A DNA stretch of 64,000 nucleotides, taken from Christensenella sp. UBA3217 (GTDB taxonomy: Bacteria > Bacillota > Clostridia > Christensenellales > CAG-1252). Below are positions 1 through 64,000 of the stretch, piece after piece. Numbering within the stretch: position 1 is the stretch's first letter; each line of letters opens with the position of its first letter. Below the pieces are notes generated by a model. It saw only the letters and a program-made list of their open reading frames with translations. It was not told the origin of the DNA and made no database searches. The stretch is from positions 44,294 through 108,293 of the forward strand of contig DEWF01000005.1 of NCBI GenBank assembly GCA_002363545.1, given 5' to 3'. The position numbers and the translations under genes are program-made.

Positions 1-3000
1 ACGATTCGCAACCTGAATGTGGTGGTGGAGAGCGGAACCTATGGTTCTGTGAATACCGACCGCACTGCGGTGCTTGCGTCTTATGCAGAAGGTAGGATCG
101 AAAACGTGGAGATCACGGTGAAAGAGGGTGCTACCATCCTTGGCAAGACGGCGGCGGTGGTGGCGGCAACCTTCTTTGGTGAGATGGAGAACGTCAACCT
201 TACCCTTGCCGGTATAGTGAGGGCGGCAAACAAAGGAAACGTTGCCATCGCAGGCGGCTTTACGGGCGCAAACGACGGCACTGTGAAGAGCGTAGAAGCG
301 ACCCTTGCGGATAGCGCGGAGATCACGGTTTCCGAAGCGGCCACCGCTTATGTGGGCGTGATCGCGGGCGAAAACTATAAAGCGATCTCCTGCGTGACGG
401 TGTATTACGAAGGCAAACTTGCCGCCGCCGCTACCATGACGGGTTATGCCGGTGTGGTGACCGCACTTAACCTCGGCTACGTGGAAAACGCTTACGTGGA
501 GATCACGGACGGCGTGTTCGGTGAGTGTATTTCGGGCGGTTTGGTCGGTAATAACGTAAACGTGATCACCACTTCTCTTGTGAAGATAGCAGGTACTTTT
601 ACCGGTACGGACGGTGCGATCGGTTATACCAAGGCAAACGACCCCGAAAAGGTTTATAACGTGTGGGTGTATTCCGACAAGGTGGCCAATCTTTCCTCGG
701 CAAACTGCGTGAACGGCATTACCTTTGAAGAAGGTTTGATTCTCTCTTGCCCCGATGCGGCGGCTGTCAGAGCGGGCAAGATCGAATTTGCGAACGACGT
801 TTCGGCATTGAAGACGGGAATGCGCCTCTTTGCAAACGTTAAGAACGGCGAATTTGAGGCGGGAAGCGGCGCCGCTATGGATCATATCGTGTATACCGAT
901 ACTGCTTTTGCCTTTGTATCTTATACGATGGATTCCGAAACGGTGATCCCCGCCAAAGTGGCAAATTATAAAATGTGCCTCGTCACCAGAAACGAGATCG
1001 CAAGCGGCAGTGAATTATACGCCTTTGCACTTGCCATGCAAAGCGGCATTGCCTTTGACGCTTGCACCTTTACCTTGGAAGCGGACTTTACTCTCCCCGA
1101 AAGAGTGTTCCCGACGATAGACCTTGGTGCGAACGTTGTTTTGAACGGTAAACATCACGTGGTGACGGTTGGAAACGCAACCCTCGGTGCAGGACTCTTC
1201 GGCAGGAATGAAGGTGAGATCGATAATATCGGCATGCGCCTTACCAAGACGGGGGCAGCTTCCCTTGTGGCGGAGAATAACGGCAGCCTTAGGAATGCCG
1301 TGGTGTATCTTGAAAAAGAGGTTTCTTTAACGGGAGGCAAGTATTTCGTTGCGGATGGCAGCGGTTCTATTGCCAACCTGTGGCTGGTGGTCAGAGATGC
1401 CGTGGCACCTCAGGAGAACGCGGCGTATAAGACCATTAGGATCAACGGCATTGGCGCGCTCGTGCAGGGCGGCGCGAATGGCGGCATGACCTTTACCGCG
1501 GAGAATACCGAAGAGGGCATGATCTTTATAGGCTATACGGATGGTGAGGCACTCACCTATACCGATGCGCTCTTTAATACCGCGGATAAGGCAAAGGCTC
1601 TCTACACGGCAGAATTTATTTCCACCGTTTTGGATAGCGACTATAAGTTGCAGGTACTCAGTGACGTGGCTTCCCTTGGCTTTACGGGTGCCAACGTCAC
1701 CTTTACCCTCGGAGCGGATCTTACTGCAAACAACGCCCTCTTTACTGCGCCTTTCGTGGGCAAGGTTGTGGGCAACGGACATGCCGTAAGAGCCACCGCG
1801 GCCGTGGTAGGTAGTTTGTTTGGAAAGTTTGCGGGTGAGATGACGAACGTGGTTTTGGATCTTACCGCACTTGCCTCTTCCGACGTGACTCTCTTTGCAA
1901 ACGATAACGGTATTACCCTTATGAACGTTGTGATCAAAGAAGGCAGAAGCGCCTTGGCAATGGGTGCGGCGGTGCAAGCGACTAACGTTTGGATCGAGAG
2001 CGAGAACGAGGCTCTTTACGATAAGTTCCTTTTGCCGGGTGAGGATGCGGCGCTTTATGCGAGCTTCTCCTTGCTTTATAGAAACGGCGGCGCGAGTTAT
2101 ACCTTCTCTTCTGCCATAACCGTTACGGCGGCGGATACCGATGAGCAGGTGTTTGCGGGTTACTTTGAGCAAAAGAATGCGGTGCTTGGCGTTATTGGCA
2201 AGAACAAGAGCCTTGCGCTTCCGGTTTCTGCGGGCAAGATCTATATGCTCAACTATATCAACAGAGTGCTCTCCTCTTCGGATGATCTCTTCCGTTTGAG
2301 CACGGCGGTAAGCGGCGGCTTTGACTTTGATGGCGTCACCTTCACGGTGGCGGACGGCGGCTTTACCGTGGATAGAGAGATCAAGACCATCGGCAGTGAA
2401 AGCGCACCCTTCAAGGGAAGCATTTGCGGAAACGATAAAGCCAGCACCGAATCGGATACGCTTTCGGTCATCACCTTTGCGAATTATACTTCGGAAGATC
2501 ACTTTACGGTGTATCCCTTCTTGGATCGCCTGTACGGTGAACTTTGCAATTTGTTCTTCCGCTATGATGAAGAAGCGGTGTTTGCCGGCACTCCCACGCT
2601 GGTGAACCGTAATACAGGCGCCATGCGTTCGGTGGTTGTCGCTTCCGAAGCTGCCGACCTCTTTGAGGGCGGCGCGGGCTTGACCTTAATGAACGAAGGC
2701 GATATGGAAAACTGCTGGTTTGTTACCGGTGGCACCGAAAAGGGTGTTGCGGAAGGCAGTTTGGTGGGCGTGAACGAAATGCGTTTGGATTCTTCCATCT
2801 TTGACCTGATGGATCTTTCCTTTAACGGAAGTCGTTTGAGCTTTGCGCTCTCACCCATGGTCGGTTATTACGTGTGCTTGTATAACTATCAAGGTGAAGT
2901 GGTGTTCCCGGGTAATTACAATTATGCTTCGGGCATGTACGTATCGCCCGCCACGGCGTCGGGTGTAAAACTTGCGGTAAAGAGCAGCAACGTGATCACG

Positions 3001-6000
3001 AACCAAGATGAACTCATTTATCTCGGATACCTTACCTCGGGAGAAAACTTCCAGGCGGGTAGCGTGATCACCCTCGGAGCAGACCTTGTGATAGACAGGG
3101 CAATGAACACCGTGATAGCGGACGGCATGATCTTTGATCTGAACGGGCATAGCATCCGCTTGAACGCGCCCACGGGCTCGAATGCGGTACTCTTTGGCAA
3201 GAACTCGACGGCCGGCAGCATCAAGAACGGCTCCGTTTATCTCCGCAAAGGTTATTACGGTTTGGCGGCGGCGGGAACGAACCTGCAAAACGTTGCGCTC
3301 TTCTTGGAAGACGCCGCGATCACGCTGCCCGAATACGTGCTTGTGGATAACAGCGTGACGGTGGTGACTGCCTATCGCGCATATGCCGACTTCACGGATG
3401 ATTCTTATTTGGTTTCGGAAGAGGGCATGTATTACTTCATGTACGCTCCCAAGCAGGCAGCTTTCTCGGCTGTCTTTGACGAGCAAAAAGCAATGTCCTT
3501 CGAGGGCAAAGAGAATGACCTTTACTATTACAGCAAAATCGTGGAAGTGAGCCCGCAAGAACAAGAAGCGTTGTTTGCGCCCAAGGTCATTGCCACCGCG
3601 CAAGATTACGAAGCCTTTGTGAAGGCAACGAACAATCAAGATGATCACTTTGCTTTCGTTACGGATAGTACCGGCGAGCATTTGCCCGTGGTCATTACTC
3701 TTGCAGCGGACGTGACGCTGGACGGTATTCAGCATACAGCCGTGCATTTTGAAGGTACTTTGTTGGCGGGTGGTCACACCGTCACCATCCAAAACGCCGC
3801 TTTCTCGGATACCTATTTGGATCTTGGTGAAAACGGATCGGCAAGCGATCTGGCTCTTGCCTTGGTCAATTGTGTGATCTCGAACGATGCGGATCTTATT
3901 GCGCTCTCTGCGTCTTCCCGCATTGCGCTCGTGGTTTACCGCGATGCGCTTGATCTGCCCGTTGTGGAAACGGATGCTTGCGTGGCGAACGTGTACGGAG
4001 AAGAGGGCAGAATCCAAGTGATCTTCGGCGATAAGATCCTGTTCCGCGCACAAGAAACGCAGTCCTTTGCCTTGCGTTATTGGAAAGATGCAGACGGCGT
4101 TGAGATCAACAAAGAAAACGGAAAAGTGAAAGATCGCTATGACGGCGAACAAGCGGTATCCGTTTACTTTGAACGTTGCTACCGCGTAAAGGTGGTTTAT
4201 TCCATCACCGATACCGATGGCGCCGATCGTACTGAAGAGATCCAAAAGAACCATGCGGATAACCTTCCCACCTTTACGGGAACGGGCGTTTACTTCGTTT
4301 CCGATGCTCCGGCTATCTCGGTTGTTGTTGCGAATATCGGAGAGAGTTTCTTCCTGCGCGAAGTGGGGGGGGACGATCACGCCACCGTCACCGTTTCCGA
4401 TGCGGATGCTTGGGTGTTTAACGTGGCTTACACGAGCGCGCAGTACGAAATTACCCTCACGGCAAAACTTACCTATTTGGAAATGAGCTGGAAGAAGACT
4501 ACCTATAACGCAAGCAAGCAGAGCATTGGCGATCTGGACGAGTTTAAAACGGATCTGATCGCGGCGGGATACACGGCGGATAAGTACGATATCGAATTCT
4601 ATCCCACACCGCTTGGCGATACTCCCGCGCTTGTGGAGGGCATGCCTTATCATGCGGGCAGTTATCTCATTACCTTTACCGTCACCACCAAGGGCAAAGG
4701 GGACAGGGTCCTTTGCTATGCTTACTGCGGTTTGGAGATCCAAAAGGCGCTTCTTACCTTTGAAAGCATTGAGATCGAGGATAAGGTGTATGACGGCACG
4801 GACGTGGCAAACTTGAAAGCAGGAAGTTTGCGCATCAGCGGCTTCTGCGGCGAAGAATACGGCGCAGAGGATGCTCGCAACGAAAGCAGATACGTTTCCT
4901 TGCAAGGTCTTACCTTCCGTTTTGCCAATGCGGATGCCGAGCAGGGCAAAGCCGTTTACGTGGCGGGTAAAGGCATGCTTGCTTATGATCCCACCTTTGA
5001 TGCGGACGGTAGCAAGCGCTACGTGTATTTGAACTATCGCTTTGATGACGCTTCGGTTTCTTCCGTGGAGAACGGAAAGATCACCGCAAACATCAAACTT
5101 GCCACCCTCAGGTTGGAAGTGGCGTCCAAAGAAGTGGAGTATTTGCAACAGTTTAACGAGCAGGACGAGATCGATACCGACGTCACCGGCATTTTGCCGT
5201 CGAGCGTCAGCGGTCTTGTGACGGCGGACGAGCAGGCTTACGCCGCGCTTGCGCCCACCTTGCTTTCCAGAGAAAAGGCGGACGTGTATGACGCAGGCTA
5301 TTATCGCATCATCGTGAAGAACAACTTGGAGCTCAAAAACTACAACGTGATCTTGACGGGTGAGGAAGCTTACTATATCGTAAAGCCCTCTCTTGTGAAA
5401 GTTGTGTTTGCAACTGACGATACGATGGTGTACGGTGATAATGATCATTCTCCCCAATACGGCGTGTTTAAGGGTACGGACGAGAGCGGCACCTATAAGG
5501 GTATGCACGCGGGTGATGAACTCTACTTTACCCAAGTTGTGTATAATGGCGGCGAGGAGATGATCCCGAGCGAAAATAGATATTCCTTCACCTGCCTGTT
5601 CTCGGCTGAGAATAAGAACTACACTGTTAAGGCGGATAGTTATAAAATCGTGAATGGCGTAAGCCTTCCCGTGTTGCAAGGCAATGAAACGCTTACCGTG
5701 ACCAAAAAGCCCGTTCAGGCGGAAGGTGACGATAGACGCAACAATAAGAGCGTTGGCAAGAAGAAGGAAAGCATTTATGCTTCGCTGAGCGCAGGCTACT
5801 CCTTTGCCAAGGCGGACCACAAACTCGTTGCCACCAGAGCGCAAGGTGAAAGGGTTGGCGATTATTTGCTCACCTTTGCGGTTGTGGATGCAAGCGGTGC
5901 CGACGTGACTGCGCGCTACACCATTCAAACGGCGCGTGATTACTACTATCATATCGATCCCGTCACCTTGATCATCAAGCCCACCAGAACTTCGGTGATC

Positions 6001-7560
6001 TACGGCAATTCCATCAGCGCCATCAATTACACCTTTGCGGTGGAAGGAGGCGGTATCTCCAACAGCGAGCTTTATTACGCGATCTACGGTACCGAGAAAT
6101 CTTCCGTGACCCTTGCGGACCTTGGCATCACCGCCGTGGTGGGATACAGCCAAGATACCGTGTTGGATGTGGGTGAGTACGGCGCCAACCTTGAATGGGG
6201 ATTCACCGATCCCGATTCCGCTTTGAACGCCAATATCCAAAACGTGTTGATGAGCGGCGGACAAAATAAGATCATCGTGCAACAGCGTTACGTGACCATC
6301 ACCATCTCGCAAAAGAAAGTGAACAACAGGGATTACAAGACGTACGACGGCAAGAAGATCACCAATCTTTCCACCTATATGACTTACGAGGTGAACTCCG
6401 GCGATATCATCAGAAAGGATAGAGATAATCTTTCGGTGGTGCTGGATGAGTATATCTTGATGGGTGACGGCGTATCCGTCGGTATTTATCCGGTGGATGG
6501 TAAGTTCCACCTGCATGCCAAGGATGGAAGCAATGCGGCGGATAACTACTTTATCAAAGTGGTACAAGGCACGCTTACCATTGAAACGTATGCCGTTAGA
6601 GTGAATGCGCGCGTGGGTTACTTTGATGAGGAAGGAAACTTTACCCCCGCCACCATCACGCGCACGGACGGAGAAGAGGAAGATACCATCTATTACGGTG
6701 ATTCCCGCGCGGTGCTTTGCTTTACCTTGGGAACGCCGGCGGCGGCAAGCATGCTGAACGTGCCCACGAACGGCACGGATAAGGAGATATCCGATCGCAT
6801 TGAGTCTGCGTTGAAGATCTCCTATTACCGCTTGAACACCCTCACTTCCTTTACCAATAACGGCTCCAACGCCGCAACGAACACCGGCCTAAGCTCGGCA
6901 AACACCAATTACAAGGTGACCTTTGATAACATATCCATCTCGGTTGCTCGCGTGCATTTGACATTAAAGATCAATTCGCCCAAGAAGGTGATCGGTGAGC
7001 CTGATCCCGAGATCACGTACACCATCATCGCAAGGGATCCGGATGATAACAACAAAGAGATCAAAGATTATAACGAGATCTCCAAGGGTACCTTCACTGT
7101 GGTGATCACCGCAGAGAGAACGGGTGGCGAATCGCTTGGTAGTTATACTTATACCGACGTGGCAATAGACCTCGTTAACGCTGTGAACGGTCAGTCCCTG
7201 TTTGACGAGAATTCCGAAACGGGCAAAGATTTTGCCGAGAATATCGAGTTAAAGAAGCCCGCCAAGTTGGCACTTGAAATTGAAGAAGAGTCCTTCCTCA
7301 AATCCACCCTCGGCAAGTGGCTGGTGTACGGCGGATCGGTGGCGGTATTTGCTGCGCTGGTCATCGTTATGATGGTGGTAGTGCCCAAAAAACGCGCCAA
7401 AAAACTTGCCAAGAAGGCGGCGGAACAGGACGCAAAAAAAGCCAAAGAAGAGCAGGAAAATAAAGAGCAGGGCGAAGAGGTAAAAGAGGATGCCGGCGAA
7501 GAGCCCGCTTCCGAACAGCATGCGGCGGAGCAAGAGTCCGAACCCAAGAAGGAAGAATAA
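1..7560 (+). CDS. Giant repeat-rich cell-surface protein (GLUG-like G-G-[LF]-x-G repeats); 5' end outside window; C-terminal TM anchor with K/E-rich tail
   Basis: The frame is open from base 1. The listed ORF 19..7560 begins at an internal GTG, and bases 1-18 read TIRNLN in frame. Recurrent motifs include ISGGLVGNN, AIAGGFTGANDG and VGVIAGENY, plus modules of the form F-x-G-x-[VL]-x-G-x-G-H-x-V. The C-terminus has a hydrophobic helix WLVYGGSVAVFAALVIVMMVVV followed by PKKRAKKLAKKAAEQDAKKAKEE. No LPXTG motif. Confidence 0.85.
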   Translation, partial: TIRNLNVVVESGTYGSVNTDRTAVLASYAEGRIENVEITVKEGATILGKTAAVVAATFFGEMENVNLTLAGIVRAANKGNVAIAGGFTGANDGTVKSVEATLADSAEITVSEAATAYVGVIAGENYKAISCVTVYYEGKLAAAATMTGYAGVVTALNLGYVENAYVEITDGVFGECISGGLVGNNVNVITTSLVKIAGTFTGTDGAIGYTKANDPEKVYNVWVYSDKVANLSSANCVNGITFEEGLILSCPDAAAVRAGKIEFANDVSALKTGMRLFANVKNGEFEAGSGAAMDHIVYTDTAFAFVSYTMDSETVIPAKVANYKMCLVTRNEIASGSELYAFALAMQSGIAFDACTFTLEADFTLPERVFPTIDLGANVVLNGKHHVVTVGNATLGAGLFGRNEGEIDNIGMRLTKTGAASLVAENNGSLRNAVVYLEKEVSLTGGKYFVADGSGSIANLWLVVRDAVAPQENAAYKTIRINGIGALVQGGANGGMTFTAENTEEGMIFIGYTDGEALTYTDALFNTADKAKALYTAEFISTVLDSDYKLQVLSDVASLGFTGANVTFTLGADLTANNALFTAPFVGKVVGNGHAVRATAAVVGSLFGKFAGEMTNVVLDLTALASSDVTLFANDNGITLMNVVIKEGRSALAMGAAVQATNVWIESENEALYDKFLLPGEDAALYASFSLLYRNGGASYTFSSAITVTAADTDEQVFAGYFEQKNAVLGVIGKNKSLALPVSAGKIYMLNYINRVLSSSDDLFRLSTAVSGGFDFDGVTFTVADGGFTVDREIKTIGSESAPFKGSICGNDKASTESDTLSVITFANYTSEDHFTVYPFLDRLYGELCNLFFRYDEEAVFAGTPTLVNRNTGAMRSVVVASEAADLFEGGAGLTLMNEGDMENCWFVTGGTEKGVAEGSLVGVNEMRLDSSIFDLMDLSFNGSRLSFALSPMVGYYVCLYNYQGEVVFPGNYNYASGMYVSPATASGVKLAVKSSNVITNQDELIYLGYLTSGENFQAGSVITLGADLVIDRAMNTVIADGMIFDLNGHSIRLNAPTGSNAVLFGKNSTAGSIKNGSVYLRKGYYGLAAAGTNLQNVALFLEDAAITLPEYVLVDNSVTVVTAYRAYADFTDDSYLVSEEGMYYFMYAPKQAAFSAVFDEQKAMSFEGKENDLYYYSKIVEVSPQEQEALFAPKVIATAQDYEAFVKATNNQDDHFAFVTDSTGEHLPVVITLAADVTLDGIQHTAVHFEGTLLAGGHTVTIQNAAFSDTYLDLGENGSASDLALALVNCVISNDADLIALSASSRIALVVYRDALDLPVVETDACVANVYGEEGRIQVIFGDKILFRAQETQSFALRYWKDADGVEINKENGKVKDRYDGEQAVSVYFERCYRVKVVYSITDTDGADRTEEIQKNHADNLPTFTGTGVYFVSDAPAISVVVANIGESFFLREVGGDDHATVTVSDADAWVFNVAYTSAQYEITLTAKLTYLEMSWKKTTYNASKQSIGDLDEFKTDLIAAGYTADKYDIEFYPTPLGDTPALVEGMPYHAGSYLITFTVTTKGKGDRVLCYAYCGLEIQKALLTFESIEIEDKVYDGTDVANLKAGSLRISGFCGEEYGAEDARNESRYVSLQGLTFRFANADAEQGKAVYVAGKGMLAYDPTFDADGSKRYVYLNYRFDDASVSSVENGKITANIKLATLRLEVASKEVEYLQQFNEQDEIDTDVTGILPSSVSGLVTADEQAYAALAPTLLSREKADVYDAGYYRIIVKNNLELKNYNVILTGEEAYYIVKPSLVKVVFATDDTMVYGDNDHSPQYGVFKGTDESGTYKGMHAGDELYFTQVVYNGGEEMIPSENRYSFTCLFSAENKNYTVKADSYKIVNGVSLPVLQGNETLTVTKKPVQAEGDDRRNNKSVGKKKESIYASLSAGYSFAKADHKLVATRAQGERVGDYLLTFAVVDASGADVTARYTIQTARDYYYHIDPVTLIIKPTRTSVIYGNSISAINYTFAVEGGGISNSELYYAIYGTEKSSVTLADLGITAVVGYSQDTVLDVGEYGANLEWGFTDPDSALNANIQNVLMSGGQNKIIVQQRYVTITISQKKVNNRDYKTYDGKKITNLSTYMTYEVNSGDIIRKDRDNLSVVLDEYILMGDGVSVGIYPVDGKFHLHAKDGSNAADNYFIKVVQGTLTIETYAVRVNARVGYFDEEGNFTPATITRTDGEEEDTIYYGDSRAVLCFTLGTPAAASMLNVPTNGTDKEISDRIESALKISYYRLNTLTSFTNNGSNAATNTGLSSANTNYKVTFDNISISVARVHLTLKINSPKKVIGEPDPEITYTIIARDPDDNNKEIKDYNEISKGTFTVVITAERTGGESLGSYTYTDVAIDLVNAVNGQSLFDENSETGKDFAENIELKKPAKLALEIEEESFLKSTLGKWLVYGGSVAVFAALVIVMMVVVPKKRAKKLAKKAAEQDAKKAKEEQENKEQGEEVKEDAGEEPASEQHAAEQESEPKKEE

Positions 7561-7646
7561 AAAGTGAGCCGCTTCTCCCGTAAAGGGGGGAGCGGCCATC
7601 AATGGGAAAAATCTTTGGACAAAGGGCAAATTCATGCCGCTCCAAG

Positions 7647-7675
7647 TTGACTTCCCGAAAGAATAGCAATACAAT
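7647..7675 (+). promoter_or_regulatory. Sigma-A type promoter for the 7717 gene
   Basis: TTGACT (7647-7652), 17-nt spacer, TACAAT (7670-7675). An AGGAG RBS lies before the ATG at 7717. Confidence 0.5.
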
Positions 7676-7716
7676 AAGAAGATTCCATTTCAGAATAGCA
7701 TTTTTAGGAGAATACA

Positions 7717-8472
7717 ATGGCAAAACCTTTTAAGATCAAAACACAAGATATCGCAGTTGCAGGTATATTCCTTTCTTTCATTTTGGTGTTTATGTTGGTG
7801 CCATTTAACACCTTTGGAGTCAACATGGCGTTCATTCCTTTGATCGCCGTTTGTTTGGCTGCCACCGTGAAAGGCTTTTGGATGGGGCTTGCCATGGGTA
7901 TTGCCTTTGGCGTGGCGTCGCTGGTCGGTTCCTACATCCACCCCGATCTGACCGCGCCCATGTTCCACAACCCCGTGGTTTCCGTTCTCCCGCGCGTGTT
8001 TATTCCCATCACGGTGCATTTCTCCTTCAAGTTTGTAAAGTGGTTGCTCCGCAATAAGAGGGACGACTTATCTACCGGCGCGGCATCCGTTGTGTCCACG
8101 GTGATCGGCGTTTGCACTAACACCTTATTGGTGCTTGCCACTTGGGCTATCTTCTATTTCGGTCGCACCTTTACTTTTGAGGGGAACAGCTTGACCATCA
8201 CGGGCGCTTTCCTTGTATCTGTCATTAGCTCGAATTTTATTGCGGAACTTATCATTTGCGCAGTGATTACACCCGTGATCTGCACGGCGGTGCGTATTGC
8301 GCTCGGTATTGATAGAAAGGGCGCGCCCATTGCGGAGCACGCTTCGGCGGCAACTCCTCTTGAAGAAGTGACCGCTTTGCCGCAAGAGCAAGAAGACGAG
8401 GGCGGTTCTTTTGAAAAGGAGCAGTGTGCCGACGTTGAAAAAACGTCGGAAGATACCGAAGAAAAGCAATAA
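7717..8472 (+). CDS. Polytopic membrane protein, ECF-transporter S-component-like, with acidic C-terminal tail
   Basis: About 6 hydrophobic helices. The N-terminus (KTQDIAVAGIFLSFILVFMLVP...IPLIAVCLAATVKGFWMGLAMGIAFG) resembles ECF substrate-capture subunits. Substrate unknown. Confidence 0.5.
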   Translation: MAKPFKIKTQDIAVAGIFLSFILVFMLVPFNTFGVNMAFIPLIAVCLAATVKGFWMGLAMGIAFGVASLVGSYIHPDLTAPMFHNPVVSVLPRVFIPITVHFSFKFVKWLLRNKRDDLSTGAASVVSTVIGVCTNTLLVLATWAIFYFGRTFTFEGNSLTITGAFLVSVISSNFIAELIICAVITPVICTAVRIALGIDRKGAPIAEHASAATPLEEVTALPQEQEDEGGSFEKEQCADVEKTSEDTEEKQ

Positions 8473-8667
8473 AAAATCACCGCTCATGAAAGAATAAAAC
8501 ATTTGTTTTTCAAAATACTTGCATTTTTAATTGGATAGTGATATGCTATAAAAGCCTAATTATAATGGGGCGGTATTTTCTGCATATCTTTATGGGATAA
8601 GAAGGGGATATTGACTTATTTATAATAAATAATAAGAAAAAGAGAGAAACTTCTCATCGGAGGACGA

Positions 8668-9660
8668 ATGAAAGCACGTTATCTGGAAATAGAAAAGCTG
8701 TTCCTGTCCAAATACGCCATGCCTTCATGCGAGACTCGCGGGCGTGAGATCCCCGTGGAGCCTTGTCCTCTTCGCACGGAATTTCAGCGTGACCGTGACC
8801 GCATCATTCACAGCAAGGCCTTCCGCAGGCTCAAACACAAAACGCAGGTGTTTATTTCTCCCGAAGGGGATCACTATCGCACGCGTTTGACTCACACTCT
8901 GGAAGTAACGCAGATCGCGCGGACCATTGCCACCGGTCTTTGTTTGAATGCCGACCTTACCGAGGCCATTGCCTTGGGGCATGACGTAGGGCACACTCCC
9001 TTCGGGCATGCGGGGGAGGAAGTTTTCAGCCGTCTTCTCGGCAAACCCTTCCGTCATAACGAACAGAGCCGCCGCGTGGTGGAAGTGTTGGAAAACGACG
9101 GGAAAGGTTTGAACCTTACTTGGGAAGTACGCGATGGGATAGAAAACCACAAGTTATCTTTGCATCCCGCCACGTTGGAGGGAAAGGTGGTAAGTTATTC
9201 CGACCGCATTGCGTATATCAATCACGATATTGACGACGCGGTGATGGCAGGCGTGATCACCGAGGATATGATCCCCAAGGATTGCGTGGAAGTGCTTGGC
9301 GCCACCAAGAGCGCTCGCGTGAATACCCTTGTGCTGGATATGGTGAATTTCAGTTATGACAAACCGCAAGTGGCGCTTTCTCGTGACGTGCAATATGCGC
9401 TGGATAAACTGTATGCCTTTATGAACGAAAAGGTGTATGCTTATCACTCCGCAAAAGGGGAGGAAACCAAGGCAAAGAAGCTCTTGGAAACCTTGTATTT
9501 CTATTATTTGGAGCATTTTGAAGAGGTGCCGGACCCCTATCACAGAATGTCCGCCGAGTGCGGCAGGGAAAGATCGGTGTGCGACTATCTTGCCAGCATG
9601 ACCGACCGCTATGCCGTGTCCACATATGAAAAACTGTTTATTCCCAATGATTGGAGATAG
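8668..9660 (+). CDS. dgt: dGTP triphosphohydrolase-like HD-domain protein
   Basis: RDRDRIIHSKAFRRLKHKTQVF, HYRTRLTHTLEV, LGHDVGHTPFGHAGE. GGAGGA RBS. Conserved position upstream of dnaG. Confidence 0.9.
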   Translation: MKARYLEIEKLFLSKYAMPSCETRGREIPVEPCPLRTEFQRDRDRIIHSKAFRRLKHKTQVFISPEGDHYRTRLTHTLEVTQIARTIATGLCLNADLTEAIALGHDVGHTPFGHAGEEVFSRLLGKPFRHNEQSRRVVEVLENDGKGLNLTWEVRDGIENHKLSLHPATLEGKVVSYSDRIAYINHDIDDAVMAGVITEDMIPKDCVEVLGATKSARVNTLVLDMVNFSYDKPQVALSRDVQYALDKLYAFMNEKVYAYHSAKGEETKAKKLLETLYFYYLEHFEEVPDPYHRMSAECGRERSVCDYLASMTDRYAVSTYEKLFIPNDWR

Positions 9661-9662
9661 TC

Positions 9663-11423
9663 ATGCAGATCAAGGGAATGGACGGCAATTTTATTGAAGA
9701 ATTAAAGGGAAGATGCGATATCGTAGACGTCGTGTCTTCTTACGTGCCCACCCTTAACAAAAAGGGGAGCAAGTATTGGGGGAATTGTCCTTTCCATCAT
9801 GAAAAGACCCCTTCCTTTACCGTGGACCGTGAGCAAGGTTTTTATAAATGCTTCGGTTGCGGCAAGGGGGGTGACGTGATCTCCTTTGTGATGGACGCGG
9901 AAGGCGTCACCTTTTACGAGGCGGTAAAACTGCTTGCGGATAGGGCACACTTGGAAATGCCCAAAACCCTTCGTTCGGATAACGGGGAATTCCGCGAGGT
10001 AAAGGAGCGGCTTACCTCTCTCCTTCGGGACGCGGCTCGTATCTACCACGCGAACTTGGAAAGGCCGGAAGCAGCCGCTGCCAGGGAGTATATAAACAAA
10101 AGAGGCATCACGCCTTCTTCTGTGCGCAAGTTCGGCTTGGGGTATTCCGTGGGATACACCGAGATCATTCAAAACCTGAAAGCGCTGGGCTATAAGCGTG
10201 AGGAGATGCTGAAAGCGGGCGTGATACAGGAAAGGGAAGGCAAGTTCTTTGACGCCATGGCAAACAGGTTGGTGTTCCCCATCATAGATGCCTTCGGAAA
10301 GGTCATTGCCTTTGGGGGCAGAGTGCTCGGAAAGACAGACTTTGCCAAGTATAAAAACACCGATAACACCGCCGTGTTCGTAAAAAATAAAAACTTATAC
10401 GGCTTGAATTACATTAAGAAACTGCGCTTAAAGACCAAGGTGACGGACCTTATTATGGTGGAAGGGTATATGGATACCCTTGCGCTGGTGCAGGCAGGCG
10501 TGGAAAACGTGGTGGCAAGCATGGGCACTTCTCTTACCGAGGAGCAGGCAAAACTTGCGGCGCGTTACGTGGAAGATATCTATATTTGCTACGACGGGGA
10601 TTCCGCGGGGCAAAACGCCACACTGCGCGGGTTGGATATCTTGAAACGCCACGGCTTGAAAGTGCGCGTGATCTCCCTTCCGAACGGGGAAGACCCGGAT
10701 GAGATCATCAAGCGCGCGGGTGTTGAGGAGTTTTTGAAATATAAGAACGCCGCGGTGGAATTAACGGAGTATAAGTTGCTCCGTTTGAAAGAAGGACATG
10801 ATTTTAACACCCCTTTCGGGCGCGCTTCTTACGCCAAGGAAGCCGCCAAAATCATTGCCGAGTTAGCAAGTGAAGTGGAGCGCGAGATCTATTTGGATTA
10901 CGTGGCAAAACTGACGGGCATCAACAAGGCGGTGGTCAAGTCCGAGGTAAGTGCGATCAGCGCCGGCAAGCAGGATGCGGACGTGATCGTTACGGCGGGC
11001 GTACAAGCCATTGAAGCGAACGTGCAAGCGGCAAGATTTATATTGAACCGCTGCGTGATGGGGTTGGAAAAGTGGGAAGATCATGCCGATCTTATGCCTA
11101 CCGAGTCCCTAAGGAAGGTGGCGGATTACTTGAATGAATGCCAATTTTCCGGCAAGGTGCCGGACGTTGGCACACTCTATCATATCACAAGCGAGGAGGA
11201 AGCGGATCAAATCATCAATTTCGATACGGAACGGTACCAAGGTTCGGAAGAAGCCGCATATAAAGATTGCCTGACCCTTTTGCAAAAGGAATATGCAAAG
11301 AGCAAAATAGCGGAACTCAATGACAGATATAAAACTTGTACCACCGACGAAGAGAGAAATGAGATCATGCGGAAAATCGCGGATACGGAAGCTGAATACA
11401 GGAGGCAATATGGACGCAAATAA
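9663..11423 (+). CDS. dnaG: DNA primase
   Basis: Zinc finger [11 protein letters not shown]...[15 protein letters not shown] motifs EGYMD and YDGDSAG. The ATG at 9663, preceded by GGAGA, is preferred over the TTG at 9651. Confidence 0.93.
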
Positions 11424-12489
11424 CGTAGAAAAGAAAGAAGCGCTGCAAGCCGTTATCGAGAAGATCGTGGAGACCTTTAAGAGCAAAGGCACCGTTCCCG
11501 AAGAGGATCTGGTGGTGCGTTTGCAAAAGTTGGATATCAACAGTGACGATATCGAGTACGCTTACGGCGAGATCGAAAAGGCGGGCATTGTGATCACCGC
11601 GTCACCTGCGGAAGAAGCCAGCAAGCCCGATGCGATCAACAAGATGCTCTCCGACGTTAGCGTGGATGACGCCGTGAAACTCTATTTGCGCGATATCGGC
11701 AGATACTCTTTGCTCTCCGCCGAAGAAGAGTTGGAACTTGCCAAATTGACGGCGGAAGGGGATGAGAATGCCAAGAAGAAACTTGCGGAAGCAAACCTTC
11801 GTTTGGTGGTGAATATCGCCAAAAAATACATTTCCCGCGGCATGTCCTTTTTGGACTTGATCCAAGAAGGAAACCAAGGCTTGCTCAAAGCGGTGGAAAA
11901 GTTTGATTATACCAAGGGCTTTAAGTTCAGTACTTATGCCACCTGGTGGATCCGTCAAGCCATCACCCGTGCGATAGCGGATCAGGCGCGTACCATTCGC
12001 TTGCCCGTGCACATGGTGGAAACCATCAATAAAACTTCGCGTACCATTCGCATGTTGACCCAGCAACTCGGACGTGATCCCACCGAAGAGGAGATCGCTA
12101 CGGAGCTTGGCATCACGGTGGAAAAGGTGAGGGAGATACAGCGCACCGCGCAAGATCCCGTTTCTTTGGAGACCCCGATCGGTGAAGAGGAAGACAGCCA
12201 CCTTGGTGACTTTATTGAGGATACCACTGCCGCTCATCCGGATGAGATCGCGGAGCAGGGCATGGTGAAGGAGCAACTGATGCAGGTGCTTTCCACCTTG
12301 ACCCCGCGTGAGGAAAAGGTCATTCGCATGCGTTACGGTTTGGATGATAACCGTCAGCGCACCTTGGAAGAGGTGGGACAAGCATTCGGCGTGACCAGAG
12401 AGCGTATCAGACAGATCGAAGCGAAGGCGCTCAGAAAACTGCGTCATCCCAAGAGAAAGGATAAACTTCGCGGGTTCTTGGACAAGTGA
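11410..12489 (+). CDS. sigA: Primary RNA polymerase sigma factor (sigma-70/SigA)
   Basis: Region 2 motif [13 protein letters not shown]; region 4.2 motif [20 protein letters not shown]. The ATG at 11410 follows AGGAGG and overlaps the end of dnaG. The listed 11320 start lies inside dnaG. Confidence 0.93.
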
Positions 12490-13127
12490 GGATCCGACTG
12501 GGAGAAAGACTGAATACCGTGCTCTCTTTGATCGAGGGCGGAAGAGTGTGCGACGTTGGCACCGATCACGGGAAACTGCCCGTTGCCGCTTTGCTTTCGG
12601 GCAGGGTTTCCGAAGCGATAGCCATTGATATCAGCGCTAAGAGCTTGGCAAAAGCACGCTTGCTTGCAGAGCAAGAGGGAGTGCCCCTTCGCTGTTTGCA
12701 AGGGGATGGACTCACTCCGCTTTCGGAAAAGCAAACCGACACGGTTGTGATTGCCGGAATGGGGGGCGCGGAAACGGTAAAGATCTTATCCGAAGCCCCT
12801 TGTACCTTCTCCAAATATATTTTCGTTCCGCACAAGAACGCGCCGCTGGTGAGAAAGTATTTGAAAGATAATAACACGCGCATCACGCACGATATTGCGG
12901 TAAAAGAGGACAAACACTTTTACTTTGTGATAGAAGCGGATCCCTCTCTGTCGTGGCAGGAGAAAAGCCTGTACTTTGGGGAAGAGGGGGTGGCGTTTGA
13001 GGAGTATCGCGCTTGGCGGCTCCAAAAGATAGAGCACTTGCTCTCACTCAAAGAAGATCCTTCGCTTAGGGAGGAAAAGGAGGAACTATCTCATGCCCAC
13101 CCTGCAACAGATCGAGCAGAGTCTTAA
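12486..13127 (+). CDS. trmK: tRNA (adenine22-N1)-methyltransferase TrmK family
   Basis: [13 protein letters not shown]...[11 protein letters not shown]...LQGDGL. GTGA start/stop overlap with sigA. Firmicutes synteny sigA-trmK-nif3. Confidence 0.8.
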
Positions 13128-13848
13128 TTTGGCATACCCCTTTTCTGACGCTTGTTCTTACGATAACGTCGGGTTGCTCGTAGGCAAGAAAGATAAAGAG
13201 GTAAAAAGAGTGCTTATTGCTTTGGACGTGACCCATGCGGTCATTGAAGAGGCTGCAGCGCTCGGTGCGGACCTGATCCTTTCGCACCACCCGGTGATCT
13301 TTCATGAGATCAAGAGCGTGACCGATAAAGATTATACGGGCAGTTTGTTGCTCTCTTTGGCGCAAAAAGACATTGCCGTGATATCCCTGCATACCAACTT
13401 TGATAAGGGTGAAAACGGGAATAACGATCAACTTGCTCTGTGTTTGGGTGCAAAAGAGTATCAAAAGATAGAGGACGGCTTTGCCACCCTCTTTGACCTT
13501 GAAAAGGAAATGGACATAGCCGCCTTTGCCCTTCAGGTAAAAAGCGCGTTGGGAGATAAGGTGGTGCGCACCATCGGTGAGGGGAAAGTGAAAAAAGTAA
13601 TAGCCGCTTGCGGTGCGGGGATCGGGGAAGAGTTGATCCTTTTGGCAAAAGAGCAAAATGCCGTGATCGTCACGGCGGATATCAAACACAATTACGCGGT
13701 GATGGCTCGTGACCTTGGCGTAAAGGTGGTGGAAACCACCCATTACGCAGGGGAATGGGGCTTTACCGAGAGAATGAAAAAAATATTGGCGGAACGCTTT
13801 TCTTTGGAAACGTTTATCAGCCAACATAATATCAATCCTTACGGCTAA
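13093..13848 (+). CDS. Nif3-like dinuclear metal centre protein (YqfO family)
   Basis: DNVGLLVG...VLIALDVT...GADLILSHHPVIF...ISLHTNFD...TTHYAGEW. Confidence 0.85.
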   Translation: MPTLQQIEQSLNLAYPFSDACSYDNVGLLVGKKDKEVKRVLIALDVTHAVIEEAAALGADLILSHHPVIFHEIKSVTDKDYTGSLLLSLAQKDIAVISLHTNFDKGENGNNDQLALCLGAKEYQKIEDGFATLFDLEKEMDIAAFALQVKSALGDKVVRTIGEGKVKKVIAACGAGIGEELILLAKEQNAVIVTADIKHNYAVMARDLGVKVVETTHYAGEWGFTERMKKILAERFSLETFISQHNINPYG

Positions 13849-13870
13849 CTCGTAAGGGAAGGAGCAGGAA

Positions 13871-14572
13871 ATGGAATTATCCGCAATGCTGGAATACCAG
13901 AAACTTGACAAAGAGATGATGGCGCTTGAAAACGAATTGATGCAAAGCCCCATCGCGCGCGAATATGCCACGAGCAAACACGCGCTTGCCGTTGCGCAGG
14001 ATCAGGTCATCAAACAGAACCGTGACGCAGGGGATATGGTCAAGCAGATGGAAGGTTTGATCGCCGAATACGACGCCTTGGAAAAGGAACTCAAAGAAGC
14101 GGAAAGCGCCGTGCCCGACGTTGCGGACGTGAACGGTGCGGATTTCTTTATTCGCAACGTGCAAAAGTTGATCTCGCAACTCAAAAACCTTGCTTCCGAG
14201 ATCGGCAAGATGAGCGCCAAGATCGTGGAGCTTAACCAAAACCACGCGGCAACAATGGCGGCTGGTAAGGAAGCGAAAAAGAAGTTCACGCAATGCAAGG
14301 AGCCTTATGACGTGGAAAAAGAAAAGTATCGTCCCGCGGCGGCCGCATTGCAACAAAAGATAGCGGCGGCGGAAAAGAACTGTTCGGAAGACTTTTTAAA
14401 CGTTTACAAGCGCTTGCGTAAGATGAAAAAATTCCCCGTCATCGTGCCGCTTGCCAACGGGCGCAGTTGCGGCGGGTGCTATATGGAACTTGCGTGGGAC
14501 ACGTTGGTGACCTTGGATTCCAAACCCTTTATCGAGTGTCCGAGTTGCGGCAGAATACTTTACAAGGATTAA
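13871..14572 (+). CDS. Coiled-coil protein with C-terminal C4 zinc ribbon (COG1579-like)
   Basis: Long heptad-like N-region. C-terminal CGGCYMEL...CPSCGRILY. Usual neighbour of nif3. Confidence 0.75.
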   Translation: MELSAMLEYQKLDKEMMALENELMQSPIAREYATSKHALAVAQDQVIKQNRDAGDMVKQMEGLIAEYDALEKELKEAESAVPDVADVNGADFFIRNVQKLISQLKNLASEIGKMSAKIVELNQNHAATMAAGKEAKKKFTQCKEPYDVEKEKYRPAAAALQQKIAAAEKNCSEDFLNVYKRLRKMKKFPVIVPLANGRSCGGCYMELAWDTLVTLDSKPFIECPSCGRILYKD

Positions 14573-14588
14573 ACGAGGTGAATGACGT

Positions 14589-16271
14589 ATGATGAATTAT
14601 CTTTTGGCAAAAAAGGGAGAGAGAGTCGGTGATATTATCGCATTCGTATTGTACTTTCTGATAGTCATCGGGATCGGTGTTTATTTCTTTTTGAGAGGCT
14701 TGAAAGATAAAGCGCAATCGGGCGAGAAGGGCTTTTTCCTTGGCGGCAGAAAGATGAACGGATTGATCTCCGCCCTTAGCGCCGGTGCTTCCGATATGAG
14801 CGCGTGGGTGCTCATGGGCCTTCCCGGTTCCATTTACCTTTACGGTATCGGTCAGGTGTGGATCTCCATCGGTCTTTTGATCGGCACGGTGTGCGCTTGG
14901 ATCTTTGTGGCGCCCAAACTTCGCCGCTACTCCATTTTGGCGAATGACAGCATTACCATTCCGCAGTATCTTACCAACCGCTTTAAGAGCAAGAGCAAGG
15001 TATTGCAAATTGCTTCGGCTATCATTTTCGTAGTGGTGTACTGCGTTTACGGCGCTTCCTCCATCAAAGCGTGCGGCACACTCTTTAATACCCTCTTTGG
15101 TATGAACGAGCGCATTGCCATGACCATAAGCACCTTGATCATCATTTCGTACTTGTTCCTCGGCGGCTTTAACGCGGTGTGCTGGACGGACTTTTTGCAA
15201 GGCATGATCATGCTTCTTGCTTTGATGCTTACCCCCATCGTGGCGGTGGCTGTTATGCACGTGCCCACGACGGGAACGGGTACTCCCGCGCACTTCTATA
15301 ATTTGCTTTCTTCCGGAAAGCTGAATTGGGCAAGCATTGCCACCATCCTTACCGGTCTTGGCTGGGGGCTCGGATATTTCGGCATGCCGCATATCATCGT
15401 GAGATATATGTCCATCAAGTCGGAAAAGGAAATGAAAAAATCCAAGATCATCGGCAGCACCTGGACTTTCTTGATCCTTTTGTTGGCCACCGTTGTGGCT
15501 TTGGTCGGCAGAAAGTATCTCGGCAACGCCTTGAATAAGGATACGGCTTCCACCGTCTTTATTAGGCTGGCAAGAGGATCCTTCCCCATCTTCATAGGAG
15601 GTTTGATCATCACGGCTATCCTTGCCGCTTCCATGAGCACGGCGGATTCGCAGCTTTTGGCGTCCTCTTCCGCCTTTGCTTCCGACGTGTACAAGACCAG
15701 CATTCGCAAGCAAGCGAGTGATAGGGAAGTGATGTGGGTCGGTAGGATCGTGGTGGTTGTGGCGTCTTTGATCGCCTTCATGATCGCCATGCTCGGCGTG
15801 GGAGATGATCCCATCGTGCCTGCGTTCAGCACCATTATGACATTGGTTTCCGCGGCATGGGCGGCATTTGGTGCGGCGTTCGGTCCCGTTATTTTGCTCT
15901 CCTTGTATAATCGCAGAGTGAATTACAAGGGTGCCACCGCGGGTATCATCACCGGTTTTGTGGTGGATATCCTTTGGATGATCCTCTTTAACCTTGATTA
16001 TTACGATATGACGAGTTTGGTTTATAACACCGGCTTGTATGAGATCATTCCCGGGTTTGTTGCGGGTCTTGTGACCATGCTTGTTGTGAGCTATCTGACG
16101 GATAAACCTTCCGAGGAAGTCACTTCCCTTTATGATAAAGTGCGCGCGGCTAAGAGCGTGGAAGTGGATGAGGACGGCGTGGCTCTCGTGGACGGCGTTC
16201 CTTTTGAAAGAGAAGAGATCGCCGTGGCAGAGGAAGTTGTGGCAGACGCAGATGCCGAGTCCGAAGAATAA
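14589..16271 (+). CDS. putP: Sodium:solute symporter family, proline symporter-like
   Basis: About 13 TM helices. FFLGGRKMNG, GLPGSIYLYG and FGMPHIIVRYMS motifs of SSF/PutP. Acidic C-terminal tail. Confidence 0.8.
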   Translation: MMNYLLAKKGERVGDIIAFVLYFLIVIGIGVYFFLRGLKDKAQSGEKGFFLGGRKMNGLISALSAGASDMSAWVLMGLPGSIYLYGIGQVWISIGLLIGTVCAWIFVAPKLRRYSILANDSITIPQYLTNRFKSKSKVLQIASAIIFVVVYCVYGASSIKACGTLFNTLFGMNERIAMTISTLIIISYLFLGGFNAVCWTDFLQGMIMLLALMLTPIVAVAVMHVPTTGTGTPAHFYNLLSSGKLNWASIATILTGLGWGLGYFGMPHIIVRYMSIKSEKEMKKSKIIGSTWTFLILLLATVVALVGRKYLGNALNKDTASTVFIRLARGSFPIFIGGLIITAILAASMSTADSQLLASSSAFASDVYKTSIRKQASDREVMWVGRIVVVVASLIAFMIAMLGVGDDPIVPAFSTIMTLVSAAWAAFGAAFGPVILLSLYNRRVNYKGATAGIITGFVVDILWMILFNLDYYDMTSLVYNTGLYEIIPGFVAGLVTMLVVSYLTDKPSEEVTSLYDKVRAAKSVEVDEDGVALVDGVPFEREEIAVAEEVVADADAESEE

Positions 16272-16295
16272 AACAATCGGTTCGTTGTCATAAAT

Positions 16296-16330
16296 AAAAA
16301 TCCACCGACTTGTTCGGTGGATTTTTTTGT
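16296..16330. terminator. Bidirectional intrinsic terminator between putP and the convergent phosphoesterase gene
   Basis: ATCCACCGA-cttgt-TCGGTGGAT hairpin flanked by an A-run and a T-run. Confidence 0.75.
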
Positions 16331-16376
16331 TTTGAATTGTACTTTTTTAACTCCTTTTAGAGGAGTGGCATTTTGA

Positions 16377-17585
16377 TCAATCGGTAAAGAGAATGGCGTC
16401 AAGGGCGCCGCTTGTTTTGTAAGCGCGGTAATCGTATGAGCCGTTCGGGTAAAGAGAAAGAATATTGTATCCTTCCGCATCGGCCACGCGTTCGGTCACG
16501 GTGGTTAGGCGGATATAGGTAAGATAAATATCGTCATGGGTATTATATACGGTAAGATCGTTCACGTGGTCGTGTCCGAAAAACACCGCTTTTGCGCCGT
16601 TTGCCACCAGGGCGGAGTAAAGAGTGCCGTCGGTGTAGGGCGGACAGTGGATCTTATCGCGCAGGGTGCCGTCAATTAAGGTCCAACCATCTGCGGTGGC
16701 TTGATCGGTAAAGTGCCAAGTGACTTCTTTGCCGTAATCGATCTCACCCGTGATCTCAATTGCCGCTGCAAGCTCCTGCAAGGGCTTGTGTATCACGCAC
16801 ATGTGGGTGAGGGTGCCGCCGTTTTTCTCTTTCATTGCCGCATAGGTTTCTTGGTACCAATCTACCTGCGCTTGGGAGATGGCGGTATCCGCTTTTTTGT
16901 TCACGCCCCATTTTTTGTATTCCTTTTCTTCCATGAGTTTGCTACCGTTATCCAGGAAGAAGAAAGAGTCTGTGATCAATCCGTCCGCGCCGAGAACGGA
17001 AAGCACGTAATTGCCGTAGCCGTCCACCGTTCTGCCGTCCGCGGTCTTTTTGGTATCCGATTCCATTAGGCAACGGGGGGACTTACTCCAACACTTTACC
17101 ACGTCTTCTCGGGAAGTCATCAAAAAGTCACGATCTCCCTCGTGGTTTCCCAAAACGGGTGCCCAATACACCCCAAGGCGGTCCATCAAATAACGGAACT
17201 GCAATACGCGCACGCTGTCGTTCAGTCCGTTCAAAGTATCACCGCCCAAGATGATCAGATCGGGTTTTTCCGAATAGACCCATTTTACAAAACGTTCAAT
17301 GGTTTCACGGGTGGAAGATTGCAACTCGCAAAGGTGCACGTCGGTCAAAAACAAAATGCGAAAAGGTTCGCTGCTGATCGCGCCGTTCTTGATCTTGGCA
17401 AGAGCGGGGGAGCCGCTGTTGTTCAGCGGGTGATCGGCGGCAAGCAACTGCACGTCGTTCGGCAGGGGAGAAATGGAAGAAAGGTCGTAATCAAAGGGAA
17501 CCTGATAGAATACGATGCCGCAGGCGATCACGATAACGGTCGCCACGGAAAGCAAAATAACAGCGATTTTCTTTGCTTTGGACAT
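16377..17585 (-). CDS. Membrane-anchored calcineurin-like metallophosphoesterase
   Basis: N-terminal TM helix. ILFLTDVHL, GGDTLNG, GNHEGD and FFGHDHVND metal-ligand motifs. Confidence 0.85.
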   Translation of the reverse strand: MSKAKKIAVILLSVATVIVIACGIVFYQVPFDYDLSSISPLPNDVQLLAADHPLNNSGSPALAKIKNGAISSEPFRILFLTDVHLCELQSSTRETIERFVKWVYSEKPDLIILGGDTLNGLNDSVRVLQFRYLMDRLGVYWAPVLGNHEGDRDFLMTSREDVVKCWSKSPRCLMESDTKKTADGRTVDGYGNYVLSVLGADGLITDSFFFLDNGSKLMEEKEYKKWGVNKKADTAISQAQVDWYQETYAAMKEKNGGTLTHMCVIHKPLQELAAAIEITGEIDYGKEVTWHFTDQATADGWTLIDGTLRDKIHCPPYTDGTLYSALVANGAKAVFFGHDHVNDLTVYNTHDDIYLTYIRLTTVTERVADAEGYNILSLYPNGSYDYRAYKTSGALDAILFTD

Positions 17586-17685
17586 AGGATCCTCCCAAGC
17601 GGAATTATTATATCATTTATAAGCGCCTTTTTCAAGGTAGCGCGCGCCGTCTTCCTCGGGTGGAAAAAGGGCGCAATGTGCGGCG

Positions 17686-18531
17686 TTAATCGGAAAGCCT
17701 TTTTATAAGGTAAGGGATAGCTTGCTCGAATTTTACGCCGTAAGCGTGTTCCTCTCTGTCGGGCAGGGTGGCGCGTATGGCGCGAACGGTAAAGTCCACC
17801 GCAAGAGCCGCCGCCTCTCTCAGAGAGAATCCGCGGAGTAGGGCACCCGTAAATACCGAAGCGTAAACGTCCCCCGTGCCGTGAAAGGATCCTTCGATAC
17901 GATCCTCAAAATAGTAATGCACACGATCGGTGTTTCGCTCATAGATCGCCACACCGAGTTTGGCTTTATCAAAAGATACTCCCGTCAGCACCACGTTTCC
18001 GCCCGAAAGCGCGGATAAGCGCCTGACAAGACTTTCCGTTTGCGCTTCCGTGTACTCTGCGCCAAGATAGGGTTCGTTCAAAAGATATGCCGCCTCGGTC
18101 AGGTTGGGCAGTATCACGTCCGCTCCCTTCAAAAAGGCAGCCATTTCCGAAGCAAAGGCTTTGTCAAAACCGGCGTACAGTTTGCCGTTATCGCCCATCA
18201 CGGGGTCCACCACAAAAAGCGCGCCCTCCTTTCGGGTTGTATTTACAATGTTTTTAATGTAATTCAGTTGCTGTTTGCTGCCGATATAACCGGTGTAAAA
18301 GGCGTCAAAGGCAATGCCTTGCTTTTGCCAATGCGCGCCGATGGCGGGAAGATCCTCCGTCAGGTCGCGGAAGGTGTATCCCGTGAACCCGCCCGTGTGT
18401 GTGGAAAGCACCGCGGAAGGAATGATCGCCGTTTCAATTCCCATTGCCGAAAGAATGGGAAGGGCAACGGTGATCGAACATTGTCCGAAGCAGGATATAT
18501 CTTGAATGGTAAGGATCCTGGTGGTGCTCAT
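17686..18531 (-). CDS. pdxK: Pyridoxal/pyridoxamine kinase
   Basis: ILTIQDISCFGQCSITVALPILSAMG, TGYIGS, VVDPVMGD, HGTGDVYASV (ribokinase-fold PdxK/PdxY pattern). Confidence 0.8.
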   Translation of the reverse strand: MSTTRILTIQDISCFGQCSITVALPILSAMGIETAIIPSAVLSTHTGGFTGYTFRDLTEDLPAIGAHWQKQGIAFDAFYTGYIGSKQQLNYIKNIVNTTRKEGALFVVDPVMGDNGKLYAGFDKAFASEMAAFLKGADVILPNLTEAAYLLNEPYLGAEYTEAQTESLVRRLSALSGGNVVLTGVSFDKAKLGVAIYERNTDRVHYYFEDRIEGSFHGTGDVYASVFTGALLRGFSLREAAALAVDFTVRAIRATLPDREEHAYGVKFEQAIPYLIKRLSD

Positions 18532-18537
18532 GCTTTC

Positions 18538-21447
18538 TCAGTCCGCCTCTTGTAAAACGGCTTCCTCGGCAAGCGCTTCCGCGCTGTTAAGGTAATAGCC
18601 CGAGCCAACGGCTTGCACGTTCAAAGCTGCTTCTTGCAAGGGCAGGGTAAGAGTAAGGTCGGTGGTGTAGATCACGTACTCCCCGTAACGCACCAAATAC
18701 ACCGAAGCGTTTTGTACCTTTTCCCAAGAAACCGTAATGCTATCCGCCGTCTTGGTGTAAGTGGCAATAGGCGCGTCAAGGGGGAGATAGGTCACGTAAG
18801 AGGTCATTGCGGGACTGCTTGCGGAGAAATAACGGTTGTTGCTGGTGGCGCTCACTTCAATGATATGCACCCCTCCTGCCGTGATTCTGTCCGTAATGTC
18901 GGTATCACCGCTTTCCGCCGTGAAAGATACGCCGTCCACCTTGCAAGCATACGAGGTGGCATACGTGACGGCGGGGATATGAAGGTAAACGACATCTCCA
19001 TCCTTGTTCACCGAGATCTGCGGGCTATCCAGCTTGGCGGAGAACTCAAAGGTGTATTTCTTTTCTCTGCTGTCCAAAAAACGAGGATCGCCGGGCGCGG
19101 TCGCTTTGACGGCAATGGTTTGCTTTCCGGGAGATAATTTATCCGCATTCAGCACGATCACCGTTGCTTTGTTATCGTGCGCAACCGCCACCGAGCCCAT
19201 CTCTACACCATTCAAAGAGTAGGAGAAGTGGGTGGCGTCCACCACCTCGGAGATATAGCAACGGAACTCGTTCCCTTCTTGCAGTACCGTGATCTTGTCG
19301 GGCGAGGCAAGGTGCCTCACGTAATAATAGTGAGAAAGGTCATTCAAAAGGCGCACTTGGCTCACCGATACCCCTTCGTACACGTAAAAGTCCGTGGCGC
19401 TGTCGGCGGACCCGATCAAGCAGGAGGCGCTACCCGAAGATAAATAAACTTCTTTACCGCCATTGATCTCATTGGCCTTTCCGTTATAAGTTAAAACCGA
19501 GCTGTTGCTAAGGGCAATGACGCCATCGTTATTGCCGCGTATGGCAACGGAGGGGGATTGCAGGGCAAGGTAAGAAGTATCTCCGTAAAAGTTTCCTTTG
19601 ATGGTAACGGAAGAAGCGGAGATCTCCGCGGTATTCACGCAAAAGTCCGCATATACTTTAAGGTGTCCGCTGCCTATGGCGGAGAAGGAACTCGCCACGA
19701 TCTTTCCGCCTTTCACGTATTTCCCTCTTTTCTTGTATCCCATGGATACGTTTTTCTCCAAGGGAAGGGAAATATCCCCTTGCACCGTTAAGGTGTATTC
19801 GTTCAGGTCAATATCCACCGAGCGGGGCAGGATCAGATCGGAAGAAAGGTTCACGTTATCTTTGAGCACGATGGTCTTAATATGCTTTTTCCCGATCGCT
19901 TCGCGCAGTTCGGATTCGGAATCCACAAAAGCAATATCGTAGGTGGCAATAAAGTGCCCCGCCACCAAGCCGCCCACCAAAAGCACCACCGCAATGGCAA
20001 TGATGAAAAAGCGAATATGCTTTTTGAAGAAGCGGGCGAATTTTCCCTTTTTCTTGCTTTTCTTTTCTTCCGCTTCCGGCTTTTCATCCTTTTCCTCTGT
20101 GAGAGCGTTTTCATCGGACGAATCGCTTTGTTCGGCGTTTTCGGAATGATCTTCCCCTTGGGCGTTCAGCGTGATCTCTTCACCGCTGTCCGGCATGGTC
20201 ACGAGAGAGGGAGAGATGCCTTTTTCACCGGTACCCTCGGAGGAGAGCAAACGGTCTATCAAATGAAAGCCTTCTTCCAAAAACACGCCCGTGCTTTTAG
20301 CGCTTTCCTCATCGTAAGAGGCGGGGCCGTCGTTTTGCGGGGCGTCGCTCCTGTAAATCAAATAAGGAACGGGGTCGGAAGTGTGCGTGCGCACGGCAAG
20401 CGGGGTGGGGTGATCGGGACAAACGAGAACGTGATAGGGCTCGCCGCACTCTTTGAGGTAGGCAAGCACGGGGCCCACGATGTCGGAATCGATTTTTTCA
20501 ATGGAAGTGATCTTATCGCTCAAACTGCCTTGGTGGCCGGATTCATCGGGCGCTTCCACGTGAATATACACGTAATCCACGCGTCCGAGTGCGTCTATTG
20601 CCGCGCGGCCTTTCGCCGCAAAATCGGTATGCACGTTGCCCGTGGCACCCGGCACTTCGATAACTTCCATGCCTGCACCCTTGCCAATGCCTTTCAAAAG
20701 GTCCACCGCGCTGATCACGGCGCCTTTGATGCCGTTTTTCTCCTCAAAATCAGGAAGATTGGGCTTGGTACCTTCCCCCCAAAACCAAACGGAATTGGCG
20801 GGATTTTTGCCTTCCGCAACACGCTTTACGTTTACGGGATGATCTTTCAAAAGATCATAAGAGCGCATTTGCAAATCCAAAAACAGCTCTCCGAGCAATC
20901 CTGAGGGCAGGTGACGCTTGATGCCTTTTCCCGTGATGTCGTGCGGGGGAGTAAGGTCGGAGCCGGTCTTGGCGTCGTGCACGATCAAACAATGGCGATA
21001 ACTGATGCCGGGGTGGAAAGAAACCCTGTCGTTTCCCAAGTGTTCCTGCACGTACTCAATGAGTTCGCGCGCTTCCTCGGAAGAGATCTCTCCCGCGCTG
21101 TAATCGATCATGCGCTTATCCGCATAGCGTTCTTCTTCGGATGAAAGCGTTACCAAATTGCAACGTACCGCAATGTCGGTATCGGAAAGCGTGAGCCCCA
21201 TGCTGAGCGCTTCCAAGGGCGAACGGCCGGAATAACATGTGCGGGGATCGTATCCCATCACCGAAAGATTAGCGGTATCACTGCCCGGCTTCATGCCTTC
21301 CGGCACCGTCCGCACGAGCCCCACTTCGCTAAGAGGAGCAAGCGAATCGATATTCGCTTTTTCAGCCACCATCAAAGGGGTTTTTCCGTCTAATTCTTTA
21401 ACAGGCGTATCCGCCATGCCATCGCCTAAAAATACCACGTATTTCAT
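18538..21447 (-). CDS. Fusion protein: complete cofactor-independent phosphoglycerate mutase-like (ApgM/COG3635) domain + acidic linker + TM helix + ~470-aa extracellular beta-rich/Fn3-like region
   Basis: N-terminus MKYVVFLGDGMADTP...GSDTANLSVMGYDP...HVEAPDESGH...VCPDHPTP. Then KKSKKKGKFARFFKKH followed by FFIIAIAVVLLVGGLVAGHFIA. C-terminal modules such as DSITVSWEKVQNASVYLVRYGEY. Single uninterrupted frame. Confidence 0.8.
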   Translation of the reverse strand: MKYVVFLGDGMADTPVKELDGKTPLMVAEKANIDSLAPLSEVGLVRTVPEGMKPGSDTANLSVMGYDPRTCYSGRSPLEALSMGLTLSDTDIAVRCNLVTLSSEEERYADKRMIDYSAGEISSEEARELIEYVQEHLGNDRVSFHPGISYRHCLIVHDAKTGSDLTPPHDITGKGIKRHLPSGLLGELFLDLQMRSYDLLKDHPVNVKRVAEGKNPANSVWFWGEGTKPNLPDFEEKNGIKGAVISAVDLLKGIGKGAGMEVIEVPGATGNVHTDFAAKGRAAIDALGRVDYVYIHVEAPDESGHQGSLSDKITSIEKIDSDIVGPVLAYLKECGEPYHVLVCPDHPTPLAVRTHTSDPVPYLIYRSDAPQNDGPASYDEESAKSTGVFLEEGFHLIDRLLSSEGTGEKGISPSLVTMPDSGEEITLNAQGEDHSENAEQSDSSDENALTEEKDEKPEAEEKKSKKKGKFARFFKKHIRFFIIAIAVVLLVGGLVAGHFIATYDIAFVDSESELREAIGKKHIKTIVLKDNVNLSSDLILPRSVDIDLNEYTLTVQGDISLPLEKNVSMGYKKRGKYVKGGKIVASSFSAIGSGHLKVYADFCVNTAEISASSVTIKGNFYGDTSYLALQSPSVAIRGNNDGVIALSNSSVLTYNGKANEINGGKEVYLSSGSASCLIGSADSATDFYVYEGVSVSQVRLLNDLSHYYYVRHLASPDKITVLQEGNEFRCYISEVVDATHFSYSLNGVEMGSVAVAHDNKATVIVLNADKLSPGKQTIAVKATAPGDPRFLDSREKKYTFEFSAKLDSPQISVNKDGDVVYLHIPAVTYATSYACKVDGVSFTAESGDTDITDRITAGGVHIIEVSATSNNRYFSASSPAMTSYVTYLPLDAPIATYTKTADSITVSWEKVQNASVYLVRYGEYVIYTTDLTLTLPLQEAALNVQAVGSGYYLNSAEALAEEAVLQEAD

Positions 21448-21512
21448 AGTTTCACCTCGCCCATATTATAATGCGCACGCGCGATCCTGTCAACGAAATC
21501 CACTTTGCTCTA

Positions 21513-21541
21513 TTGACTGTCCATTTATTTTTCTATATAAT
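21513..21541 (+). promoter_or_regulatory. Consensus promoter immediately upstream of the lipoprotein ATG (possible leaderless mRNA)
   Basis: TTGACT (21513-21518), 17 nt, TATAAT (21536-21541). The ATG at 21548 lies only 6 nt downstream, and no SD is present. Confidence 0.55.
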
Positions 21542-21547
21542 AGAAAT

Positions 21548-22861
21548 ATGATGAAAAAGTTGCTTACCGTGTGTCTTATTTTGTGTTTGGCGGCTGCCGT
21601 TTGCCTTTTCGTTGCGTGCGAGGAGGAAGGCCCCGTTTCGATCGAAGTGATCACCTATCCCGATACTCTTTACGTGCAACAAGGCGGTGAGATCGACCTT
21701 ACGGGCGGCGTGGTTGCTGTGGTGTATTCCGATGGGCACAGGAAAGAAGTTCCCATGCAGGACTTGGAAAAACTCAATTTAAAAAAGGACGTGCTCGGTA
21801 CCCAAACCTTGGTGCTTGTTTACCGTGAAGGAGGAAAGCGTTTTAGTGCAAGTTTTGACATGACGGTGGTGTTGCCCAAAGCATCCGCTCTTGCTTTACA
21901 AACGGATGGGGTAAAAACTACCTATTTGGACGGGGAATCTTTTGATAGAAAGAACCTGGTAGTGACGGCGTCTTATGTGACGGGTATTACCGCAACCGTG
22001 CAAACCTATGATATTTCTCCTTCCGTTTTGCACGTAGGGGCCACGCAGGTGACCATTTCGCACGGCGGCGCTTCGGCAACCATTCCCGTCACCGTGTCTT
22101 ACAAGGCGCCCGCATCCGCCGATATCTTATCTTTGCCAAGCAAAACCGCTTACTTTGTGGGGGAGGCCGTTGATAGGAGCGGTATGCGAGTAAAGGTGAC
22201 CTATAACGATGGAGCGCAAGGAGAGTTTGACGAACAGAGTATTCGCCTTACGCGCGCCGACGGTGGGAATTTTTATTATCCCTTGGATAAAACGGACACG
22301 CAGGTCATAGCCGTTATCTCTACCGATTTCGGAGAGGCAACCGCGGAGTTTTCCATTACGGTGACCGAGGTGGTGCCCGTTTCGGCAACCCTTGCCGATA
22401 TGGATCCCCTTTGCTTCTTTGTGGGACAATCATTTGCTTTTTCGGATGAGGGGCCCATTATAACCATCTCCTATAACTATGGGGATGGGGTGGATCTTTA
22501 CGCTTCGGACGATGCTTTCTCCTTTGCCGAGCAAACGCTCACGGAAGGGCAAGAAAGTGTGACGCTATGGCTCACGGATCATCCAAGTATCACGGTGGAG
22601 ATCCCCGTTTCGGTGGTGCAACCCGAACTCATCGGCATCGTAGTAAGGATCCCGCCGCAAAAACTTTTCTATAATGACGGCGAGGAGATCGCTCTTGACG
22701 GTTTGGTGCTGGCACTTCAAATGTCCGATGGCAACGAAACCACTCTTGCGTACAGCGCGGAGAGCGGTATCACCGTTTCCCCCGAAAGGGTGCCCGCAGG
22801 TCCGCAAAGCGTCATCACGGTCACGTACGAAGGTTTTACCGATACGTTCAAGATCAATTGA
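21548..22861 (+). CDS. Lipoprotein with tandem bacterial Ig-like repeats
   Basis: Signal/lipobox MMKKLLTVCLILCLAAAVCLFVAC. Repeats of about 80 aa contain V-x-Y-x-D-G (VVYSDGHRKEV, VTYNDGAQGEF, LQMSDGNETTL). The listed 21239 start lies upstream of the promoter and inside the antisense gene. Confidence 0.8.
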   Translation: MMKKLLTVCLILCLAAAVCLFVACEEEGPVSIEVITYPDTLYVQQGGEIDLTGGVVAVVYSDGHRKEVPMQDLEKLNLKKDVLGTQTLVLVYREGGKRFSASFDMTVVLPKASALALQTDGVKTTYLDGESFDRKNLVVTASYVTGITATVQTYDISPSVLHVGATQVTISHGGASATIPVTVSYKAPASADILSLPSKTAYFVGEAVDRSGMRVKVTYNDGAQGEFDEQSIRLTRADGGNFYYPLDKTDTQVIAVISTDFGEATAEFSITVTEVVPVSATLADMDPLCFFVGQSFAFSDEGPIITISYNYGDGVDLYASDDAFSFAEQTLTEGQESVTLWLTDHPSITVEIPVSVVQPELIGIVVRIPPQKLFYNDGEEIALDGLVLALQMSDGNETTLAYSAESGITVSPERVPAGPQSVITVTYEGFTDTFKIN

Positions 22862-22885
22862 TAAGAAGCATTCCCGCTAAGCGGA

Positions 22886-22915
22886 TTGACAGTTTAACGG
22901 GAAAAGAAGTATACT
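22886..22915 (+). promoter_or_regulatory. Promoter of the riboswitch-CaCA transcript
   Basis: TTGACA (22886-22891), 18 nt, TATACT (22910-22915). Confidence 0.55.
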
Positions 22916-22916
22916 G

Positions 22917-23040
22917 TTTAAGTCAAGGGGAGTAGCGGGCACCATTGGTGCGGAAAAGCCAACAGCACTGCCGTAAAAGGCTGGCTAACCTTAAACTGCG
23001 AGACTGAGGCGAAAGAATAATTTCTCCGAGGTCTTTTTTT
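22917..23040 (+). promoter_or_regulatory. Candidate yybP-ykoY (Mn2+) riboswitch with terminator expression platform
   Basis: The hallmark GGGGAGUAGC lies near the 5' end (22927-22936), and ..GCGAGAC.. lies near the 3' end. Internal hairpin GCACC-auu-GGUGC. This is followed by GAGACUGAGG...CCGAGGUCU + U7, whose 5' arm overlaps the 3' strand of the aptamer. Confidence 0.5.
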
Positions 23041-23070
23041 AATTGTTTCGGAGAGAAGGAAGGAATACAC

Positions 23071-24162
23071 ATGATCACTTCTATGATTGCGGCCAAAGGA
23101 TCGGCGGGCGAGATCGTCCTTGCGCTTGTTCTTTTGTTTATCGGCATAGCCCTCATTGTGAAAGGGGGCGACTTTTTCGTGGACGCCGCCTCTTGGATAG
23201 CGGAAGTATCCGGCTTGCCCCCTCTTTTGATTGGTGCAACCATCGTGTCGGTGGCAACCACTCTTCCCGAACTCATCGTGTCTATCATTGCCACGGCGGG
23301 CGGCAGCGTGGATATTGCGGTGGGAAACGCGGTTGGCAGCGTTGTGGCAAACCTCGGACTCATTATGGCGATCTCCCTTCTGTTCATGCCAAGCAAGGTG
23401 AACCGCAAGGATTATCTTTTCAAGTCGGCGGTTTTGGTTTTCTCGGTGATCAACCTTTTGCTCATCGGCTTCTTTGGCGGCATGAAGGATGGAAACCATA
23501 TTTTGAACGTTGGGCTGGGTATTTTGGTTTTGGAACTGTTTTTCCTCTTCCTCGGAGAGAACGTTTACAGCGCATTAAAGTTGGGCAAAAAGCCCATGGC
23601 AAACGGCTTGACCGAGGATAGCAACGGAGCAAACACCGATATGGCTCCCTCGGAAGAGGTCCCCGCCACCGAAGCGGAAGAAACTCCCGTTAAAAAGGAT
23701 AAAAAGACCATTTTGATCAACATTTTAAAATTCATTGGCGGTGCGGGCGGCATTGTCGGCGGCGCCTTCCTGCTTGTGAATAACGGTGAAAAACTTGCCA
23801 AAGTGGCGGGTGTTCCCGAAGGCATCATTGCCATCACCCTTGTGGCGATCGGCACCTCTCTCCCCGAGCTCGTCACCACCATCTCCGCCATCGTAAAGAA
23901 AAAGTCCTCCATTTCGGTGGGCAATATCATAGGCGCGAATATTTTGGATATGACCTTGATTTTGCCGGTTTGTGCCATGGTTTCGGGCGGCGCGCTCATT
24001 ATGCCCAGACAATCCGTCTTGCTGGATCTGCCTTTCTGCTTGGGCCTTTCCCTCATTGCGGTAGTTCCCATGCTGATCACCAAGCGTTTCCGCAGGTGGC
24101 AGGGCGTGGCTCTTGCCGTTGCTTACGCGGCGTACATCACCCTCCGCGTGCTCTTTACTTGA
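23071..24162 (+). CDS. CaCA-family cation/Ca2+ exchanger (YrbG-like)
   Basis: Two alpha-repeats: GATIVSVATTLPELIVSI and AIGTSLPELVTTISA. About 10 TM helices with a central hydrophilic loop. Confidence 0.85.
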   Translation: MITSMIAAKGSAGEIVLALVLLFIGIALIVKGGDFFVDAASWIAEVSGLPPLLIGATIVSVATTLPELIVSIIATAGGSVDIAVGNAVGSVVANLGLIMAISLLFMPSKVNRKDYLFKSAVLVFSVINLLLIGFFGGMKDGNHILNVGLGILVLELFFLFLGENVYSALKLGKKPMANGLTEDSNGANTDMAPSEEVPATEAEETPVKKDKKTILINILKFIGGAGGIVGGAFLLVNNGEKLAKVAGVPEGIIAITLVAIGTSLPELVTTISAIVKKKSSISVGNIIGANILDMTLILPVCAMVSGGALIMPRQSVLLDLPFCLGLSLIAVVPMLITKRFRRWQGVALAVAYAAYITLRVLFT

Positions 24163-24325
24163 TGCGAGTATTGTAAACGAGGCGTACTTTTAAGGTAAAA
24201 AACATTTAACAGAAAAAGGGTTTGGGCGTTTCCCTGACCTTTTTTTGTCATTTGCCACACGAATAATGGGGTAACGGTTTTTGCCACAAAAAGATCGTTG
24301 GAGAGTGAGATGAGGGGGATCTTCC

Positions 24326-25069
24326 TTGCTTTCTTTTGGGAAATGGGATATACTTATGGGGATGAAAAGGAAACTTCCCAAACTGTTATCGCTCTTTTTG
24401 AGCTTTTTGAAAATAGGGGCCTTTACTTTTGGCGGCGGGTATGCGATGATCGCTCTTTTGGAGAACGAATTTGTTTCGCGCAAAAAGTGGATGGAAAAGG
24501 ACGAATTTTTGGATATGCTCGGGGTGGCGGAATCTACCCCCGGTCCCATTGCGGTGAATACCGCCACCTATATTGGCTACAAAGTGGCAGGTGTGCTCGG
24601 CGCCGCTCTTGCCACGCTGGCAGTTTGTTTGCCTGCCTTTACCATCATTTTTGTTATCTCGCTTTTCTTTGATAAATTCCTTTCCCTCAAATACGTGGGC
24701 TACGCTTTCCGCGGCATACAGGTTGCGGTGGTGTATTTGATCGCTTCTGCGGGGATAAAGGTGTTCAAGGGGCTTAAAAAGAATGCTTTAAGCATGATTT
24801 TGTGTGCGCTCGTGCTGGCGTGCTTTATCACGCTTTCCTTGTTTGCCGTATCCTTCTCTTCGATATTTTATATTTTGATTTGCGGCATGATGGGGCTTTC
24901 CGCGTATTTCTTTGGCGTGATGCGCGCTCGAAAGAGGGCTCAAAAGCAGGAAATTTCCGCATCGGAAAATAAGACCCCGTGCGATGGGGCAACGTCCGAC
25001 AGCGCGGAAGATCACAATGAACAGGAACCTTCTTCGGAAAAAGAAGGACAAGGGAGGGATGAGCAATGA
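24326..25069 (+). CDS. Chromate transporter (CHR) family half-size protein, with polar C-terminal tail
   Basis: FLKIGAFTFGGGYAMIALLENEFV...GVAESTPGPIAVN. TTG start with a GAGGGGG RBS; starts at 24356 or 24362 are possible. Confidence 0.8.
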   Translation: MLSFGKWDILMGMKRKLPKLLSLFLSFLKIGAFTFGGGYAMIALLENEFVSRKKWMEKDEFLDMLGVAESTPGPIAVNTATYIGYKVAGVLGAALATLAVCLPAFTIIFVISLFFDKFLSLKYVGYAFRGIQVAVVYLIASAGIKVFKGLKKNALSMILCALVLACFITLSLFAVSFSSIFYILICGMMGLSAYFFGVMRARKRAQKQEISASENKTPCDGATSDSAEDHNEQEPSSEKEGQGRDEQ

Positions 25070-25641
25070 TGTATTTGCGTTTGTTCCTAACCTTTTTGAA
25101 GATAGGCGTGGTGTCCTTCGGCGGCGGCTACGGTATGATCTCGGTCATTCGTGACACCGTGCTTTCGCAGGGGATGCTTACCGAAGAGGAATTGATGAAT
25201 TTTATAGGAGTGGCGGAATCTACCCCCGGGCCCATTGCCATCAATATGGCAACCTTTATCGGCTCGGCAAAAGGTGGCTTCCTTGGCGCGTTGCTTGCCA
25301 CGTTGGGCGTTGTGTTGCCCGCCTTTATCATCATTTTGATCATCGCGGCAGTTTTGAAAAACCTGTTAAAATATAAGCCCGTACAAGGCTTTCTCGGCGG
25401 GGTAAGACCCGCAGTTGCGGCGCTGATACTTGCTACCGCCCTCCTCCTGGGGCTTCGCGTTTTCTTCGGGCTTGGCAGCGTGCGTTCCGCTTTTTCTTTC
25501 CAATACAAAGGCTTGATCATTCTTGCGGCGCTTATTGCCGTGGGGCTTGGGAGCAAATATCTTTTGAAGCGAAAGGCTTCGCCCATCGTAATGATCGTGT
25601 TTTCCGCTTGCTTGGGTATGCTTTTTTACGGCGTGTTTTGA
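25066..25641 (+). CDS. Chromate transporter (CHR) family half-size protein, partner of the preceding gene
   Basis: FLKIGVVSFGGGYGMISVIRD...GVAESTPGPIAINMA. ATGA overlap with the upstream gene. Confidence 0.85.
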   Translation: MMYLRLFLTFLKIGVVSFGGGYGMISVIRDTVLSQGMLTEEELMNFIGVAESTPGPIAINMATFIGSAKGGFLGALLATLGVVLPAFIIILIIAAVLKNLLKYKPVQGFLGGVRPAVAALILATALLLGLRVFFGLGSVRSAFSFQYKGLIILAALIAVGLGSKYLLKRKASPIVMIVFSACLGMLFYGVF

Positions 25642-25707
25642 TTTTTGCGCGAGTTTATCGCTTAGGAAAGGTTTTTAAAAAAATATTTGCGTTTTGACCT
25701 CGATCTC

Positions 25708-25762
25708 TTGACAGATCGGGGTTCTTTGTCATATACTGCAAATAGTTGAATAAATATTCAAC
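25708..25762 (+). promoter_or_regulatory. Promoter plus ArsR/SmtB-type operator of the metal-efflux operon
   Basis: TTGACA (25708-25713), 18 nt, TATACT (25732-25737). Perfect inverted repeat GTTGAATA-AA-TATTCAAC (25745-25762) resembles TGAA-N-TTCA 12-2-12 CzrA/CadC operators. Confidence 0.55.
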
Positions 25763-25786
25763 CGTTCAATCGTTGGAGGTGGCGAA

Positions 25787-26149
25787 ATGAAAGTGGAAAA
25801 AGATATGTGTGAAGCGGATATCGTGCACGAAAGCGTGGTGGAACGCGTAAAGACCGCCATGCCGAATGAGGATATACTGGCGGACGTGGCGGATCTCTTT
25901 AAGGTGTTCGGTGACAGCACCAGAACGCGCATCCTTTCCGCGTTATTTGAGGCGGAGCTGTGCGTTTGCGATATTGCCTCTCTTCTCAACATGACCAAAT
26001 CCGCGGTATCGCACCAACTGCGCATTTTGCGCCAAACCAAGATCGTAAAAAACCGCAAGCAAGGGAAAGAGGTGTATTATTCGCTGGATGACGAGCACAT
26101 CTCTCGCATTTATAAAATGGCTCTCGAACACTTGTGCGAGGAAAAATAG
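25787..26149 (+). CDS. ArsR/SmtB-family metal-sensing repressor
   Basis: FKVFGDSTRTRILSAL...ELCVCDIASLLNMTKSAVSHQLRILR...EVYYSLDDEHI. Confidence 0.88.
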   Translation: MKVEKDMCEADIVHESVVERVKTAMPNEDILADVADLFKVFGDSTRTRILSALFEAELCVCDIASLLNMTKSAVSHQLRILRQTKIVKNRKQGKEVYYSLDDEHISRIYKMALEHLCEEK

Positions 26150-26158
26150 GAGGGGCGT

Positions 26159-26386
26159 ATGAAAAAAACGTATAAATTGACCGATCTGTGTTGTGCAAAC
26201 TGTGCCGCCGAAATCGAGCGCGGCATTGCCAAGATAAAAGGCGTCACCCTTTGCAACGTGAACTTCGTTATGCAAAAACTCACCTTTGAAACGGCAGAAG
26301 GGGGCGACGATGAAGCGGTGATCAAAAAGGTAAAGAAGATCATCCGTAGGGTGGAACCGGACTGCGATATGGTGGAGATCGGATAA
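26159..26386 (+). CDS. Small heavy-metal-associated (HMA) domain protein
   Basis: LTDLCCANCAAEIERGI metal-binding loop in a 75-aa ferredoxin-like protein directly upstream of the ATPase. Confidence 0.75.
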   Translation: MKKTYKLTDLCCANCAAEIERGIAKIKGVTLCNVNFVMQKLTFETAEGGDDEAVIKKVKKIIRRVEPDCDMVEIG

Positions 26387-28279
26387 ATGTCCCGCAATCG
26401 CAAGGCGCTCATTCGAATTTTGGCGGCGCTTTTGATCTTTCTGCCCGCTTTGATCCTGTTTCGTTTCTCACCTCTGAAAACGGTGGGGGAAGTTGCGGAA
26501 GGTTGGCAGGTGAAAGATCCCCGTTTTTACGCGGCGTTTTGCCCCTTTTTGATCGCCTATTTGATCGTTGGCTACGACGTGATCATAAAAGCGGTGCGAA
26601 ATCTCTTTTCGGGTAGGCTTTTGGATGAAAACTTTTTAATGGTAGTTGCCACCTTTGGCGCCATTGCGCTTTTGGATCTTCCCGAGGCGTGCGGCGTGAT
26701 GTTGTTCTATCAGGTCGGAGAACTGTTCCAGCGCTATGCGGTGGGTAAGTCCCGCCGTTCTATTGCCGCGCTAATGGATATTCGCCCCGATTCGGCGCGT
26801 GTGCTCGTGAACGGGGAAGAAAGAGTGTTGATGCCCGAAGAAGTGACGGAAGGGGATATTCTGCTTGTTCGCGCAGGAGAAAGAGTGCCTGTGGACGCAG
26901 TGCTTACCGAAGGGGAAGTGACGGTGGATCTTTCCTCGTTGACGGGGGAGTCGCTCCCAAAAGTTTTGACTGCCGGAGAAGAAGTGCTGAGCGGCGCGGT
27001 TGACCTATCGGGTGAGGTGAGGCTTCGCGCAGTAAGAAAATACAAGGAATCCACGGTGGCGCGCATTTTGGACCTTGTGGAAAACGCTTCGGCAAGAAAG
27101 GCAAAGGCGGAAAACTTTATTACCAAATTCGCGCGCTTTTACACCCCCATCGTGGTGGGTGCGGCGCTTTTGATCGGGGTGTTGCCCCCGCTCTTTATCG
27201 GGCATTGGGGAGAGTGGCTGAAAAAGGCGCTTACCTTCCTTGTGGTGTCCTGTCCGTGTGCGCTTGTGATCTCGGTGCCGCTCTCCTTCTTTGGTGGGAT
27301 AGGCGGCGCTTCCAAAAAAGGTATTTTGATCAAGGGAGGAAGCGCGCTGGAACGGCTTGCAAGCGCGGATACCTTCCTATTTGATAAAACGGGCACCATT
27401 ACCAAAGGACGCTTTGAGGTGGTGGAAGTGTATCCCGCAGAGCGTGCCAAGGAGATCCTTGCCGCGGCGGCAATTGCCGAAGGCTCTTCCAATCATCCCA
27501 TTGCCAAGTCCGTTATGGCGTATGCTCCCACGGTGGATCGCGATGGGTTTACCGTGCAGGAGATGGCGGGGCGCGGCATAAAGGCTGTGAAAGGTGAAGA
27601 CGTTATCCTTGTGGGTAATGAAAAACTATTTGCCGAGGAGTGTTTGCCAATCGAAAAACGCGAAAATGCGGGAACGCTTCTGTACGTGGCAAGAAAAGGG
27701 GAGTTCCTTGGTGTTATCACGGTATCCGACGTGCCAAAGGAAAACGCCGCGGAAGTGATCTCTTGCTTGCGGGAAGAGGGGTGCCGCTCCGTAATGCTTA
27801 CCGGGGATCGTTTTGATGCCGCTAAAGAAGTGGCAAAGCAGGTGGGTGTGGATGATTTTGCCGCCGATCTGTTGCCGCAACAAAAGGTGGAATGGTTGGA
27901 ACGCATCTTGTCGGAAAGAAAAGGGGAGAAGGGCGTTTGTTTTATCGGTGACGGCATTAACGATGCACCGGTGCTTGCTATGGCGGACGTTGGTATTGCA
28001 ATGGGGGGTATCGGCAGTGATGCTGCAATAGAGGCAGCGGATGTGGTTTTAATGAAGGATGACCTTGCCTCTATCCCACGGGCAAAGAAAATTGCCGGGA
28101 AAACCATGCGGATTGTGCGGGAAAACATTGCGTTTGCGCTCGGCATAAAGGCTGCGGTGCTTTTGTTAACGGCGCTTGGTCTGATGGGGTCTTACGCCAT
28201 GTGGCTTGCCGTTTTTGCAGACGTTGGCGTGGCTGTTATCGCTATTTTGAATGCCATGCGCACGCTTGGATCGCGCTGA
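26387..28279 (+). CDS. P1B-type heavy-metal translocating ATPase (Cd/Zn/Co-type)
   Basis: SCPCALVISVP (CPC), FDKTGTITKG, MLTGD, GDGINDAPVLA. Confidence 0.92.
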   Translation: MSRNRKALIRILAALLIFLPALILFRFSPLKTVGEVAEGWQVKDPRFYAAFCPFLIAYLIVGYDVIIKAVRNLFSGRLLDENFLMVVATFGAIALLDLPEACGVMLFYQVGELFQRYAVGKSRRSIAALMDIRPDSARVLVNGEERVLMPEEVTEGDILLVRAGERVPVDAVLTEGEVTVDLSSLTGESLPKVLTAGEEVLSGAVDLSGEVRLRAVRKYKESTVARILDLVENASARKAKAENFITKFARFYTPIVVGAALLIGVLPPLFIGHWGEWLKKALTFLVVSCPCALVISVPLSFFGGIGGASKKGILIKGGSALERLASADTFLFDKTGTITKGRFEVVEVYPAERAKEILAAAAIAEGSSNHPIAKSVMAYAPTVDRDGFTVQEMAGRGIKAVKGEDVILVGNEKLFAEECLPIEKRENAGTLLYVARKGEFLGVITVSDVPKENAAEVISCLREEGCRSVMLTGDRFDAAKEVAKQVGVDDFAADLLPQQKVEWLERILSERKGEKGVCFIGDGINDAPVLAMADVGIAMGGIGSDAAIEAADVVLMKDDLASIPRAKKIAGKTMRIVRENIAFALGIKAAVLLLTALGLMGSYAMWLAVFADVGVAVIAILNAMRTLGSR

Positions 28280-28395
28280 TGGAGCGAATAAAAAAACGAG
28301 TAAATATATTACACTAATGCAATATTGCACAAGTTCAAAAATCATTGCTTCCTTGTGTAAATTCAGTTCGGTTTTTATAGGATGAAAAGAGTATA

Positions 28396-28422
28396 ATGAA
28401 AAAAAGACTGACTTTGTCAGTC
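28396..28422 (-). terminator. Intrinsic terminator of the SGNH gene (overlaps its stop codon)
   Basis: GACTGAC-aaa-GTCAGTC followed by a T-run on the minus strand. Confidence 0.6.
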
Positions 28423-30117
28423 CTCTTTTATAATAGTGCCTTCCAGCACAACGTTCACCACGTCTATCGTCATACGTACCGTCTTTTCTCCCTTATCGTT
28501 TTGCGACAGGGTATAGCGAACGTAAGACTCATTTTGTCCAATGCCGTTGTTCACGTAAATCACCGTTAGGCGTTCACCCGTTAAAGGGTTTTCCATGTTT
28601 TCAAGTCGGTAGTGCCCGGTAAAGCGTACCGCCACGGTATCTCCCACCACGTCGGGGTCGGATATGATGAGTTTTTTGTGTTCCGCAAAATAAGCGAGCA
28701 TGGATACCACGCAAGGCTTATTAAAATCAATGGCTTGTATTTCTATTCCGTAATAGTCTTTGAGGCCTTTTACCAGTCCTTGCAGATCGGTTTCTTTTGT
28801 GCCGGGCGCAATGTTGTTCACGTATGGCAAAACTTCTTTGAGCTGAACGTAATCGTCCACGTCTATTCCTCCTTCTTCACTGATCATAGATCGAATGGCG
28901 CCACGGGCAAGGGAATTCAGCACAAGGCTCAGTTCATACGTGCCGTCCGCATGAAAGGCAATATAACTTTTATTTTTGTTTAGCGCGCCCAAGATCTTGC
29001 TGTCTTGCAGGGTGGCTTCGGTAATAGAAAACTTTAAGTTTTCCGAAAAGGTTTTTCCTTGCTTTACGGGCATTTCTGTATAGCGGGGAACTGCTCCCAT
29101 GGTACCCGAAAAGTATGCTTCCGAAACGTCTTGGAAGGTTTGGGCGGAGAGGATGTTTGCTTTCACCGTTTCTTTGGATTCAAGGGTGAAGAACAGACGC
29201 TCCAACTGCTCCGTTTTGCATTGTTTGTAGTTATCAAGAGCATGGGGAGAAGAAAAGCCGAGTTCGGTCAGTTTCTCCTGTATCTTAGCGGCAATGATCG
29301 CGTGACCTTCGTTTAAGGGGTGTATCCCATCCCCACAAAACAGGGTGTTCCAACGCTCAAAATCGGTTTGGTAAACCTCTTCAAAAGCGGAGTAAACGTC
29401 CAAGAGCTCAAAGGGCTTAATCGTGTTCCCTTTTTCGTCCGTGACGGTGTTTTCCTTTTGATAATTTATTAACACGCTGTTGATCTCACGCACCAAAAGC
29501 CCCATCAGATCGTGGTATCCCTCGGCGGTTATGCCGTTTTGTGCCAAATAGTAGCGTGCGTAATCGGAAATGAGCGGGCTGTCGGGCCCTGCGGGATTAT
29601 ACAGCGTTTGCATGATGATGGTGGCGTTTGGGTTCAAAGTGCGAATATAGGAAAGCGCCTCGTGCAAATTTTGCTTGGCACTTGCTTGTTTTGCGCGAAT
29701 ACGATCGTAAATGCCTTGGGAAAGTTCTATCAGCATATAAGTGCGGTTGGTAAACAAAAAGTCGTTTCCGATGATGGAAATGTGTATCACGTCCGCACTT
29801 GAGATCAAAGATCTCACCATATTGAGTCCATCGTCCTCACGTTTCACGTAAGTGGCAAGATCGGCGGTGGTATAACCCGAAACGGCACGGTTATGATAGT
29901 CAAACTCATTGCTGTTGCCTATGATGCCGTAATACCCGTACGCTTCCCGCTCGGTAAGAGGGGCGGGGCCTGCAACCGCTTCCGCGATCGAATCTCCCAA
30001 AAAGAGCATGCTCGTTTTGTGTTCCGCTTTTTGCTTTTCTTCCGAACAAGCAAAAGAAAGCGCGGTGATCAGCGCGAGAAGAAAGAGTATAAGCAGGGTG
30101 GAAAGGGTGCGTTTCAT
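28417..30117 (-). CDS. SGNH/GDSL-family hydrolase lipoprotein with large C-terminal domain
   Basis: Signal/lipobox MKRTLSTLLILFLLALITALSFAC. Block I FLGDSIAE; block V GDGIHPLNEGH. AAGGAG RBS before the ATG at 30117. Confidence 0.85.
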   Translation of the reverse strand: MKRTLSTLLILFLLALITALSFACSEEKQKAEHKTSMLFLGDSIAEAVAGPAPLTEREAYGYYGIIGNSNEFDYHNRAVSGYTTADLATYVKREDDGLNMVRSLISSADVIHISIIGNDFLFTNRTYMLIELSQGIYDRIRAKQASAKQNLHEALSYIRTLNPNATIIMQTLYNPAGPDSPLISDYARYYLAQNGITAEGYHDLMGLLVREINSVLINYQKENTVTDEKGNTIKPFELLDVYSAFEEVYQTDFERWNTLFCGDGIHPLNEGHAIIAAKIQEKLTELGFSSPHALDNYKQCKTEQLERLFFTLESKETVKANILSAQTFQDVSEAYFSGTMGAVPRYTEMPVKQGKTFSENLKFSITEATLQDSKILGALNKNKSYIAFHADGTYELSLVLNSLARGAIRSMISEEGGIDVDDYVQLKEVLPYVNNIAPGTKETDLQGLVKGLKDYYGIEIQAIDFNKPCVVSMLAYFAEHKKLIISDPDVVGDTVAVRFTGHYRLENMENPLTGERLTVIYVNNGIGQNESYVRYTLSQNDKGEKTVRMTIDVVNVVLEGTIIKED

Positions 30118-30207
30118 ATAGGCTCCTTTGGCGTTAACCGCCTGCAATTATAAAGGATAACGATGGGAAAAGCAACGAATGCACCCCCTTTACCTTCTAT
30201 AAAAACC

Positions 30208-30236
30208 TTGACTTTCCCTTTCGGCAGCGATACAAT
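30208..30236 (+). promoter_or_regulatory. Promoter of the glycosidase operon
   Basis: TTGACT, 17 nt, TACAAT. It lies inside the listed 30163 ORF extension, which argues for the 30307 start. Confidence 0.5.
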
Positions 30237-30306
30237 AAAACGCAGAACGAAGGGTCTTCCCTTGAAAGGGAAGGGGCACTTCGCCAAAAAAGGGCAATGT
30301 CGAAAA

Positions 30307-31902
30307 ATGAAGAAAGAGTTTTCCGATTGTTATGATTTAGTGGTTTATCAAATCTATCCTCGCAGTTTTTGCGATGCTAACGGAGATGGCGTCGGAGATC
30401 TTCTCGGTATTCTTTCCAAACTTGATTATATCAAAGAGCTTGGGGCAAATGCGATTTGGCTGTGTCCCATTTTCAAAAGCCCGCAATGTGATAACGGGTA
30501 CGATATTTCCGATTACAAAGACATAGATTCCCTTTACGGCACCATGCAGGATTTTGATGCCTTGCTTGCCGCCGCCCATCAGAAAGGCATTAAGGTGATC
30601 ATGGATTTTGTGGCGAACCACACTTCTTCCGAGCACGAATGGTTCAAAAGGGCGCGCTCTTCCAAAGAGGATCCTTATCACGATTATTACTATTGGGCGG
30701 ATAAACCGCTTACCGATTGGAAAGCGGAATTCGGCGGCAGCGTGTGGGAATATAACAGCGCCACCAACGAGTATTATTTGCACTCCTTTGCGGTGGGTCA
30801 ACCCGACGTGAATTGGAATAACCCCAAGGTGCGCGAGGAGTATAAAGCCATAGTGGACTTTTGGGTGGAAAAGGGTGTGGACGGCTTCCGATGCGACGTG
30901 CTGGACCATATCTCCAAAGATTTTGAAAAGGGTCTTCGCCGCAACGGTCCCCATCTTCACGAATACATTCGTGAGGTGTTTGGAAGAGAGCATCTTACCA
31001 ACCTTTATACGGTGGGTGAGGCGGAAACCACGGAAGAGAGTATTCTTGCCACTTGCGGGCAGGATAGAAAAGAGCTCAAAAGCGTGTTCCAGTTCACGCA
31101 TTTGACCGTGGGAAGGCAAGGCCGATATACCCCCGTGCCCCATTGCATGGATCAAGTGAAGGATATTTTAAAAGATTGGGAAACCTTTACCGTTAAGCAC
31201 GATCTTTTGTACGTGCTGTTGACCGATAATCACGATCGTCCTTGGTTTAATTCCCGCACCGGAAACGACGGAGCTTTGCGCTATGAAAGCGCCACGAATA
31301 CCGCCGCCATGGTCTTTCTTTTGAAAGGGATCCCCTTCTTGTATCAGGGGCAGGAGATCGGGTGCGCAAATTCGTATTTTTCAGATCTTTCCGCTTTTAA
31401 CGACGTGGAGTGCTTGGGCTATTACCAAGAGATGAAAGGGCAAAAATCCGAGAAAGAATTGTTAAAAGAGATCAACTTCGGAAGCCGTGACAATACCCGC
31501 AGACCCTTTGCTTGGGACGGCACGGAAAAGCATGGGTTCACCAGCGCGAAAGCCCCTTGGCTCCCCTATGCCACGAGAAGCGGTGAGATCAATCTCGCGG
31601 ACGATATTGCGCGCGAAAAGTCGGTGTGGCGCTTTTACAAAGCGGTTTTGACCCTTCGCCGCGAGCACGCCGCCATCCGTCACGGAGATCTTACCTTTTT
31701 GTTGCCCGATAGAAAAAATTGCTTTGCGTATTTGCGCGAAGACGAAAAAGAAAAAATCGCGGTCGTTTGCAACTTTGAAAAAGGGCAACGCTTAGAGGGC
31801 TTACCCGAAGGCAAACTGCTCTTATCCAACAGCGATCGCACGCAGGGCGCAAACGGGGATTATGCACCATACGAATGCGCCGTTTACCTTATCACGAAAT
31901 AA
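30307..31902 (+). CDS. GH13 alpha-glucosidase / oligo-1,6-glucosidase-like
   Basis: VVYQIYPRSF, GVGDLLGI..KLDYIKELGANAIWLCPIF, DFVANHTS, GVDGFRCDV, GEAETT, DNHD. Confidence 0.88.
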   Translation: MKKEFSDCYDLVVYQIYPRSFCDANGDGVGDLLGILSKLDYIKELGANAIWLCPIFKSPQCDNGYDISDYKDIDSLYGTMQDFDALLAAAHQKGIKVIMDFVANHTSSEHEWFKRARSSKEDPYHDYYYWADKPLTDWKAEFGGSVWEYNSATNEYYLHSFAVGQPDVNWNNPKVREEYKAIVDFWVEKGVDGFRCDVLDHISKDFEKGLRRNGPHLHEYIREVFGREHLTNLYTVGEAETTEESILATCGQDRKELKSVFQFTHLTVGRQGRYTPVPHCMDQVKDILKDWETFTVKHDLLYVLLTDNHDRPWFNSRTGNDGALRYESATNTAAMVFLLKGIPFLYQGQEIGCANSYFSDLSAFNDVECLGYYQEMKGQKSEKELLKEINFGSRDNTRRPFAWDGTEKHGFTSAKAPWLPYATRSGEINLADDIAREKSVWRFYKAVLTLRREHAAIRHGDLTFLLPDRKNCFAYLREDEKEKIAVVCNFEKGQRLEGLPEGKLLLSNSDRTQGANGDYAPYECAVYLITK

Positions 31903-31915
31903 AACGGAGAGTATT

Positions 31916-34900
31916 ATGTTGTACGAAAAAAGCAAAACCGATCATTTGACAGACGCTCTTTTTAAAGAGCCCACTTGTGAGTATCGCGGAGCACCGTTTT
32001 GGTCTTGGAATGACGAACTTGAAGAGGAAGAATGCGTCAGACAGGCTCACATCTTCCGCGATATGGGCTTCGGCGGCTACCATATGCACCCTCGTTCGGG
32101 TTTGGCAACTCCTTACCTTGGCGATAAATTCAACTCTTGCGTGCGTGCCTGCGTTGAGGACGCCAAGGCGAATGGCATGCTTGCTTGGCTGTACGATGAG
32201 GACCGTTATCCCTCGGGTTTTGCGGGCGGCGCTGTCACAAAGGACGGACGTTTCCGCAGGCGCGGCTTGCTCTTTACCTCCAAAAAGAGAAAGGAGGACG
32301 CCGTCTTTTCGGAGGGCAGACAATGTGGCGGCAAAAAACTGCTTGCCACGTATGCCGTTAAACTTTGCCTTGGCAAATGCTTTGGATACAAGCGGCTTGC
32401 CGCGGGAGAAAAGGGCTTCGGCAAGCGGTTTTACGCTTATCTCGTCGTTGACGAGCCCACCGATCAATTCAACCAAGCGGGGTATGTGGACGCGCTTTGC
32501 AAGGATGCTTTGACCGCCTTTGCGGATTATACCTTCGGCACCTATCAAAAGAACGTGGGAGCGGAATTCGGCAAGACCATTCCCGCCATCTTTACCGATG
32601 AACCGCAAATGAAGTTCTATTCCATGTTCAAACATGCCATCTGTCCGAAAGAGGCGATGATCCCCTGGACGGACGATTTTGCCATGAGCTACCAAAAGGT
32701 GTTCGGCAGTGATATTTTGGATCGTTTGCCCGAACTGTTCTTTGAAATGAACCGCCCCTCGGTCAAGCGCACAAGATACCTATATCATACCCATCGCACC
32801 GAGCGTTTTGCGGAGGCTTTTTCGGATAACCTGGGTACCCGCGCCGCCGCCTTGGGCTTGGCGCTTACCGGTCACCTGATGGAAGAACCCACCCTCGGAT
32901 CGCAAAGCAGAGCGGTGGGAGAAACCATGCGTCATTATAAAGAATTTGGACTGCCCGGCATTGATATGCTGTGCGGCAGGCACGAATATACCACCGCCAA
33001 GCAAACCGAGTCCGTTGTGCGTCAACAGGGCAAAGAGGGTATGCTTTGCGAATTGTACGGGGTGTCCCGTTGGGTGGTGGAATTCGGCAAATTCAAAGAG
33101 GAAGGAGATTGGCTTGCCTGCCTTGGCGTGACGGCAAGGGTCCCGCACCTTTCTTTTTACAGCATGCGCGGTGAAGCAAAACGCGATTATCCCCCTTCCA
33201 TCTTCTATCAATCCCCTTGGTATTTGAAGTTCAAGATGATCGAAGATCATTTTGCAAGATTGAATACCGCGTTAACGCGCGGAAAGGCCGTGAATGACGT
33301 GGCGGTCATTCATCCGATCGAGAGTTATTTCCTTACCTTCGGCGGTGAAAAAAGCAACAAGAAGATGCGCGCTCGCCAAGAAGCCCGTTTTCAGGATCTT
33401 GCCAATTGGCTGCTGTTCTCGGGGTGTGATTTCGATTATATTTCCGAATCGCTTTTGCCTTCGCAAGTCACAGAAGATGCGCTTGCGGTGGGGCAGTGCC
33501 GTTATAAAAAGATCTTTGTGCCCGCTCTTACCACCATGCGCCGCACCACGTTGGACTACCTGGTCCGCTTCCGTAAGGCGGGGGGTGAAGTGGTGTTCCT
33601 CGGTGGCGTGCCCTCAATGATCGAGGGTGTTGCTTCGGATGACGTTATTGCCTTTGCCAAAACCTGCAAGACCCTTGCCTTTGAAAAGCAAGAAGTGCTT
33701 GGTGAGATAGAGGATCATCGAGTTGTGACCCTTACTTCCGAGTGCAAGCCCGAAAAGTACCTTACCACCCTTCGTGAAGATAACGACGGAAAATGGCTTT
33801 TCGTTTGCTCGCCGCGCGTGGGCTTCCCCTATCCGCATTCCGTTCCCGTCACCAACGAACAAGAGGTGGTGAAAGACCGCGTGCGCATCGGACTCAAAGG
33901 CAATTGGAAAGTGACCGAATACGATACCATGACGGGGGAGATCCGTCCGCTTCCCTGCAAGGAGGAGAACGGCGTCACTTATGTGACGAAGGTACTTTAC
34001 AACAACGACAGTTTGCTCTTGCATTATCAAGAAGGAGCATCTGAGGAATGCGGTAGTGAAAAAGAGAATAAAGTGCTTCGCACTTTGCCGTTAGATTCGG
34101 AAGCCATGCGTTATACGCTGGACGAGCCCAACGTGCTGCTTTTGGATAAAGCCAAATGGAGCGTGGACGGCCGCTATCATGCGCGTACCGACTTGGATCG
34201 CATTACCAGAAAAGCAAGAAAGGCTTTGGGACTTTCGCGCTATCGTACGGATCTGCAACCTTGGCTGCGCGAAGCGGAAGGGGAAAAATCTTCCTTGAGT
34301 TTGCTCTATTCGTTTGATAGCGAAGTGACACTTCCCGCGCATTTTGCCTGCGAGTATAAGGAGTTTACCCTTACGGTGAACGGGGAAAAGATCACGGCGC
34401 CTTCGGATGGCTTTTACGTGGATGCCGCGTTTCGCACCTATCCCATTCAAGTGAAGGAAGGGCAGAACCGTATTGAGCTTACCATTCCGATGGGAAAATA
34501 CGATTGCTGTGAAAACTGTTATTTGCTCGGTGCGTTTGGCGTAAAGGCCTCTGCGCGCAAGGCGTCCCTTTTGCCTCTTCCCGAAACCATCACCTTTGGT
34601 GATATCCGCAAACAACTCTTCCCCTTTTACAGCGGAAAGCTTATCTACCACACCACCTTTGAAGGGGTGGACGGCAAGGCGGAGATCACGGCAAAATACG
34701 CTTCCGCGCTGCTCACAATGTGGGTGAACGGCAGTGAAAAGGACGTGTTATTCGCACCGTATTCGGCACTTTTGCCCATCAAGAAGGGTAGCAACACCCT
34801 TGCGATCACGGCGTATATCTCGCGTGAAAACGCATTCGGTGCGGTACACATTCGCAGAAAGTACAAGCGTTCCGACAGCCCGAGTTGGTTCCACAAATTG

Positions 34901-34984
34901 GGTTTGCCTTGGCGGGTGCGCGCTTACGTCCTGGACCAAGCGGGCATCCTCGAACCTCCCGTTGTGAAAGTGGTGGAAGAATAA
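31916..34984 (+). CDS. Large putative glycoside hydrolase, family not assignable by eye
   Basis: 1022 aa. N-terminus YRGAPFWSWNDEL..GFGGYHMHPRSGL..WLYDEDRYPSG is typical of uncharacterised TIM-barrel glycosidases. Co-oriented 13 nt after the GH13 gene, with a GGAGAG RBS. Confidence 0.55.
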   Translation: MLYEKSKTDHLTDALFKEPTCEYRGAPFWSWNDELEEEECVRQAHIFRDMGFGGYHMHPRSGLATPYLGDKFNSCVRACVEDAKANGMLAWLYDEDRYPSGFAGGAVTKDGRFRRRGLLFTSKKRKEDAVFSEGRQCGGKKLLATYAVKLCLGKCFGYKRLAAGEKGFGKRFYAYLVVDEPTDQFNQAGYVDALCKDALTAFADYTFGTYQKNVGAEFGKTIPAIFTDEPQMKFYSMFKHAICPKEAMIPWTDDFAMSYQKVFGSDILDRLPELFFEMNRPSVKRTRYLYHTHRTERFAEAFSDNLGTRAAALGLALTGHLMEEPTLGSQSRAVGETMRHYKEFGLPGIDMLCGRHEYTTAKQTESVVRQQGKEGMLCELYGVSRWVVEFGKFKEEGDWLACLGVTARVPHLSFYSMRGEAKRDYPPSIFYQSPWYLKFKMIEDHFARLNTALTRGKAVNDVAVIHPIESYFLTFGGEKSNKKMRARQEARFQDLANWLLFSGCDFDYISESLLPSQVTEDALAVGQCRYKKIFVPALTTMRRTTLDYLVRFRKAGGEVVFLGGVPSMIEGVASDDVIAFAKTCKTLAFEKQEVLGEIEDHRVVTLTSECKPEKYLTTLREDNDGKWLFVCSPRVGFPYPHSVPVTNEQEVVKDRVRIGLKGNWKVTEYDTMTGEIRPLPCKEENGVTYVTKVLYNNDSLLLHYQEGASEECGSEKENKVLRTLPLDSEAMRYTLDEPNVLLLDKAKWSVDGRYHARTDLDRITRKARKALGLSRYRTDLQPWLREAEGEKSSLSLLYSFDSEVTLPAHFACEYKEFTLTVNGEKITAPSDGFYVDAAFRTYPIQVKEGQNRIELTIPMGKYDCCENCYLLGAFGVKASARKASLLPLPETITFGDIRKQLFPFYSGKLIYHTTFEGVDGKAEITAKYASALLTMWVNGSEKDVLFAPYSALLPIKKGSNTLAITAYISRENAFGAVHIRRKYKRSDSPSWFHKLGLPWRVRAYVLDQAGILEPPVVKVVEE

Positions 34985-35049
34985 CCCCTTTGGGGTTATA
35001 GAAAAGGCGTCCGCTTTTTAGAAGAAGCCTTTTGCATAAGGAGCAATAT

Positions 35050-35256
35050 ATGACGAGAGTGGAATACGTTAAGAATTTTGCGGGGCAGATACTTGCCATT
35101 TACGAGATAGCGGATAACGGGGATATCACCGTGCGTGATTTTTCCTCTCGTTTGATCCTCGGCTATTATCGTGCGGCAAGAAACGTGACTACTGACCTTG
35201 CCGGGCGCACCCTTTACAAGGGGAACATGGTGGGCATGCTCGTAAAAGCCAAGTGA
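35050..35256 (+). CDS. Small hypothetical protein (68 aa)
   Basis: AAGGAG lies 8 nt before the ATG at 35050. Internal duplication-like pattern (FAGQILAIYE..NGDITVRDF / SSRLILGYY...TTDLAGR). Confidence 0.45.
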   Translation: MTRVEYVKNFAGQILAIYEIADNGDITVRDFSSRLILGYYRAARNVTTDLAGRTLYKGNMVGMLVKAK

Positions 35257-35292
35257 TCGCGCCTTGTGTTCAAAGCAAAAAAGGAGAAAAAG

Positions 35293-35817
35293 ATGGATCT
35301 GATTGAAAGTTTTTCCGTTGACCATACCGCCATTGTCCCTGGCATTTTCGTTAGCCGTAAGGATCAAGTGGGAGATGGCGTTGTGACCACTTACGATATT
35401 CGCCTCAAACGCCCAAACCGCGAGCCGGTGGTGGACGTGGCAGCCATGCACTCGCTTGAACACGTGATAGCCACCTATTTAAGGAACGATCCCGCATGGA
35501 AGGATCAGATCGTCTATTGGGGCCCCATGGGGTGCCTGACGGGTTTTTATTTGATCATGAAAGGGGAGCGCGCTCCCGAACAGATCTATGACTTGGTGCT
35601 TTCCGCTTTCCGCCAAGTTGCCGAAGTGACGGAAGTGCCCGGCGCAACCGCCGTGAATTGCGGGCATTATCAGATGCATAATCTTGCCATGGCAAAGTGG
35701 TACGCCGCGGAGTTTGCCAGCTATTTGGAAGAGCACGCTAATGATCCCGCCATCTTCGTGTATCCCAAATCCAAACGCCTCATTACGGATAAAGGCGAGC
35801 ATTTTTACGATTCCTAA
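35293..35817 (+). CDS. luxS: S-ribosylhomocysteine lyase
   Basis: SFSVDHT, metal ligands HSLEH, GPMGCLTGFY. The ATG at 35293 (MDLIESF) is preferred. Confidence 0.9.
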   Translation: MDLIESFSVDHTAIVPGIFVSRKDQVGDGVVTTYDIRLKRPNREPVVDVAAMHSLEHVIATYLRNDPAWKDQIVYWGPMGCLTGFYLIMKGERAPEQIYDLVLSAFRQVAEVTEVPGATAVNCGHYQMHNLAMAKWYAAEFASYLEEHANDPAIFVYPKSKRLITDKGEHFYDS

Positions 35818-35859
35818 CGTGAAGCGATAAGGGAAGCTCCGCGACCAAAACTATAACAA

Positions 35860-35913
35860 AAAACGAACCTCGACTTTGGGGTCACCCCAGTTAGCCTTGG
35901 GGTTCGTTTTATT
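35860..35913. terminator. Hairpin terminator shared by luxS and, in the ancestral arrangement, tRNA-Ser
   Basis: AAAACGAACC...GGTTCGTTTT outer stem with an inner GGGGT-c-ACCCC stem. A-run on one side and T-run on the other. Confidence 0.65.
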
Positions 35914-35919
35914 TCCTAA

Positions 35920-35933
35920 TGGCGGAGAGATAG
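35920..35933. repeat. Left island junction: 14-bp direct repeat identical to the tRNA-Ser 3' end
   Basis: TGGCGGAGAGATAG is identical to 57131-57144. Confidence 0.8.
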
Positions 35934-36172
35934 TAACCAAAATTGATTTTTTTTTGCGGCTCGCGCTTTTCTGTTGAGAAAATTGCAACTTTTTACAATA
36001 ATTCTCAATACTCCTCGGGTGTCCTTTAAGCATGTCAATCATATTTGAATTACGAAATTTGTGTAAAGTTACACATTTTTCGGAATTTTCTAAATCTGTT
36101 TTTCTTAAAAGTTTTGCTGTCCGCTTTTTCGTACATCGAATATGTTATTTTCAAATAAAGGAGACGAAGTAG

Positions 36173-37444
36173 ATGAACGAGTTTGACAGAATCGCAGGCT
36201 ATGAATCAATCAAGAGCGAAATCGAAGAGATTTGTGCCTTGTTTAAAGCCGAAAAGACGTATCGGCAGAAAGGGATCAAAATCCCTAAGGGTATCCTCTT
36301 ATACGGTGCCCCGGGGATCGGGAAAACACTTTTCGCGGAGTGCTTTGCAAAGGAAAGCGGATACCCCTTTTTGCTTTGCAGAAAAGACGGCGATCAAAGT
36401 GATTTTATCGGGCGGATCGTCGAGTTCTTCGATAAGGCGGAGAAACAAGCTCCTGCGGTTTTGATCTTGGATGATCTTGATAAATATGCAACTGGGGATG
36501 ACAGAGAGAAGAATGCCGAAGAGTACGTTGTCGTGCAAACTTGCATCGACAAAAGCAGAGAGAAGGGCGTTTTCGTTTTCGCGACGGCGAACGATACGCA
36601 TTCCTTGCCAGATTCCTTGTTCCGTGCGGGACGCTTTGATCACGTTTTTGAGGTTCGCGCTCCCGAACGTGTGGACGTCGAAAAGATACTCGCCCATTAT
36701 CTTGACGGGAAGAAGGGAGCTGACGTAGACATTTTTGCTTTTTCGAAATTGCTTTGCGGAAAAAACTGTGCGGAGATCGAGCAGATTACAAACGACGCGG
36801 CGATCCGTGCTTTTCAGCGTGGGGGCGAGGAGATAAACAAAGAGGACATGATCCGCGCTTCCGTGCGCAGTATTTATCGATCTCCCAGGACGATTGTCGA
36901 TGACGTCAGAGAAGGGACTTCATACGACGAAAGAGTTGCTTATCATGAAGCCGGGCACGTGGTAGTCGCCGAGATACTTGAACCGAGCAGCGTAACGATG
37001 GTGAGCTTGGGAAATTACGAAGGATTGATCCGAGGGTTTACCGCTCGATATTATCAATCGGAGTATTGGAAAAACGCCGATCTAATAGAGAAGGATCTCA
37101 GCATTCTTCTTGCCGGAAAGTGTGCGATAGAACTTACTTACGGAACGGCGGATCCGCTTTGCGAATCCGATCTGCAAGCGGCGAGCGATGTCGCGCGGTC
37201 TTTTGTCTCGGTCTTTGCCGCAAAGGGTTTTCAGTCATACAATTCGGGATATGCGAGTTCAAGTATTCAAAGAATGATCGCGGAACGTGAAACGAACGGG
37301 GTGATGGAAGTCGCTTATGAAAGGGCAAAAAAGATCATCGCAGAGAACCGTGACTTTCTCGAAGCGATAGCAAAACAATTGATAGATAAAAAACTTCTTT
37401 TGGAAGAAGACGTCCAAAGGATAAAGATAGGTCAAGGAGGATAG
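36173..37444 (+). CDS. Soluble (TM-less) FtsH-like AAA+ ATPase fused to M41 zinc metalloprotease
   Basis: Walker A GAPGIGKT, Walker B VLILDDLDK, second region of homology ATANDTHSLPDSLFRAGRFD, HEXXH motif YHEAGHVV, LLAGKCAIELTYG. No hydrophobic N-terminal helices. Confidence 0.85.
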   Translation: MNEFDRIAGYESIKSEIEEICALFKAEKTYRQKGIKIPKGILLYGAPGIGKTLFAECFAKESGYPFLLCRKDGDQSDFIGRIVEFFDKAEKQAPAVLILDDLDKYATGDDREKNAEEYVVVQTCIDKSREKGVFVFATANDTHSLPDSLFRAGRFDHVFEVRAPERVDVEKILAHYLDGKKGADVDIFAFSKLLCGKNCAEIEQITNDAAIRAFQRGGEEINKEDMIRASVRSIYRSPRTIVDDVREGTSYDERVAYHEAGHVVVAEILEPSSVTMVSLGNYEGLIRGFTARYYQSEYWKNADLIEKDLSILLAGKCAIELTYGTADPLCESDLQAASDVARSFVSVFAAKGFQSYNSGYASSSIQRMIAERETNGVMEVAYERAKKIIAENRDFLEAIAKQLIDKKLLLEEDVQRIKIGQGG

Positions 37445-37445
37445 A

Positions 37446-37766
37446 ATGAAAAGAACTTGTATGAACGTAGTATTTACCGATCCGATAAAAGCGCTTAAAG
37501 AAACGTTGTCGCGGAGTGGTGCGAAGGACATTGATCTGCGACGTCTCTATGGGTATAACGTCGAAGTGCGATACAATGTCGCTATGCCCGATCCCAAAAG
37601 AGAGATTGCCGAAGTGTTCACCAAAATGGGCGCAAAGAATGTGCGAATCGGCGAATCGCATGATGGCGCTTGTTTTGAAATGGAAATACCCGAAATCGTG
37701 GACGAAAGAACGTTTAAGAGAAATGCGGAAGAAGTATTCCGTCGCGTAGGTTATCGGGTGCGATAA
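37446..37766 (+). CDS. Hypothetical 106-aa protein coupled to the AAA-protease gene
   Basis: AAGGAGG RBS lies inside the end of the upstream gene, with 1 nt between stop and start. No recognisable motif. Confidence 0.6.
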   Translation: MKRTCMNVVFTDPIKALKETLSRSGAKDIDLRRLYGYNVEVRYNVAMPDPKREIAEVFTKMGAKNVRIGESHDGACFEMEIPEIVDERTFKRNAEEVFRRVGYRVR

Positions 37767-37787
37767 AATATGCCCCGAGAAAGAGTC

Positions 37788-37816
37788 TTGAATGAGATCG
37801 TTAACGGTGCTATAAT
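37788..37816 (+). promoter_or_regulatory. Internal promoter for the WYL regulator / GIY-YIG unit
   Basis: TTGAAT (37788-37793), 17 nt, TATAAT (37811-37816), followed by GGAAAGGAG and a GTG at 37887. Confidence 0.5.
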
Positions 37817-37886
37817 GAAGACACGATCACCCTCTTTTTTCGCGTATCGAGCCAAGCGACTTGCGAGAAGGGGAAAGGAGCGCGCT

Positions 37887-38861
37887 GTGCCTTCGCCGAA
37901 CAATAAAAAACTATCGATTCTTTACGTTTTGGATATCCTGAAAACGTACAGTGACGAGGAGCATCTTTTGACGCACGCACAAATCGCGGAAAAGATATGT
38001 GCTCAATGGGGAATGGAATGCGAACGAAAGTCCATTGCCGCGAACGTCGACGCTTTAATCGATTTCGGCTACGATATCGTGAAGACGAGAAACGGATGCT
38101 ATCTTGCGGATCGGGAGTTTGAATCAAGCGAAATCAGCTTTCTTGCGGATGCCGTTTTTTCTTCTCCTAGCATCGACGGGAAACAAGCGAAACGCCTTGC
38201 CGAAAAGTTAACGGCATTTGAAAGTGTTTATAAAAGGAGAGATTATTCGTATCTGTATAAAGCCGATTCTTTGACCCGCACGAAAAACAAAGAAATCTTT
38301 CTTTCAATCGAGTTGATCGAAGAGGCGATCAAACAAGATAAGAAGGTTTCCTTTCGGCACGCAAACGAAGATTATAGGGGAACGCAAGGGAGAACAAGCG
38401 TCAGCCCATACTTCCTTATAAACAAACAGGGAAAATATTATCTCGTTTGTCTTTACGATGGCGAGAAGGAACTTTTCAATGTACGCCTTGATCGGATCAA
38501 GGATGTGAAAATCGCCGAAGAAAAGCGGATTCCCCTCCGCGTGATTAAAGGCTGCGAAAAGGGACTTGATATCGCGCGATATGCGAATGAAAACGTCTAT
38601 CTTCTGTCTTCGCGCAGTGTGAAAGCGAAACTTCGGCTTTTACAGCCCGAGTCACGACAATACGTTGAAGAGTGGTTCGGCAACGCGCGCTTTTTCGAGG
38701 AGAACGGGCACACCTATGCCGATCTCACGGCAAACGAACGCGCCCTCATCTATTGGTGCTTGCAGTACGGAGAAGAAGCAATCCTCGTATCCCCGCCGGA
38801 AACAAAAGCGGAGATCATTCGCTTGTTGGATCAAATAAAAAATGAATACAAAGGAGAATAA
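37887..38861 (+). CDS. HTH + WYL domain transcriptional regulator
   Basis: N-terminal wHTH KLSILYVLDILKTYSDEEHLLTHAQIAEKI. WYL core KYYLVCLYDGEKELFNVRLDRIKDVKI. The GTG at 37887 with a strong RBS is preferred; the listed ORF allows 37770 or 37815. Confidence 0.8.
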   Translation: MPSPNNKKLSILYVLDILKTYSDEEHLLTHAQIAEKICAQWGMECERKSIAANVDALIDFGYDIVKTRNGCYLADREFESSEISFLADAVFSSPSIDGKQAKRLAEKLTAFESVYKRRDYSYLYKADSLTRTKNKEIFLSIELIEEAIKQDKKVSFRHANEDYRGTQGRTSVSPYFLINKQGKYYLVCLYDGEKELFNVRLDRIKDVKIAEEKRIPLRVIKGCEKGLDIARYANENVYLLSSRSVKAKLRLLQPESRQYVEEWFGNARFFEENGHTYADLTANERALIYWCLQYGEEAILVSPPETKAEIIRLLDQIKNEYKGE

Positions 38862-38862
38862 T

Positions 38863-39888
38863 ATGGAAAAAGTTTTGAGTTTCGAAAAACTGTTTAAACT
38901 TGATGATTCTATGAAGAAGAAAGTTAAACTTGTTTTTCACACGCGAAATGATGATGAATATGCAGATGACGATCATGATGCGTGGGCTCTATTGCAGTCG
39001 GATATTGTGAAGGAGCAACAAAATGTTGCTATTTCGGATAATCAAAAACAAGATCGTTGGGCGGATATGAATTGGTCCTGTATAAGTAAAGACCTCCCGA
39101 TTCAACATCTAATCGTGTTTGCACAGTACCTTGATTATGGAAATAACTATTATGTTTTCGGCGGGTACTATGTTTATGATCGCACAAAGGAAGAGAAAAA
39201 ACTTGAGCGAAATCGGGACTACGATGAATATCGTGGGCGTTTAATAGTCAAGCGTAATGGAAATTTTGGACAAGGGTATTCGTTCTACTACGATACTGTA
39301 AAAAATAAAAAAACAGAAAACGGAGAAGATAGTTTACAAGTATATGCTTTACTCCCTTTTGATTCGGGGGTGGGTGCTTTCGTTGGATATGATAAGGTAT
39401 ATTTAACGCACAAGCAATTGGCGAAAATATTTGAATCGAAGGATGGCGCCGCAGACTGGAAAAAGGCTCTTTCAAAAGTGAAAGCGGTTTACTGCATAAC
39501 TGACACATCAAATGGAGAATTGTATATTGGCTCTGCTAACAGTAGAAATGAAGCACATTCAGAAAAAACGATTTCAGCGAATTCAAGTGCTTGCAAAGGG
39601 CTATGGGGAAGATGGCAGTATTATGCTGATCAAAACGATTTAACGGGTGGGAACAAATACTTTAATGACATTGTAAGTGGTAAAATCTCCGAAATAACAG
39701 TAAAGAAATCAAACGGAGAATTTGAAATAATTGAAATAAAGGATGGGAAAGAGCACATAAAGAACTATTTCACATATGCGATTTTGGAAATATTTGATAT
39801 TCGCACCGCGGATAGTGTTGTTCTTGCAAGAGAAGAGTATTGGAAAAAAGTATTTCAATCAAGAAAGTTTGGAATGAATCGGAACTGA
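38863..39888 (+). CDS. GIY-YIG nuclease-domain protein with ~200-aa unknown N-terminal domain
   Basis: AVYCITDTSNGELYIGSA (GIY..YIG), GLWGRWQYY (Arg), FTYAILEIF (Glu), EEYWKKVF. AAGGAG RBS; start lies 1 nt after the WYL stop. The sequence becomes more AT-rich here by eye. Confidence 0.75.
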   Translation: MEKVLSFEKLFKLDDSMKKKVKLVFHTRNDDEYADDDHDAWALLQSDIVKEQQNVAISDNQKQDRWADMNWSCISKDLPIQHLIVFAQYLDYGNNYYVFGGYYVYDRTKEEKKLERNRDYDEYRGRLIVKRNGNFGQGYSFYYDTVKNKKTENGEDSLQVYALLPFDSGVGAFVGYDKVYLTHKQLAKIFESKDGAADWKKALSKVKAVYCITDTSNGELYIGSANSRNEAHSEKTISANSSACKGLWGRWQYYADQNDLTGGNKYFNDIVSGKISEITVKKSNGEFEIIEIKDGKEHIKNYFTYAILEIFDIRTADSVVLAREEYWKKVFQSRKFGMNRN

Positions 39889-39919
39889 TGTGATTCCCCT
39901 ATAATCAATCGCAGTAAAT

Positions 39920-39957
39920 AAAACGAGCCTCGACTTAGCGTCGGGGTTCGTTTTATT
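39920..39957. repeat. Second copy of the host-flank terminator hairpin
   Basis: AAAACGAGCCTCGACTT (16/17 identical to 35860-35876) and GGGGTTCGTTTTATT (15/15 identical to 35899-35913). Confidence 0.7.
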
Positions 39958-39959
39958 GT

Positions 39960-40432
39960 AAAACGAAAACCACGCGATAGTCGCGTGGTTCAAAAGAGGT
40001 TAACCGATGAACAGAACGACCTCCTATTGTATAATGGTTTTGTGACCTGCCAGTTACAAAAGAAATACAATAGGAGGTTATTTATGAAAAGAGAGATATC
40101 TGCAGATAGTTTAGCACACACGAAGTGGGATTGCAAATACCAGGGGGAACTTGAAATTCGCATACCGAAACAGGGAATTTTGGTGCAAGGGGTATTACGT
40201 TGATACAGTAGGGAAGAACACGAAAGCGATAAAGGAATACATAGCACACCAACTGGAACAAGATAAGCAAAGTGACCAGTTAAGTATGTTTGATCCAAGG
40301 GACCCGTTGACGGGTAGCAAGTAACAGATGCATGACTGGCAGGTCAATACAAAAACGCATTTATGCGTAGCCAGTAAAGGATAGGGCTATGCCCGAAAAT
40401 GTAAAGCCCCCCGATTTTCGGGGGGATCTTTA
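39960..40432 (+). mobile_element. IS200/IS605-family remnant (terminal hairpins retained, transposase internally deleted)
   Basis: Left-end hairpins ACCACGCGA-tag-TCGCGTGGT and CCTCCTATTGTAT...ATACAATAGGAGG, the latter sequestering the RBS. Right-end hairpin CCCCCCGA-ttt-TCGGGGGG. Confidence 0.65.
40084..40323 (+). pseudogene. tnpA: IS200-type Y1 transposase (tnpA) pseudogene, internal deletion plus frameshift
   Basis: N-terminal MKREISADSLAHTKWDCKY is joined out of frame to the C-terminal GNLKFAYRNREFWCKGYYVDTVGKNTKAIKEYIAHQLEQD. The catalytic HUH/Tyr core is missing. Confidence 0.75.
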
Positions 40433-40435
40433 CTC

Positions 40436-40446
40436 CCTAATGGCGG
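40436..40446. repeat. Partial third copy of the junction (flank + first 6 nt of att core)
   Basis: CCTAATGGCGG is identical to 35915-35925. Confidence 0.5.
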
Positions 40447-40515
40447 CGTAACTGAATGTCAGTTTGAACTTTTTATTTTTAACCAAAGAATCGCTTTGTG
40501 CATAACGATTCAGCA

Positions 40516-41727
40516 TTAATTCAGTTTTAGATTCGTAAGTAATTCAACAAATCCCTTGTAATTATGGTGGAGATTTGTTGTTCCTATACTCTCCAATCGG
40601 TTATACTCCCTGATGGATGGGATTAACGCTGAAGGTGTTTTTATTCCGATATACCTTAACGCTTCGTTCATAATTAGATGGTTTAAGTAAATCGTTTCTT
40701 CGGCAGATATTTTTTGTATCTCGTATTCAAATAAATCGTCTTTATCTTTATATAACAGGATATCTGCTTCGGTTTTTATTTTGTCCATATTAACGTAAGT
40801 GTTTTTGGGTAAAGAGAAATGTTTCGTTAGAAACGGAGAGCAAATGGTGTCTTTATATTGATCTCGAATGGTTTTATTTGTGAAGTAATATTTCCATACC
40901 GGAGAAACAGACAAAATAGCAATATTTGACGAGATCGGGAACAGAATGTAATTATCAAAGTAACTTTTATCATTCTCTATTTCTCGTTTTGCTATTTCAT
41001 CAAAATTGTCTTTGCCAAAAAGAATCTTGCCAATTTCCTTTGCTTGGCGTATGTAACTTTCCTGTTCGCTTTTAGGAATTTTGACGGGAATTCGTTCGGT
41101 TGCATATCCTAGATCGTTAACGCAAAACTCGTTATCAGTATGTAAAAACATAAGAAAAGATGTATTGATTTCAATTGCGTGTTTTTTAATACCAACCATA
41201 TCCGAGGTAAGTAACGAGTCAAACGTGTTGTCGAGGATATAAAGCATTTCTCGTTTCCAAAAGTCTTCGCGACTTTCTCCCTCGTTGATATTAAATTGAC
41301 TTAATTCGAGCGCATTTTGCGGGACGTTCATGTAAGATCTTCGATTGTTTGGCGTTCTATATAGTTGTAAAAGAATATACTTTTTAATCGTTTCTAATTC
41401 ATAGCGTTTAAACGCATAATTGTTTTCCGAAACACATTTTGCCACTATTTTAGACATGGGCTGTTCAATCTTGATTGAAAATTTATGTTCAAGTTCCTTT
41501 ATGTCTTCTGATGAGGGAACGTCATATAGTTTGTTTTCTTGAAATGCCGACGACGTATCGAGATAAGCCGCATTAAAATTAATAAGATCCAAAACGCATA
41601 TTTTATAACACTTATTAGACGTTGGAATTGCAAAACGATTTAGTAATGCCTTTTGGATATAATGGTTTTTATCATAAGATGACATTGTAAGTTGCTCCTG
41701 CTTCTTTTGCAATAAGTATATATTCAT
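40516..41727 (-). CDS. DUF4238-like protein
   Basis: N-terminal KNHYIQKALLNRF resembles the H-[HY]-[VI]-P-Q-x-[YL]-L-x-x-F signature. Also ELEHKFSIKIEQ and LLQLYRTPNNRR blocks. An ATG at 41685 (MSSYDK) is an alternative start. Confidence 0.5.
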   Translation of the reverse strand: MNIYLLQKKQEQLTMSSYDKNHYIQKALLNRFAIPTSNKCYKICVLDLINFNAAYLDTSSAFQENKLYDVPSSEDIKELEHKFSIKIEQPMSKIVAKCVSENNYAFKRYELETIKKYILLQLYRTPNNRRSYMNVPQNALELSQFNINEGESREDFWKREMLYILDNTFDSLLTSDMVGIKKHAIEINTSFLMFLHTDNEFCVNDLGYATERIPVKIPKSEQESYIRQAKEIGKILFGKDNFDEIAKREIENDKSYFDNYILFPISSNIAILSVSPVWKYYFTNKTIRDQYKDTICSPFLTKHFSLPKNTYVNMDKIKTEADILLYKDKDDLFEYEIQKISAEETIYLNHLIMNEALRYIGIKTPSALIPSIREYNRLESIGTTNLHHNYKGFVELLTNLKLN

Positions 41728-41796
41728 TTTGACGCTATGTAAATAGTCGACGTTGCGAATACTTTTCGATTTTCTTATTTTGTTTGGGTTTAGACC

Positions 41797-41825
41797 TTGC
41801 GTTTTAAAGGAGATAATGTTATAAT
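41797..41825 (+). promoter_or_regulatory. Promoter of the ATPase/RM/Abi/helicase array
   Basis: TTGCGT, 17 nt, TATAAT. Small palindrome GGTAA-tg-TTACC at 41836-41847. AGGAG RBS before 41871. Confidence 0.5.
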
Positions 41826-41870
41826 GTAGAAAACTGGTAATGTTACCGAAAATTTTAATTAGGAGTCGTT

Positions 41871-43160
41871 ATGACAATAAAGCGAGATTTATATCTTGAC
41901 AAATTAAAGAATCATATGCATAACGGAATGATCAAGATCATTACCGGAATGCGCAGGTGCGGGAAAAGCGTTCTTTTATTCAATTTGTTTTATAACTATC
42001 TGATTGAGTCGGGCGTGAAAGAAGATCATATTATCGCCGTCAATCTCGAAGACGTCGGCAATCATGAGTTTAGAGACCCGCAAAAACTATACGATCATAT
42101 TTGTTCGCAAATCAAGACGAACGAGCAGTATTACGTTTTTCTTGATGAAGTTCAATACGCTATTTCCAAAGGCGATGCGCAAAGCGACGAACCGTTACCG
42201 CTTTATGGCGTTTTGAACGGCTTATTACACAAGATGAACGTGGACGTATACGTGACGGGAAGTAATTCTCGATTCCTTTCATCCGATATAAGAACGGAGT
42301 TTCGAGGTAGGGGAGATGAAATACACGTTCAACCGCTCTCTTTTGCGGAGTTTATGTCGGTTTACGATGGAGACAAATACGACGGCTTGCGCGACTATAT
42401 GGCTTACGGCGGCTTACCGCAGATTGCTTTTATGAAAACGCACGAGCAGAAGGCGGCGTATTTGACAAACCTGTTTGACGAGACTTATATAAAAGATGTC
42501 GTGGACAGGTACGGTATCCGGCGGAATGCGGCGGAGTTTGGCGAATTGGTGGATATCCTTTCGTCTGCCATCGGTTCCCTTAGCAATCCTACGAAACTCA
42601 GCAACACGTTCAAAAGCGTCAAAAACAAAACGGTCGCACAGCTTACGATAGCAAGGTATATTTCGTATCTCGAAGACTCTTTTTTGATCGACGAAGCCGT
42701 TCAATACGACGTAAAAGGAAAGAAGTATATTAACAGTCCGAAAAAATACTACTTTACGGATCTGGGACTTCGTAACGCAAGACTCAATTTCCGTCAACTT
42801 GAAGAAACCCATTCTATGGAAAACGTTATTTATAACGAGTTGAAATTGCGCGGGTATTCCGTAGATGTCGGCGTGATCGAAAAACGCGAAAAGAGCGAAG
42901 ACGGCAAAAGCCTGCGCAAGCGTTACGAAATTGATTTTGTTGCCAATCAAGGCTATAAGCGCTACTATATCCAGTCTGCACTCGCTATGCCAACCTTGGA
43001 AAAGGAGCAGCAAGAACAGCGCTCTTTGATGGGCGTCAACGACTCTTTCAAAAAGATCATCATTGTAGGCGGTTCGACTATGACGCATTATAATGAAAGC
43101 GGTATTTTGATCATGGGAATCCATGATTTCTTGTTGAAGAAAGACAGTTTGGATTTTTAA
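41871..43160 (+). CDS. AAA_14 + DUF4143-type ATPase (COG1373-like)
   Basis: Walker A GMRRCGKS, Walker B YVFLDEVQY, VYVTGSNSRFL, GRGDEIHVQPLSFAEF. Confidence 0.8.
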   Translation: MTIKRDLYLDKLKNHMHNGMIKIITGMRRCGKSVLLFNLFYNYLIESGVKEDHIIAVNLEDVGNHEFRDPQKLYDHICSQIKTNEQYYVFLDEVQYAISKGDAQSDEPLPLYGVLNGLLHKMNVDVYVTGSNSRFLSSDIRTEFRGRGDEIHVQPLSFAEFMSVYDGDKYDGLRDYMAYGGLPQIAFMKTHEQKAAYLTNLFDETYIKDVVDRYGIRRNAAEFGELVDILSSAIGSLSNPTKLSNTFKSVKNKTVAQLTIARYISYLEDSFLIDEAVQYDVKGKKYINSPKKYYFTDLGLRNARLNFRQLEETHSMENVIYNELKLRGYSVDVGVIEKREKSEDGKSLRKRYEIDFVANQGYKRYYIQSALAMPTLEKEQQEQRSLMGVNDSFKKIIIVGGSTMTHYNESGILIMGIHDFLLKKDSLDF

Positions 43161-43191
43161 TATTTGTATTTGTCGGAGCGAGGTTATTTCA

Positions 43192-45735
43192 ATGTCAGCT
43201 AAAGAAGCAAAAGCAAGAATAAAAATAAATAAAATGCTGGAATCGGCAGGTTGGCGTTTCTTCGATAGTGAAGAAGGTCCAGCTAACATTCAGGTGGAAG
43301 CCAACGTCAAAATTTCCCAAAAGCAATTTGATGATTTTGGCGAAAACTTTGAGAAAACTAGAAACGGCTTTATCGATTTTCTCCTTCTTGACGATAAGGG
43401 GAAACCGTTCATCGTATTAGAAGCGAAGTCGGAAGAAAAAGATCCTCTTGTCGGGAAAGAACAAGCCCGCGCATATGCTAAAAGCAACTGCGTGAAATAT
43501 GTGATTTTATCAAACGGAAATATCCATTATTTTTGGAATATTTACAAAGGAAATCCGCAGATCATTTTATCTTTTCCTTCATATGAGAGTGTTCAGGAGA
43601 GCAAAGCGTTAAATTCCGATCCTGCCAGGATTTATAATGAGGAAGTAAATTCTGATTATATTTCAGTTGTCAAGGAGCCGCGATATGCGGAAGCGCCGGA
43701 ATATCAGAATCAGGAAACAAGAGCGCAGTTTTTAAGGGATCGCGGACTGAGAATGATGCGCCAATATCAAGTGAATGCGATCAAGGCACTTCAAAAATCC
43801 GTTAAAGAAGGAAATCAACGATTCTTGTTTGAAATGGCGACCGGCACGGGCAAAACCCTAACTGCCGCGGCGGTCATTCGACTATTCCTTCGTAGCGGCA
43901 ACGCAAATAGAGTTTTGTTTTTGGTGGATCGTATCGAGCTTGAAAATCAAGCTAAGAAGAACTTCATCAATTACTTAAAGCCTGATTATCAAACGGTTGT
44001 TTTCAAAGAACACACCGACGATTGGCGTAAGGCGGATATTGTTGTTTCTACAGTGCAAACGCTTGCGTTTAACAATAAGTATAAAAGCGTGTTCAAACCG
44101 ACGGATTTTTCGTTGATAATTGCTGATGAAAGTCACCGTTCCATCAGTGGAAACAGTCGAGCAGTGTTTGAATACTTTATCGGTTACAAACTCGGTTTGA
44201 CGGCGACTCCAAAAGACTATTTGAAAAACGTGGACGCGGATGACCTTTCGTCAAGCGATCCCCGAGCATGGGAGCGCAGGCAACTTTTGGATACATATCG
44301 CACCTTCGGTTGCGAAAGCGGAGAACCGACATTCAGGTATTCGTTGATCGACGGTGTTAACGATCCGGACGGACCGTTCTTGGTCAATCCCACGATTGTG
44401 GATGCGCGTACCGATATAACGACGCAACTTCTTGCAGACGAAGGCTATGCCGTACTGCAGAAAGAAGACGAAGAAGATGAAGATGCGGAAGAAACTTTCT
44501 TTGCTCGCGACTTTGAAAGAAAATTCTTTTCGGACGAAACTAACAAGATGTTTGTAAAAACGTTTATGGATAATGCGCTTCGCGATCCTATTTCCGGAGA
44601 GATCGGCAAGGGCATCGTTTTCTGCGTCAGCAGAAAGCACGCCGCGAAAATTACACAACTTTTGAATGTTTACGCAGACAAAATGTTTCCTGGAAAGTAC
44701 TGTTCTGATTTTGCCATGCAGATAACATCAGACGTACAAAACGCGCAGGAATACACGATCAGTTTCCAAAACAACAATTTGAGCGGAACGAGCGGATTCC
44801 TTGAAGGATATAAATCTTCCAAGACGCGTATTTGCGTGACCGTAGGAATGATGACGACTGGGTATGACTGCGAAGATTTGTTAAATATCGGTTTGTTCCG
44901 TCCGATATTCTCTCCAACTGACTTTATTCAGATCAAAGGGCGCGGTACGCGCACGTTTACCTTCAATTACAAAACGCGGCAGAACGGAGAATGGCATGAG
45001 GAAAAAGTTGCCAAAAGCACTTTCAAACTCTTCGATTTCTTCGGAAATTGTGAGTTTTTTGAAGATAAATTCAATTACGATGAGATTATAAAACTCCCAC
45101 GGATAGCTGCAAAAACCGGAAATGACGGCGGTGAAGGAAGAGCCGTATCTATCGACACGTTTGAAAGCTTTGCGCCCGATCCGCTCAAATCGATCAAGGA
45201 AACGCAAGTCGGTTTGCAAGGGATGAAAATCGATCGAATGTTCTTTGAAAAATTCGAAGAGGTCGTCAAGAAGGACGAAACCGCCAAGGCTTCTTTCGAG
45301 GCGGGCGATTATGCGGGGACGCAACGCTATATCGAAGATAAATATATCGATAAACCGACGGAGTTCTTTACTTGGGAAAAACTCCGTAGGGCATCAGGCG
45401 TCGATCGCAGAGTAACCGTCAGAGAAATATTGGATAAAGTTTTCGGCTTGATTTCAAAGTTCAAAAGTAAGAAAGAACTGGTGGGCGATGAGTTCGACGG
45501 CTATTTGTTGACCTGCGGCGTGCCTGCCGGAGACTTTTATGAGGTCAGACATTTCTTCGAAACCTATTTGACGGATAAAGAAGTCCGTCGAGCGATCGAA
45601 GATAAGAAGTTCCAACTGCTCGGCACCCAAATCCCGAGTTATACGATGGCGGATCTGAGACGTCTCGGCAAAAAGAATATGCAAAGTGTTATCGGATATG
45701 TAAACGATAACGTAAATTTATCTAAATTCATGTGA
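43192..45735 (+). CDS. hsdR: Type I restriction enzyme R subunit-like (COG4096-type): PD-(D/E)xK nuclease + SF2 translocase
   Basis: HSDR_N-like AKARIKINKMLESAGW. Nuclease motif IDFLLLDD..FIVLEAKS. Motif I MATGTGKT, motif II IIADESHRS, motif VI IKGRGTR. Confidence 0.8.
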   Translation: MSAKEAKARIKINKMLESAGWRFFDSEEGPANIQVEANVKISQKQFDDFGENFEKTRNGFIDFLLLDDKGKPFIVLEAKSEEKDPLVGKEQARAYAKSNCVKYVILSNGNIHYFWNIYKGNPQIILSFPSYESVQESKALNSDPARIYNEEVNSDYISVVKEPRYAEAPEYQNQETRAQFLRDRGLRMMRQYQVNAIKALQKSVKEGNQRFLFEMATGTGKTLTAAAVIRLFLRSGNANRVLFLVDRIELENQAKKNFINYLKPDYQTVVFKEHTDDWRKADIVVSTVQTLAFNNKYKSVFKPTDFSLIIADESHRSISGNSRAVFEYFIGYKLGLTATPKDYLKNVDADDLSSSDPRAWERRQLLDTYRTFGCESGEPTFRYSLIDGVNDPDGPFLVNPTIVDARTDITTQLLADEGYAVLQKEDEEDEDAEETFFARDFERKFFSDETNKMFVKTFMDNALRDPISGEIGKGIVFCVSRKHAAKITQLLNVYADKMFPGKYCSDFAMQITSDVQNAQEYTISFQNNNLSGTSGFLEGYKSSKTRICVTVGMMTTGYDCEDLLNIGLFRPIFSPTDFIQIKGRGTRTFTFNYKTRQNGEWHEEKVAKSTFKLFDFFGNCEFFEDKFNYDEIIKLPRIAAKTGNDGGEGRAVSIDTFESFAPDPLKSIKETQVGLQGMKIDRMFFEKFEEVVKKDETAKASFEAGDYAGTQRYIEDKYIDKPTEFFTWEKLRRASGVDRRVTVREILDKVFGLISKFKSKKELVGDEFDGYLLTCGVPAGDFYEVRHFFETYLTDKEVRRAIEDKKFQLLGTQIPSYTMADLRRLGKKNMQSVIGYVNDNVNLSKFM

Positions 45736-45744
45736 GGAAAGTGT

Positions 45745-48219
45745 ATGCTGAACTTTGATGTCAAAAGAAAAATAAATACGTTGCGTGATATATTGGTGGG
45801 CAAAGTCCCCGATCCGAAGGCGCAGGTCGAACAGATCACCATAGCCTTGATCTATAAGTTTATGGACGATATGGATCTTCAAGGGAAAGACTTTGGAGCG
45901 GAAAGAGTGTTTTTCAAAGGTGATTTTGAAAAGTATGCTTTTTCTCAAATCATGCTTGCGGAGCATAGCGCGCAAGAACGTCTAAATCTGTATGCGGAAG
46001 GAATGGACAAAATGACAACCAATCCCGATCTTCCTCAACTTTTCCGCGACATTTTGCGCAATACCTATATCCCCTATCGCGATCCTGAAACGTTGAACCG
46101 CTTTTTGAAAGAAATCAATGAGTTTTCTTATGAAGACAGCGAAGAACTCGGCAATGCGTTTGAGTATTTGCTCTCTATTATGGGCAGTCAAGGCGACGCA
46201 GGCCAATTCCGTACCCCTCGCCATATCATCGATATGATGGTGGAGATTGTTGCGCCGACGAAGAACGAAACCATTCTCGACCCCGCTTGCGGAACCGCAG
46301 GATTCTTAATCAGCGCATACAACTATATCAAGAAGAGCAATCTTGACGAGAAAAACAACTCCAAACTATCGGCGGACGATAAAAACCGTATGACGGAGAA
46401 TTTTGCCGGATACGATATTTCGCCCGATATGGTCAGGCTTTCCCGCGTGAATATGTATTTGCACGGTTTTACCAAGCCAAACATCAGCGAATACGACACG
46501 TTGACCAGTTTGGATAGGTGGGATGATAACTACGATGTGGTTTTGGCAAATCCGCCGTTTATGACGCCGAAGGGCGGCATCGTTCCGCACAATCGTTACC
46601 GCGTTTCCGCCAAGCGAGCGGAAGTGCTGTTCGTGGATTATATTGCCGAGCACTTGAATCCCGCGGGCAGGGCGGCGATCATTGTCCCGGAGGGTATTGT
46701 TTTTCAATCGCAAACGGCATATAAAGAATTACGTAAATTCCTTGTTGAAGACGGTTATTTGTATGGCGTTATTTCTCTCCCTGCCGGTGTGTTCAATCCG
46801 TATAGCGGCGTTAAAACGAGCGTTCTTTTGCTCGACCGTGCTTTGGCGAGAAAAACGGATAGTATCCTTTTTGTAAAACTGAATAACGACGGCTTCGATC
46901 TCGGCGCGCAACGTCGTGAGATCAAGGGAAGCGAGATCCCCGACGTTATCAATATTTTCAAAGATTATCAAAAGGGAATTGAAGTTGACGGCAGACAAAA
47001 CGTAGTTCTTGCAAAGAAAAGTGATATAACTAAGCAGGACTATATTCTTGTTGGGGATAGATATCAACTTGCAGATGTTTATCAATCGAAATGGCCTACT
47101 GTAAAACTCAGCGAACTCAGTGAAATAATAACAAAAGGGACAACGCCAACGACACTAGGTTTTAATTATACAGATGGCGGAATTCGATTTATAAAAATAG
47201 AGAATATCTCTTTAAATAATGAATTGCTGAATAACGAATATGCGTTCATATCTGAAGAATGCAATAAAGCATTATATAGGAGTGTATTGCGAGAAGATGA
47301 CATCCTTTTTTCTATTGCAGGAGCATTAGGACGATGTGCAATAGTCAAAAAAGAATACTTGCCTGCCAATACCAACCAAGCCCTCGCAATAATAAGGCTA
47401 AAGGATAAAAGAGTGGTAAAATATGTTAAGATGATTTTATCGTCTTCCGCAATTAAAGATCAGATTACTTCCCTAAAAACTGGTGTCGCACAGTATAATT
47501 TGTCGTTAAAACAAATCGGAGATATTACAATACCTCTTCCGCCTTTATCCGTGCAGGAAGAAATTGTCGCCGAGATAGAATCGTATCAAAAAATTATCGA
47601 CGGTGCCCGTCAAGTTGTAGAAAACTATAAGCCGACTATCAAGATTGATCCGACGTGGAAGATCGTTCCGCTTGGTCAAGTATGCGTTACATCGTCTGGT
47701 GGTACTCCCAAAAGCACAAATCGTGAGTATTATGAAAATGGCACTATCAATTGGTTGAAAAGTGGTGAGGTTGCTAATGGGTACATTTATTCTACTGAAC
47801 AAAAGATAACAGAGAAAGCGTTAGAGGAATCTTCTGCAAAAGTTTTTCCCGCAGAAACAGTTGTAATAGCGATGTATGGCGCAACAGCGGGGCAAGTTGG
47901 CATCTTAAAAATTGCCAGTGCCACAAACCAAGCGGTTTGTGGAATACTGCCGAATAAAGTTTTTGAATCCGAATTTCTATATTTATACATGTTATCAAAA
48001 CACGATTATTTTATCAAACAGTCAACAGGTGGAGCTCAACCAAACATTTCTCAAATGCTGATAAGAAAAACCGGAGTGCCGTTAGTTGATTTGGAAGAAC
48101 AAAAGAAAGTAGTCGCACGAATTCATCTCGAAATGAATATTGTTGAGCAAAATAAAAACTTAATTAAAATCTTTGAGCAAAAGATCAAAGAAAAAATCTC
48201 TGAGGTTTGGGGAGAGTAA
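45745..48219 (+). CDS. hsdM: Fused type I methyltransferase-specificity polypeptide (HsdM N-half, two-TRD HsdS C-half)
   Basis: GQFRTPRHI, motif I LDPACGTAGFL, motif IV VLANPPF. Two TRD starts follow (WPTVKLSELSEIITKGTTP and WKIVPLGQVCVTSSGGTPK), each followed by a conserved helical spacer. Confidence 0.8.
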   Translation: MLNFDVKRKINTLRDILVGKVPDPKAQVEQITIALIYKFMDDMDLQGKDFGAERVFFKGDFEKYAFSQIMLAEHSAQERLNLYAEGMDKMTTNPDLPQLFRDILRNTYIPYRDPETLNRFLKEINEFSYEDSEELGNAFEYLLSIMGSQGDAGQFRTPRHIIDMMVEIVAPTKNETILDPACGTAGFLISAYNYIKKSNLDEKNNSKLSADDKNRMTENFAGYDISPDMVRLSRVNMYLHGFTKPNISEYDTLTSLDRWDDNYDVVLANPPFMTPKGGIVPHNRYRVSAKRAEVLFVDYIAEHLNPAGRAAIIVPEGIVFQSQTAYKELRKFLVEDGYLYGVISLPAGVFNPYSGVKTSVLLLDRALARKTDSILFVKLNNDGFDLGAQRREIKGSEIPDVINIFKDYQKGIEVDGRQNVVLAKKSDITKQDYILVGDRYQLADVYQSKWPTVKLSELSEIITKGTTPTTLGFNYTDGGIRFIKIENISLNNELLNNEYAFISEECNKALYRSVLREDDILFSIAGALGRCAIVKKEYLPANTNQALAIIRLKDKRVVKYVKMILSSSAIKDQITSLKTGVAQYNLSLKQIGDITIPLPPLSVQEEIVAEIESYQKIIDGARQVVENYKPTIKIDPTWKIVPLGQVCVTSSGGTPKSTNREYYENGTINWLKSGEVANGYIYSTEQKITEKALEESSAKVFPAETVVIAMYGATAGQVGILKIASATNQAVCGILPNKVFESEFLYLYMLSKHDYFIKQSTGGAQPNISQMLIRKTGVPLVDLEEQKKVVARIHLEMNIVEQNKNLIKIFEQKIKEKISEVWGE

Positions 48220-48221
48220 GT

Positions 48222-49226
48222 ATGAATAGCGCACGAATAAAAGAATGCACAGAATTGTCATCGGAAATCCTAAAAAACTTTGAGTTGTCTGAAGTTCCTG
48301 TTAGCAATATTATTTTGAAAAGCTTGCGTCTTTGTAGGTTACTTGGCGATGAAGACGGAATTTTGCTTTTTACCTATGAGTCTTCCGGCTATCCCAGTGG
48401 AGCAAATGGTATGTCTGCGGATTCTTGGAGAATAGCCAAAATGGCAGGGAGGAGATATTTTTCAAAAGAAAAGGATAAAAATGGCAAAGAGAAAAATGTT
48501 GAGTACGCAAAAACTCAATTAATAGCAGAACTTGAAGAATTTATTGAATCGCAAAAAATAAGTTTGTCGTCTTCTAATGATCCAAACGTATCTATTTCAT
48601 CTGCAAATCCAAGTCAATTTGTTCATACCCCGCAAGGGAACGCTAGTGTAAGAAGGTCTATCGTATTATCTATTACAGAATCGCAAAAATGGCTTCAAAA
48701 GATTAAAGGATGTTTATATAATTACATCTTGCAAATATACAATAAACTTTCTTATGGAAATATTATAGAAGATACATTCACAAAATCGCGATTGATGACA
48801 AACGATAAATTGGCAACTATGTGCCCTCAAGCAATTAATAAATTTGTTTCAGTATATGAAAACATGGATTCTGATAATTCTGAGGACTGGGCAAATGCAG
48901 TGCATTCTTGCCGCCGTATTTTGGTTGATTTGGCAGACTCACTATATCCGCCACAAGACGAGCCTATCGTTGTTGAAGGGAAAAAGATAAAAATTGGGAA
49001 AGATCAATATATTAATCGACTAATGCAGTTTATATCTGAGAAATCTTCAAGTAAAACATATAAGGATATTGTAGGCTCGGATTTGTCATTCATTGGCAAT
49101 AGACTTGATGCGATAAATGATGCAGTTTGTAAAGGGACACATTCGAATTTAACGAAAGATGAAGCGTCGAGATATATCCTGCATACTTATTTGTTAATTA
49201 GCGATATTATCGCATTGATAGAGTAA
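48222..49226 (+). CDS. AbiTii-like N-terminal domain protein (334 aa)
   Basis: VSNIILKSLRLCRLLGDEDGILLFTYESSGYP resembles the AbiTii N-domain pattern (LRK..lA..L......W...ELnGY). C-terminal helical module ends KGTHSNLTKDEASRYILHTYLLISDI. The ATG lies 2 nt after the hsdMS stop. Confidence 0.5.
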   Translation: MNSARIKECTELSSEILKNFELSEVPVSNIILKSLRLCRLLGDEDGILLFTYESSGYPSGANGMSADSWRIAKMAGRRYFSKEKDKNGKEKNVEYAKTQLIAELEEFIESQKISLSSSNDPNVSISSANPSQFVHTPQGNASVRRSIVLSITESQKWLQKIKGCLYNYILQIYNKLSYGNIIEDTFTKSRLMTNDKLATMCPQAINKFVSVYENMDSDNSEDWANAVHSCRRILVDLADSLYPPQDEPIVVEGKKIKIGKDQYINRLMQFISEKSSSKTYKDIVGSDLSFIGNRLDAINDAVCKGTHSNLTKDEASRYILHTYLLISDIIALIE

Positions 49227-49238
49227 AGAGGCATACTT

Positions 49239-50372
49239 ATGAAAAGTGATGGACATACCACTATAAATGCGAAAGCGGAAGAGCCTCTGGATTTTTCGGT
49301 TGCACTCGATAAAATTCTTGAGTACTTACCTCAAGAGTATTCGGATAAAACAGAAAAGCAATATATTGATGCTCTTATCCTTGCGACTCGTACTAGTTAT
49401 GAAAATGGGCTATATCAATTTGCATATATCCAGTACCATATGCTTTTTATGACTGCCGTGTATTATGCTCTTTTGCAAATTTCTTTCGTGCATAAAAAAG
49501 AACTTGAAAAAGGGCTATATTATTTATTAAAAGATAGGTATTCGGAGTTTTGGAAGGAAAGTAACACAAAAAAAGGGGAACTCTATTTCGGCAGTTTTGC
49601 CATAATAAACGAAAGCGACGTTTTTATGTTGCTTCGAGTGGTAGGATTAGAGAACGATTTTTTGGGTGAATTGAAGGATTTGGTTAAGCAACGAAATAAT
49701 TATGCTCACGCAAATGGGCAACTCTTGCTGACATCCGATGATCTATTTCTTGATGCCATAAGTAACTATAATGAAAAAGCAGAAAAAGTAATAAATTTTT
49801 TAAAAACAGATTTAATTGCTTTTTACAAGAAAAGTATAGGTGAAAAAGACTTCTACGATCCTGAAATACGTGCTTGTTCAGATGCGGACGAACAAATGGA
49901 ACAAGAGTTTATTAAAAAGTATTCTCTTTCTCAAACAGAATTAAACTGGTTGCGAAAAATTCAATTGTCTGAGTTTGATGATATGAATGGTGCAGAAGAG
50001 ATAAAGACACTTCATTGTGCATTGATTCATTATTATATCGAATTGACACGAGACGATTATATACCGATTGCAGATACTTATATTCAAAATAAATACCATG
50101 AAAATGCGGTGGGTTTTATAGAAAATGAGATGGGTATTAGCGCCTATGAATGCGGCAAATATGGGGCTGAATTCCCGTTGTATGAATGCCCTGAATGTGG
50201 AGAAGAGCAACTCGTTTTTGACCAAGAAAACGGTAAATATCATTGTTTTGCATGTGATGAAGATTTTACTACTGAAGATTTAGCGCGTTGTGACCGTTGT
50301 GGGTGTTTGATGAAACGAGATGACGATTGGCAGCTTTGTGGAAATTGCACAGAAGAGATAAAGAGAGATTAA
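49239..50372 (+). CDS. HEPN-like protein with C-terminal double zinc ribbon
   Basis: LVKQRNNYAHANG fits the HEPN R-x4-H (RN..AH) RNase motif. C-terminus has CPECGEE..HCFACDED and CDRCGC..LCGNC. Confidence 0.55.
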   Translation: MKSDGHTTINAKAEEPLDFSVALDKILEYLPQEYSDKTEKQYIDALILATRTSYENGLYQFAYIQYHMLFMTAVYYALLQISFVHKKELEKGLYYLLKDRYSEFWKESNTKKGELYFGSFAIINESDVFMLLRVVGLENDFLGELKDLVKQRNNYAHANGQLLLTSDDLFLDAISNYNEKAEKVINFLKTDLIAFYKKSIGEKDFYDPEIRACSDADEQMEQEFIKKYSLSQTELNWLRKIQLSEFDDMNGAEEIKTLHCALIHYYIELTRDDYIPIADTYIQNKYHENAVGFIENEMGISAYECGKYGAEFPLYECPECGEEQLVFDQENGKYHCFACDEDFTTEDLARCDRCGCLMKRDDDWQLCGNCTEEIKRD

Positions 50373-50386
50373 GAGTGGATATACAA

Positions 50387-53122
50387 ATGAACGAGTTTGA
50401 TCAAAACATTATTACCGTAAGCGACAATATCTGCAAAAATATTGCATCCATCCCTGATGGAGAGCGTGGTTTTGTATCGCAAAACATATTAAGCAATTTG
50501 CGAAATCTTGTTGAAGCTGTAGACCAGCGCATTTTTAGTGATATAGAACCTATTGAATTAAATTGCTATAACGATATCGAAAAAGCGATAAAATATGTTG
50601 CATCTCGTGGGAATTTGAGATTTTTAAGCAAGTTTCATGATTTTTTGCAGGCTTCAGTTTCGCATTATACACCGGATGAGGATAGTTCTATACGGTTGAT
50701 GTTGAAGTATTATGAATGGTTGCTCAAGATTCGTGATTACTGCAAGACGGTTTTCTCTTTAGATATTTTGGGCAACTTAGAGGACTACCCATTACAACAA
50801 GACGAATCGTTAAAAGAGTATTATGACAAAATTGCTTGTAAGTTGGAAACCGCAAGATACTATAATAGCCAGCCTAATAACAGATTTTATATTGAAAAAA
50901 ACAAGCCGTTTTTTGTTGACGGGAAAACATATTATCAATTAACGGTAACACCTGCCGATGATTTTTCGAGCAAATTTGATAGGATAATTGTTTTTTCTGA
51001 TCGTGATATCCCTTCATATTACGCCATCAAACTTGATTTTATAGACAGTTCTATCGACATTATCGATAGAGTAATGCCTATAAAAATCGTTAATAATTAT
51101 ACCGTTGCAATTCGCCCTGTTGAATTTGAAGATATAGCGTCGATTTTAGGCGTAAATAAAGTCAATGTCGGCACAAAAGAAAACAGGTTTATGATGGATT
51201 ATTTGACCAAGACTGGTGCGAATCTTACTGAGATTATCAATTATGAACAAAAATATTATGATCAACTTAAAAATGAACTAATTAGCAGATGCGAGTCAAA
51301 TAATTTTTTCATAATGCTTGATAAATGCAGAGCTTTATCGAAAAATAAAAGTTCAGGGCACAATATAATTCGTTATTTGCTATTGCGCTTGCGACACGGT
51401 GTTATGAAGGCACAAATTCAATCAACTGAAAACAATTGGTTATCTAATTTGTGCTTATTAAATGAGAGTATTCCTTTTGATAAAATGCCTTTTGACGCAT
51501 CTCTTCATAATCACAATCCATCTCTATTTGATATTTTTTCAAGCATAAATATTAAAGGGCACGAAGAGGAACTGCTTTCAAGGAAAGTGCGCACCAATAC
51601 CGAACAAAAAGTTCAATTATTTACACCAATAGAAGATGTAAAAAAATATGGTGATGTAGAGGAATTGGCAAATAGGTTTAACTCACGTCTTATCCCCAAG
51701 CACAAACCCGTTAGAAGTTTGATAATCGAACACGGACAAATCCATATAAAAGGTTATGTGGATGACACTATTTGGATAATTAATAATCTTATTAGCAGAC
51801 AAGAGAGCGGATTAGCCGGGTACAAAAATTCGATGATATCTTGGGTAAATACAAATCCTGCGGTAGATTCGGAAGAAAAAAAGAAGATTTTACCTAATAT
51901 TTTTGATAGTTCCAATTTAGCGTTGATTTATGGCGCAGCAGGAACCGGCAAAACAACACTAATTAAACATTTGGCAGATTACTTTTCAAATGAAAGTAAA
52001 CTGTTCTTGGCGAATACAAATCCAGCGAAGGAACATCTTCGCAGAGAAATAAAAACAAAAAATAGCGAATTCAGTACCATAGCAGGAAGCAAACAGTATT
52101 TGAAATACTCTTATGATGTAGTTTTTATTGACGAATGTAGTACTGTGGACAATTTATCAATGAAAAAACTGTTACAGCAATTATCATGTAAATTATTAGT
52201 GCTTGTAGGAGATGTGTTTCAGATACAATCCATATCATTTGGTAATTGGTTTGGTCTTGCTCGTTATTTCTTGCCTAAAAGCATAATTTTTGAGCTGACT
52301 ACACCTTACAGGGGGCAACAAAATAATAATCTTATTGGTTTATGGAATCGCGTACGAGAACTTGATCCGCAAATTGCAGAATATATCTATAGAAACAAAT
52401 ATTCTGCAACTTTAGATGATGGGACTATTTTTGCAAACGATTTAACTGATAGAATTATTTTATGCTTGAATTACGACGGCTTATATGGAATTAATAATAT
52501 AAATCGATTTTTACAAAACGATAATCCTAATCCTCCAATCACATGGGACTCATGGATATACAAAGTCAATGATCCGGTTTTATTTAATGAACATAATCGC
52601 TTTTATCCCACTCTTTACAATAATTTAAAAGGTTGGATTCGTGATATCAAAAAGGATGATTATTCTATAACTTTTACTGTGGAAATAGATATGCCGATCA
52701 ATGGATTCGGAGCGTCTGAAGCAGGTTTTGAGTTGTTGGAGTGTGATGTGTCTGGGCATTCAATTATTAGGTTTACCGTGGGCAAATATGTTGATGACGA
52801 TAGTAGAGAAAGAAAACAAGAACAAGTGGTTCCTTTTCAAGTTGCTTATGCAGTATCAATACATAAAGCACAAGGACTTGAATACGATTCCGTGAAAATC
52901 GTTGTAACAAATGAGATAGAAGAGTTAATCTCTCACAATATTTTTTATACGGCAATTACTCGCGCAAAGAGAAAACTGAAAATATATTGGCAACCTGAAA
53001 CGCAACAGAAAATATTGTCTACCATAGAACCAATTTCCAACAAAAAAGATGCCTATATTATTGAAGCGAAATATGGGTTGAAGATATTGAATATGGTAAA
53101 ACAAGTAAAAAGGACGATTTAA
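50387..53122 (+). CDS. RecD/Dda-like SF1 helicase with ~530-aa uncharacterised N-terminal region
   Basis: Walker A YGAAGTGKTT, Walker B VVFIDECS, LVLVGDVFQ, AVSIHKAQGLEYDSV, FYTAITRAKRKLKIY. The ATG at 50387 follows the upstream stop by 14 nt. Confidence 0.8.
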   Translation: MNEFDQNIITVSDNICKNIASIPDGERGFVSQNILSNLRNLVEAVDQRIFSDIEPIELNCYNDIEKAIKYVASRGNLRFLSKFHDFLQASVSHYTPDEDSSIRLMLKYYEWLLKIRDYCKTVFSLDILGNLEDYPLQQDESLKEYYDKIACKLETARYYNSQPNNRFYIEKNKPFFVDGKTYYQLTVTPADDFSSKFDRIIVFSDRDIPSYYAIKLDFIDSSIDIIDRVMPIKIVNNYTVAIRPVEFEDIASILGVNKVNVGTKENRFMMDYLTKTGANLTEIINYEQKYYDQLKNELISRCESNNFFIMLDKCRALSKNKSSGHNIIRYLLLRLRHGVMKAQIQSTENNWLSNLCLLNESIPFDKMPFDASLHNHNPSLFDIFSSINIKGHEEELLSRKVRTNTEQKVQLFTPIEDVKKYGDVEELANRFNSRLIPKHKPVRSLIIEHGQIHIKGYVDDTIWIINNLISRQESGLAGYKNSMISWVNTNPAVDSEEKKKILPNIFDSSNLALIYGAAGTGKTTLIKHLADYFSNESKLFLANTNPAKEHLRREIKTKNSEFSTIAGSKQYLKYSYDVVFIDECSTVDNLSMKKLLQQLSCKLLVLVGDVFQIQSISFGNWFGLARYFLPKSIIFELTTPYRGQQNNNLIGLWNRVRELDPQIAEYIYRNKYSATLDDGTIFANDLTDRIILCLNYDGLYGINNINRFLQNDNPNPPITWDSWIYKVNDPVLFNEHNRFYPTLYNNLKGWIRDIKKDDYSITFTVEIDMPINGFGASEAGFELLECDVSGHSIIRFTVGKYVDDDSRERKQEQVVPFQVAYAVSIHKAQGLEYDSVKIVVTNEIEELISHNIFYTAITRAKRKLKIYWQPETQQKILSTIEPISNKKDAYIIEAKYGLKILNMVKQVKRTI

Positions 53123-54168
53123 TGACAGCGCAAATGAATAAAACACAAAAATATTATATTGCATATATGGATATCTTGGGATATAAGGAGTATTTGAAAA
53201 ATAATCCTGACAAAGCTCAAGAGTATTTGAATACAATTCTTGATGCTGTTGAAAGAGCAAAAATAAGTGTGTCAAATTTTGAGAGTAAAACTATGCCCAT
53301 GTATCAAATGGATGGCGGACTTCGGTTAAAGATTTTTTCGGACAATATTTTGCTTTGTATGCCGGTTGGTAATGGTAAAGATGAAATTCGCCGTGCCATT
53401 GTTTTCTTGATTGCAGTGGCTTCTATTCAAAGAGGAATGGTATTGCAACATGGCTTGATTACACGTGGCGGTATTATTTTTGGTGAACTTTTTATAAATG
53501 AAGATATAGTTTTTGGGCAAGGACTAATCGACGCGGTTTCTTTGGAGGCTAAAGCAGAATATCCGTGTATAATAGTATCTGATGAGTTGCCTAAAAAGTT
53601 ACATAGCCTGTTGAGTGATGTAACAGAACAATACAACAAAATAAGAACCCTTATCCAAAATCAAGAACAACACGTCGATTTTAGTTCTGAAGAAAAGAAG
53701 TATTTGGATGATAATTTGGTAAATGTTGCCAAACAGGTTTATTATTATCGCTCTTTGCAAGAATTGATGTTACATTTTGATAAAGAACCAATTTTTCTTA
53801 ATTATTTATTTGACTTATCGTTTACCAATCTTTTTGGAATTGTGTTTGAAAACTATGTTGCTCAAATTGCAAAAAATGAACCCAAAAAGTTTAAAGATTT
53901 GATCGGGACAAACGAAGATTATGCCTCTATATTATTAGCACATAAAGACATTGTAATAAACAAAGCGGTGACGTATTGCCATTATTGTGATATTGATAAG
54001 TCGAATGCTTTGTTAATAGCGGCAAGGGAGAAAGTAATTCGCAAATACATTTGGATGCTTAGGTTCCATATACATATGTGTGAGCGACTAAATTTTAAGC
54101 AAGGCATGTTTGCGTTTCGATTTGGTTGCGATCTAGATGTGTTGCGTCAAATTGTTGAAATTATATAG
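53122..54168 (+). CDS. Nucleotide-cyclase/GGDEF-like palm-domain protein with unknown helical C-domain
   Basis: Ordered motifs YIAYMDILGY, LKIFSDNILL, TRGGIIFGE and FGQGLIDAVSLEAKA resemble class III cyclase metal-Asp and R-x-G..G..N.A.R.E blocks. The start overlaps the helicase stop (TAATG). Confidence 0.5.
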   Translation: MTAQMNKTQKYYIAYMDILGYKEYLKNNPDKAQEYLNTILDAVERAKISVSNFESKTMPMYQMDGGLRLKIFSDNILLCMPVGNGKDEIRRAIVFLIAVASIQRGMVLQHGLITRGGIIFGELFINEDIVFGQGLIDAVSLEAKAEYPCIIVSDELPKKLHSLLSDVTEQYNKIRTLIQNQEQHVDFSSEEKKYLDDNLVNVAKQVYYYRSLQELMLHFDKEPIFLNYLFDLSFTNLFGIVFENYVAQIAKNEPKKFKDLIGTNEDYASILLAHKDIVINKAVTYCHYCDIDKSNALLIAAREKVIRKYIWMLRFHIHMCERLNFKQGMFAFRFGCDLDVLRQIVEII

Positions 54169-54174
54169 TATTAA

Positions 54175-54191
54175 AATCGGGTTTCCCGATT
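54175..54191 (+). terminator. Weak hairpin terminator ending the array
   Basis: AATCGGG-ttt-CCCGATT, followed only by a short T-poor tail. Confidence 0.35.
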
Positions 54192-54340
54192 GTTCGGCGA
54201 GCCGAAGGCGCCGCCATACGAAAAAGCGGATTTTGGCTATTTCCTTATCCTGCTATAGAAAAAAGCCGGATAGCCAAGGAAATAGCTAAAAAATTTTTCA
54301 AAAAAGTGGTAAGGTGTTTGCTACAACGAACACCTTAACC

Positions 54341-54369
54341 TTTACAAAGGCATTTGAAAGTGATATAAT
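54341..54369 (+). promoter_or_regulatory. Promoter of a non-coding transcript
   Basis: TTTACA (54341-54346), 17 nt, TATAAT (54364-54369). No ORF follows. Confidence 0.5.
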
Positions 54370-54373
54370 ATAG

Positions 54374-54601
54374 CTACAAACTGAATACGGGTGACAGGTA
54401 AAATACCATTGTTTGCCGCGAACGTTCGTTAAGCGATTATACTTGGCAGAAGCCGTATTGACTTAAACCGCATAAAAACCCAACAGCGGGCGGAGAGAAC
54501 AGTACGAAACCGCGAACCACGAGACTTCGGGCGAACAGATAGACCTTATTTTTGCGTTGCAGAAACGCGCGTAAGGTTTTGTCTGTTCGCCCTTTGTTTT
54601 T
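54374..54601 (+). ncRNA. Candidate ~230-nt structured RNA of unknown function
   Basis: Bounded by the promoter above and a long terminator hairpin. Internal pairings include AATACGG/CCGTATT and the palindrome CGAACGTTCG. No coding potential in any + frame. Confidence 0.4.
54529..54601 (+). terminator. Long-stem intrinsic terminator
   Basis: GGGCGAACAGA..CCTTA..GCG / CGC..TAAGG..TCTGTTCGCCC, followed by TTTGTTTTT. Confidence 0.7.
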
Positions 54602-54785
54602 AACGGGCATTCGGTTTGAATACAACCACAAGGAGGAATGTGTATGAATGCAAGAGATCGACCACACATCTGACAACCACGAGCGGAAGAAAGTCATTGA
54701 AAGTATTGGGAATCCGTTCCAAAATGGAAGCAGGTAAAGGATTTTCCCAAAATCAATGATTTTCGTTAATCCGACTCGTGGACAA

Positions 54786-54808
54786 GTGGGAAACCCACCT
54801 TTCTTTTT
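54786..54808 (+). terminator. Short hairpin + T-run
   Basis: GTGGG-aaa-CCCAC followed by CTTTCTTTTT. Confidence 0.35.
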
Positions 54809-54844
54809 CGGCAAGTAATTGCCACAAGATGACAGGCCCATATC

Positions 54845-54939
54845 TCTCCGCGCGGAGAAATATTCGTCGTATATATACGAGAAAGAGCTTGACATGCCCT
54901 CGTTAATGGAGTAGAATATAAACAGTCGTATCAATACGA
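54845..54939 (+). promoter_or_regulatory. Promoter of the recombinase module flanked by paired operators
   Basis: TTGACA (54889-54894), 17 nt, TAGAAT (54912-54917). 14-bp palindromes TCGTATATATACGA (54867-54880) and TCGTATCAATACGA (54926-54939), plus TCTCCGCGCGGAGA (54845-54858). Confidence 0.6.
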
Positions 54940-54969
54940 TTAGGATATTTACCTAAGGAGATGAAAAAG

Positions 54970-55266
54970 ATGACGAAACCGAGAGCGGAAAAAGATAAGA
55001 GATATGAGGATAGACACAAGGAAGAACGGAAAGCCAAGTGTATGGTTTGGGGAACGAGCGTTGATCGCAAAGAAGCGGAAAAGATAAACGCATTTCTCGA
55101 AGAGTATGGTTACACGAAAGTCCAATTGATCCGGGCGGGCTATAAAGCATTGATGGACGAAGCCGCTGAACATGATTTAGGATTAGCGAAGATAATGGAT
55201 AAGTACGATGACTTTTTCAGCGGAGAACTTGAAAAGTTTGAGAAACAGAAAAAGGAAGACAAATAA
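54970..55266 (+). CDS. Small basic/acidic protein of the recombinase module (possible regulator or directionality factor)
   Basis: 98 aa. AAGGAG lies 9 nt upstream of the ATG at 54970. Lys/Arg-rich N-terminus and a helical C-terminus. No confident family. Confidence 0.5.
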   Translation: MTKPRAEKDKRYEDRHKEERKAKCMVWGTSVDRKEAEKINAFLEEYGYTKVQLIRAGYKALMDEAAEHDLGLAKIMDKYDDFFSGELEKFEKQKKEDK

Positions 55267-55610
55267 CCTCTTCGGGAGCGAAGAACAGACACTTGACCTA
55301 CGTAGGGAAAAGGATTACGCGAAAGGAGCATTGGCGTAATGGACTCCCTTTAATTTCTTGTGAGAGTGAGGGCAAAAAAATACACCGGATACCCTCACCG
55401 TCCAAAAGGAATGAATAATAAAACACCAAGTAAAGAACGTTGTCACCGTGGATTTAACAAGCGGTGCAAGCAGTAAAACCCCTTGCGACCTGTCGCAAGA
55501 ACAAATCAACAAAAGCGCAAACATATTGGCAAACGTATTGATAGACTTTGTTAAGAACGGCGGAAGCCTTAAAGATCTTACGCCACAACACGTATTCGGG
55601 AGGAAAGGCA

Positions 55611-57152
55611 ATGAATAGAGCGGTCATCTATGCAAGATTCAGTTCTCACAGTCAAACGGAACAGTCCATCGAAGGACAACTTCGCGAGTGCTATGAATAT
55701 GCCAAACGGCAAAACATCGTGATCGTGGGCGAATATATAGACAGAGCCTTGACGGGAACGATGGACAAGCGTCCCAACTTCTTAAAGATGATCGAAGACA
55801 GCAAGAAAAAGACCTTCGACTTCGTTCTCGTCTATCAGTTGGATCGCTTCGCTCGTAACCGATATGACAGCGCAAACTACAAAGCAAAACTCAAAAAGAA
55901 CGGCGTGCGTGTTCTTTCCGCCAAGGAGAATATCAGCAACGACGCAAGCGGTATCCTGATTGAGGGCGTACTGGAAAGTATGGCGGAGTACTACTCCGCC
56001 GAGCTTTCCCAAAAGGTAAAACGCGGTATTAGAGAAAGCTTGACTAAAGGATATTTCATCGGTGGGTACGGACTGTTCGGCTATGACGTCATGGACAAAA
56101 GATGGGTCGTAAACTCTTTTGAAGCGGACGTCGTTCGGGACGTGTTCAATCGTTACAAGAACGGTGAAAAGTTGAACGACATAATCAATAGACTCAATCG
56201 TGATGGTATTAAAACGAAAGCGGGTTCGGCTTTCAATATGAACAGTGTTGCCCGCATGATCCGCAACGAGAAGTATATCGGTCTTGTCCGTTCTAACGGC
56301 AATGTCTATACCAACGTTGTTCCCGCCATCGTGGACGAAAGTCTATTCCGAGAGTGTAACGAAATGATGGACGAACACAAGCACAAACAGCGTGAGTGTA
56401 AAGCGGAGAAGCCGTATATATTGAGCGGTAAACTGTTCTGCGGCTACTGTGGCAGCATGATGACGGCGGAAGCCGGCACAAGCAAAACGGGGAAAGTTCA
56501 CCACTATTACAAGTGCTTCAATCGCAAGAAGAATCCGTCCGCCTGTGGCAAGAAAAGTTACAAGCAAAAGGACTTAGAAGATCTCGTTTTCGACACGACG
56601 GTGGACTATATCTTAAAGCCGAAGGTCATCGACCAAATCGCGCAGATCGTGGTGGAACGCTTCAATGCGGAGATAACCAAATCTGCGAACATTGCCAATC
56701 TCGAAAACGAGCTAAAATCTAAAGAAAAAGCGATAAACGGCTTGCTCACCGCAATGGAACAAGGCGTCGTCACGAAAACGACCAAAGACAGAATGCTCGC
56801 ATTGGAAGCGCAAAAGGAAGAGTTGGAAAGCAAGATCGCATTGGAAAAGGCAAGGCAAATCGAGCCGTTATCTTACGAAACGGTACGCGCTTTCCTGACC
56901 TATTTCGCACGGAAAAAGTACGAAAGCGACGAAGTCAAAAACGAATTCTTTAATTCGTTCATCAATCGTGTTATTCTGTACGACGATAGAGTGCTTATCT
57001 TCTACAACACCGATCCGAACAGTCCGACGACCATCGACACAGCCGAAAACAAAACCATTTGCGATCAATTCAACCAAAACAACGCAAAAGAAAACTCGCT
57101 TGAACCTTCGGGGTTCAAACGAGTTTCACTTGGCGGAGAGATAGGGATTTGA
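55611..57152 (+). CDS. Large serine recombinase (integrase)
   Basis: Resolvase domain AVIYARFSSHSQ (catalytic Ser), VLVYQLDRFARN. Recombinase domain. Zinc ribbon CGYCGSMM...HHYYKC. Coiled-coil C-terminus. GGGAGGAAAGG RBS before 55611. Confidence 0.9.
   Translation: MNRAVIYARFSSHSQTEQSIEGQLRECYEYAKRQNIVIVGEYIDRALTGTMDKRPNFLKMIEDSKKKTFDFVLVYQLDRFARNRYDSANYKAKLKKNGVRVLSAKENISNDASGILIEGVLESMAEYYSAELSQKVKRGIRESLTKGYFIGGYGLFGYDVMDKRWVVNSFEADVVRDVFNRYKNGEKLNDIINRLNRDGIKTKAGSAFNMNSVARMIRNEKYIGLVRSNGNVYTNVVPAIVDESLFRECNEMMDEHKHKQRECKAEKPYILSGKLFCGYCGSMMTAEAGTSKTGKVHHYYKCFNRKKNPSACGKKSYKQKDLEDLVFDTTVDYILKPKVIDQIAQIVVERFNAEITKSANIANLENELKSKEKAINGLLTAMEQGVVTKTTKDRMLALEAQKEELESKIALEKARQIEPLSYETVRAFLTYFARKKYESDEVKNEFFNSFINRVILYDDRVLIFYNTDPNSPTTIDTAENKTICDQFNQNNAKENSLEPSGFKRVSLGGEIGI
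57131..57144. repeat. Right island junction: 14-bp direct repeat (last 14 nt of tRNA-Ser)
   Basis: TGGCGGAGAGATAG is identical to 35920-35933. Confidence 0.8.
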
Positions 57153-57220
57153 ACCCTAGGTACCGGTGAAGGTACGCATGATTTCGAATCATGTGCATTC
57201 GACCTCTCTGCCATCTCTCC
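57131..57220 (-). tRNA. tRNA-Ser (anticodon CGA), CCA encoded
   Basis: Reverse complement GGAGAGATGGCAGAGAGGTCGAATGCACATGATTCGAAATCATGCGTACCTTCACCGGTACCTAGGGTTCAAATCCCTATCTCTCCGCCA. It has a 7-bp acceptor stem, anticodon stem CATGA/TCATG with loop TTCGAAA, a long variable arm GTACC/GGTAC, and a T-arm TAGGG-TTCAAAT-CCCTA. Confidence 0.92.
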
Positions 57221-57232
57221 GTGACATATAAA

Positions 57233-57261
57233 AATATACTACATATTTTGCCTTTTTGCAA
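57233..57261 (-). promoter_or_regulatory. Promoter of tRNA-Ser
   Basis: Minus strand TTGCAA, 17 nt, TATATT, ending about 12 nt upstream of the tRNA 5' end. Confidence 0.5.
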
Positions 57262-57315
57262 GCGGATTTTTGGGGTATGAGGTAAAACCTTTTTTGCAAA
57301 AGAGCAGGGGGTTGT

Positions 57316-57342
57316 GGGAAAAGCAAAAGACAGCGCTTTTGC
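57316..57342 (-). terminator. Terminator of the PNPOx-like gene
   Basis: Minus strand GCAAAAG-cgctgt-CTTTTGC followed by TTTT. Confidence 0.5.
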
Positions 57343-57363
57343 AGTTGGGGAAAAGGGAAAGTC

Positions 57364-57846
57364 TTACTTTTCCCGCACCTTCTTGCCCTGAATGTCCTCA
57401 ACGTGCAAGGCGAGGAGTAGGGTGGCGGGAGCATACTTTTGTATCTCTTCCTCTATGTAGTTTTCGTCCTTGGTAAATTTATAACAAAGGCGGCGGGTGA
57501 TCTTGCGTATTTCCTCTTGATCGGTGATCTTCTCGATCCTGCCGAACACGATCACACTTTTGAACGTAAGCCACCATTCACCCTCCATTCGTTCCCCATC
57601 GTTCATGGCGGTAAAGCACACTTTATCCGAGCGCGCAATACAATCCGCCTTATAGCCGATCTTTCCGCCGTGGAAAAAGACGGTATTGCTCTCCCGATCA
57701 TAAAAGTGGTTGATGGGTTGGGCGTAGGGGTAGCCGTCATCACCGTTGAATGCGAGCACACCGCGAAGAGTGCTTTCGAGCAACGAATAGCATTCATTGC
57801 TCGAAAGCGCCTGCTTGAATCTGGTGAGTTTTCTGAAATTACCCAT
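57364..57846 (-). CDS. Pyridoxamine 5'-phosphate oxidase-family flavoprotein (Nim-like)
   Basis: LRGVLAFNGDDGYPYAQPINHFYD...VFFHGGKIGYK...KSVIVFGR. The ATG at 57846 (MGNFRK) is preferred over 57897. Confidence 0.75.
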   Translation of the reverse strand: MGNFRKLTRFKQALSSNECYSLLESTLRGVLAFNGDDGYPYAQPINHFYDRESNTVFFHGGKIGYKADCIARSDKVCFTAMNDGERMEGEWWLTFKSVIVFGRIEKITDQEEIRKITRRLCYKFTKDENYIEEEIQKYAPATLLLALHVEDIQGKKVREK

Positions 57847-57911
57847 ACGATCGCATCCTTTGTTTTTAGGGACTCTTAGGGACTTTTTAAGGGGCATTGA
57901 CCGCGTTTTTC

Positions 57912-58418
57912 TCAGCGGTCTTCCTCTTGCAGCTTGTCGTAATAGTTATCCAGCGCGATCACGAACGCCACGAAGAAAGCGGCTTTTTCGGTAAGATCGG
58001 TCTCCAAATAGAAGGAATCCTTTACAAGATTGAAGTTTCTGCGAACGTGCGCAACGGGCACGCCGTTTTCCAAAATATCGTAGTGTCTGCCGATGAGGTC
58101 ACCGTCTATCGTGTAATTCAGGTTGAGTCCCGGTGCGGGGATAATATCAAAGTTTTGACGCAGGGAGAAGAACTTACGCTTTTTGAATGTCAAAATGATT
58201 TCTCCCTTTTCATTCATCAAATACACCTTTGGCAAAAGGATGTTGAAGAATCTGTTTCTGATGTTGAAAAGCGGTGTGCGATCAAGGGCGCGAACGGTCT
58301 TAAATTTGGTAAAGGTAAACACGCGTCCCGATACGATAAATACGTCGTTGCCCGCTTCATCGCGCACCGTGCTGGACCCGCCGAAAGAAACGATCTTGTT
58401 TTTGATGGTGTATCTCAT
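57912..58418 (-). CDS. LURP-one-related / YxjI (tubby C-terminal-like) family protein
   Basis: MRYTIKNKIVSFGGSSTVRDEAGNDVFIVSGRVFTF...F.IRNRFF.. repeat pattern. 168 aa. Confidence 0.65.
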   Translation of the reverse strand: MRYTIKNKIVSFGGSSTVRDEAGNDVFIVSGRVFTFTKFKTVRALDRTPLFNIRNRFFNILLPKVYLMNEKGEIILTFKKRKFFSLRQNFDIIPAPGLNLNYTIDGDLIGRHYDILENGVPVAHVRRNFNLVKDSFYLETDLTEKAAFFVAFVIALDNYYDKLQEEDR

Positions 58419-58485
58419 AAGATACCTCCTTGATTTGTTTTCAAGGATAGTTTATCGCATATCACCTAAAAAATCAACGGTCTTT

Positions 58486-58905
58486 TCACTCTTCGGCGTT
58501 TTCTTGTGCGTCCGCATCCGCTTTGGTGCGTTGCAGGGTGCCGATCGGGTGCTTGGGCGGGGCATACACGGAAAAAACTTTCAAGGGTATTCGCCCGTCA
58601 TTATACACGTTGTGATAGGTTCCTGCCGGCACGAGAATGCCATCTCCCATTTCGGCGTCCCCCACATATTCGAGATCGCTCGCCTCACTGCCCATAAACA
58701 CCGCCGCCGAGCCTTGTTCCACCACCAAAAGTTGGTCAAGATCAAGGTGGATCTCTTTGCCCACCTCACCGCCTACGGGGATTGCCATAACGGTGATCTG
58801 CAAGTGCTCTCCCGTCCACAATTCTCGTCTGAAATAGTCGTTGTACAGCGTGGCTTTTCTAAGGTTCACCACGCCTCCTCTTCCCGATAAACGAACTTTG
58901 TCCAT
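58486..58905 (-). CDS. Cupin-domain protein
   Basis: GGEVGKEIHLDLDQLLVVEQG...ILVPAGTYHNVYN (G-x5-H-x-H.. / P-x-G-x2-H-x3-N pattern). Confidence 0.75.
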   Translation of the reverse strand: MDKVRLSGRGGVVNLRKATLYNDYFRRELWTGEHLQITVMAIPVGGEVGKEIHLDLDQLLVVEQGSAAVFMGSEASDLEYVGDAEMGDGILVPAGTYHNVYNDGRIPLKVFSVYAPPKHPIGTLQRTKADADAQENAEE

Positions 58906-59007
58906 ATGTCCTCCTTTTTTTGTATTTTATGCGAATAAATCCAAAAAGTTTTCCCAAAACCCCCGCTTTTCTCGCGCGGAAGAAAAATTAAATTATTATT
59001 AATTCCC

Positions 59008-59036
59008 TTGTATTCGCTTATGTGCTATGTTAAAAT
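59008..59036 (+). promoter_or_regulatory. Promoter abutting the start of the second giant surface-protein gene (possible leaderless mRNA)
   Basis: TTGTAT, 17 nt, TAAAAT (59031-59036). The ATG at 59044 is 7 nt downstream, with no SD. Confidence 0.4.
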
Positions 59037-59043
59037 GCAAAGT

Positions 59044-62000
59044 ATGAGAAAGCCTTTCGGAAAACGTATTATAACTTTGATGGTACTGTCGCTTTTGGCG
59101 ATTTGTTTGCTTTTTGTGGGATGCGGACAGGATGGGCCTTCCATTCCCGTGCCTACCAACATTGCCATCGATACGGAAACAGGCGTGCTGAGTTGGGACG
59201 AGGTGGACGGTGCTTTCGAGTACACGGTAAAGATCGATGAGGAAGAGTTTGTTTGTTTGGAACCCTCTTTTGAGCTTCCCATTTACGATTATTTGGATCA
59301 CATGGTCACCGTTTGCGTCACCACGCGTGACGGAAAGGGCGCCTATGCTTCCGCCGTGCTCTATCACAGGCAGGAAAAGACAAATTTGTTGCCCCAACTT
59401 GCGGTTCCCCGTAATATCAAAATGACTTCCTATCGATTGATGTGGGATCCCGTGGCGAACAATAACGGTTATAAAATCTTCTTTAACGGCAAGACCTTTA
59501 CCGCCGCAAAAAACGCAACTTATTACGATTTGGATCTTTCCAAAACGACCAACGGGTCCTATCAAGTGAAAATGCAAACCGTCGGCGACGGCATTACCTA
59601 TGCGTCAAGCAACATCAGCGCTTCTTACGATCTGAGAGTCACCGATCACAACGGTCCCATCAGGAATTTGCCCAAGACCGAGTTAACTTTCAACCCCGAG
59701 GATAAGACCCTCGAATGGGTGAACCTTTATTCCGCGTCCACGGTGGCGTATGAAATCTATATAAACGGTTCTTCGAGCGCCGTGGCGGTGATGGATGCGG
59801 ACGAAACGCTTACCAAAATGAATTATTTCCCCGTTTTGAACGGCACGAGCCGCGTCACTTACACTTTGCGCCTTGTGAGCAAAACCGGATTATACTCTCC
59901 TTCCGACCCTTCTGACGGTATCACCTTCCCCATTGCGGACGCGGCGCCCGCAGGGCTCGTTGCGGCGGCGGATGAAGAGAAGGACGGCTATTATCTCTCT
60001 TGGACGGAGAGCGCCTTTACGGATGGATACGTGGTGGAGATAGACGGGGCGCCGTATGAGCCCGTCACCGATTCCTGTTTGCGCATTCCCTCTTCTCTGG
60101 CGGCGGGCGTGCACTTTGCAAGAGTGAAAACCTATGGGAATAGCAGTTATTATGCCGATTCCTTTTATTCCGCATCCCTTTCTTTCCGCATGGACGCAAG
60201 CGGTCGTCTCGTTTTAACGGAGAGTGGCGCGGAATATCCCACGGTGGATCAAACCACGGATGGCATCGTTGTCACCGTGATGCAAAACCCCGATGCGGAC
60301 TATTATCGCTATACTTTTAAGGGCAAGAGCGGCACTTTTATTACGCAGGCGGAAGAGAATACCCTCAGGGTGACCCCAAGCACACTGAACGGCAGAGCGG
60401 CCACCGCTTCGGAGCTCTCTGCCATTGAGGCGCTGCTAAGTGATCTTGCCACCGGTATAGTGGTATCCGTATCGGCGGAGCATACGTCTGCGCTTTATCC
60501 TGCCGGTCTTTCTTCGGAAGAGGTGTTTATCTGCACCGATACCTCGGTGGTTTATACGGGGGCGCCCGTTAACTTCCGCTATACGGCGCAAGGCTTTGCT
60601 TGGGAAAGAATAGAGGGCATAGACAATTATGAGTTGGATCTGGACGGTGTGATCACCACGGTGGAGTCCAATGCAAGCATTCCCGCCATAGAGGAAGGCA
60701 CACATACCGCGCGCATTCGCGTGAAAGGACAAAACACCCTTTGGTCCAGAACCATCTTCTTCTCCGTGCCCGAAGTATTGGATCCGCCAACCGACTTGGA
60801 CGTATCTTCGAGCATCCTTTCCTTTAAGGGCAGCGAACATGCCGTGGGCTATCTTTTGTACGTGGAGGGAATGGCGGAGCCTATTTCCATCCGTTTGAAC
60901 GAGCAAAGGCTGGATCTGTCCTCGTATATTGATCAGGACAGAGAGTATCTTCTGAAGATGGTGGCGTTGGGGGATCAAATCAGTTATGCCGATTCCGGCT
61001 TTTCCGCCGAGTATCTTTACGTGAAGACAGACGCCGCATACGGCACGGAGAGCAAACCTTTTGAGCCTGCATCCGCCGCCGAATTGTGGAGCGTGATGCG
61101 GAACAATCCCACCGCACATATCTTGCTTACTGCCGCAGGGGATTATGATTTTTCCGATTTTGACTTTTCCCTTACCGAGCCCTTTACTTTCCGAGGCGTT
61201 CTGCGCGGTAATAGCCGCACCTTAACGGGAGCGACGCCCAACGGACCTCTTTTTGCGGCTCTGTCCGAGGCAACGATAAGGGATCTGACGGTGGAGATCA
61301 CGGTGGCGGGAGATTCTTTGTATCAAGAAGGATTGTTTACCCATCGCGCCGAAAAAACCAAGATCGAAAACTGTGTTTTCGTTTTAAAGGGAGAATTGAA
61401 TCTTTCCGGGGAAGTTTCGCTGGGCCTCATCTTTTTTGAGGCGGAAGATTGCCTTTTAACTGACGTGACGGTTCGATGTGACGATTTGCAAATACGCAAT
61501 GAACGGGGCGCCGTGCTGTGCGGCGTGGCGTATCGCTATGACGGCGGTGAGATCAAAAGATTGCATTTCCAAGGCGGCCTTTTGCTTGCAACCACCACCT
61601 TGCGCTTTGTTGGCGTGGCCGTGGAAGGTGAACTTTTGGTAAACGGACTCACTTCCGCTCTCAACTGTGACTTGCAGGGCTCCGAGCGCACTTCTTATTA
61701 CGGGGTAACGCTCAGGGGAGAATTGACCGCAAGTGCTCTTTCTCCCGATTTTGATGCAACCATCAAAGCACCCATCGTGGAGTATTACGGCGTTTCACCG
61801 AGCGGGGCAAGCCTTTCGGATTGTGAGCTCAAAGGAAAGGTGACGGTCAGTGAGGCCGTAAACGTTACGATGTACGGCGTGGGTGAAAGCATGCTGAATG
61901 CAAACAGGGTCACGGTAAAGACCAAAATGAAAGCAAATACGAGTGAAAGCCTGCGCGCCGCCGGTATTGTAAACGAACTGACGCAAAGCGTGCTCGCGCA

Positions 62001-64000
62001 AGCGCTGGCGGAAGACCTTTCCGATGAGGCGCTTAGTCAGCTTTTGGTGTTTGCGGGTAGCATAGAATCGCAGGCGGCGGAAACCACCGCGGCAAGCGTG
62101 CTAAGCGCAAGCGGGAACCTTGTGCTTTCTTCTTCCGGTCTTATCTCGGTCAAAGGGGGAACGGCTTTGTTGGCAGGCGGCGTGCTATACGCAGAAAACC
62201 TGCGTTTATTTGCACAAAGCAGTGAGATCGCGCTGGAAAACGTTAGTTTCTCGCGTGTGGGCGGCGCGGTATTCAGCGCACAAGGACAGGTGCACGTGCA
62301 GGGATCTGTCACCGTTTCGGCACAAGACTGCGGTGAAGTGTATTATGGCGGCGTTATTGCCCGCGGAGATGCCGACTTAACGATCGATGGTTATCTCGTT
62401 TCGGGTTCGATCGAAAGCGAACGCGCTTCCGTTGCGGGCGTTGGTTACGATACCGCAAACGTAACTTTGCAAAAAACCGATCTTACTGTGTCACTTGCCT
62501 TGACGGCGCAAACGCTGGAAGCCGCAGGTGCCGTGATCAAAGCAACATCCTTAACGCTTGGGGAGCAAACGCAACAACTAAACGCTTCTATCCGCGCAAC
62601 GGGAGAGGGCAGTGTGGCAGGCTTTGGCTTGACCCTCACGAGCCTTGCTCTCAACGATATAACGCTTACGGGCAAACTTTCCCTTTGCGGCACGGGTAGC
62701 GTGTACGGCGTGTCGGAAGAAGCGGGCGCCGCCGAAAACCTTTGCGTAAAAAGTGATTTGAAAGCGGAAGGGGACGTGACGGTGTGCGGCTTGTTTGGCA
62801 CGGTCAAGAGCGCGACGAACCTCTCTTTAAAGGATAACGAGATAGAACTGCTTACCGATAACGGCATCTTTTACGGTATTGCCAAGAGGGTAATTGACGG
62901 AAAGATCAAAAGCGCTTCGATCACGGGTGTTTCCTTAACGGCGAGTCCTCTTGCCAAAACGCAAAGTGAATTGGAACTTTACGGACTTTGCGAAAGCATT
63001 GCAACGGTGCAAGACTCCGCCATCTCTTCCTCACAGTTTGAAATAGGGTATTTTGATCTTTTCCGATTCGGCGGTTTGGCAGAAGCCTTTACCTCTTCCG
63101 TATCGGGTTGCTCGCTTTCCTTTGCGTTGATCTCTTCCGCCAAGAGCGCAGAGATAGGCGGCGTGGCTGTGGAAGGAAACGGAAGTATCATAGATACTTC
63201 CATCGGCACGGTGGGTTCTCCTCTTGCATTTACCATTAAGGGAGAAACCGCTTTGGGCGGCGTGCTTGCGCAGAGTGAAAACGTTATTATGTCAAACGGG
63301 GGCGCGTACGTGTCCCTTTCTCTCAACCTTCCCGAGGAAAGCGAAAGCAAATTCGGTGGCTGTTTTGCCGAGGTGTTATACGGCAAATCGGTTTCTCTTT
63401 CAAACTTCCTCTCCAATCTGACCGTTACGCGCACGGGCTCAGGCAGCGCTTTGTTAGGCGGCGTGGCGGCATATTCGCGCGGCGCGTTGATCGGCGGCAA
63501 ATCGATTGTGGATATCACCACCGAGTCTCGCAGTGACGTGGTGGGCGGTGCGGTTGCCGAAATGCAAGGTTGCACCCTTGTGAATTGCAGCGTGACGGGC
63601 ACCATTCGTGCTGAAGGAAGTGCGGGTGGCTTGTTTGGCAATGCCGTGAGCGGTGAAGCGGACGGCGTGATGACGGGCGTGACCATCGTATCCTCTCTGG
63701 GAAGTGTGGGCGGTCTGTTCTCTTCCGCAAGCGAACACTTTTCTCTTTCCAATGCGGCTTCGCTCTCTCGTTTAACGAATAAAGGTTGCGGTCTGTTCTG
63801 TTCCGCAAAGGACGTTTCTTTGAATAACTGTTATTTTGCGGGTTCGGCAAAGGAGTACGCTCTTGCGCAAAGTGCAAGCGATTGCACCGTCACCAACCTG
63901 TTCCTTGACGCAAGCCTGTACGGTTTGACCGATCTTTCCGTGTTGGGGAATGACTGCACTTGCTTGGAAGGGTACGCTCTGCGTTCTTTCGGCTATGGTT
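59044..64000 (+). CDS. Second giant surface lipoprotein (N-terminal Fn3-like repeats, then GLUG-like beta-helical repeats); 3' end outside window; NOT in supplied ORF track
   Basis: By manual translation I found no stop in this frame across 59044-61260 or in the last 100 nt. The rest is inferred from dense antisense shadow ORFs and the absence of competing + ORFs. Signal/lipobox MRKPFGKRIITLMVLSLLAICLLFVGC. Repeats include GVLSWDEVDGAFEYTVKI, YRLMWDPVANNNGYKIFF, LEWVNLYSASTVAYEIYI, YYLSWTESAFTDGYVVEI and GFAWERIEGIDNYELDL. Later motifs FRGVLRGNSRTLTG and GGLFGNAV resemble those of 1..7560. Confidence 0.8.
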   Translation, partial: MRKPFGKRIITLMVLSLLAICLLFVGCGQDGPSIPVPTNIAIDTETGVLSWDEVDGAFEYTVKIDEEEFVCLEPSFELPIYDYLDHMVTVCVTTRDGKGAYASAVLYHRQEKTNLLPQLAVPRNIKMTSYRLMWDPVANNNGYKIFFNGKTFTAAKNATYYDLDLSKTTNGSYQVKMQTVGDGITYASSNISASYDLRVTDHNGPIRNLPKTELTFNPEDKTLEWVNLYSASTVAYEIYINGSSSAVAVMDADETLTKMNYFPVLNGTSRVTYTLRLVSKTGLYSPSDPSDGITFPIADAAPAGLVAAADEEKDGYYLSWTESAFTDGYVVEIDGAPYEPVTDSCLRIPSSLAAGVHFARVKTYGNSSYYADSFYSASLSFRMDASGRLVLTESGAEYPTVDQTTDGIVVTVMQNPDADYYRYTFKGKSGTFITQAEENTLRVTPSTLNGRAATASELSAIEALLSDLATGIVVSVSAEHTSALYPAGLSSEEVFICTDTSVVYTGAPVNFRYTAQGFAWERIEGIDNYELDLDGVITTVESNASIPAIEEGTHTARIRVKGQNTLWSRTIFFSVPEVLDPPTDLDVSSSILSFKGSEHAVGYLLYVEGMAEPISIRLNEQRLDLSSYIDQDREYLLKMVALGDQISYADSGFSAEYLYVKTDAAYGTESKPFEPASAAELWSVMRNNPTAHILLTAAGDYDFSDFDFSLTEPFTFRGVLRGNSRTLTGATPNGPLFAALSEATIRDLTVEITVAGDSLYQEGLFTHRAEKTKIENCVFVLKGELNLSGEVSLGLIFFEAEDCLLTDVTVRCDDLQIRNERGAVLCGVAYRYDGGEIKRLHFQGGLLLATTTLRFVGVAVEGELLVNGLTSALNCDLQGSERTSYYGVTLRGELTASALSPDFDATIKAPIVEYYGVSPSGASLSDCELKGKVTVSEAVNVTMYGVGESMLNANRVTVKTKMKANTSESLRAAGIVNELTQSVLAQALAEDLSDEALSQLLVFAGSIESQAAETTAASVLSASGNLVLSSSGLISVKGGTALLAGGVLYAENLRLFAQSSEIALENVSFSRVGGAVFSAQGQVHVQGSVTVSAQDCGEVYYGGVIARGDADLTIDGYLVSGSIESERASVAGVGYDTANVTLQKTDLTVSLALTAQTLEAAGAVIKATSLTLGEQTQQLNASIRATGEGSVAGFGLTLTSLALNDITLTGKLSLCGTGSVYGVSEEAGAAENLCVKSDLKAEGDVTVCGLFGTVKSATNLSLKDNEIELLTDNGIFYGIAKRVIDGKIKSASITGVSLTASPLAKTQSELELYGLCESIATVQDSAISSSQFEIGYFDLFRFGGLAEAFTSSVSGCSLSFALISSAKSAEIGGVAVEGNGSIIDTSIGTVGSPLAFTIKGETALGGVLAQSENVIMSNGGAYVSLSLNLPEESESKFGGCFAEVLYGKSVSLSNFLSNLTVTRTGSGSALLGGVAAYSRGALIGGKSIVDITTESRSDVVGGAVAEMQGCTLVNCSVTGTIRAEGSAGGLFGNAVSGEADGVMTGVTIVSSLGSVGGLFSSASEHFSLSNAASLSRLTNKGCGLFCSAKDVSLNNCYFAGSAKEYALAQSASDCTVTNLFLDASLYGLTDLSVLGNDCTCLEGYALRSFGYG

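Follow-up and report, generated by a model that had tools for sequence, protein, structure and literature searches.

The locus examined here, part of a 64,000-nucleotide stretch of DNA (the window), raises the question of whether a helicase gene and a cyclase-like gene that meet at overlapping stop and start codons form a dedicated defence system. A preliminary description had read them as a candidate undescribed helicase and cyclase-like defence pair in a tRNA-linked defence island following restriction-modification (RM) and Abi-like genes. Our analysis leads to a different answer: very probably, the two genes are independent single-gene modules that have come to adjoin each other at the 3' end of a horizontally acquired array, headed by type I RM genes and integrated at a tRNA-Ser gene, and do not make up a dedicated two-component system.

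The island itself is much as it had been described. HsdR (43192-45735, + strand; ResIII/HSDR_N in Pfam and REase_I in PADLOC) heads an array that runs on the same strand through an HsdM-HsdS fusion (45745-48219, +; N6_Mtase and two Methylase_S stretches in Pfam, MTase_I and Specificity_I in PADLOC), AbiTii (48207-49226, +; 3.8e-11 in Pfam, 3.7e-16 in PADLOC), a 377-aa Zn-ribbon protein (49239-50372, +) with a weak HEPN_RiboL-PSP match (2.6e-4) that falls under the Pfam cut-off, and the helicase (50387-53122, +) to the cyclase-like gene, ORF2 (53122-54168, +). The successive gaps are 9, -13, 12, 14 and -1 nt and, given that the whole array is this tightly spaced, the spacing at the helicase/ORF2 junction is not distinctive. 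GC content is 33-37% over 47-54 kb compared with 45-53% in the flanks. Beyond ORF2 lie a 165-aa ORF on the opposite strand, with no Pfam domain, and a large serine recombinase (55548-57152, +; Resolvase, Recombinase and Zn_ribbon_recom in Pfam) which abuts or overlaps the 3' end of a tRNA-Ser(CGA) gene (57131-57220, - strand; ARAGORN), the last two being the mobile-element edge of the island.

The helicase reading frame runs from the ATG at 50387 to the stop at 53120-53122 and encodes 911 aa; the frame can also be opened at a TTG at 50327, giving a longer ORF, but homologues begin at MNEFD. All of the motor motifs attributed to it are present in the translation (GAAGTGKTT, VVFIDECS, LVLVGDVFQ, SIHKAQGLEYDSV and FYTAITRAKRKL), and its Pfam matches (Viral_helicase1, AAA_30, AAA_19 and UvrD_C_2) are restricted to aa 499-868, which bears out the earlier reading of a RecD/Dda-type SF1 core, here an SF1B motor of approximately aa 499-880, behind a large domainless N-region (aa 1-495). 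Walker A and B, motif III and motifs V/VI are common to this protein and the RecD2/Dda/Pif1-type SF1B helicases, as are AAA_30, AAA_19 and UvrD_C_2, and its sequence matches in the PDB are RecD, RecD2 and Pif1; it differs from them in the family-specific N-region of approximately 495 aa, which has no significant structural match. An identity as RecD2 or RecD was rejected, since the scores of 112.3 bits against TIGR01448 (RecD2, cut-off 500) and 105.6 bits against TIGR01447 (RecD, cut-off 310) are far below these NCBIfam equivalog cut-offs, although the protein is still a member of the superfamily. The N-region was modelled with a pLDDT of 85.7, and a Foldseek search of the PDB returned nothing at E<=1e-3, just weak OB-fold matches. 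The model suggests a helical bundle, possibly an OB-like beta domain (around aa 165-240) and a mixed alpha/beta part; neither the predicted structure nor Foldseek revealed a cNMP-binding or effector fold in this region.

It is the PADLOC profile search that gives the helicase a name. The profile PDLC05035 (PDC-S53) covers residues 1-899 over positions 1-897 of 900 with 1148 bits (E=0) and, by this profile match, the helicase is a member of the PADLOC single-gene phage defence candidate PDC-S53, from which it has no sequence-level difference. The PDCs are a set of 145 candidates, picked out by a 'guilt-by-embedding' approach from within BREX, DISARM or type I RM systems (Payne et al. 2024, bioRxiv 10.1101/2024.01.29.577857) and, like the candidates of that study, the helicase lies in or beside type I RM operons, both in the window and at two related loci (L084 and L088). 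Homologues about 900 aa long number more than 2000; relatives occur alone or beside type I RM, and 60 loci show no constant partner, in keeping with a single-gene unit. A search of one literature library found no paper that names PDC-S53 and, since PDC-S53 is a candidate without known mechanism, membership names the gene without explaining it. We read the module as an ATP-driven DNA motor, probably with 5'-3' polarity, whose N-region, with its predicted helical bundle and possible OB-like domain, most likely recognises a nucleic-acid substrate. It is found by itself in several settings, beside type I RM systems, in prophages and among housekeeping genes. For tests of PDC-S53, the window supplies a clean, naturally occurring representative.

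ORF2 encodes 348 aa and contains every motif of the cyclase-like series ascribed to it (YMDILGY, KIFSDNILL, TRGGIIFGE and FGQGLIDAVSLE). It has no match among Pfam, NCBIfam or PADLOC profiles and matches phrog_23933, annotated as 'unknown function', with E=5e-17. When its AF2 model (pLDDT 89.2, pTM 0.89) was compared with the PDB using Foldseek, the best 50 matches were all class III cyclases (E 9e-6 to 1e-3, TM 0.5-0.65 on target), with the Pycsar uridylate cyclase 8jsz among them and no Cas10 or GGDEF entries in these 50. The modelled N-terminal portion of approximately 165 aa (about aa 9-165) is therefore best described as a class III cyclase-type palm fold, so that the proposal of a palm with two metal-site aspartates agrees both with the predicted fold and with the conservation of the two residues concerned. 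Class III cyclases bind metal through Asp residues on beta1 and the beta2-beta3 hairpin, and place a transition-state Asn and Arg in helix alpha4 (G-x-x-V-N-x-A-x-R-x-E). By alignment, D17 of ORF2 corresponds to the ADMAGY aspartate of 3mr7, and we infer from the position of D74 in the predicted beta2-beta3 hairpin that it is the second metal-site Asp. Among 64 close relatives neither residue varies, and of 36 diverse N-domains of the family 35 retain both, the remaining one having neither. The alignment to 3mr7, which at E=0.9 is non-significant by sequence and rests on the fold match, puts I136 where the cyclase has Asn and S140 where it has Arg, and across the family neither N nor R is conserved in these columns.

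ORF2 thus shares with the class III nucleotidyl cyclases (PF00211) the fold, the positions of the two Asp residues and the R-G...G and F-G...A..L-E framework motifs, but it lacks the alpha4 Asn/Arg transition-state pair and remains below Pfam significance. PF00211 is the most frequent sub-threshold Pfam match among the relatives (5 of 64, best E=0.0031), the window protein itself has no match to it, and the gathering threshold is not reached. The invariant or near-invariant residues of the palm are D17, G20, S73, D74, N75, Q103, R115, G116, G121, G132, E142, P148 and R149, of which S73, N75, Q103 and P148-R149 are specific to the ORF2 family relative to the cyclases; also specific is a conserved C-terminal segment (K308, W311, H316, C320 and C336), which follows a variable helical middle. 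Given that the catalytic Asn and Arg are missing, the domain might sense nucleotides without acting as a catalyst.

The family is a large one to have no Pfam, NCBIfam or PADLOC match, with 8650 representatives of 50%-identity clusters at E<=1e-3 and at least 3399 at E<=1e-10. In raw counts, uncorrected for a neutral background rate of type I RM proximity, HsdM, HsdS or HsdR lies within +-8 kb in 35 of 77 family loci and a same-strand Hsd gene within two genes of the relative in 23 of 77; the typical arrangement, hsdM(-1)-X-hsdS(+1), accounts for approximately 15 of the 77. Over half of the loci have no RM genes within 8 kb. More distant relatives are carried by plasmids of Bacillus and Acinetobacter or lie next to the integrase/attP in P2-like Burkholderia phages, and some family loci adjoin rplM-rpsI or HipA. 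Read by eye from the sequence rather than by domain search, the Ruminococcus sites next to rpsI carry an integrase-like protein.

The reading we prefer for ORF2 is that of a defence candidate in its own right, embedded in RM loci, and embedding in type I RM is a criterion which has already yielded validated defence systems. Starting from what was directly observed, namely its fold, its residue conservation, its independence from the helicase and its frequent placement between hsdM and hsdS, we infer that ORF2 may be a metal-dependent nucleotide-processing enzyme, either a nucleotidyltransferase or an atypical cyclase, in which the palm keeps a two-Asp metal site without the Asn/Arg pair and the C-terminal K/W/H/C element would complete the core. 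Cyclase-homology domains act as homodimers, and by analogy ORF2 is probably one too. A further comparison is with the 'RM guardians' PrrC and RloC, which are anticodon nucleases encoded within type I RM loci. PrrC is the paradigm of an RM-embedded gene that senses RM inhibition (PMC12707154; Payne et al. 2024) and, as PrrC does in EcoprrI, ORF2 may provide an RM-linked abortive-infection or 'guard' function, triggered perhaps by inhibition of the neighbouring restriction complex or by nucleotide pools altered during infection. The genomic logic is common to both, a single accessory gene being nested as hsdM-X-hsdS in many family members; the ORF2 protein is nonetheless wholly different, with no ABC-ATPase or anticodon-nuclease domain, and the guard function is an analogy. 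ORF2 in the window, moreover, closes the array opened by HsdR and HsdMS, four genes downstream of the hsd genes rather than between them, and since more than half of the family loci have no RM within 8 kb a guard role cannot hold for the whole family. We therefore offer only as a tentative possibility that the family comprises stand-alone anti-phage proteins, nested in RM loci as nucleotide-based guards of restriction, with a cyclase palm that may have been rewired by keeping the metal site, losing Asn/Arg and gaining the new S-D-N, Q and P-R invariants together with the C-terminal K/W/H/C element. If ORF2 is a true immune enzyme, bacterial immunity would gain an effector-less module derived from class III cyclases and, as a guardian, ORF2 would represent a new enzymatic class unrelated to PrrC or PARIS and a second model, different in chemistry from PrrC, of how restriction systems are backed up.

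Two other readings of ORF2 seem to us rather improbable, and to a like degree. ORF2 could be a true cyclase in the style of Pycsar or CBASS, its product activating an effector elsewhere or its own C-terminal domain. The class III cyclase fold, the presence of a Pycsar cyclase among its structural matches and the conserved metal Asp pair all suit this, and the conserved C-terminal element could be an in-cis receptor or effector. In Pycsar, however, the cyclase gene has as its neighbour an effector (TIR or TM) that carries a cNMP-binding domain, whereas ORF2 has no PADLOC match to PycC or any other signalling system and no such effector gene adjoins it in the window, as had been noted before, or in the family loci, where the recurrent neighbours are HsdM and HsdS. 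The replacement of Asn/Arg, which the family does not conserve, by I136 and S140 also counts against a true cyclase, as do the longer relatives, in which Pfam detects no TIR, TM, SAVED or CARF domains. CBASS pairs a CD-NTase (Pol-beta-like) cyclase with a Cap effector, and was rejected because the ORF2 palm is of class III rather than a Pol-beta NTase and there are no PADLOC CBASS matches. Panoptes mCpol, described as a minimal Cas10-type palm cyclase acting in defence with a membrane effector (PMC12657230), resembles ORF2 on that description in being a small stand-alone palm-domain nucleotide enzyme, but ORF2 best matches class III cyclases rather than Cas10 and has no adjacent 2TM effector.

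Alternatively, ORF2 may not be an immunity gene at all, but a regulatory or housekeeping cyclase-like protein or selfish cargo (for example in addiction or anti-defence) that hitch-hikes in variable regions. The RM-free majority of loci, the neighbours rplM-rpsI and HipA, the lack of a defence-database match and public annotations that all read 'hypothetical protein' could each be taken in this way. Against it stand the strong, repeated embedding in type I RM operons, carriage on plasmids and at the integrase-proximal site of P2-like prophage, the low-GC island context and a patchy, indel-like distribution among close relatives, and on a reading of sequence the rpsI-adjacent Ruminococcus sites have their integrase-like protein.

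The least probable reading, which we consider very unlikely, is that of a dedicated two-gene system, whose helicase would detect nucleic acid of the phage while the palm produces a nucleotide signal, or with these roles exchanged, the N-domain of the helicase being receptor or effector; TAATG coupling within a single operon, the defence-island setting, the confirmed palm and metal Asp residues and a helicase N-region of no assigned function speak for it, but that N-region has no detected cNMP-binding or effector fold, PADLOC defines the helicase as a single-gene unit, and comparison of loci largely refutes it. The TAATG overlap is indeed present (53120-53124, +), with an AGGA Shine-Dalgarno-like element approximately 9-12 nt upstream of the ORF2 ATG. 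ORF2-family HMM matches were absent from all 60 helicase-family loci, with all positive controls recovered, and helicase homology was absent from 82 of 83 ORF2-family loci. Helicase relatives without ORF2 include one of 83% identity in an HsdR-HsdM-TIR-helicase-recombinase array, one of 68% among housekeeping genes, one of 64% after HsdM-HsdS-HsdR and one of 49% in a prophage-like region. Nor is the overlap specific to the helicase, since ORF2 relatives overlap unrelated upstream genes in the same way (HsdM in L001, L005 and L049, HsdR in L053). With independent modules, the overlap would arise because ORF2, a cassette that lacks a promoter but brings its own Shine-Dalgarno-like sequence, rides on any upstream operon. 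The two genes adjoin only in this lineage, where a functional interaction peculiar to it, beyond the reach of the comparative data, would be compatible with the overlap and the common operon. Of the earlier interpretation, the palm-fold part stands, as palm and metal site are not lacking in ORF2, whilst the pair is not conserved and the helicase falls in a named family; the genes do not merit follow-up as a two-gene system.

The nearest loci for either gene make the same point. The sole ORF2 locus with helicase homology (L004) holds an intact ORF2, 95% identical, beside a motor-less, in-frame helicase remnant in which aa 1-159 are joined to 641-911 and Walker A/B are lost, a deletion that could be an artefact of MAG assembly. 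Conversely, the locus of the 83%-identical helicase (L085) lacks exactly ORF2: it is collinear with the window in both flanks, with 53115-54172 as its only missing part, so ORF2 behaves as a precise gene-sized indel. The downstream edge of this indel is marked in the window by a hairpin directly 3' of the ORF2 stop (AATCGGG-TTT-CCCGATT; 54175-54191, +), and L085 has the same hairpin after a spacer of approximately 24 nt from the helicase stop. Window positions 54173-57157 align to 4479-7440 of L085 at 89.4%, and the recombinase layout is the same in both.

The preliminary description had proposed that the 911-aa SF1B (RecD/Dda-like) helicase and the 348-aa protein encoded directly after it (ORF2) form a new two-gene defence system. 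Our analysis does not support a helicase-cyclase system of this kind, and we consider it probable that the two are independent modules rather than a pair. The description of the locus itself stands. Both ORFs lie where they had been placed on the plus strand, the helicase running from an ATG at 50387 to a stop at 53120-53122 and ORF2 spanning 53122-54168; the TAATG stop/start overlap is present, with an AGGA a few bases 5' of the ORF2 start, and every helicase and palm motif that had been quoted was found in the translations. A longer TTG-initiated helicase ORF from 50327 exists, and homologues start at MNEFD. The island context of restriction-modification (RM) and Abi genes, recombinase and tRNA-Ser(CGA) was likewise located in full.

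The island is headed by an AAA_14/DUF4143 ATPase (41871-43160), matching the PADLOC phage defence candidate PDC-S01 at 359 bits, followed by an 847-aa HsdR (starting at 43192) next to an 824-aa HsdM-HsdS fusion (45745-48219) with N6_Mtase and two Methylase_S target-recognition stretches, all on the plus strand. A single-protein HsdM-HsdS beside HsdR is a compact arrangement that is unusual for a type I system. AbiTii (from 48207, plus strand) is separated by 12 nt from the gene for a 377-aa protein (49239-50372, plus strand) that matches HEPN (RiboL-PSP) below threshold and carries a Zn-ribbon at its C-terminus, and the two (48207-50372) may constitute a two-gene Abi/HEPN module. Beyond ORF2, the ORF of a large serine recombinase (55548-57152, plus strand) stops within the 3' end of the tRNA-Ser(CGA) gene on the opposite strand (57131-57220, minus), which suggests that the element integrated into that gene. 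GC content is 33-37% across 47-54 kb vs 45-53% in the flanks. A strong terminator-like hairpin lies on the minus strand at 57127-57091, and a very large ORF of 2513 aa occupies 19-7560 (plus strand) of the window.

Sequence searches of Pfam, NCBIfam, PADLOC and the PDB returned nothing significant for ORF2, and PHROGs gave two families only, both annotated as unknown function. An AlphaFold2 model from an alignment of 64 homologues was confident (pLDDT 89.2, pTM 0.89), with a beta-alpha-alpha-beta-beta-alpha-beta-alpha-beta order in its N-terminal part. All 50 of its Foldseek matches in the PDB at E<=1e-3 were class III adenylyl, guanylyl or uridylyl cyclase domains, including CyaC, CyaB, Rv1900c, Ma1120, soluble guanylate cyclase and the Pycsar-type uridylate cyclase 8jsz (150-185 aligned columns, TM 0.5-0.65 on the target). 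The palm or cyclase-like fold guessed from the motifs is therefore correct at fold level. GGDEF, Cas10 and reverse-transcriptase-like palms share the two-Asp core, yet none is among these top 50 matches, and we set them aside. At the sequence level there is weak agreement with this fold, in that the commonest sub-threshold Pfam family among the relatives was PF00211 (5/64, best E 0.003). Against viral structures, Foldseek returned giant-virus cyclase or response-regulator matches only, and no phage function for ORF2.

The two aspartates put forward as metal ligands, D17 and D74, are kept in 35 of 36 diverse N-domains. In the remaining one, from a relative designated P0299, both are gone together (FTILGC/FSNH), a joint loss that would fit a co-dependent shared metal site or an inactivated paralogue. 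PDB profile searches with the full-length and N-domain alignments brought up the cyclase 3mr7 at non-significant E-values (1.6 and 0.9), and we used that alignment only as a residue map agreeing with the fold match: lDiLGY corresponds to ADMAGY, RGgitkG to RIGINIG and vfGkgLidavelE to iFGDAVNVAARLE. By the same non-significant alignment (E=0.9), I136 and S140 stand where true cyclases have the transition-state Asn and Arg, and the two columns hold neither N nor R in the family. As modelled, the N-domain of ORF2 is a cyclase-fold palm in which the two-metal site is preserved and the catalytic residues are non-canonical, and the candidate chemistries open to it include those of an atypical cyclase, another form of nucleotidyl transfer, or NTP sensing. 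It could in principle act as a Pycsar-like signal generator whose effector is remote or in cis, but we regard this as improbable given that ORF2 lacks the Asn/Arg pair, goes unmatched in PADLOC and comes without an effector. No effector domain was recognisable in ten longer relatives, one of which carries TPR repeats.

What this leaves is the family to which ORF2 belongs, a large cyclase-fold group without a match in the copies of Pfam, NCBIfam and PADLOC used and of unknown function in PHROGs. A collection of 5.8 billion proteins yielded 122 homologues (~345-385 aa), all devoid of Pfam domains, and an exhaustive profile search gave 8650 cluster representatives at E<=1e-3 (3399 at E<=1e-10). 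The 64-homologue alignment is invariant at Y12, A14, Y15, D17, L19, G20, Y21, F72, S73, D74 and N75 and, further on, at Q103, R115, G116, G132, G134, V139, E142, P148, Y228, K308, W311 and H316; H274, C320 and C336 are near-invariant. The last ~60 residues (K308, W311, H316, C320) stay conserved down to the shorter relatives and the middle is variable, so that the core of the family is bipartite. No structure matched the C-terminal half at E<=1e-3. Distant relatives are all annotated 'hypothetical protein', and our searches of the literature on anti-phage cyclases and hsd loci turned up no description of the family.

Clustering of the neighbours in 83 ORF2 loci (80 from species-representative genomes and three from metagenomes) revealed two recurrent partners, HsdM upstream (HsdM_N + N6_Mtase) and HsdS immediately downstream (Methylase_S), together with an HsdR cluster near the ORF2-family genes. 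HMMs from these clusters were then searched against every ORF. Among the 77 loci in which an ORF2-family gene was called, type I RM components lie within +-8 kb in 35, a same-strand RM gene is at most two genes away in 23, and the family gene is nested canonically as hsdM-X-hsdS(-hsdR), with gaps of 1-15 nt, in about 15. Type I RM is expected in about 1% of random 17-kb windows, as a general estimate rather than a matched background. In all other loci the family gene is an isolated insertion at a variable site, for instance after rplM-rpsI and beside an integrase-like gene (its product read by eye) in Ruminococcus, or downstream of a HipA kinase. Distant relatives are carried on Bacillus cereus-group and Acinetobacter plasmids and, in P2-like Burkholderia phages, next to the integrase/attP. 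In one of these phages, phiX216, the family member is GP47 (3845-4789 of locus L090), which comes just after the integrase and attP and adjoins the hypothetical GP46, a typical moron or defence-hotspot position. Relatives of ~245 aa, mostly from Gastranaerophilales/Melainabacteria MAGs, have a conserved opposite-strand ORF of 72-84 aa upstream. It is the adjacent gene in eight of ten loci (L057, L058, L060, L062, L068, L072, L074 and L077; 63-102 nt away) and the second gene in L069 and L070. Pfam recognises no domain in its product, which may act as a small regulator or a partner.

This pattern is one of 'guilt-by-embedding', and on balance we lean towards ORF2 being a real defence gene. It would be a metal-dependent nucleotide-processing enzyme, probably dimeric as are other cyclase-homology domains, and might serve an RM-linked abortive-infection or guard function. 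Such a function is modelled on PrrC, whose gene lies within a type IC locus and which becomes active upon restriction enzyme inhibition (PMC12707154). The likeness lies in the nesting in type I RM loci; the guard role of ORF2 would follow by analogy, and we put forward a nucleotide enzyme guarding RM only tentatively, as a possible but rather doubtful assignment. A non-immune role would sit comfortably with the more than half of ORF2-family loci that are without RM genes nearby, but the nesting in RM operons, the presence on mobile elements and the behaviour of ORF2 as an indel make it unlikely. ORF2 and its relatives fall among RM-embedded accessory defence candidates and class III palm enzymes in immunity, and so are not categorically new.

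Conserved adjacency of the two genes, which the proposed pair implied, was not borne out: ORF2 accompanies the helicase in 0/60 helicase loci and the helicase accompanies ORF2 in 1/83 ORF2 loci. On the helicase side, ORF2 was absent from all four contexts at 83-49% identity, and sensitive HMMs, which detected 6/6 positive controls, the remotest members from plasmids and phages included, found no ORF2 relative on 54 further viral/prophage contigs encoding the family-specific N-region of the helicase. On the ORF2 side, tblastn with either helicase half hit only L004, a relative at 95% identity from a rumen Clostridia MAG. Its helicase (6727-8001) is a 424-aa in-frame remnant joining aa 1-159 to ~641-911, without Walker A, Walker B or motif III, while the downstream ORF2 is intact; the deletion may reflect genuine decay or an error in the assembly of the MAG. 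Upstream of the remnant is a 1936-aa ORF (L004 911-6721, plus strand). The window segment with the serine recombinase (54258-57086) is absent from L004 (9132-9390), so this module varies between close relatives. Within ~250 bp downstream of ORF2, L004 already matches the tRNA-Ser edge of the window (57086-57151).

The locus with the 83%-identical helicase (L085) has the general layout of the window (HsdR-HsdM-...-TIR-helicase-small ORF-serine recombinase) and is collinear with it over 50387-53114 (77.6%) and 54173-57157 (89.4%). The intervening 53115-54172 is exactly ORF2, replaced in L085 by ~31 bp, and the hairpin AATCGGG-TTT-CCCGATT (window 54175-54191) directly follows the helicase stop there. 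Because L085 is collinear on both sides, ORF2 is a gene-sized cassette whose gain or loss took place at the stop codon of the helicase. We rejected the TAATG overlap as a sign of a functional pair, since all the same-strand genes from HsdR through ORF2 are tightly spaced (gaps of 9, -13, 12, 14 and -1 nt), and ORF2 relatives overlap unrelated upstream genes. A scan for promoters and terminators found no clear internal one between the genes. A 45%-identical ORF2 relative has the same kind of stop/start overlap with an 835-aa HsdM, and others overlap HsdM or HsdR; the family is habitually coupled to whatever gene is upstream. A lineage-specific functional pair, for which the shared operon and the overlap speak, is without comparative support and very improbable. 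On the favoured reading, two independent single-gene modules happen to adjoin where a type I RM-led array ends within a mobile low-GC island at tRNA-Ser, and ORF2 behaves as a promoterless, SD-bearing cassette of a kind that type I RM operons often enclose. The data show the fold, the pattern of conservation, the embedding in RM loci and that the two genes are independent, and the mode of action proposed for ORF2 is inferred.

The other module is the helicase, which had been presented as half of an undescribed pair and is in fact already catalogued as the PADLOC defence candidate PDC-S53. The corresponding profile, PDLC05035, matches the whole protein at 1148 bits (residues 1-899 on profile positions 1-897 of 900). 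PDCs comprise 145 single- and multi-gene candidates (Payne et al. 2024, 10.1101/2024.01.29.577857), and our literature search found PDC-S53 named in neither papers nor supplements. Pfam recognised the SF1 motor only (aa ~499-868; Viral_helicase1, AAA_30, AAA_19, UvrD_C_2), and the NCBIfam RecD2 and RecD models match far under their cut-offs. The family is large, with over 2000 matches of about 900 aa. In a model of the N-terminal 495 aa (pLDDT 85.7, pTM 0.79), a helical bundle is accompanied by a beta domain (~165-240) and a region of mixed alpha/beta structure. Foldseek of this model against the PDB gave nothing at E<=1e-3 and no nuclease or nucleotide-receptor fold; the recurring weak matches (E>=0.04) were OB-folds (SSB, Rim1, POT1, AB5 B-subunits, the MCM N-terminus and Dna2), and an OB-like nucleic-acid-binding module is plausible here, if tentative. 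The helicase family is more loosely associated with RM, in 6-9 of 60 loci and in the window itself. In L084-L086 the position directly upstream of the helicase, taken by AbiTii and the HEPN-like gene in the window, is occupied by a TIR-domain protein (146 or 325 aa); relatives appear to have exchanged the cargo that separates the hsd genes from the helicase.
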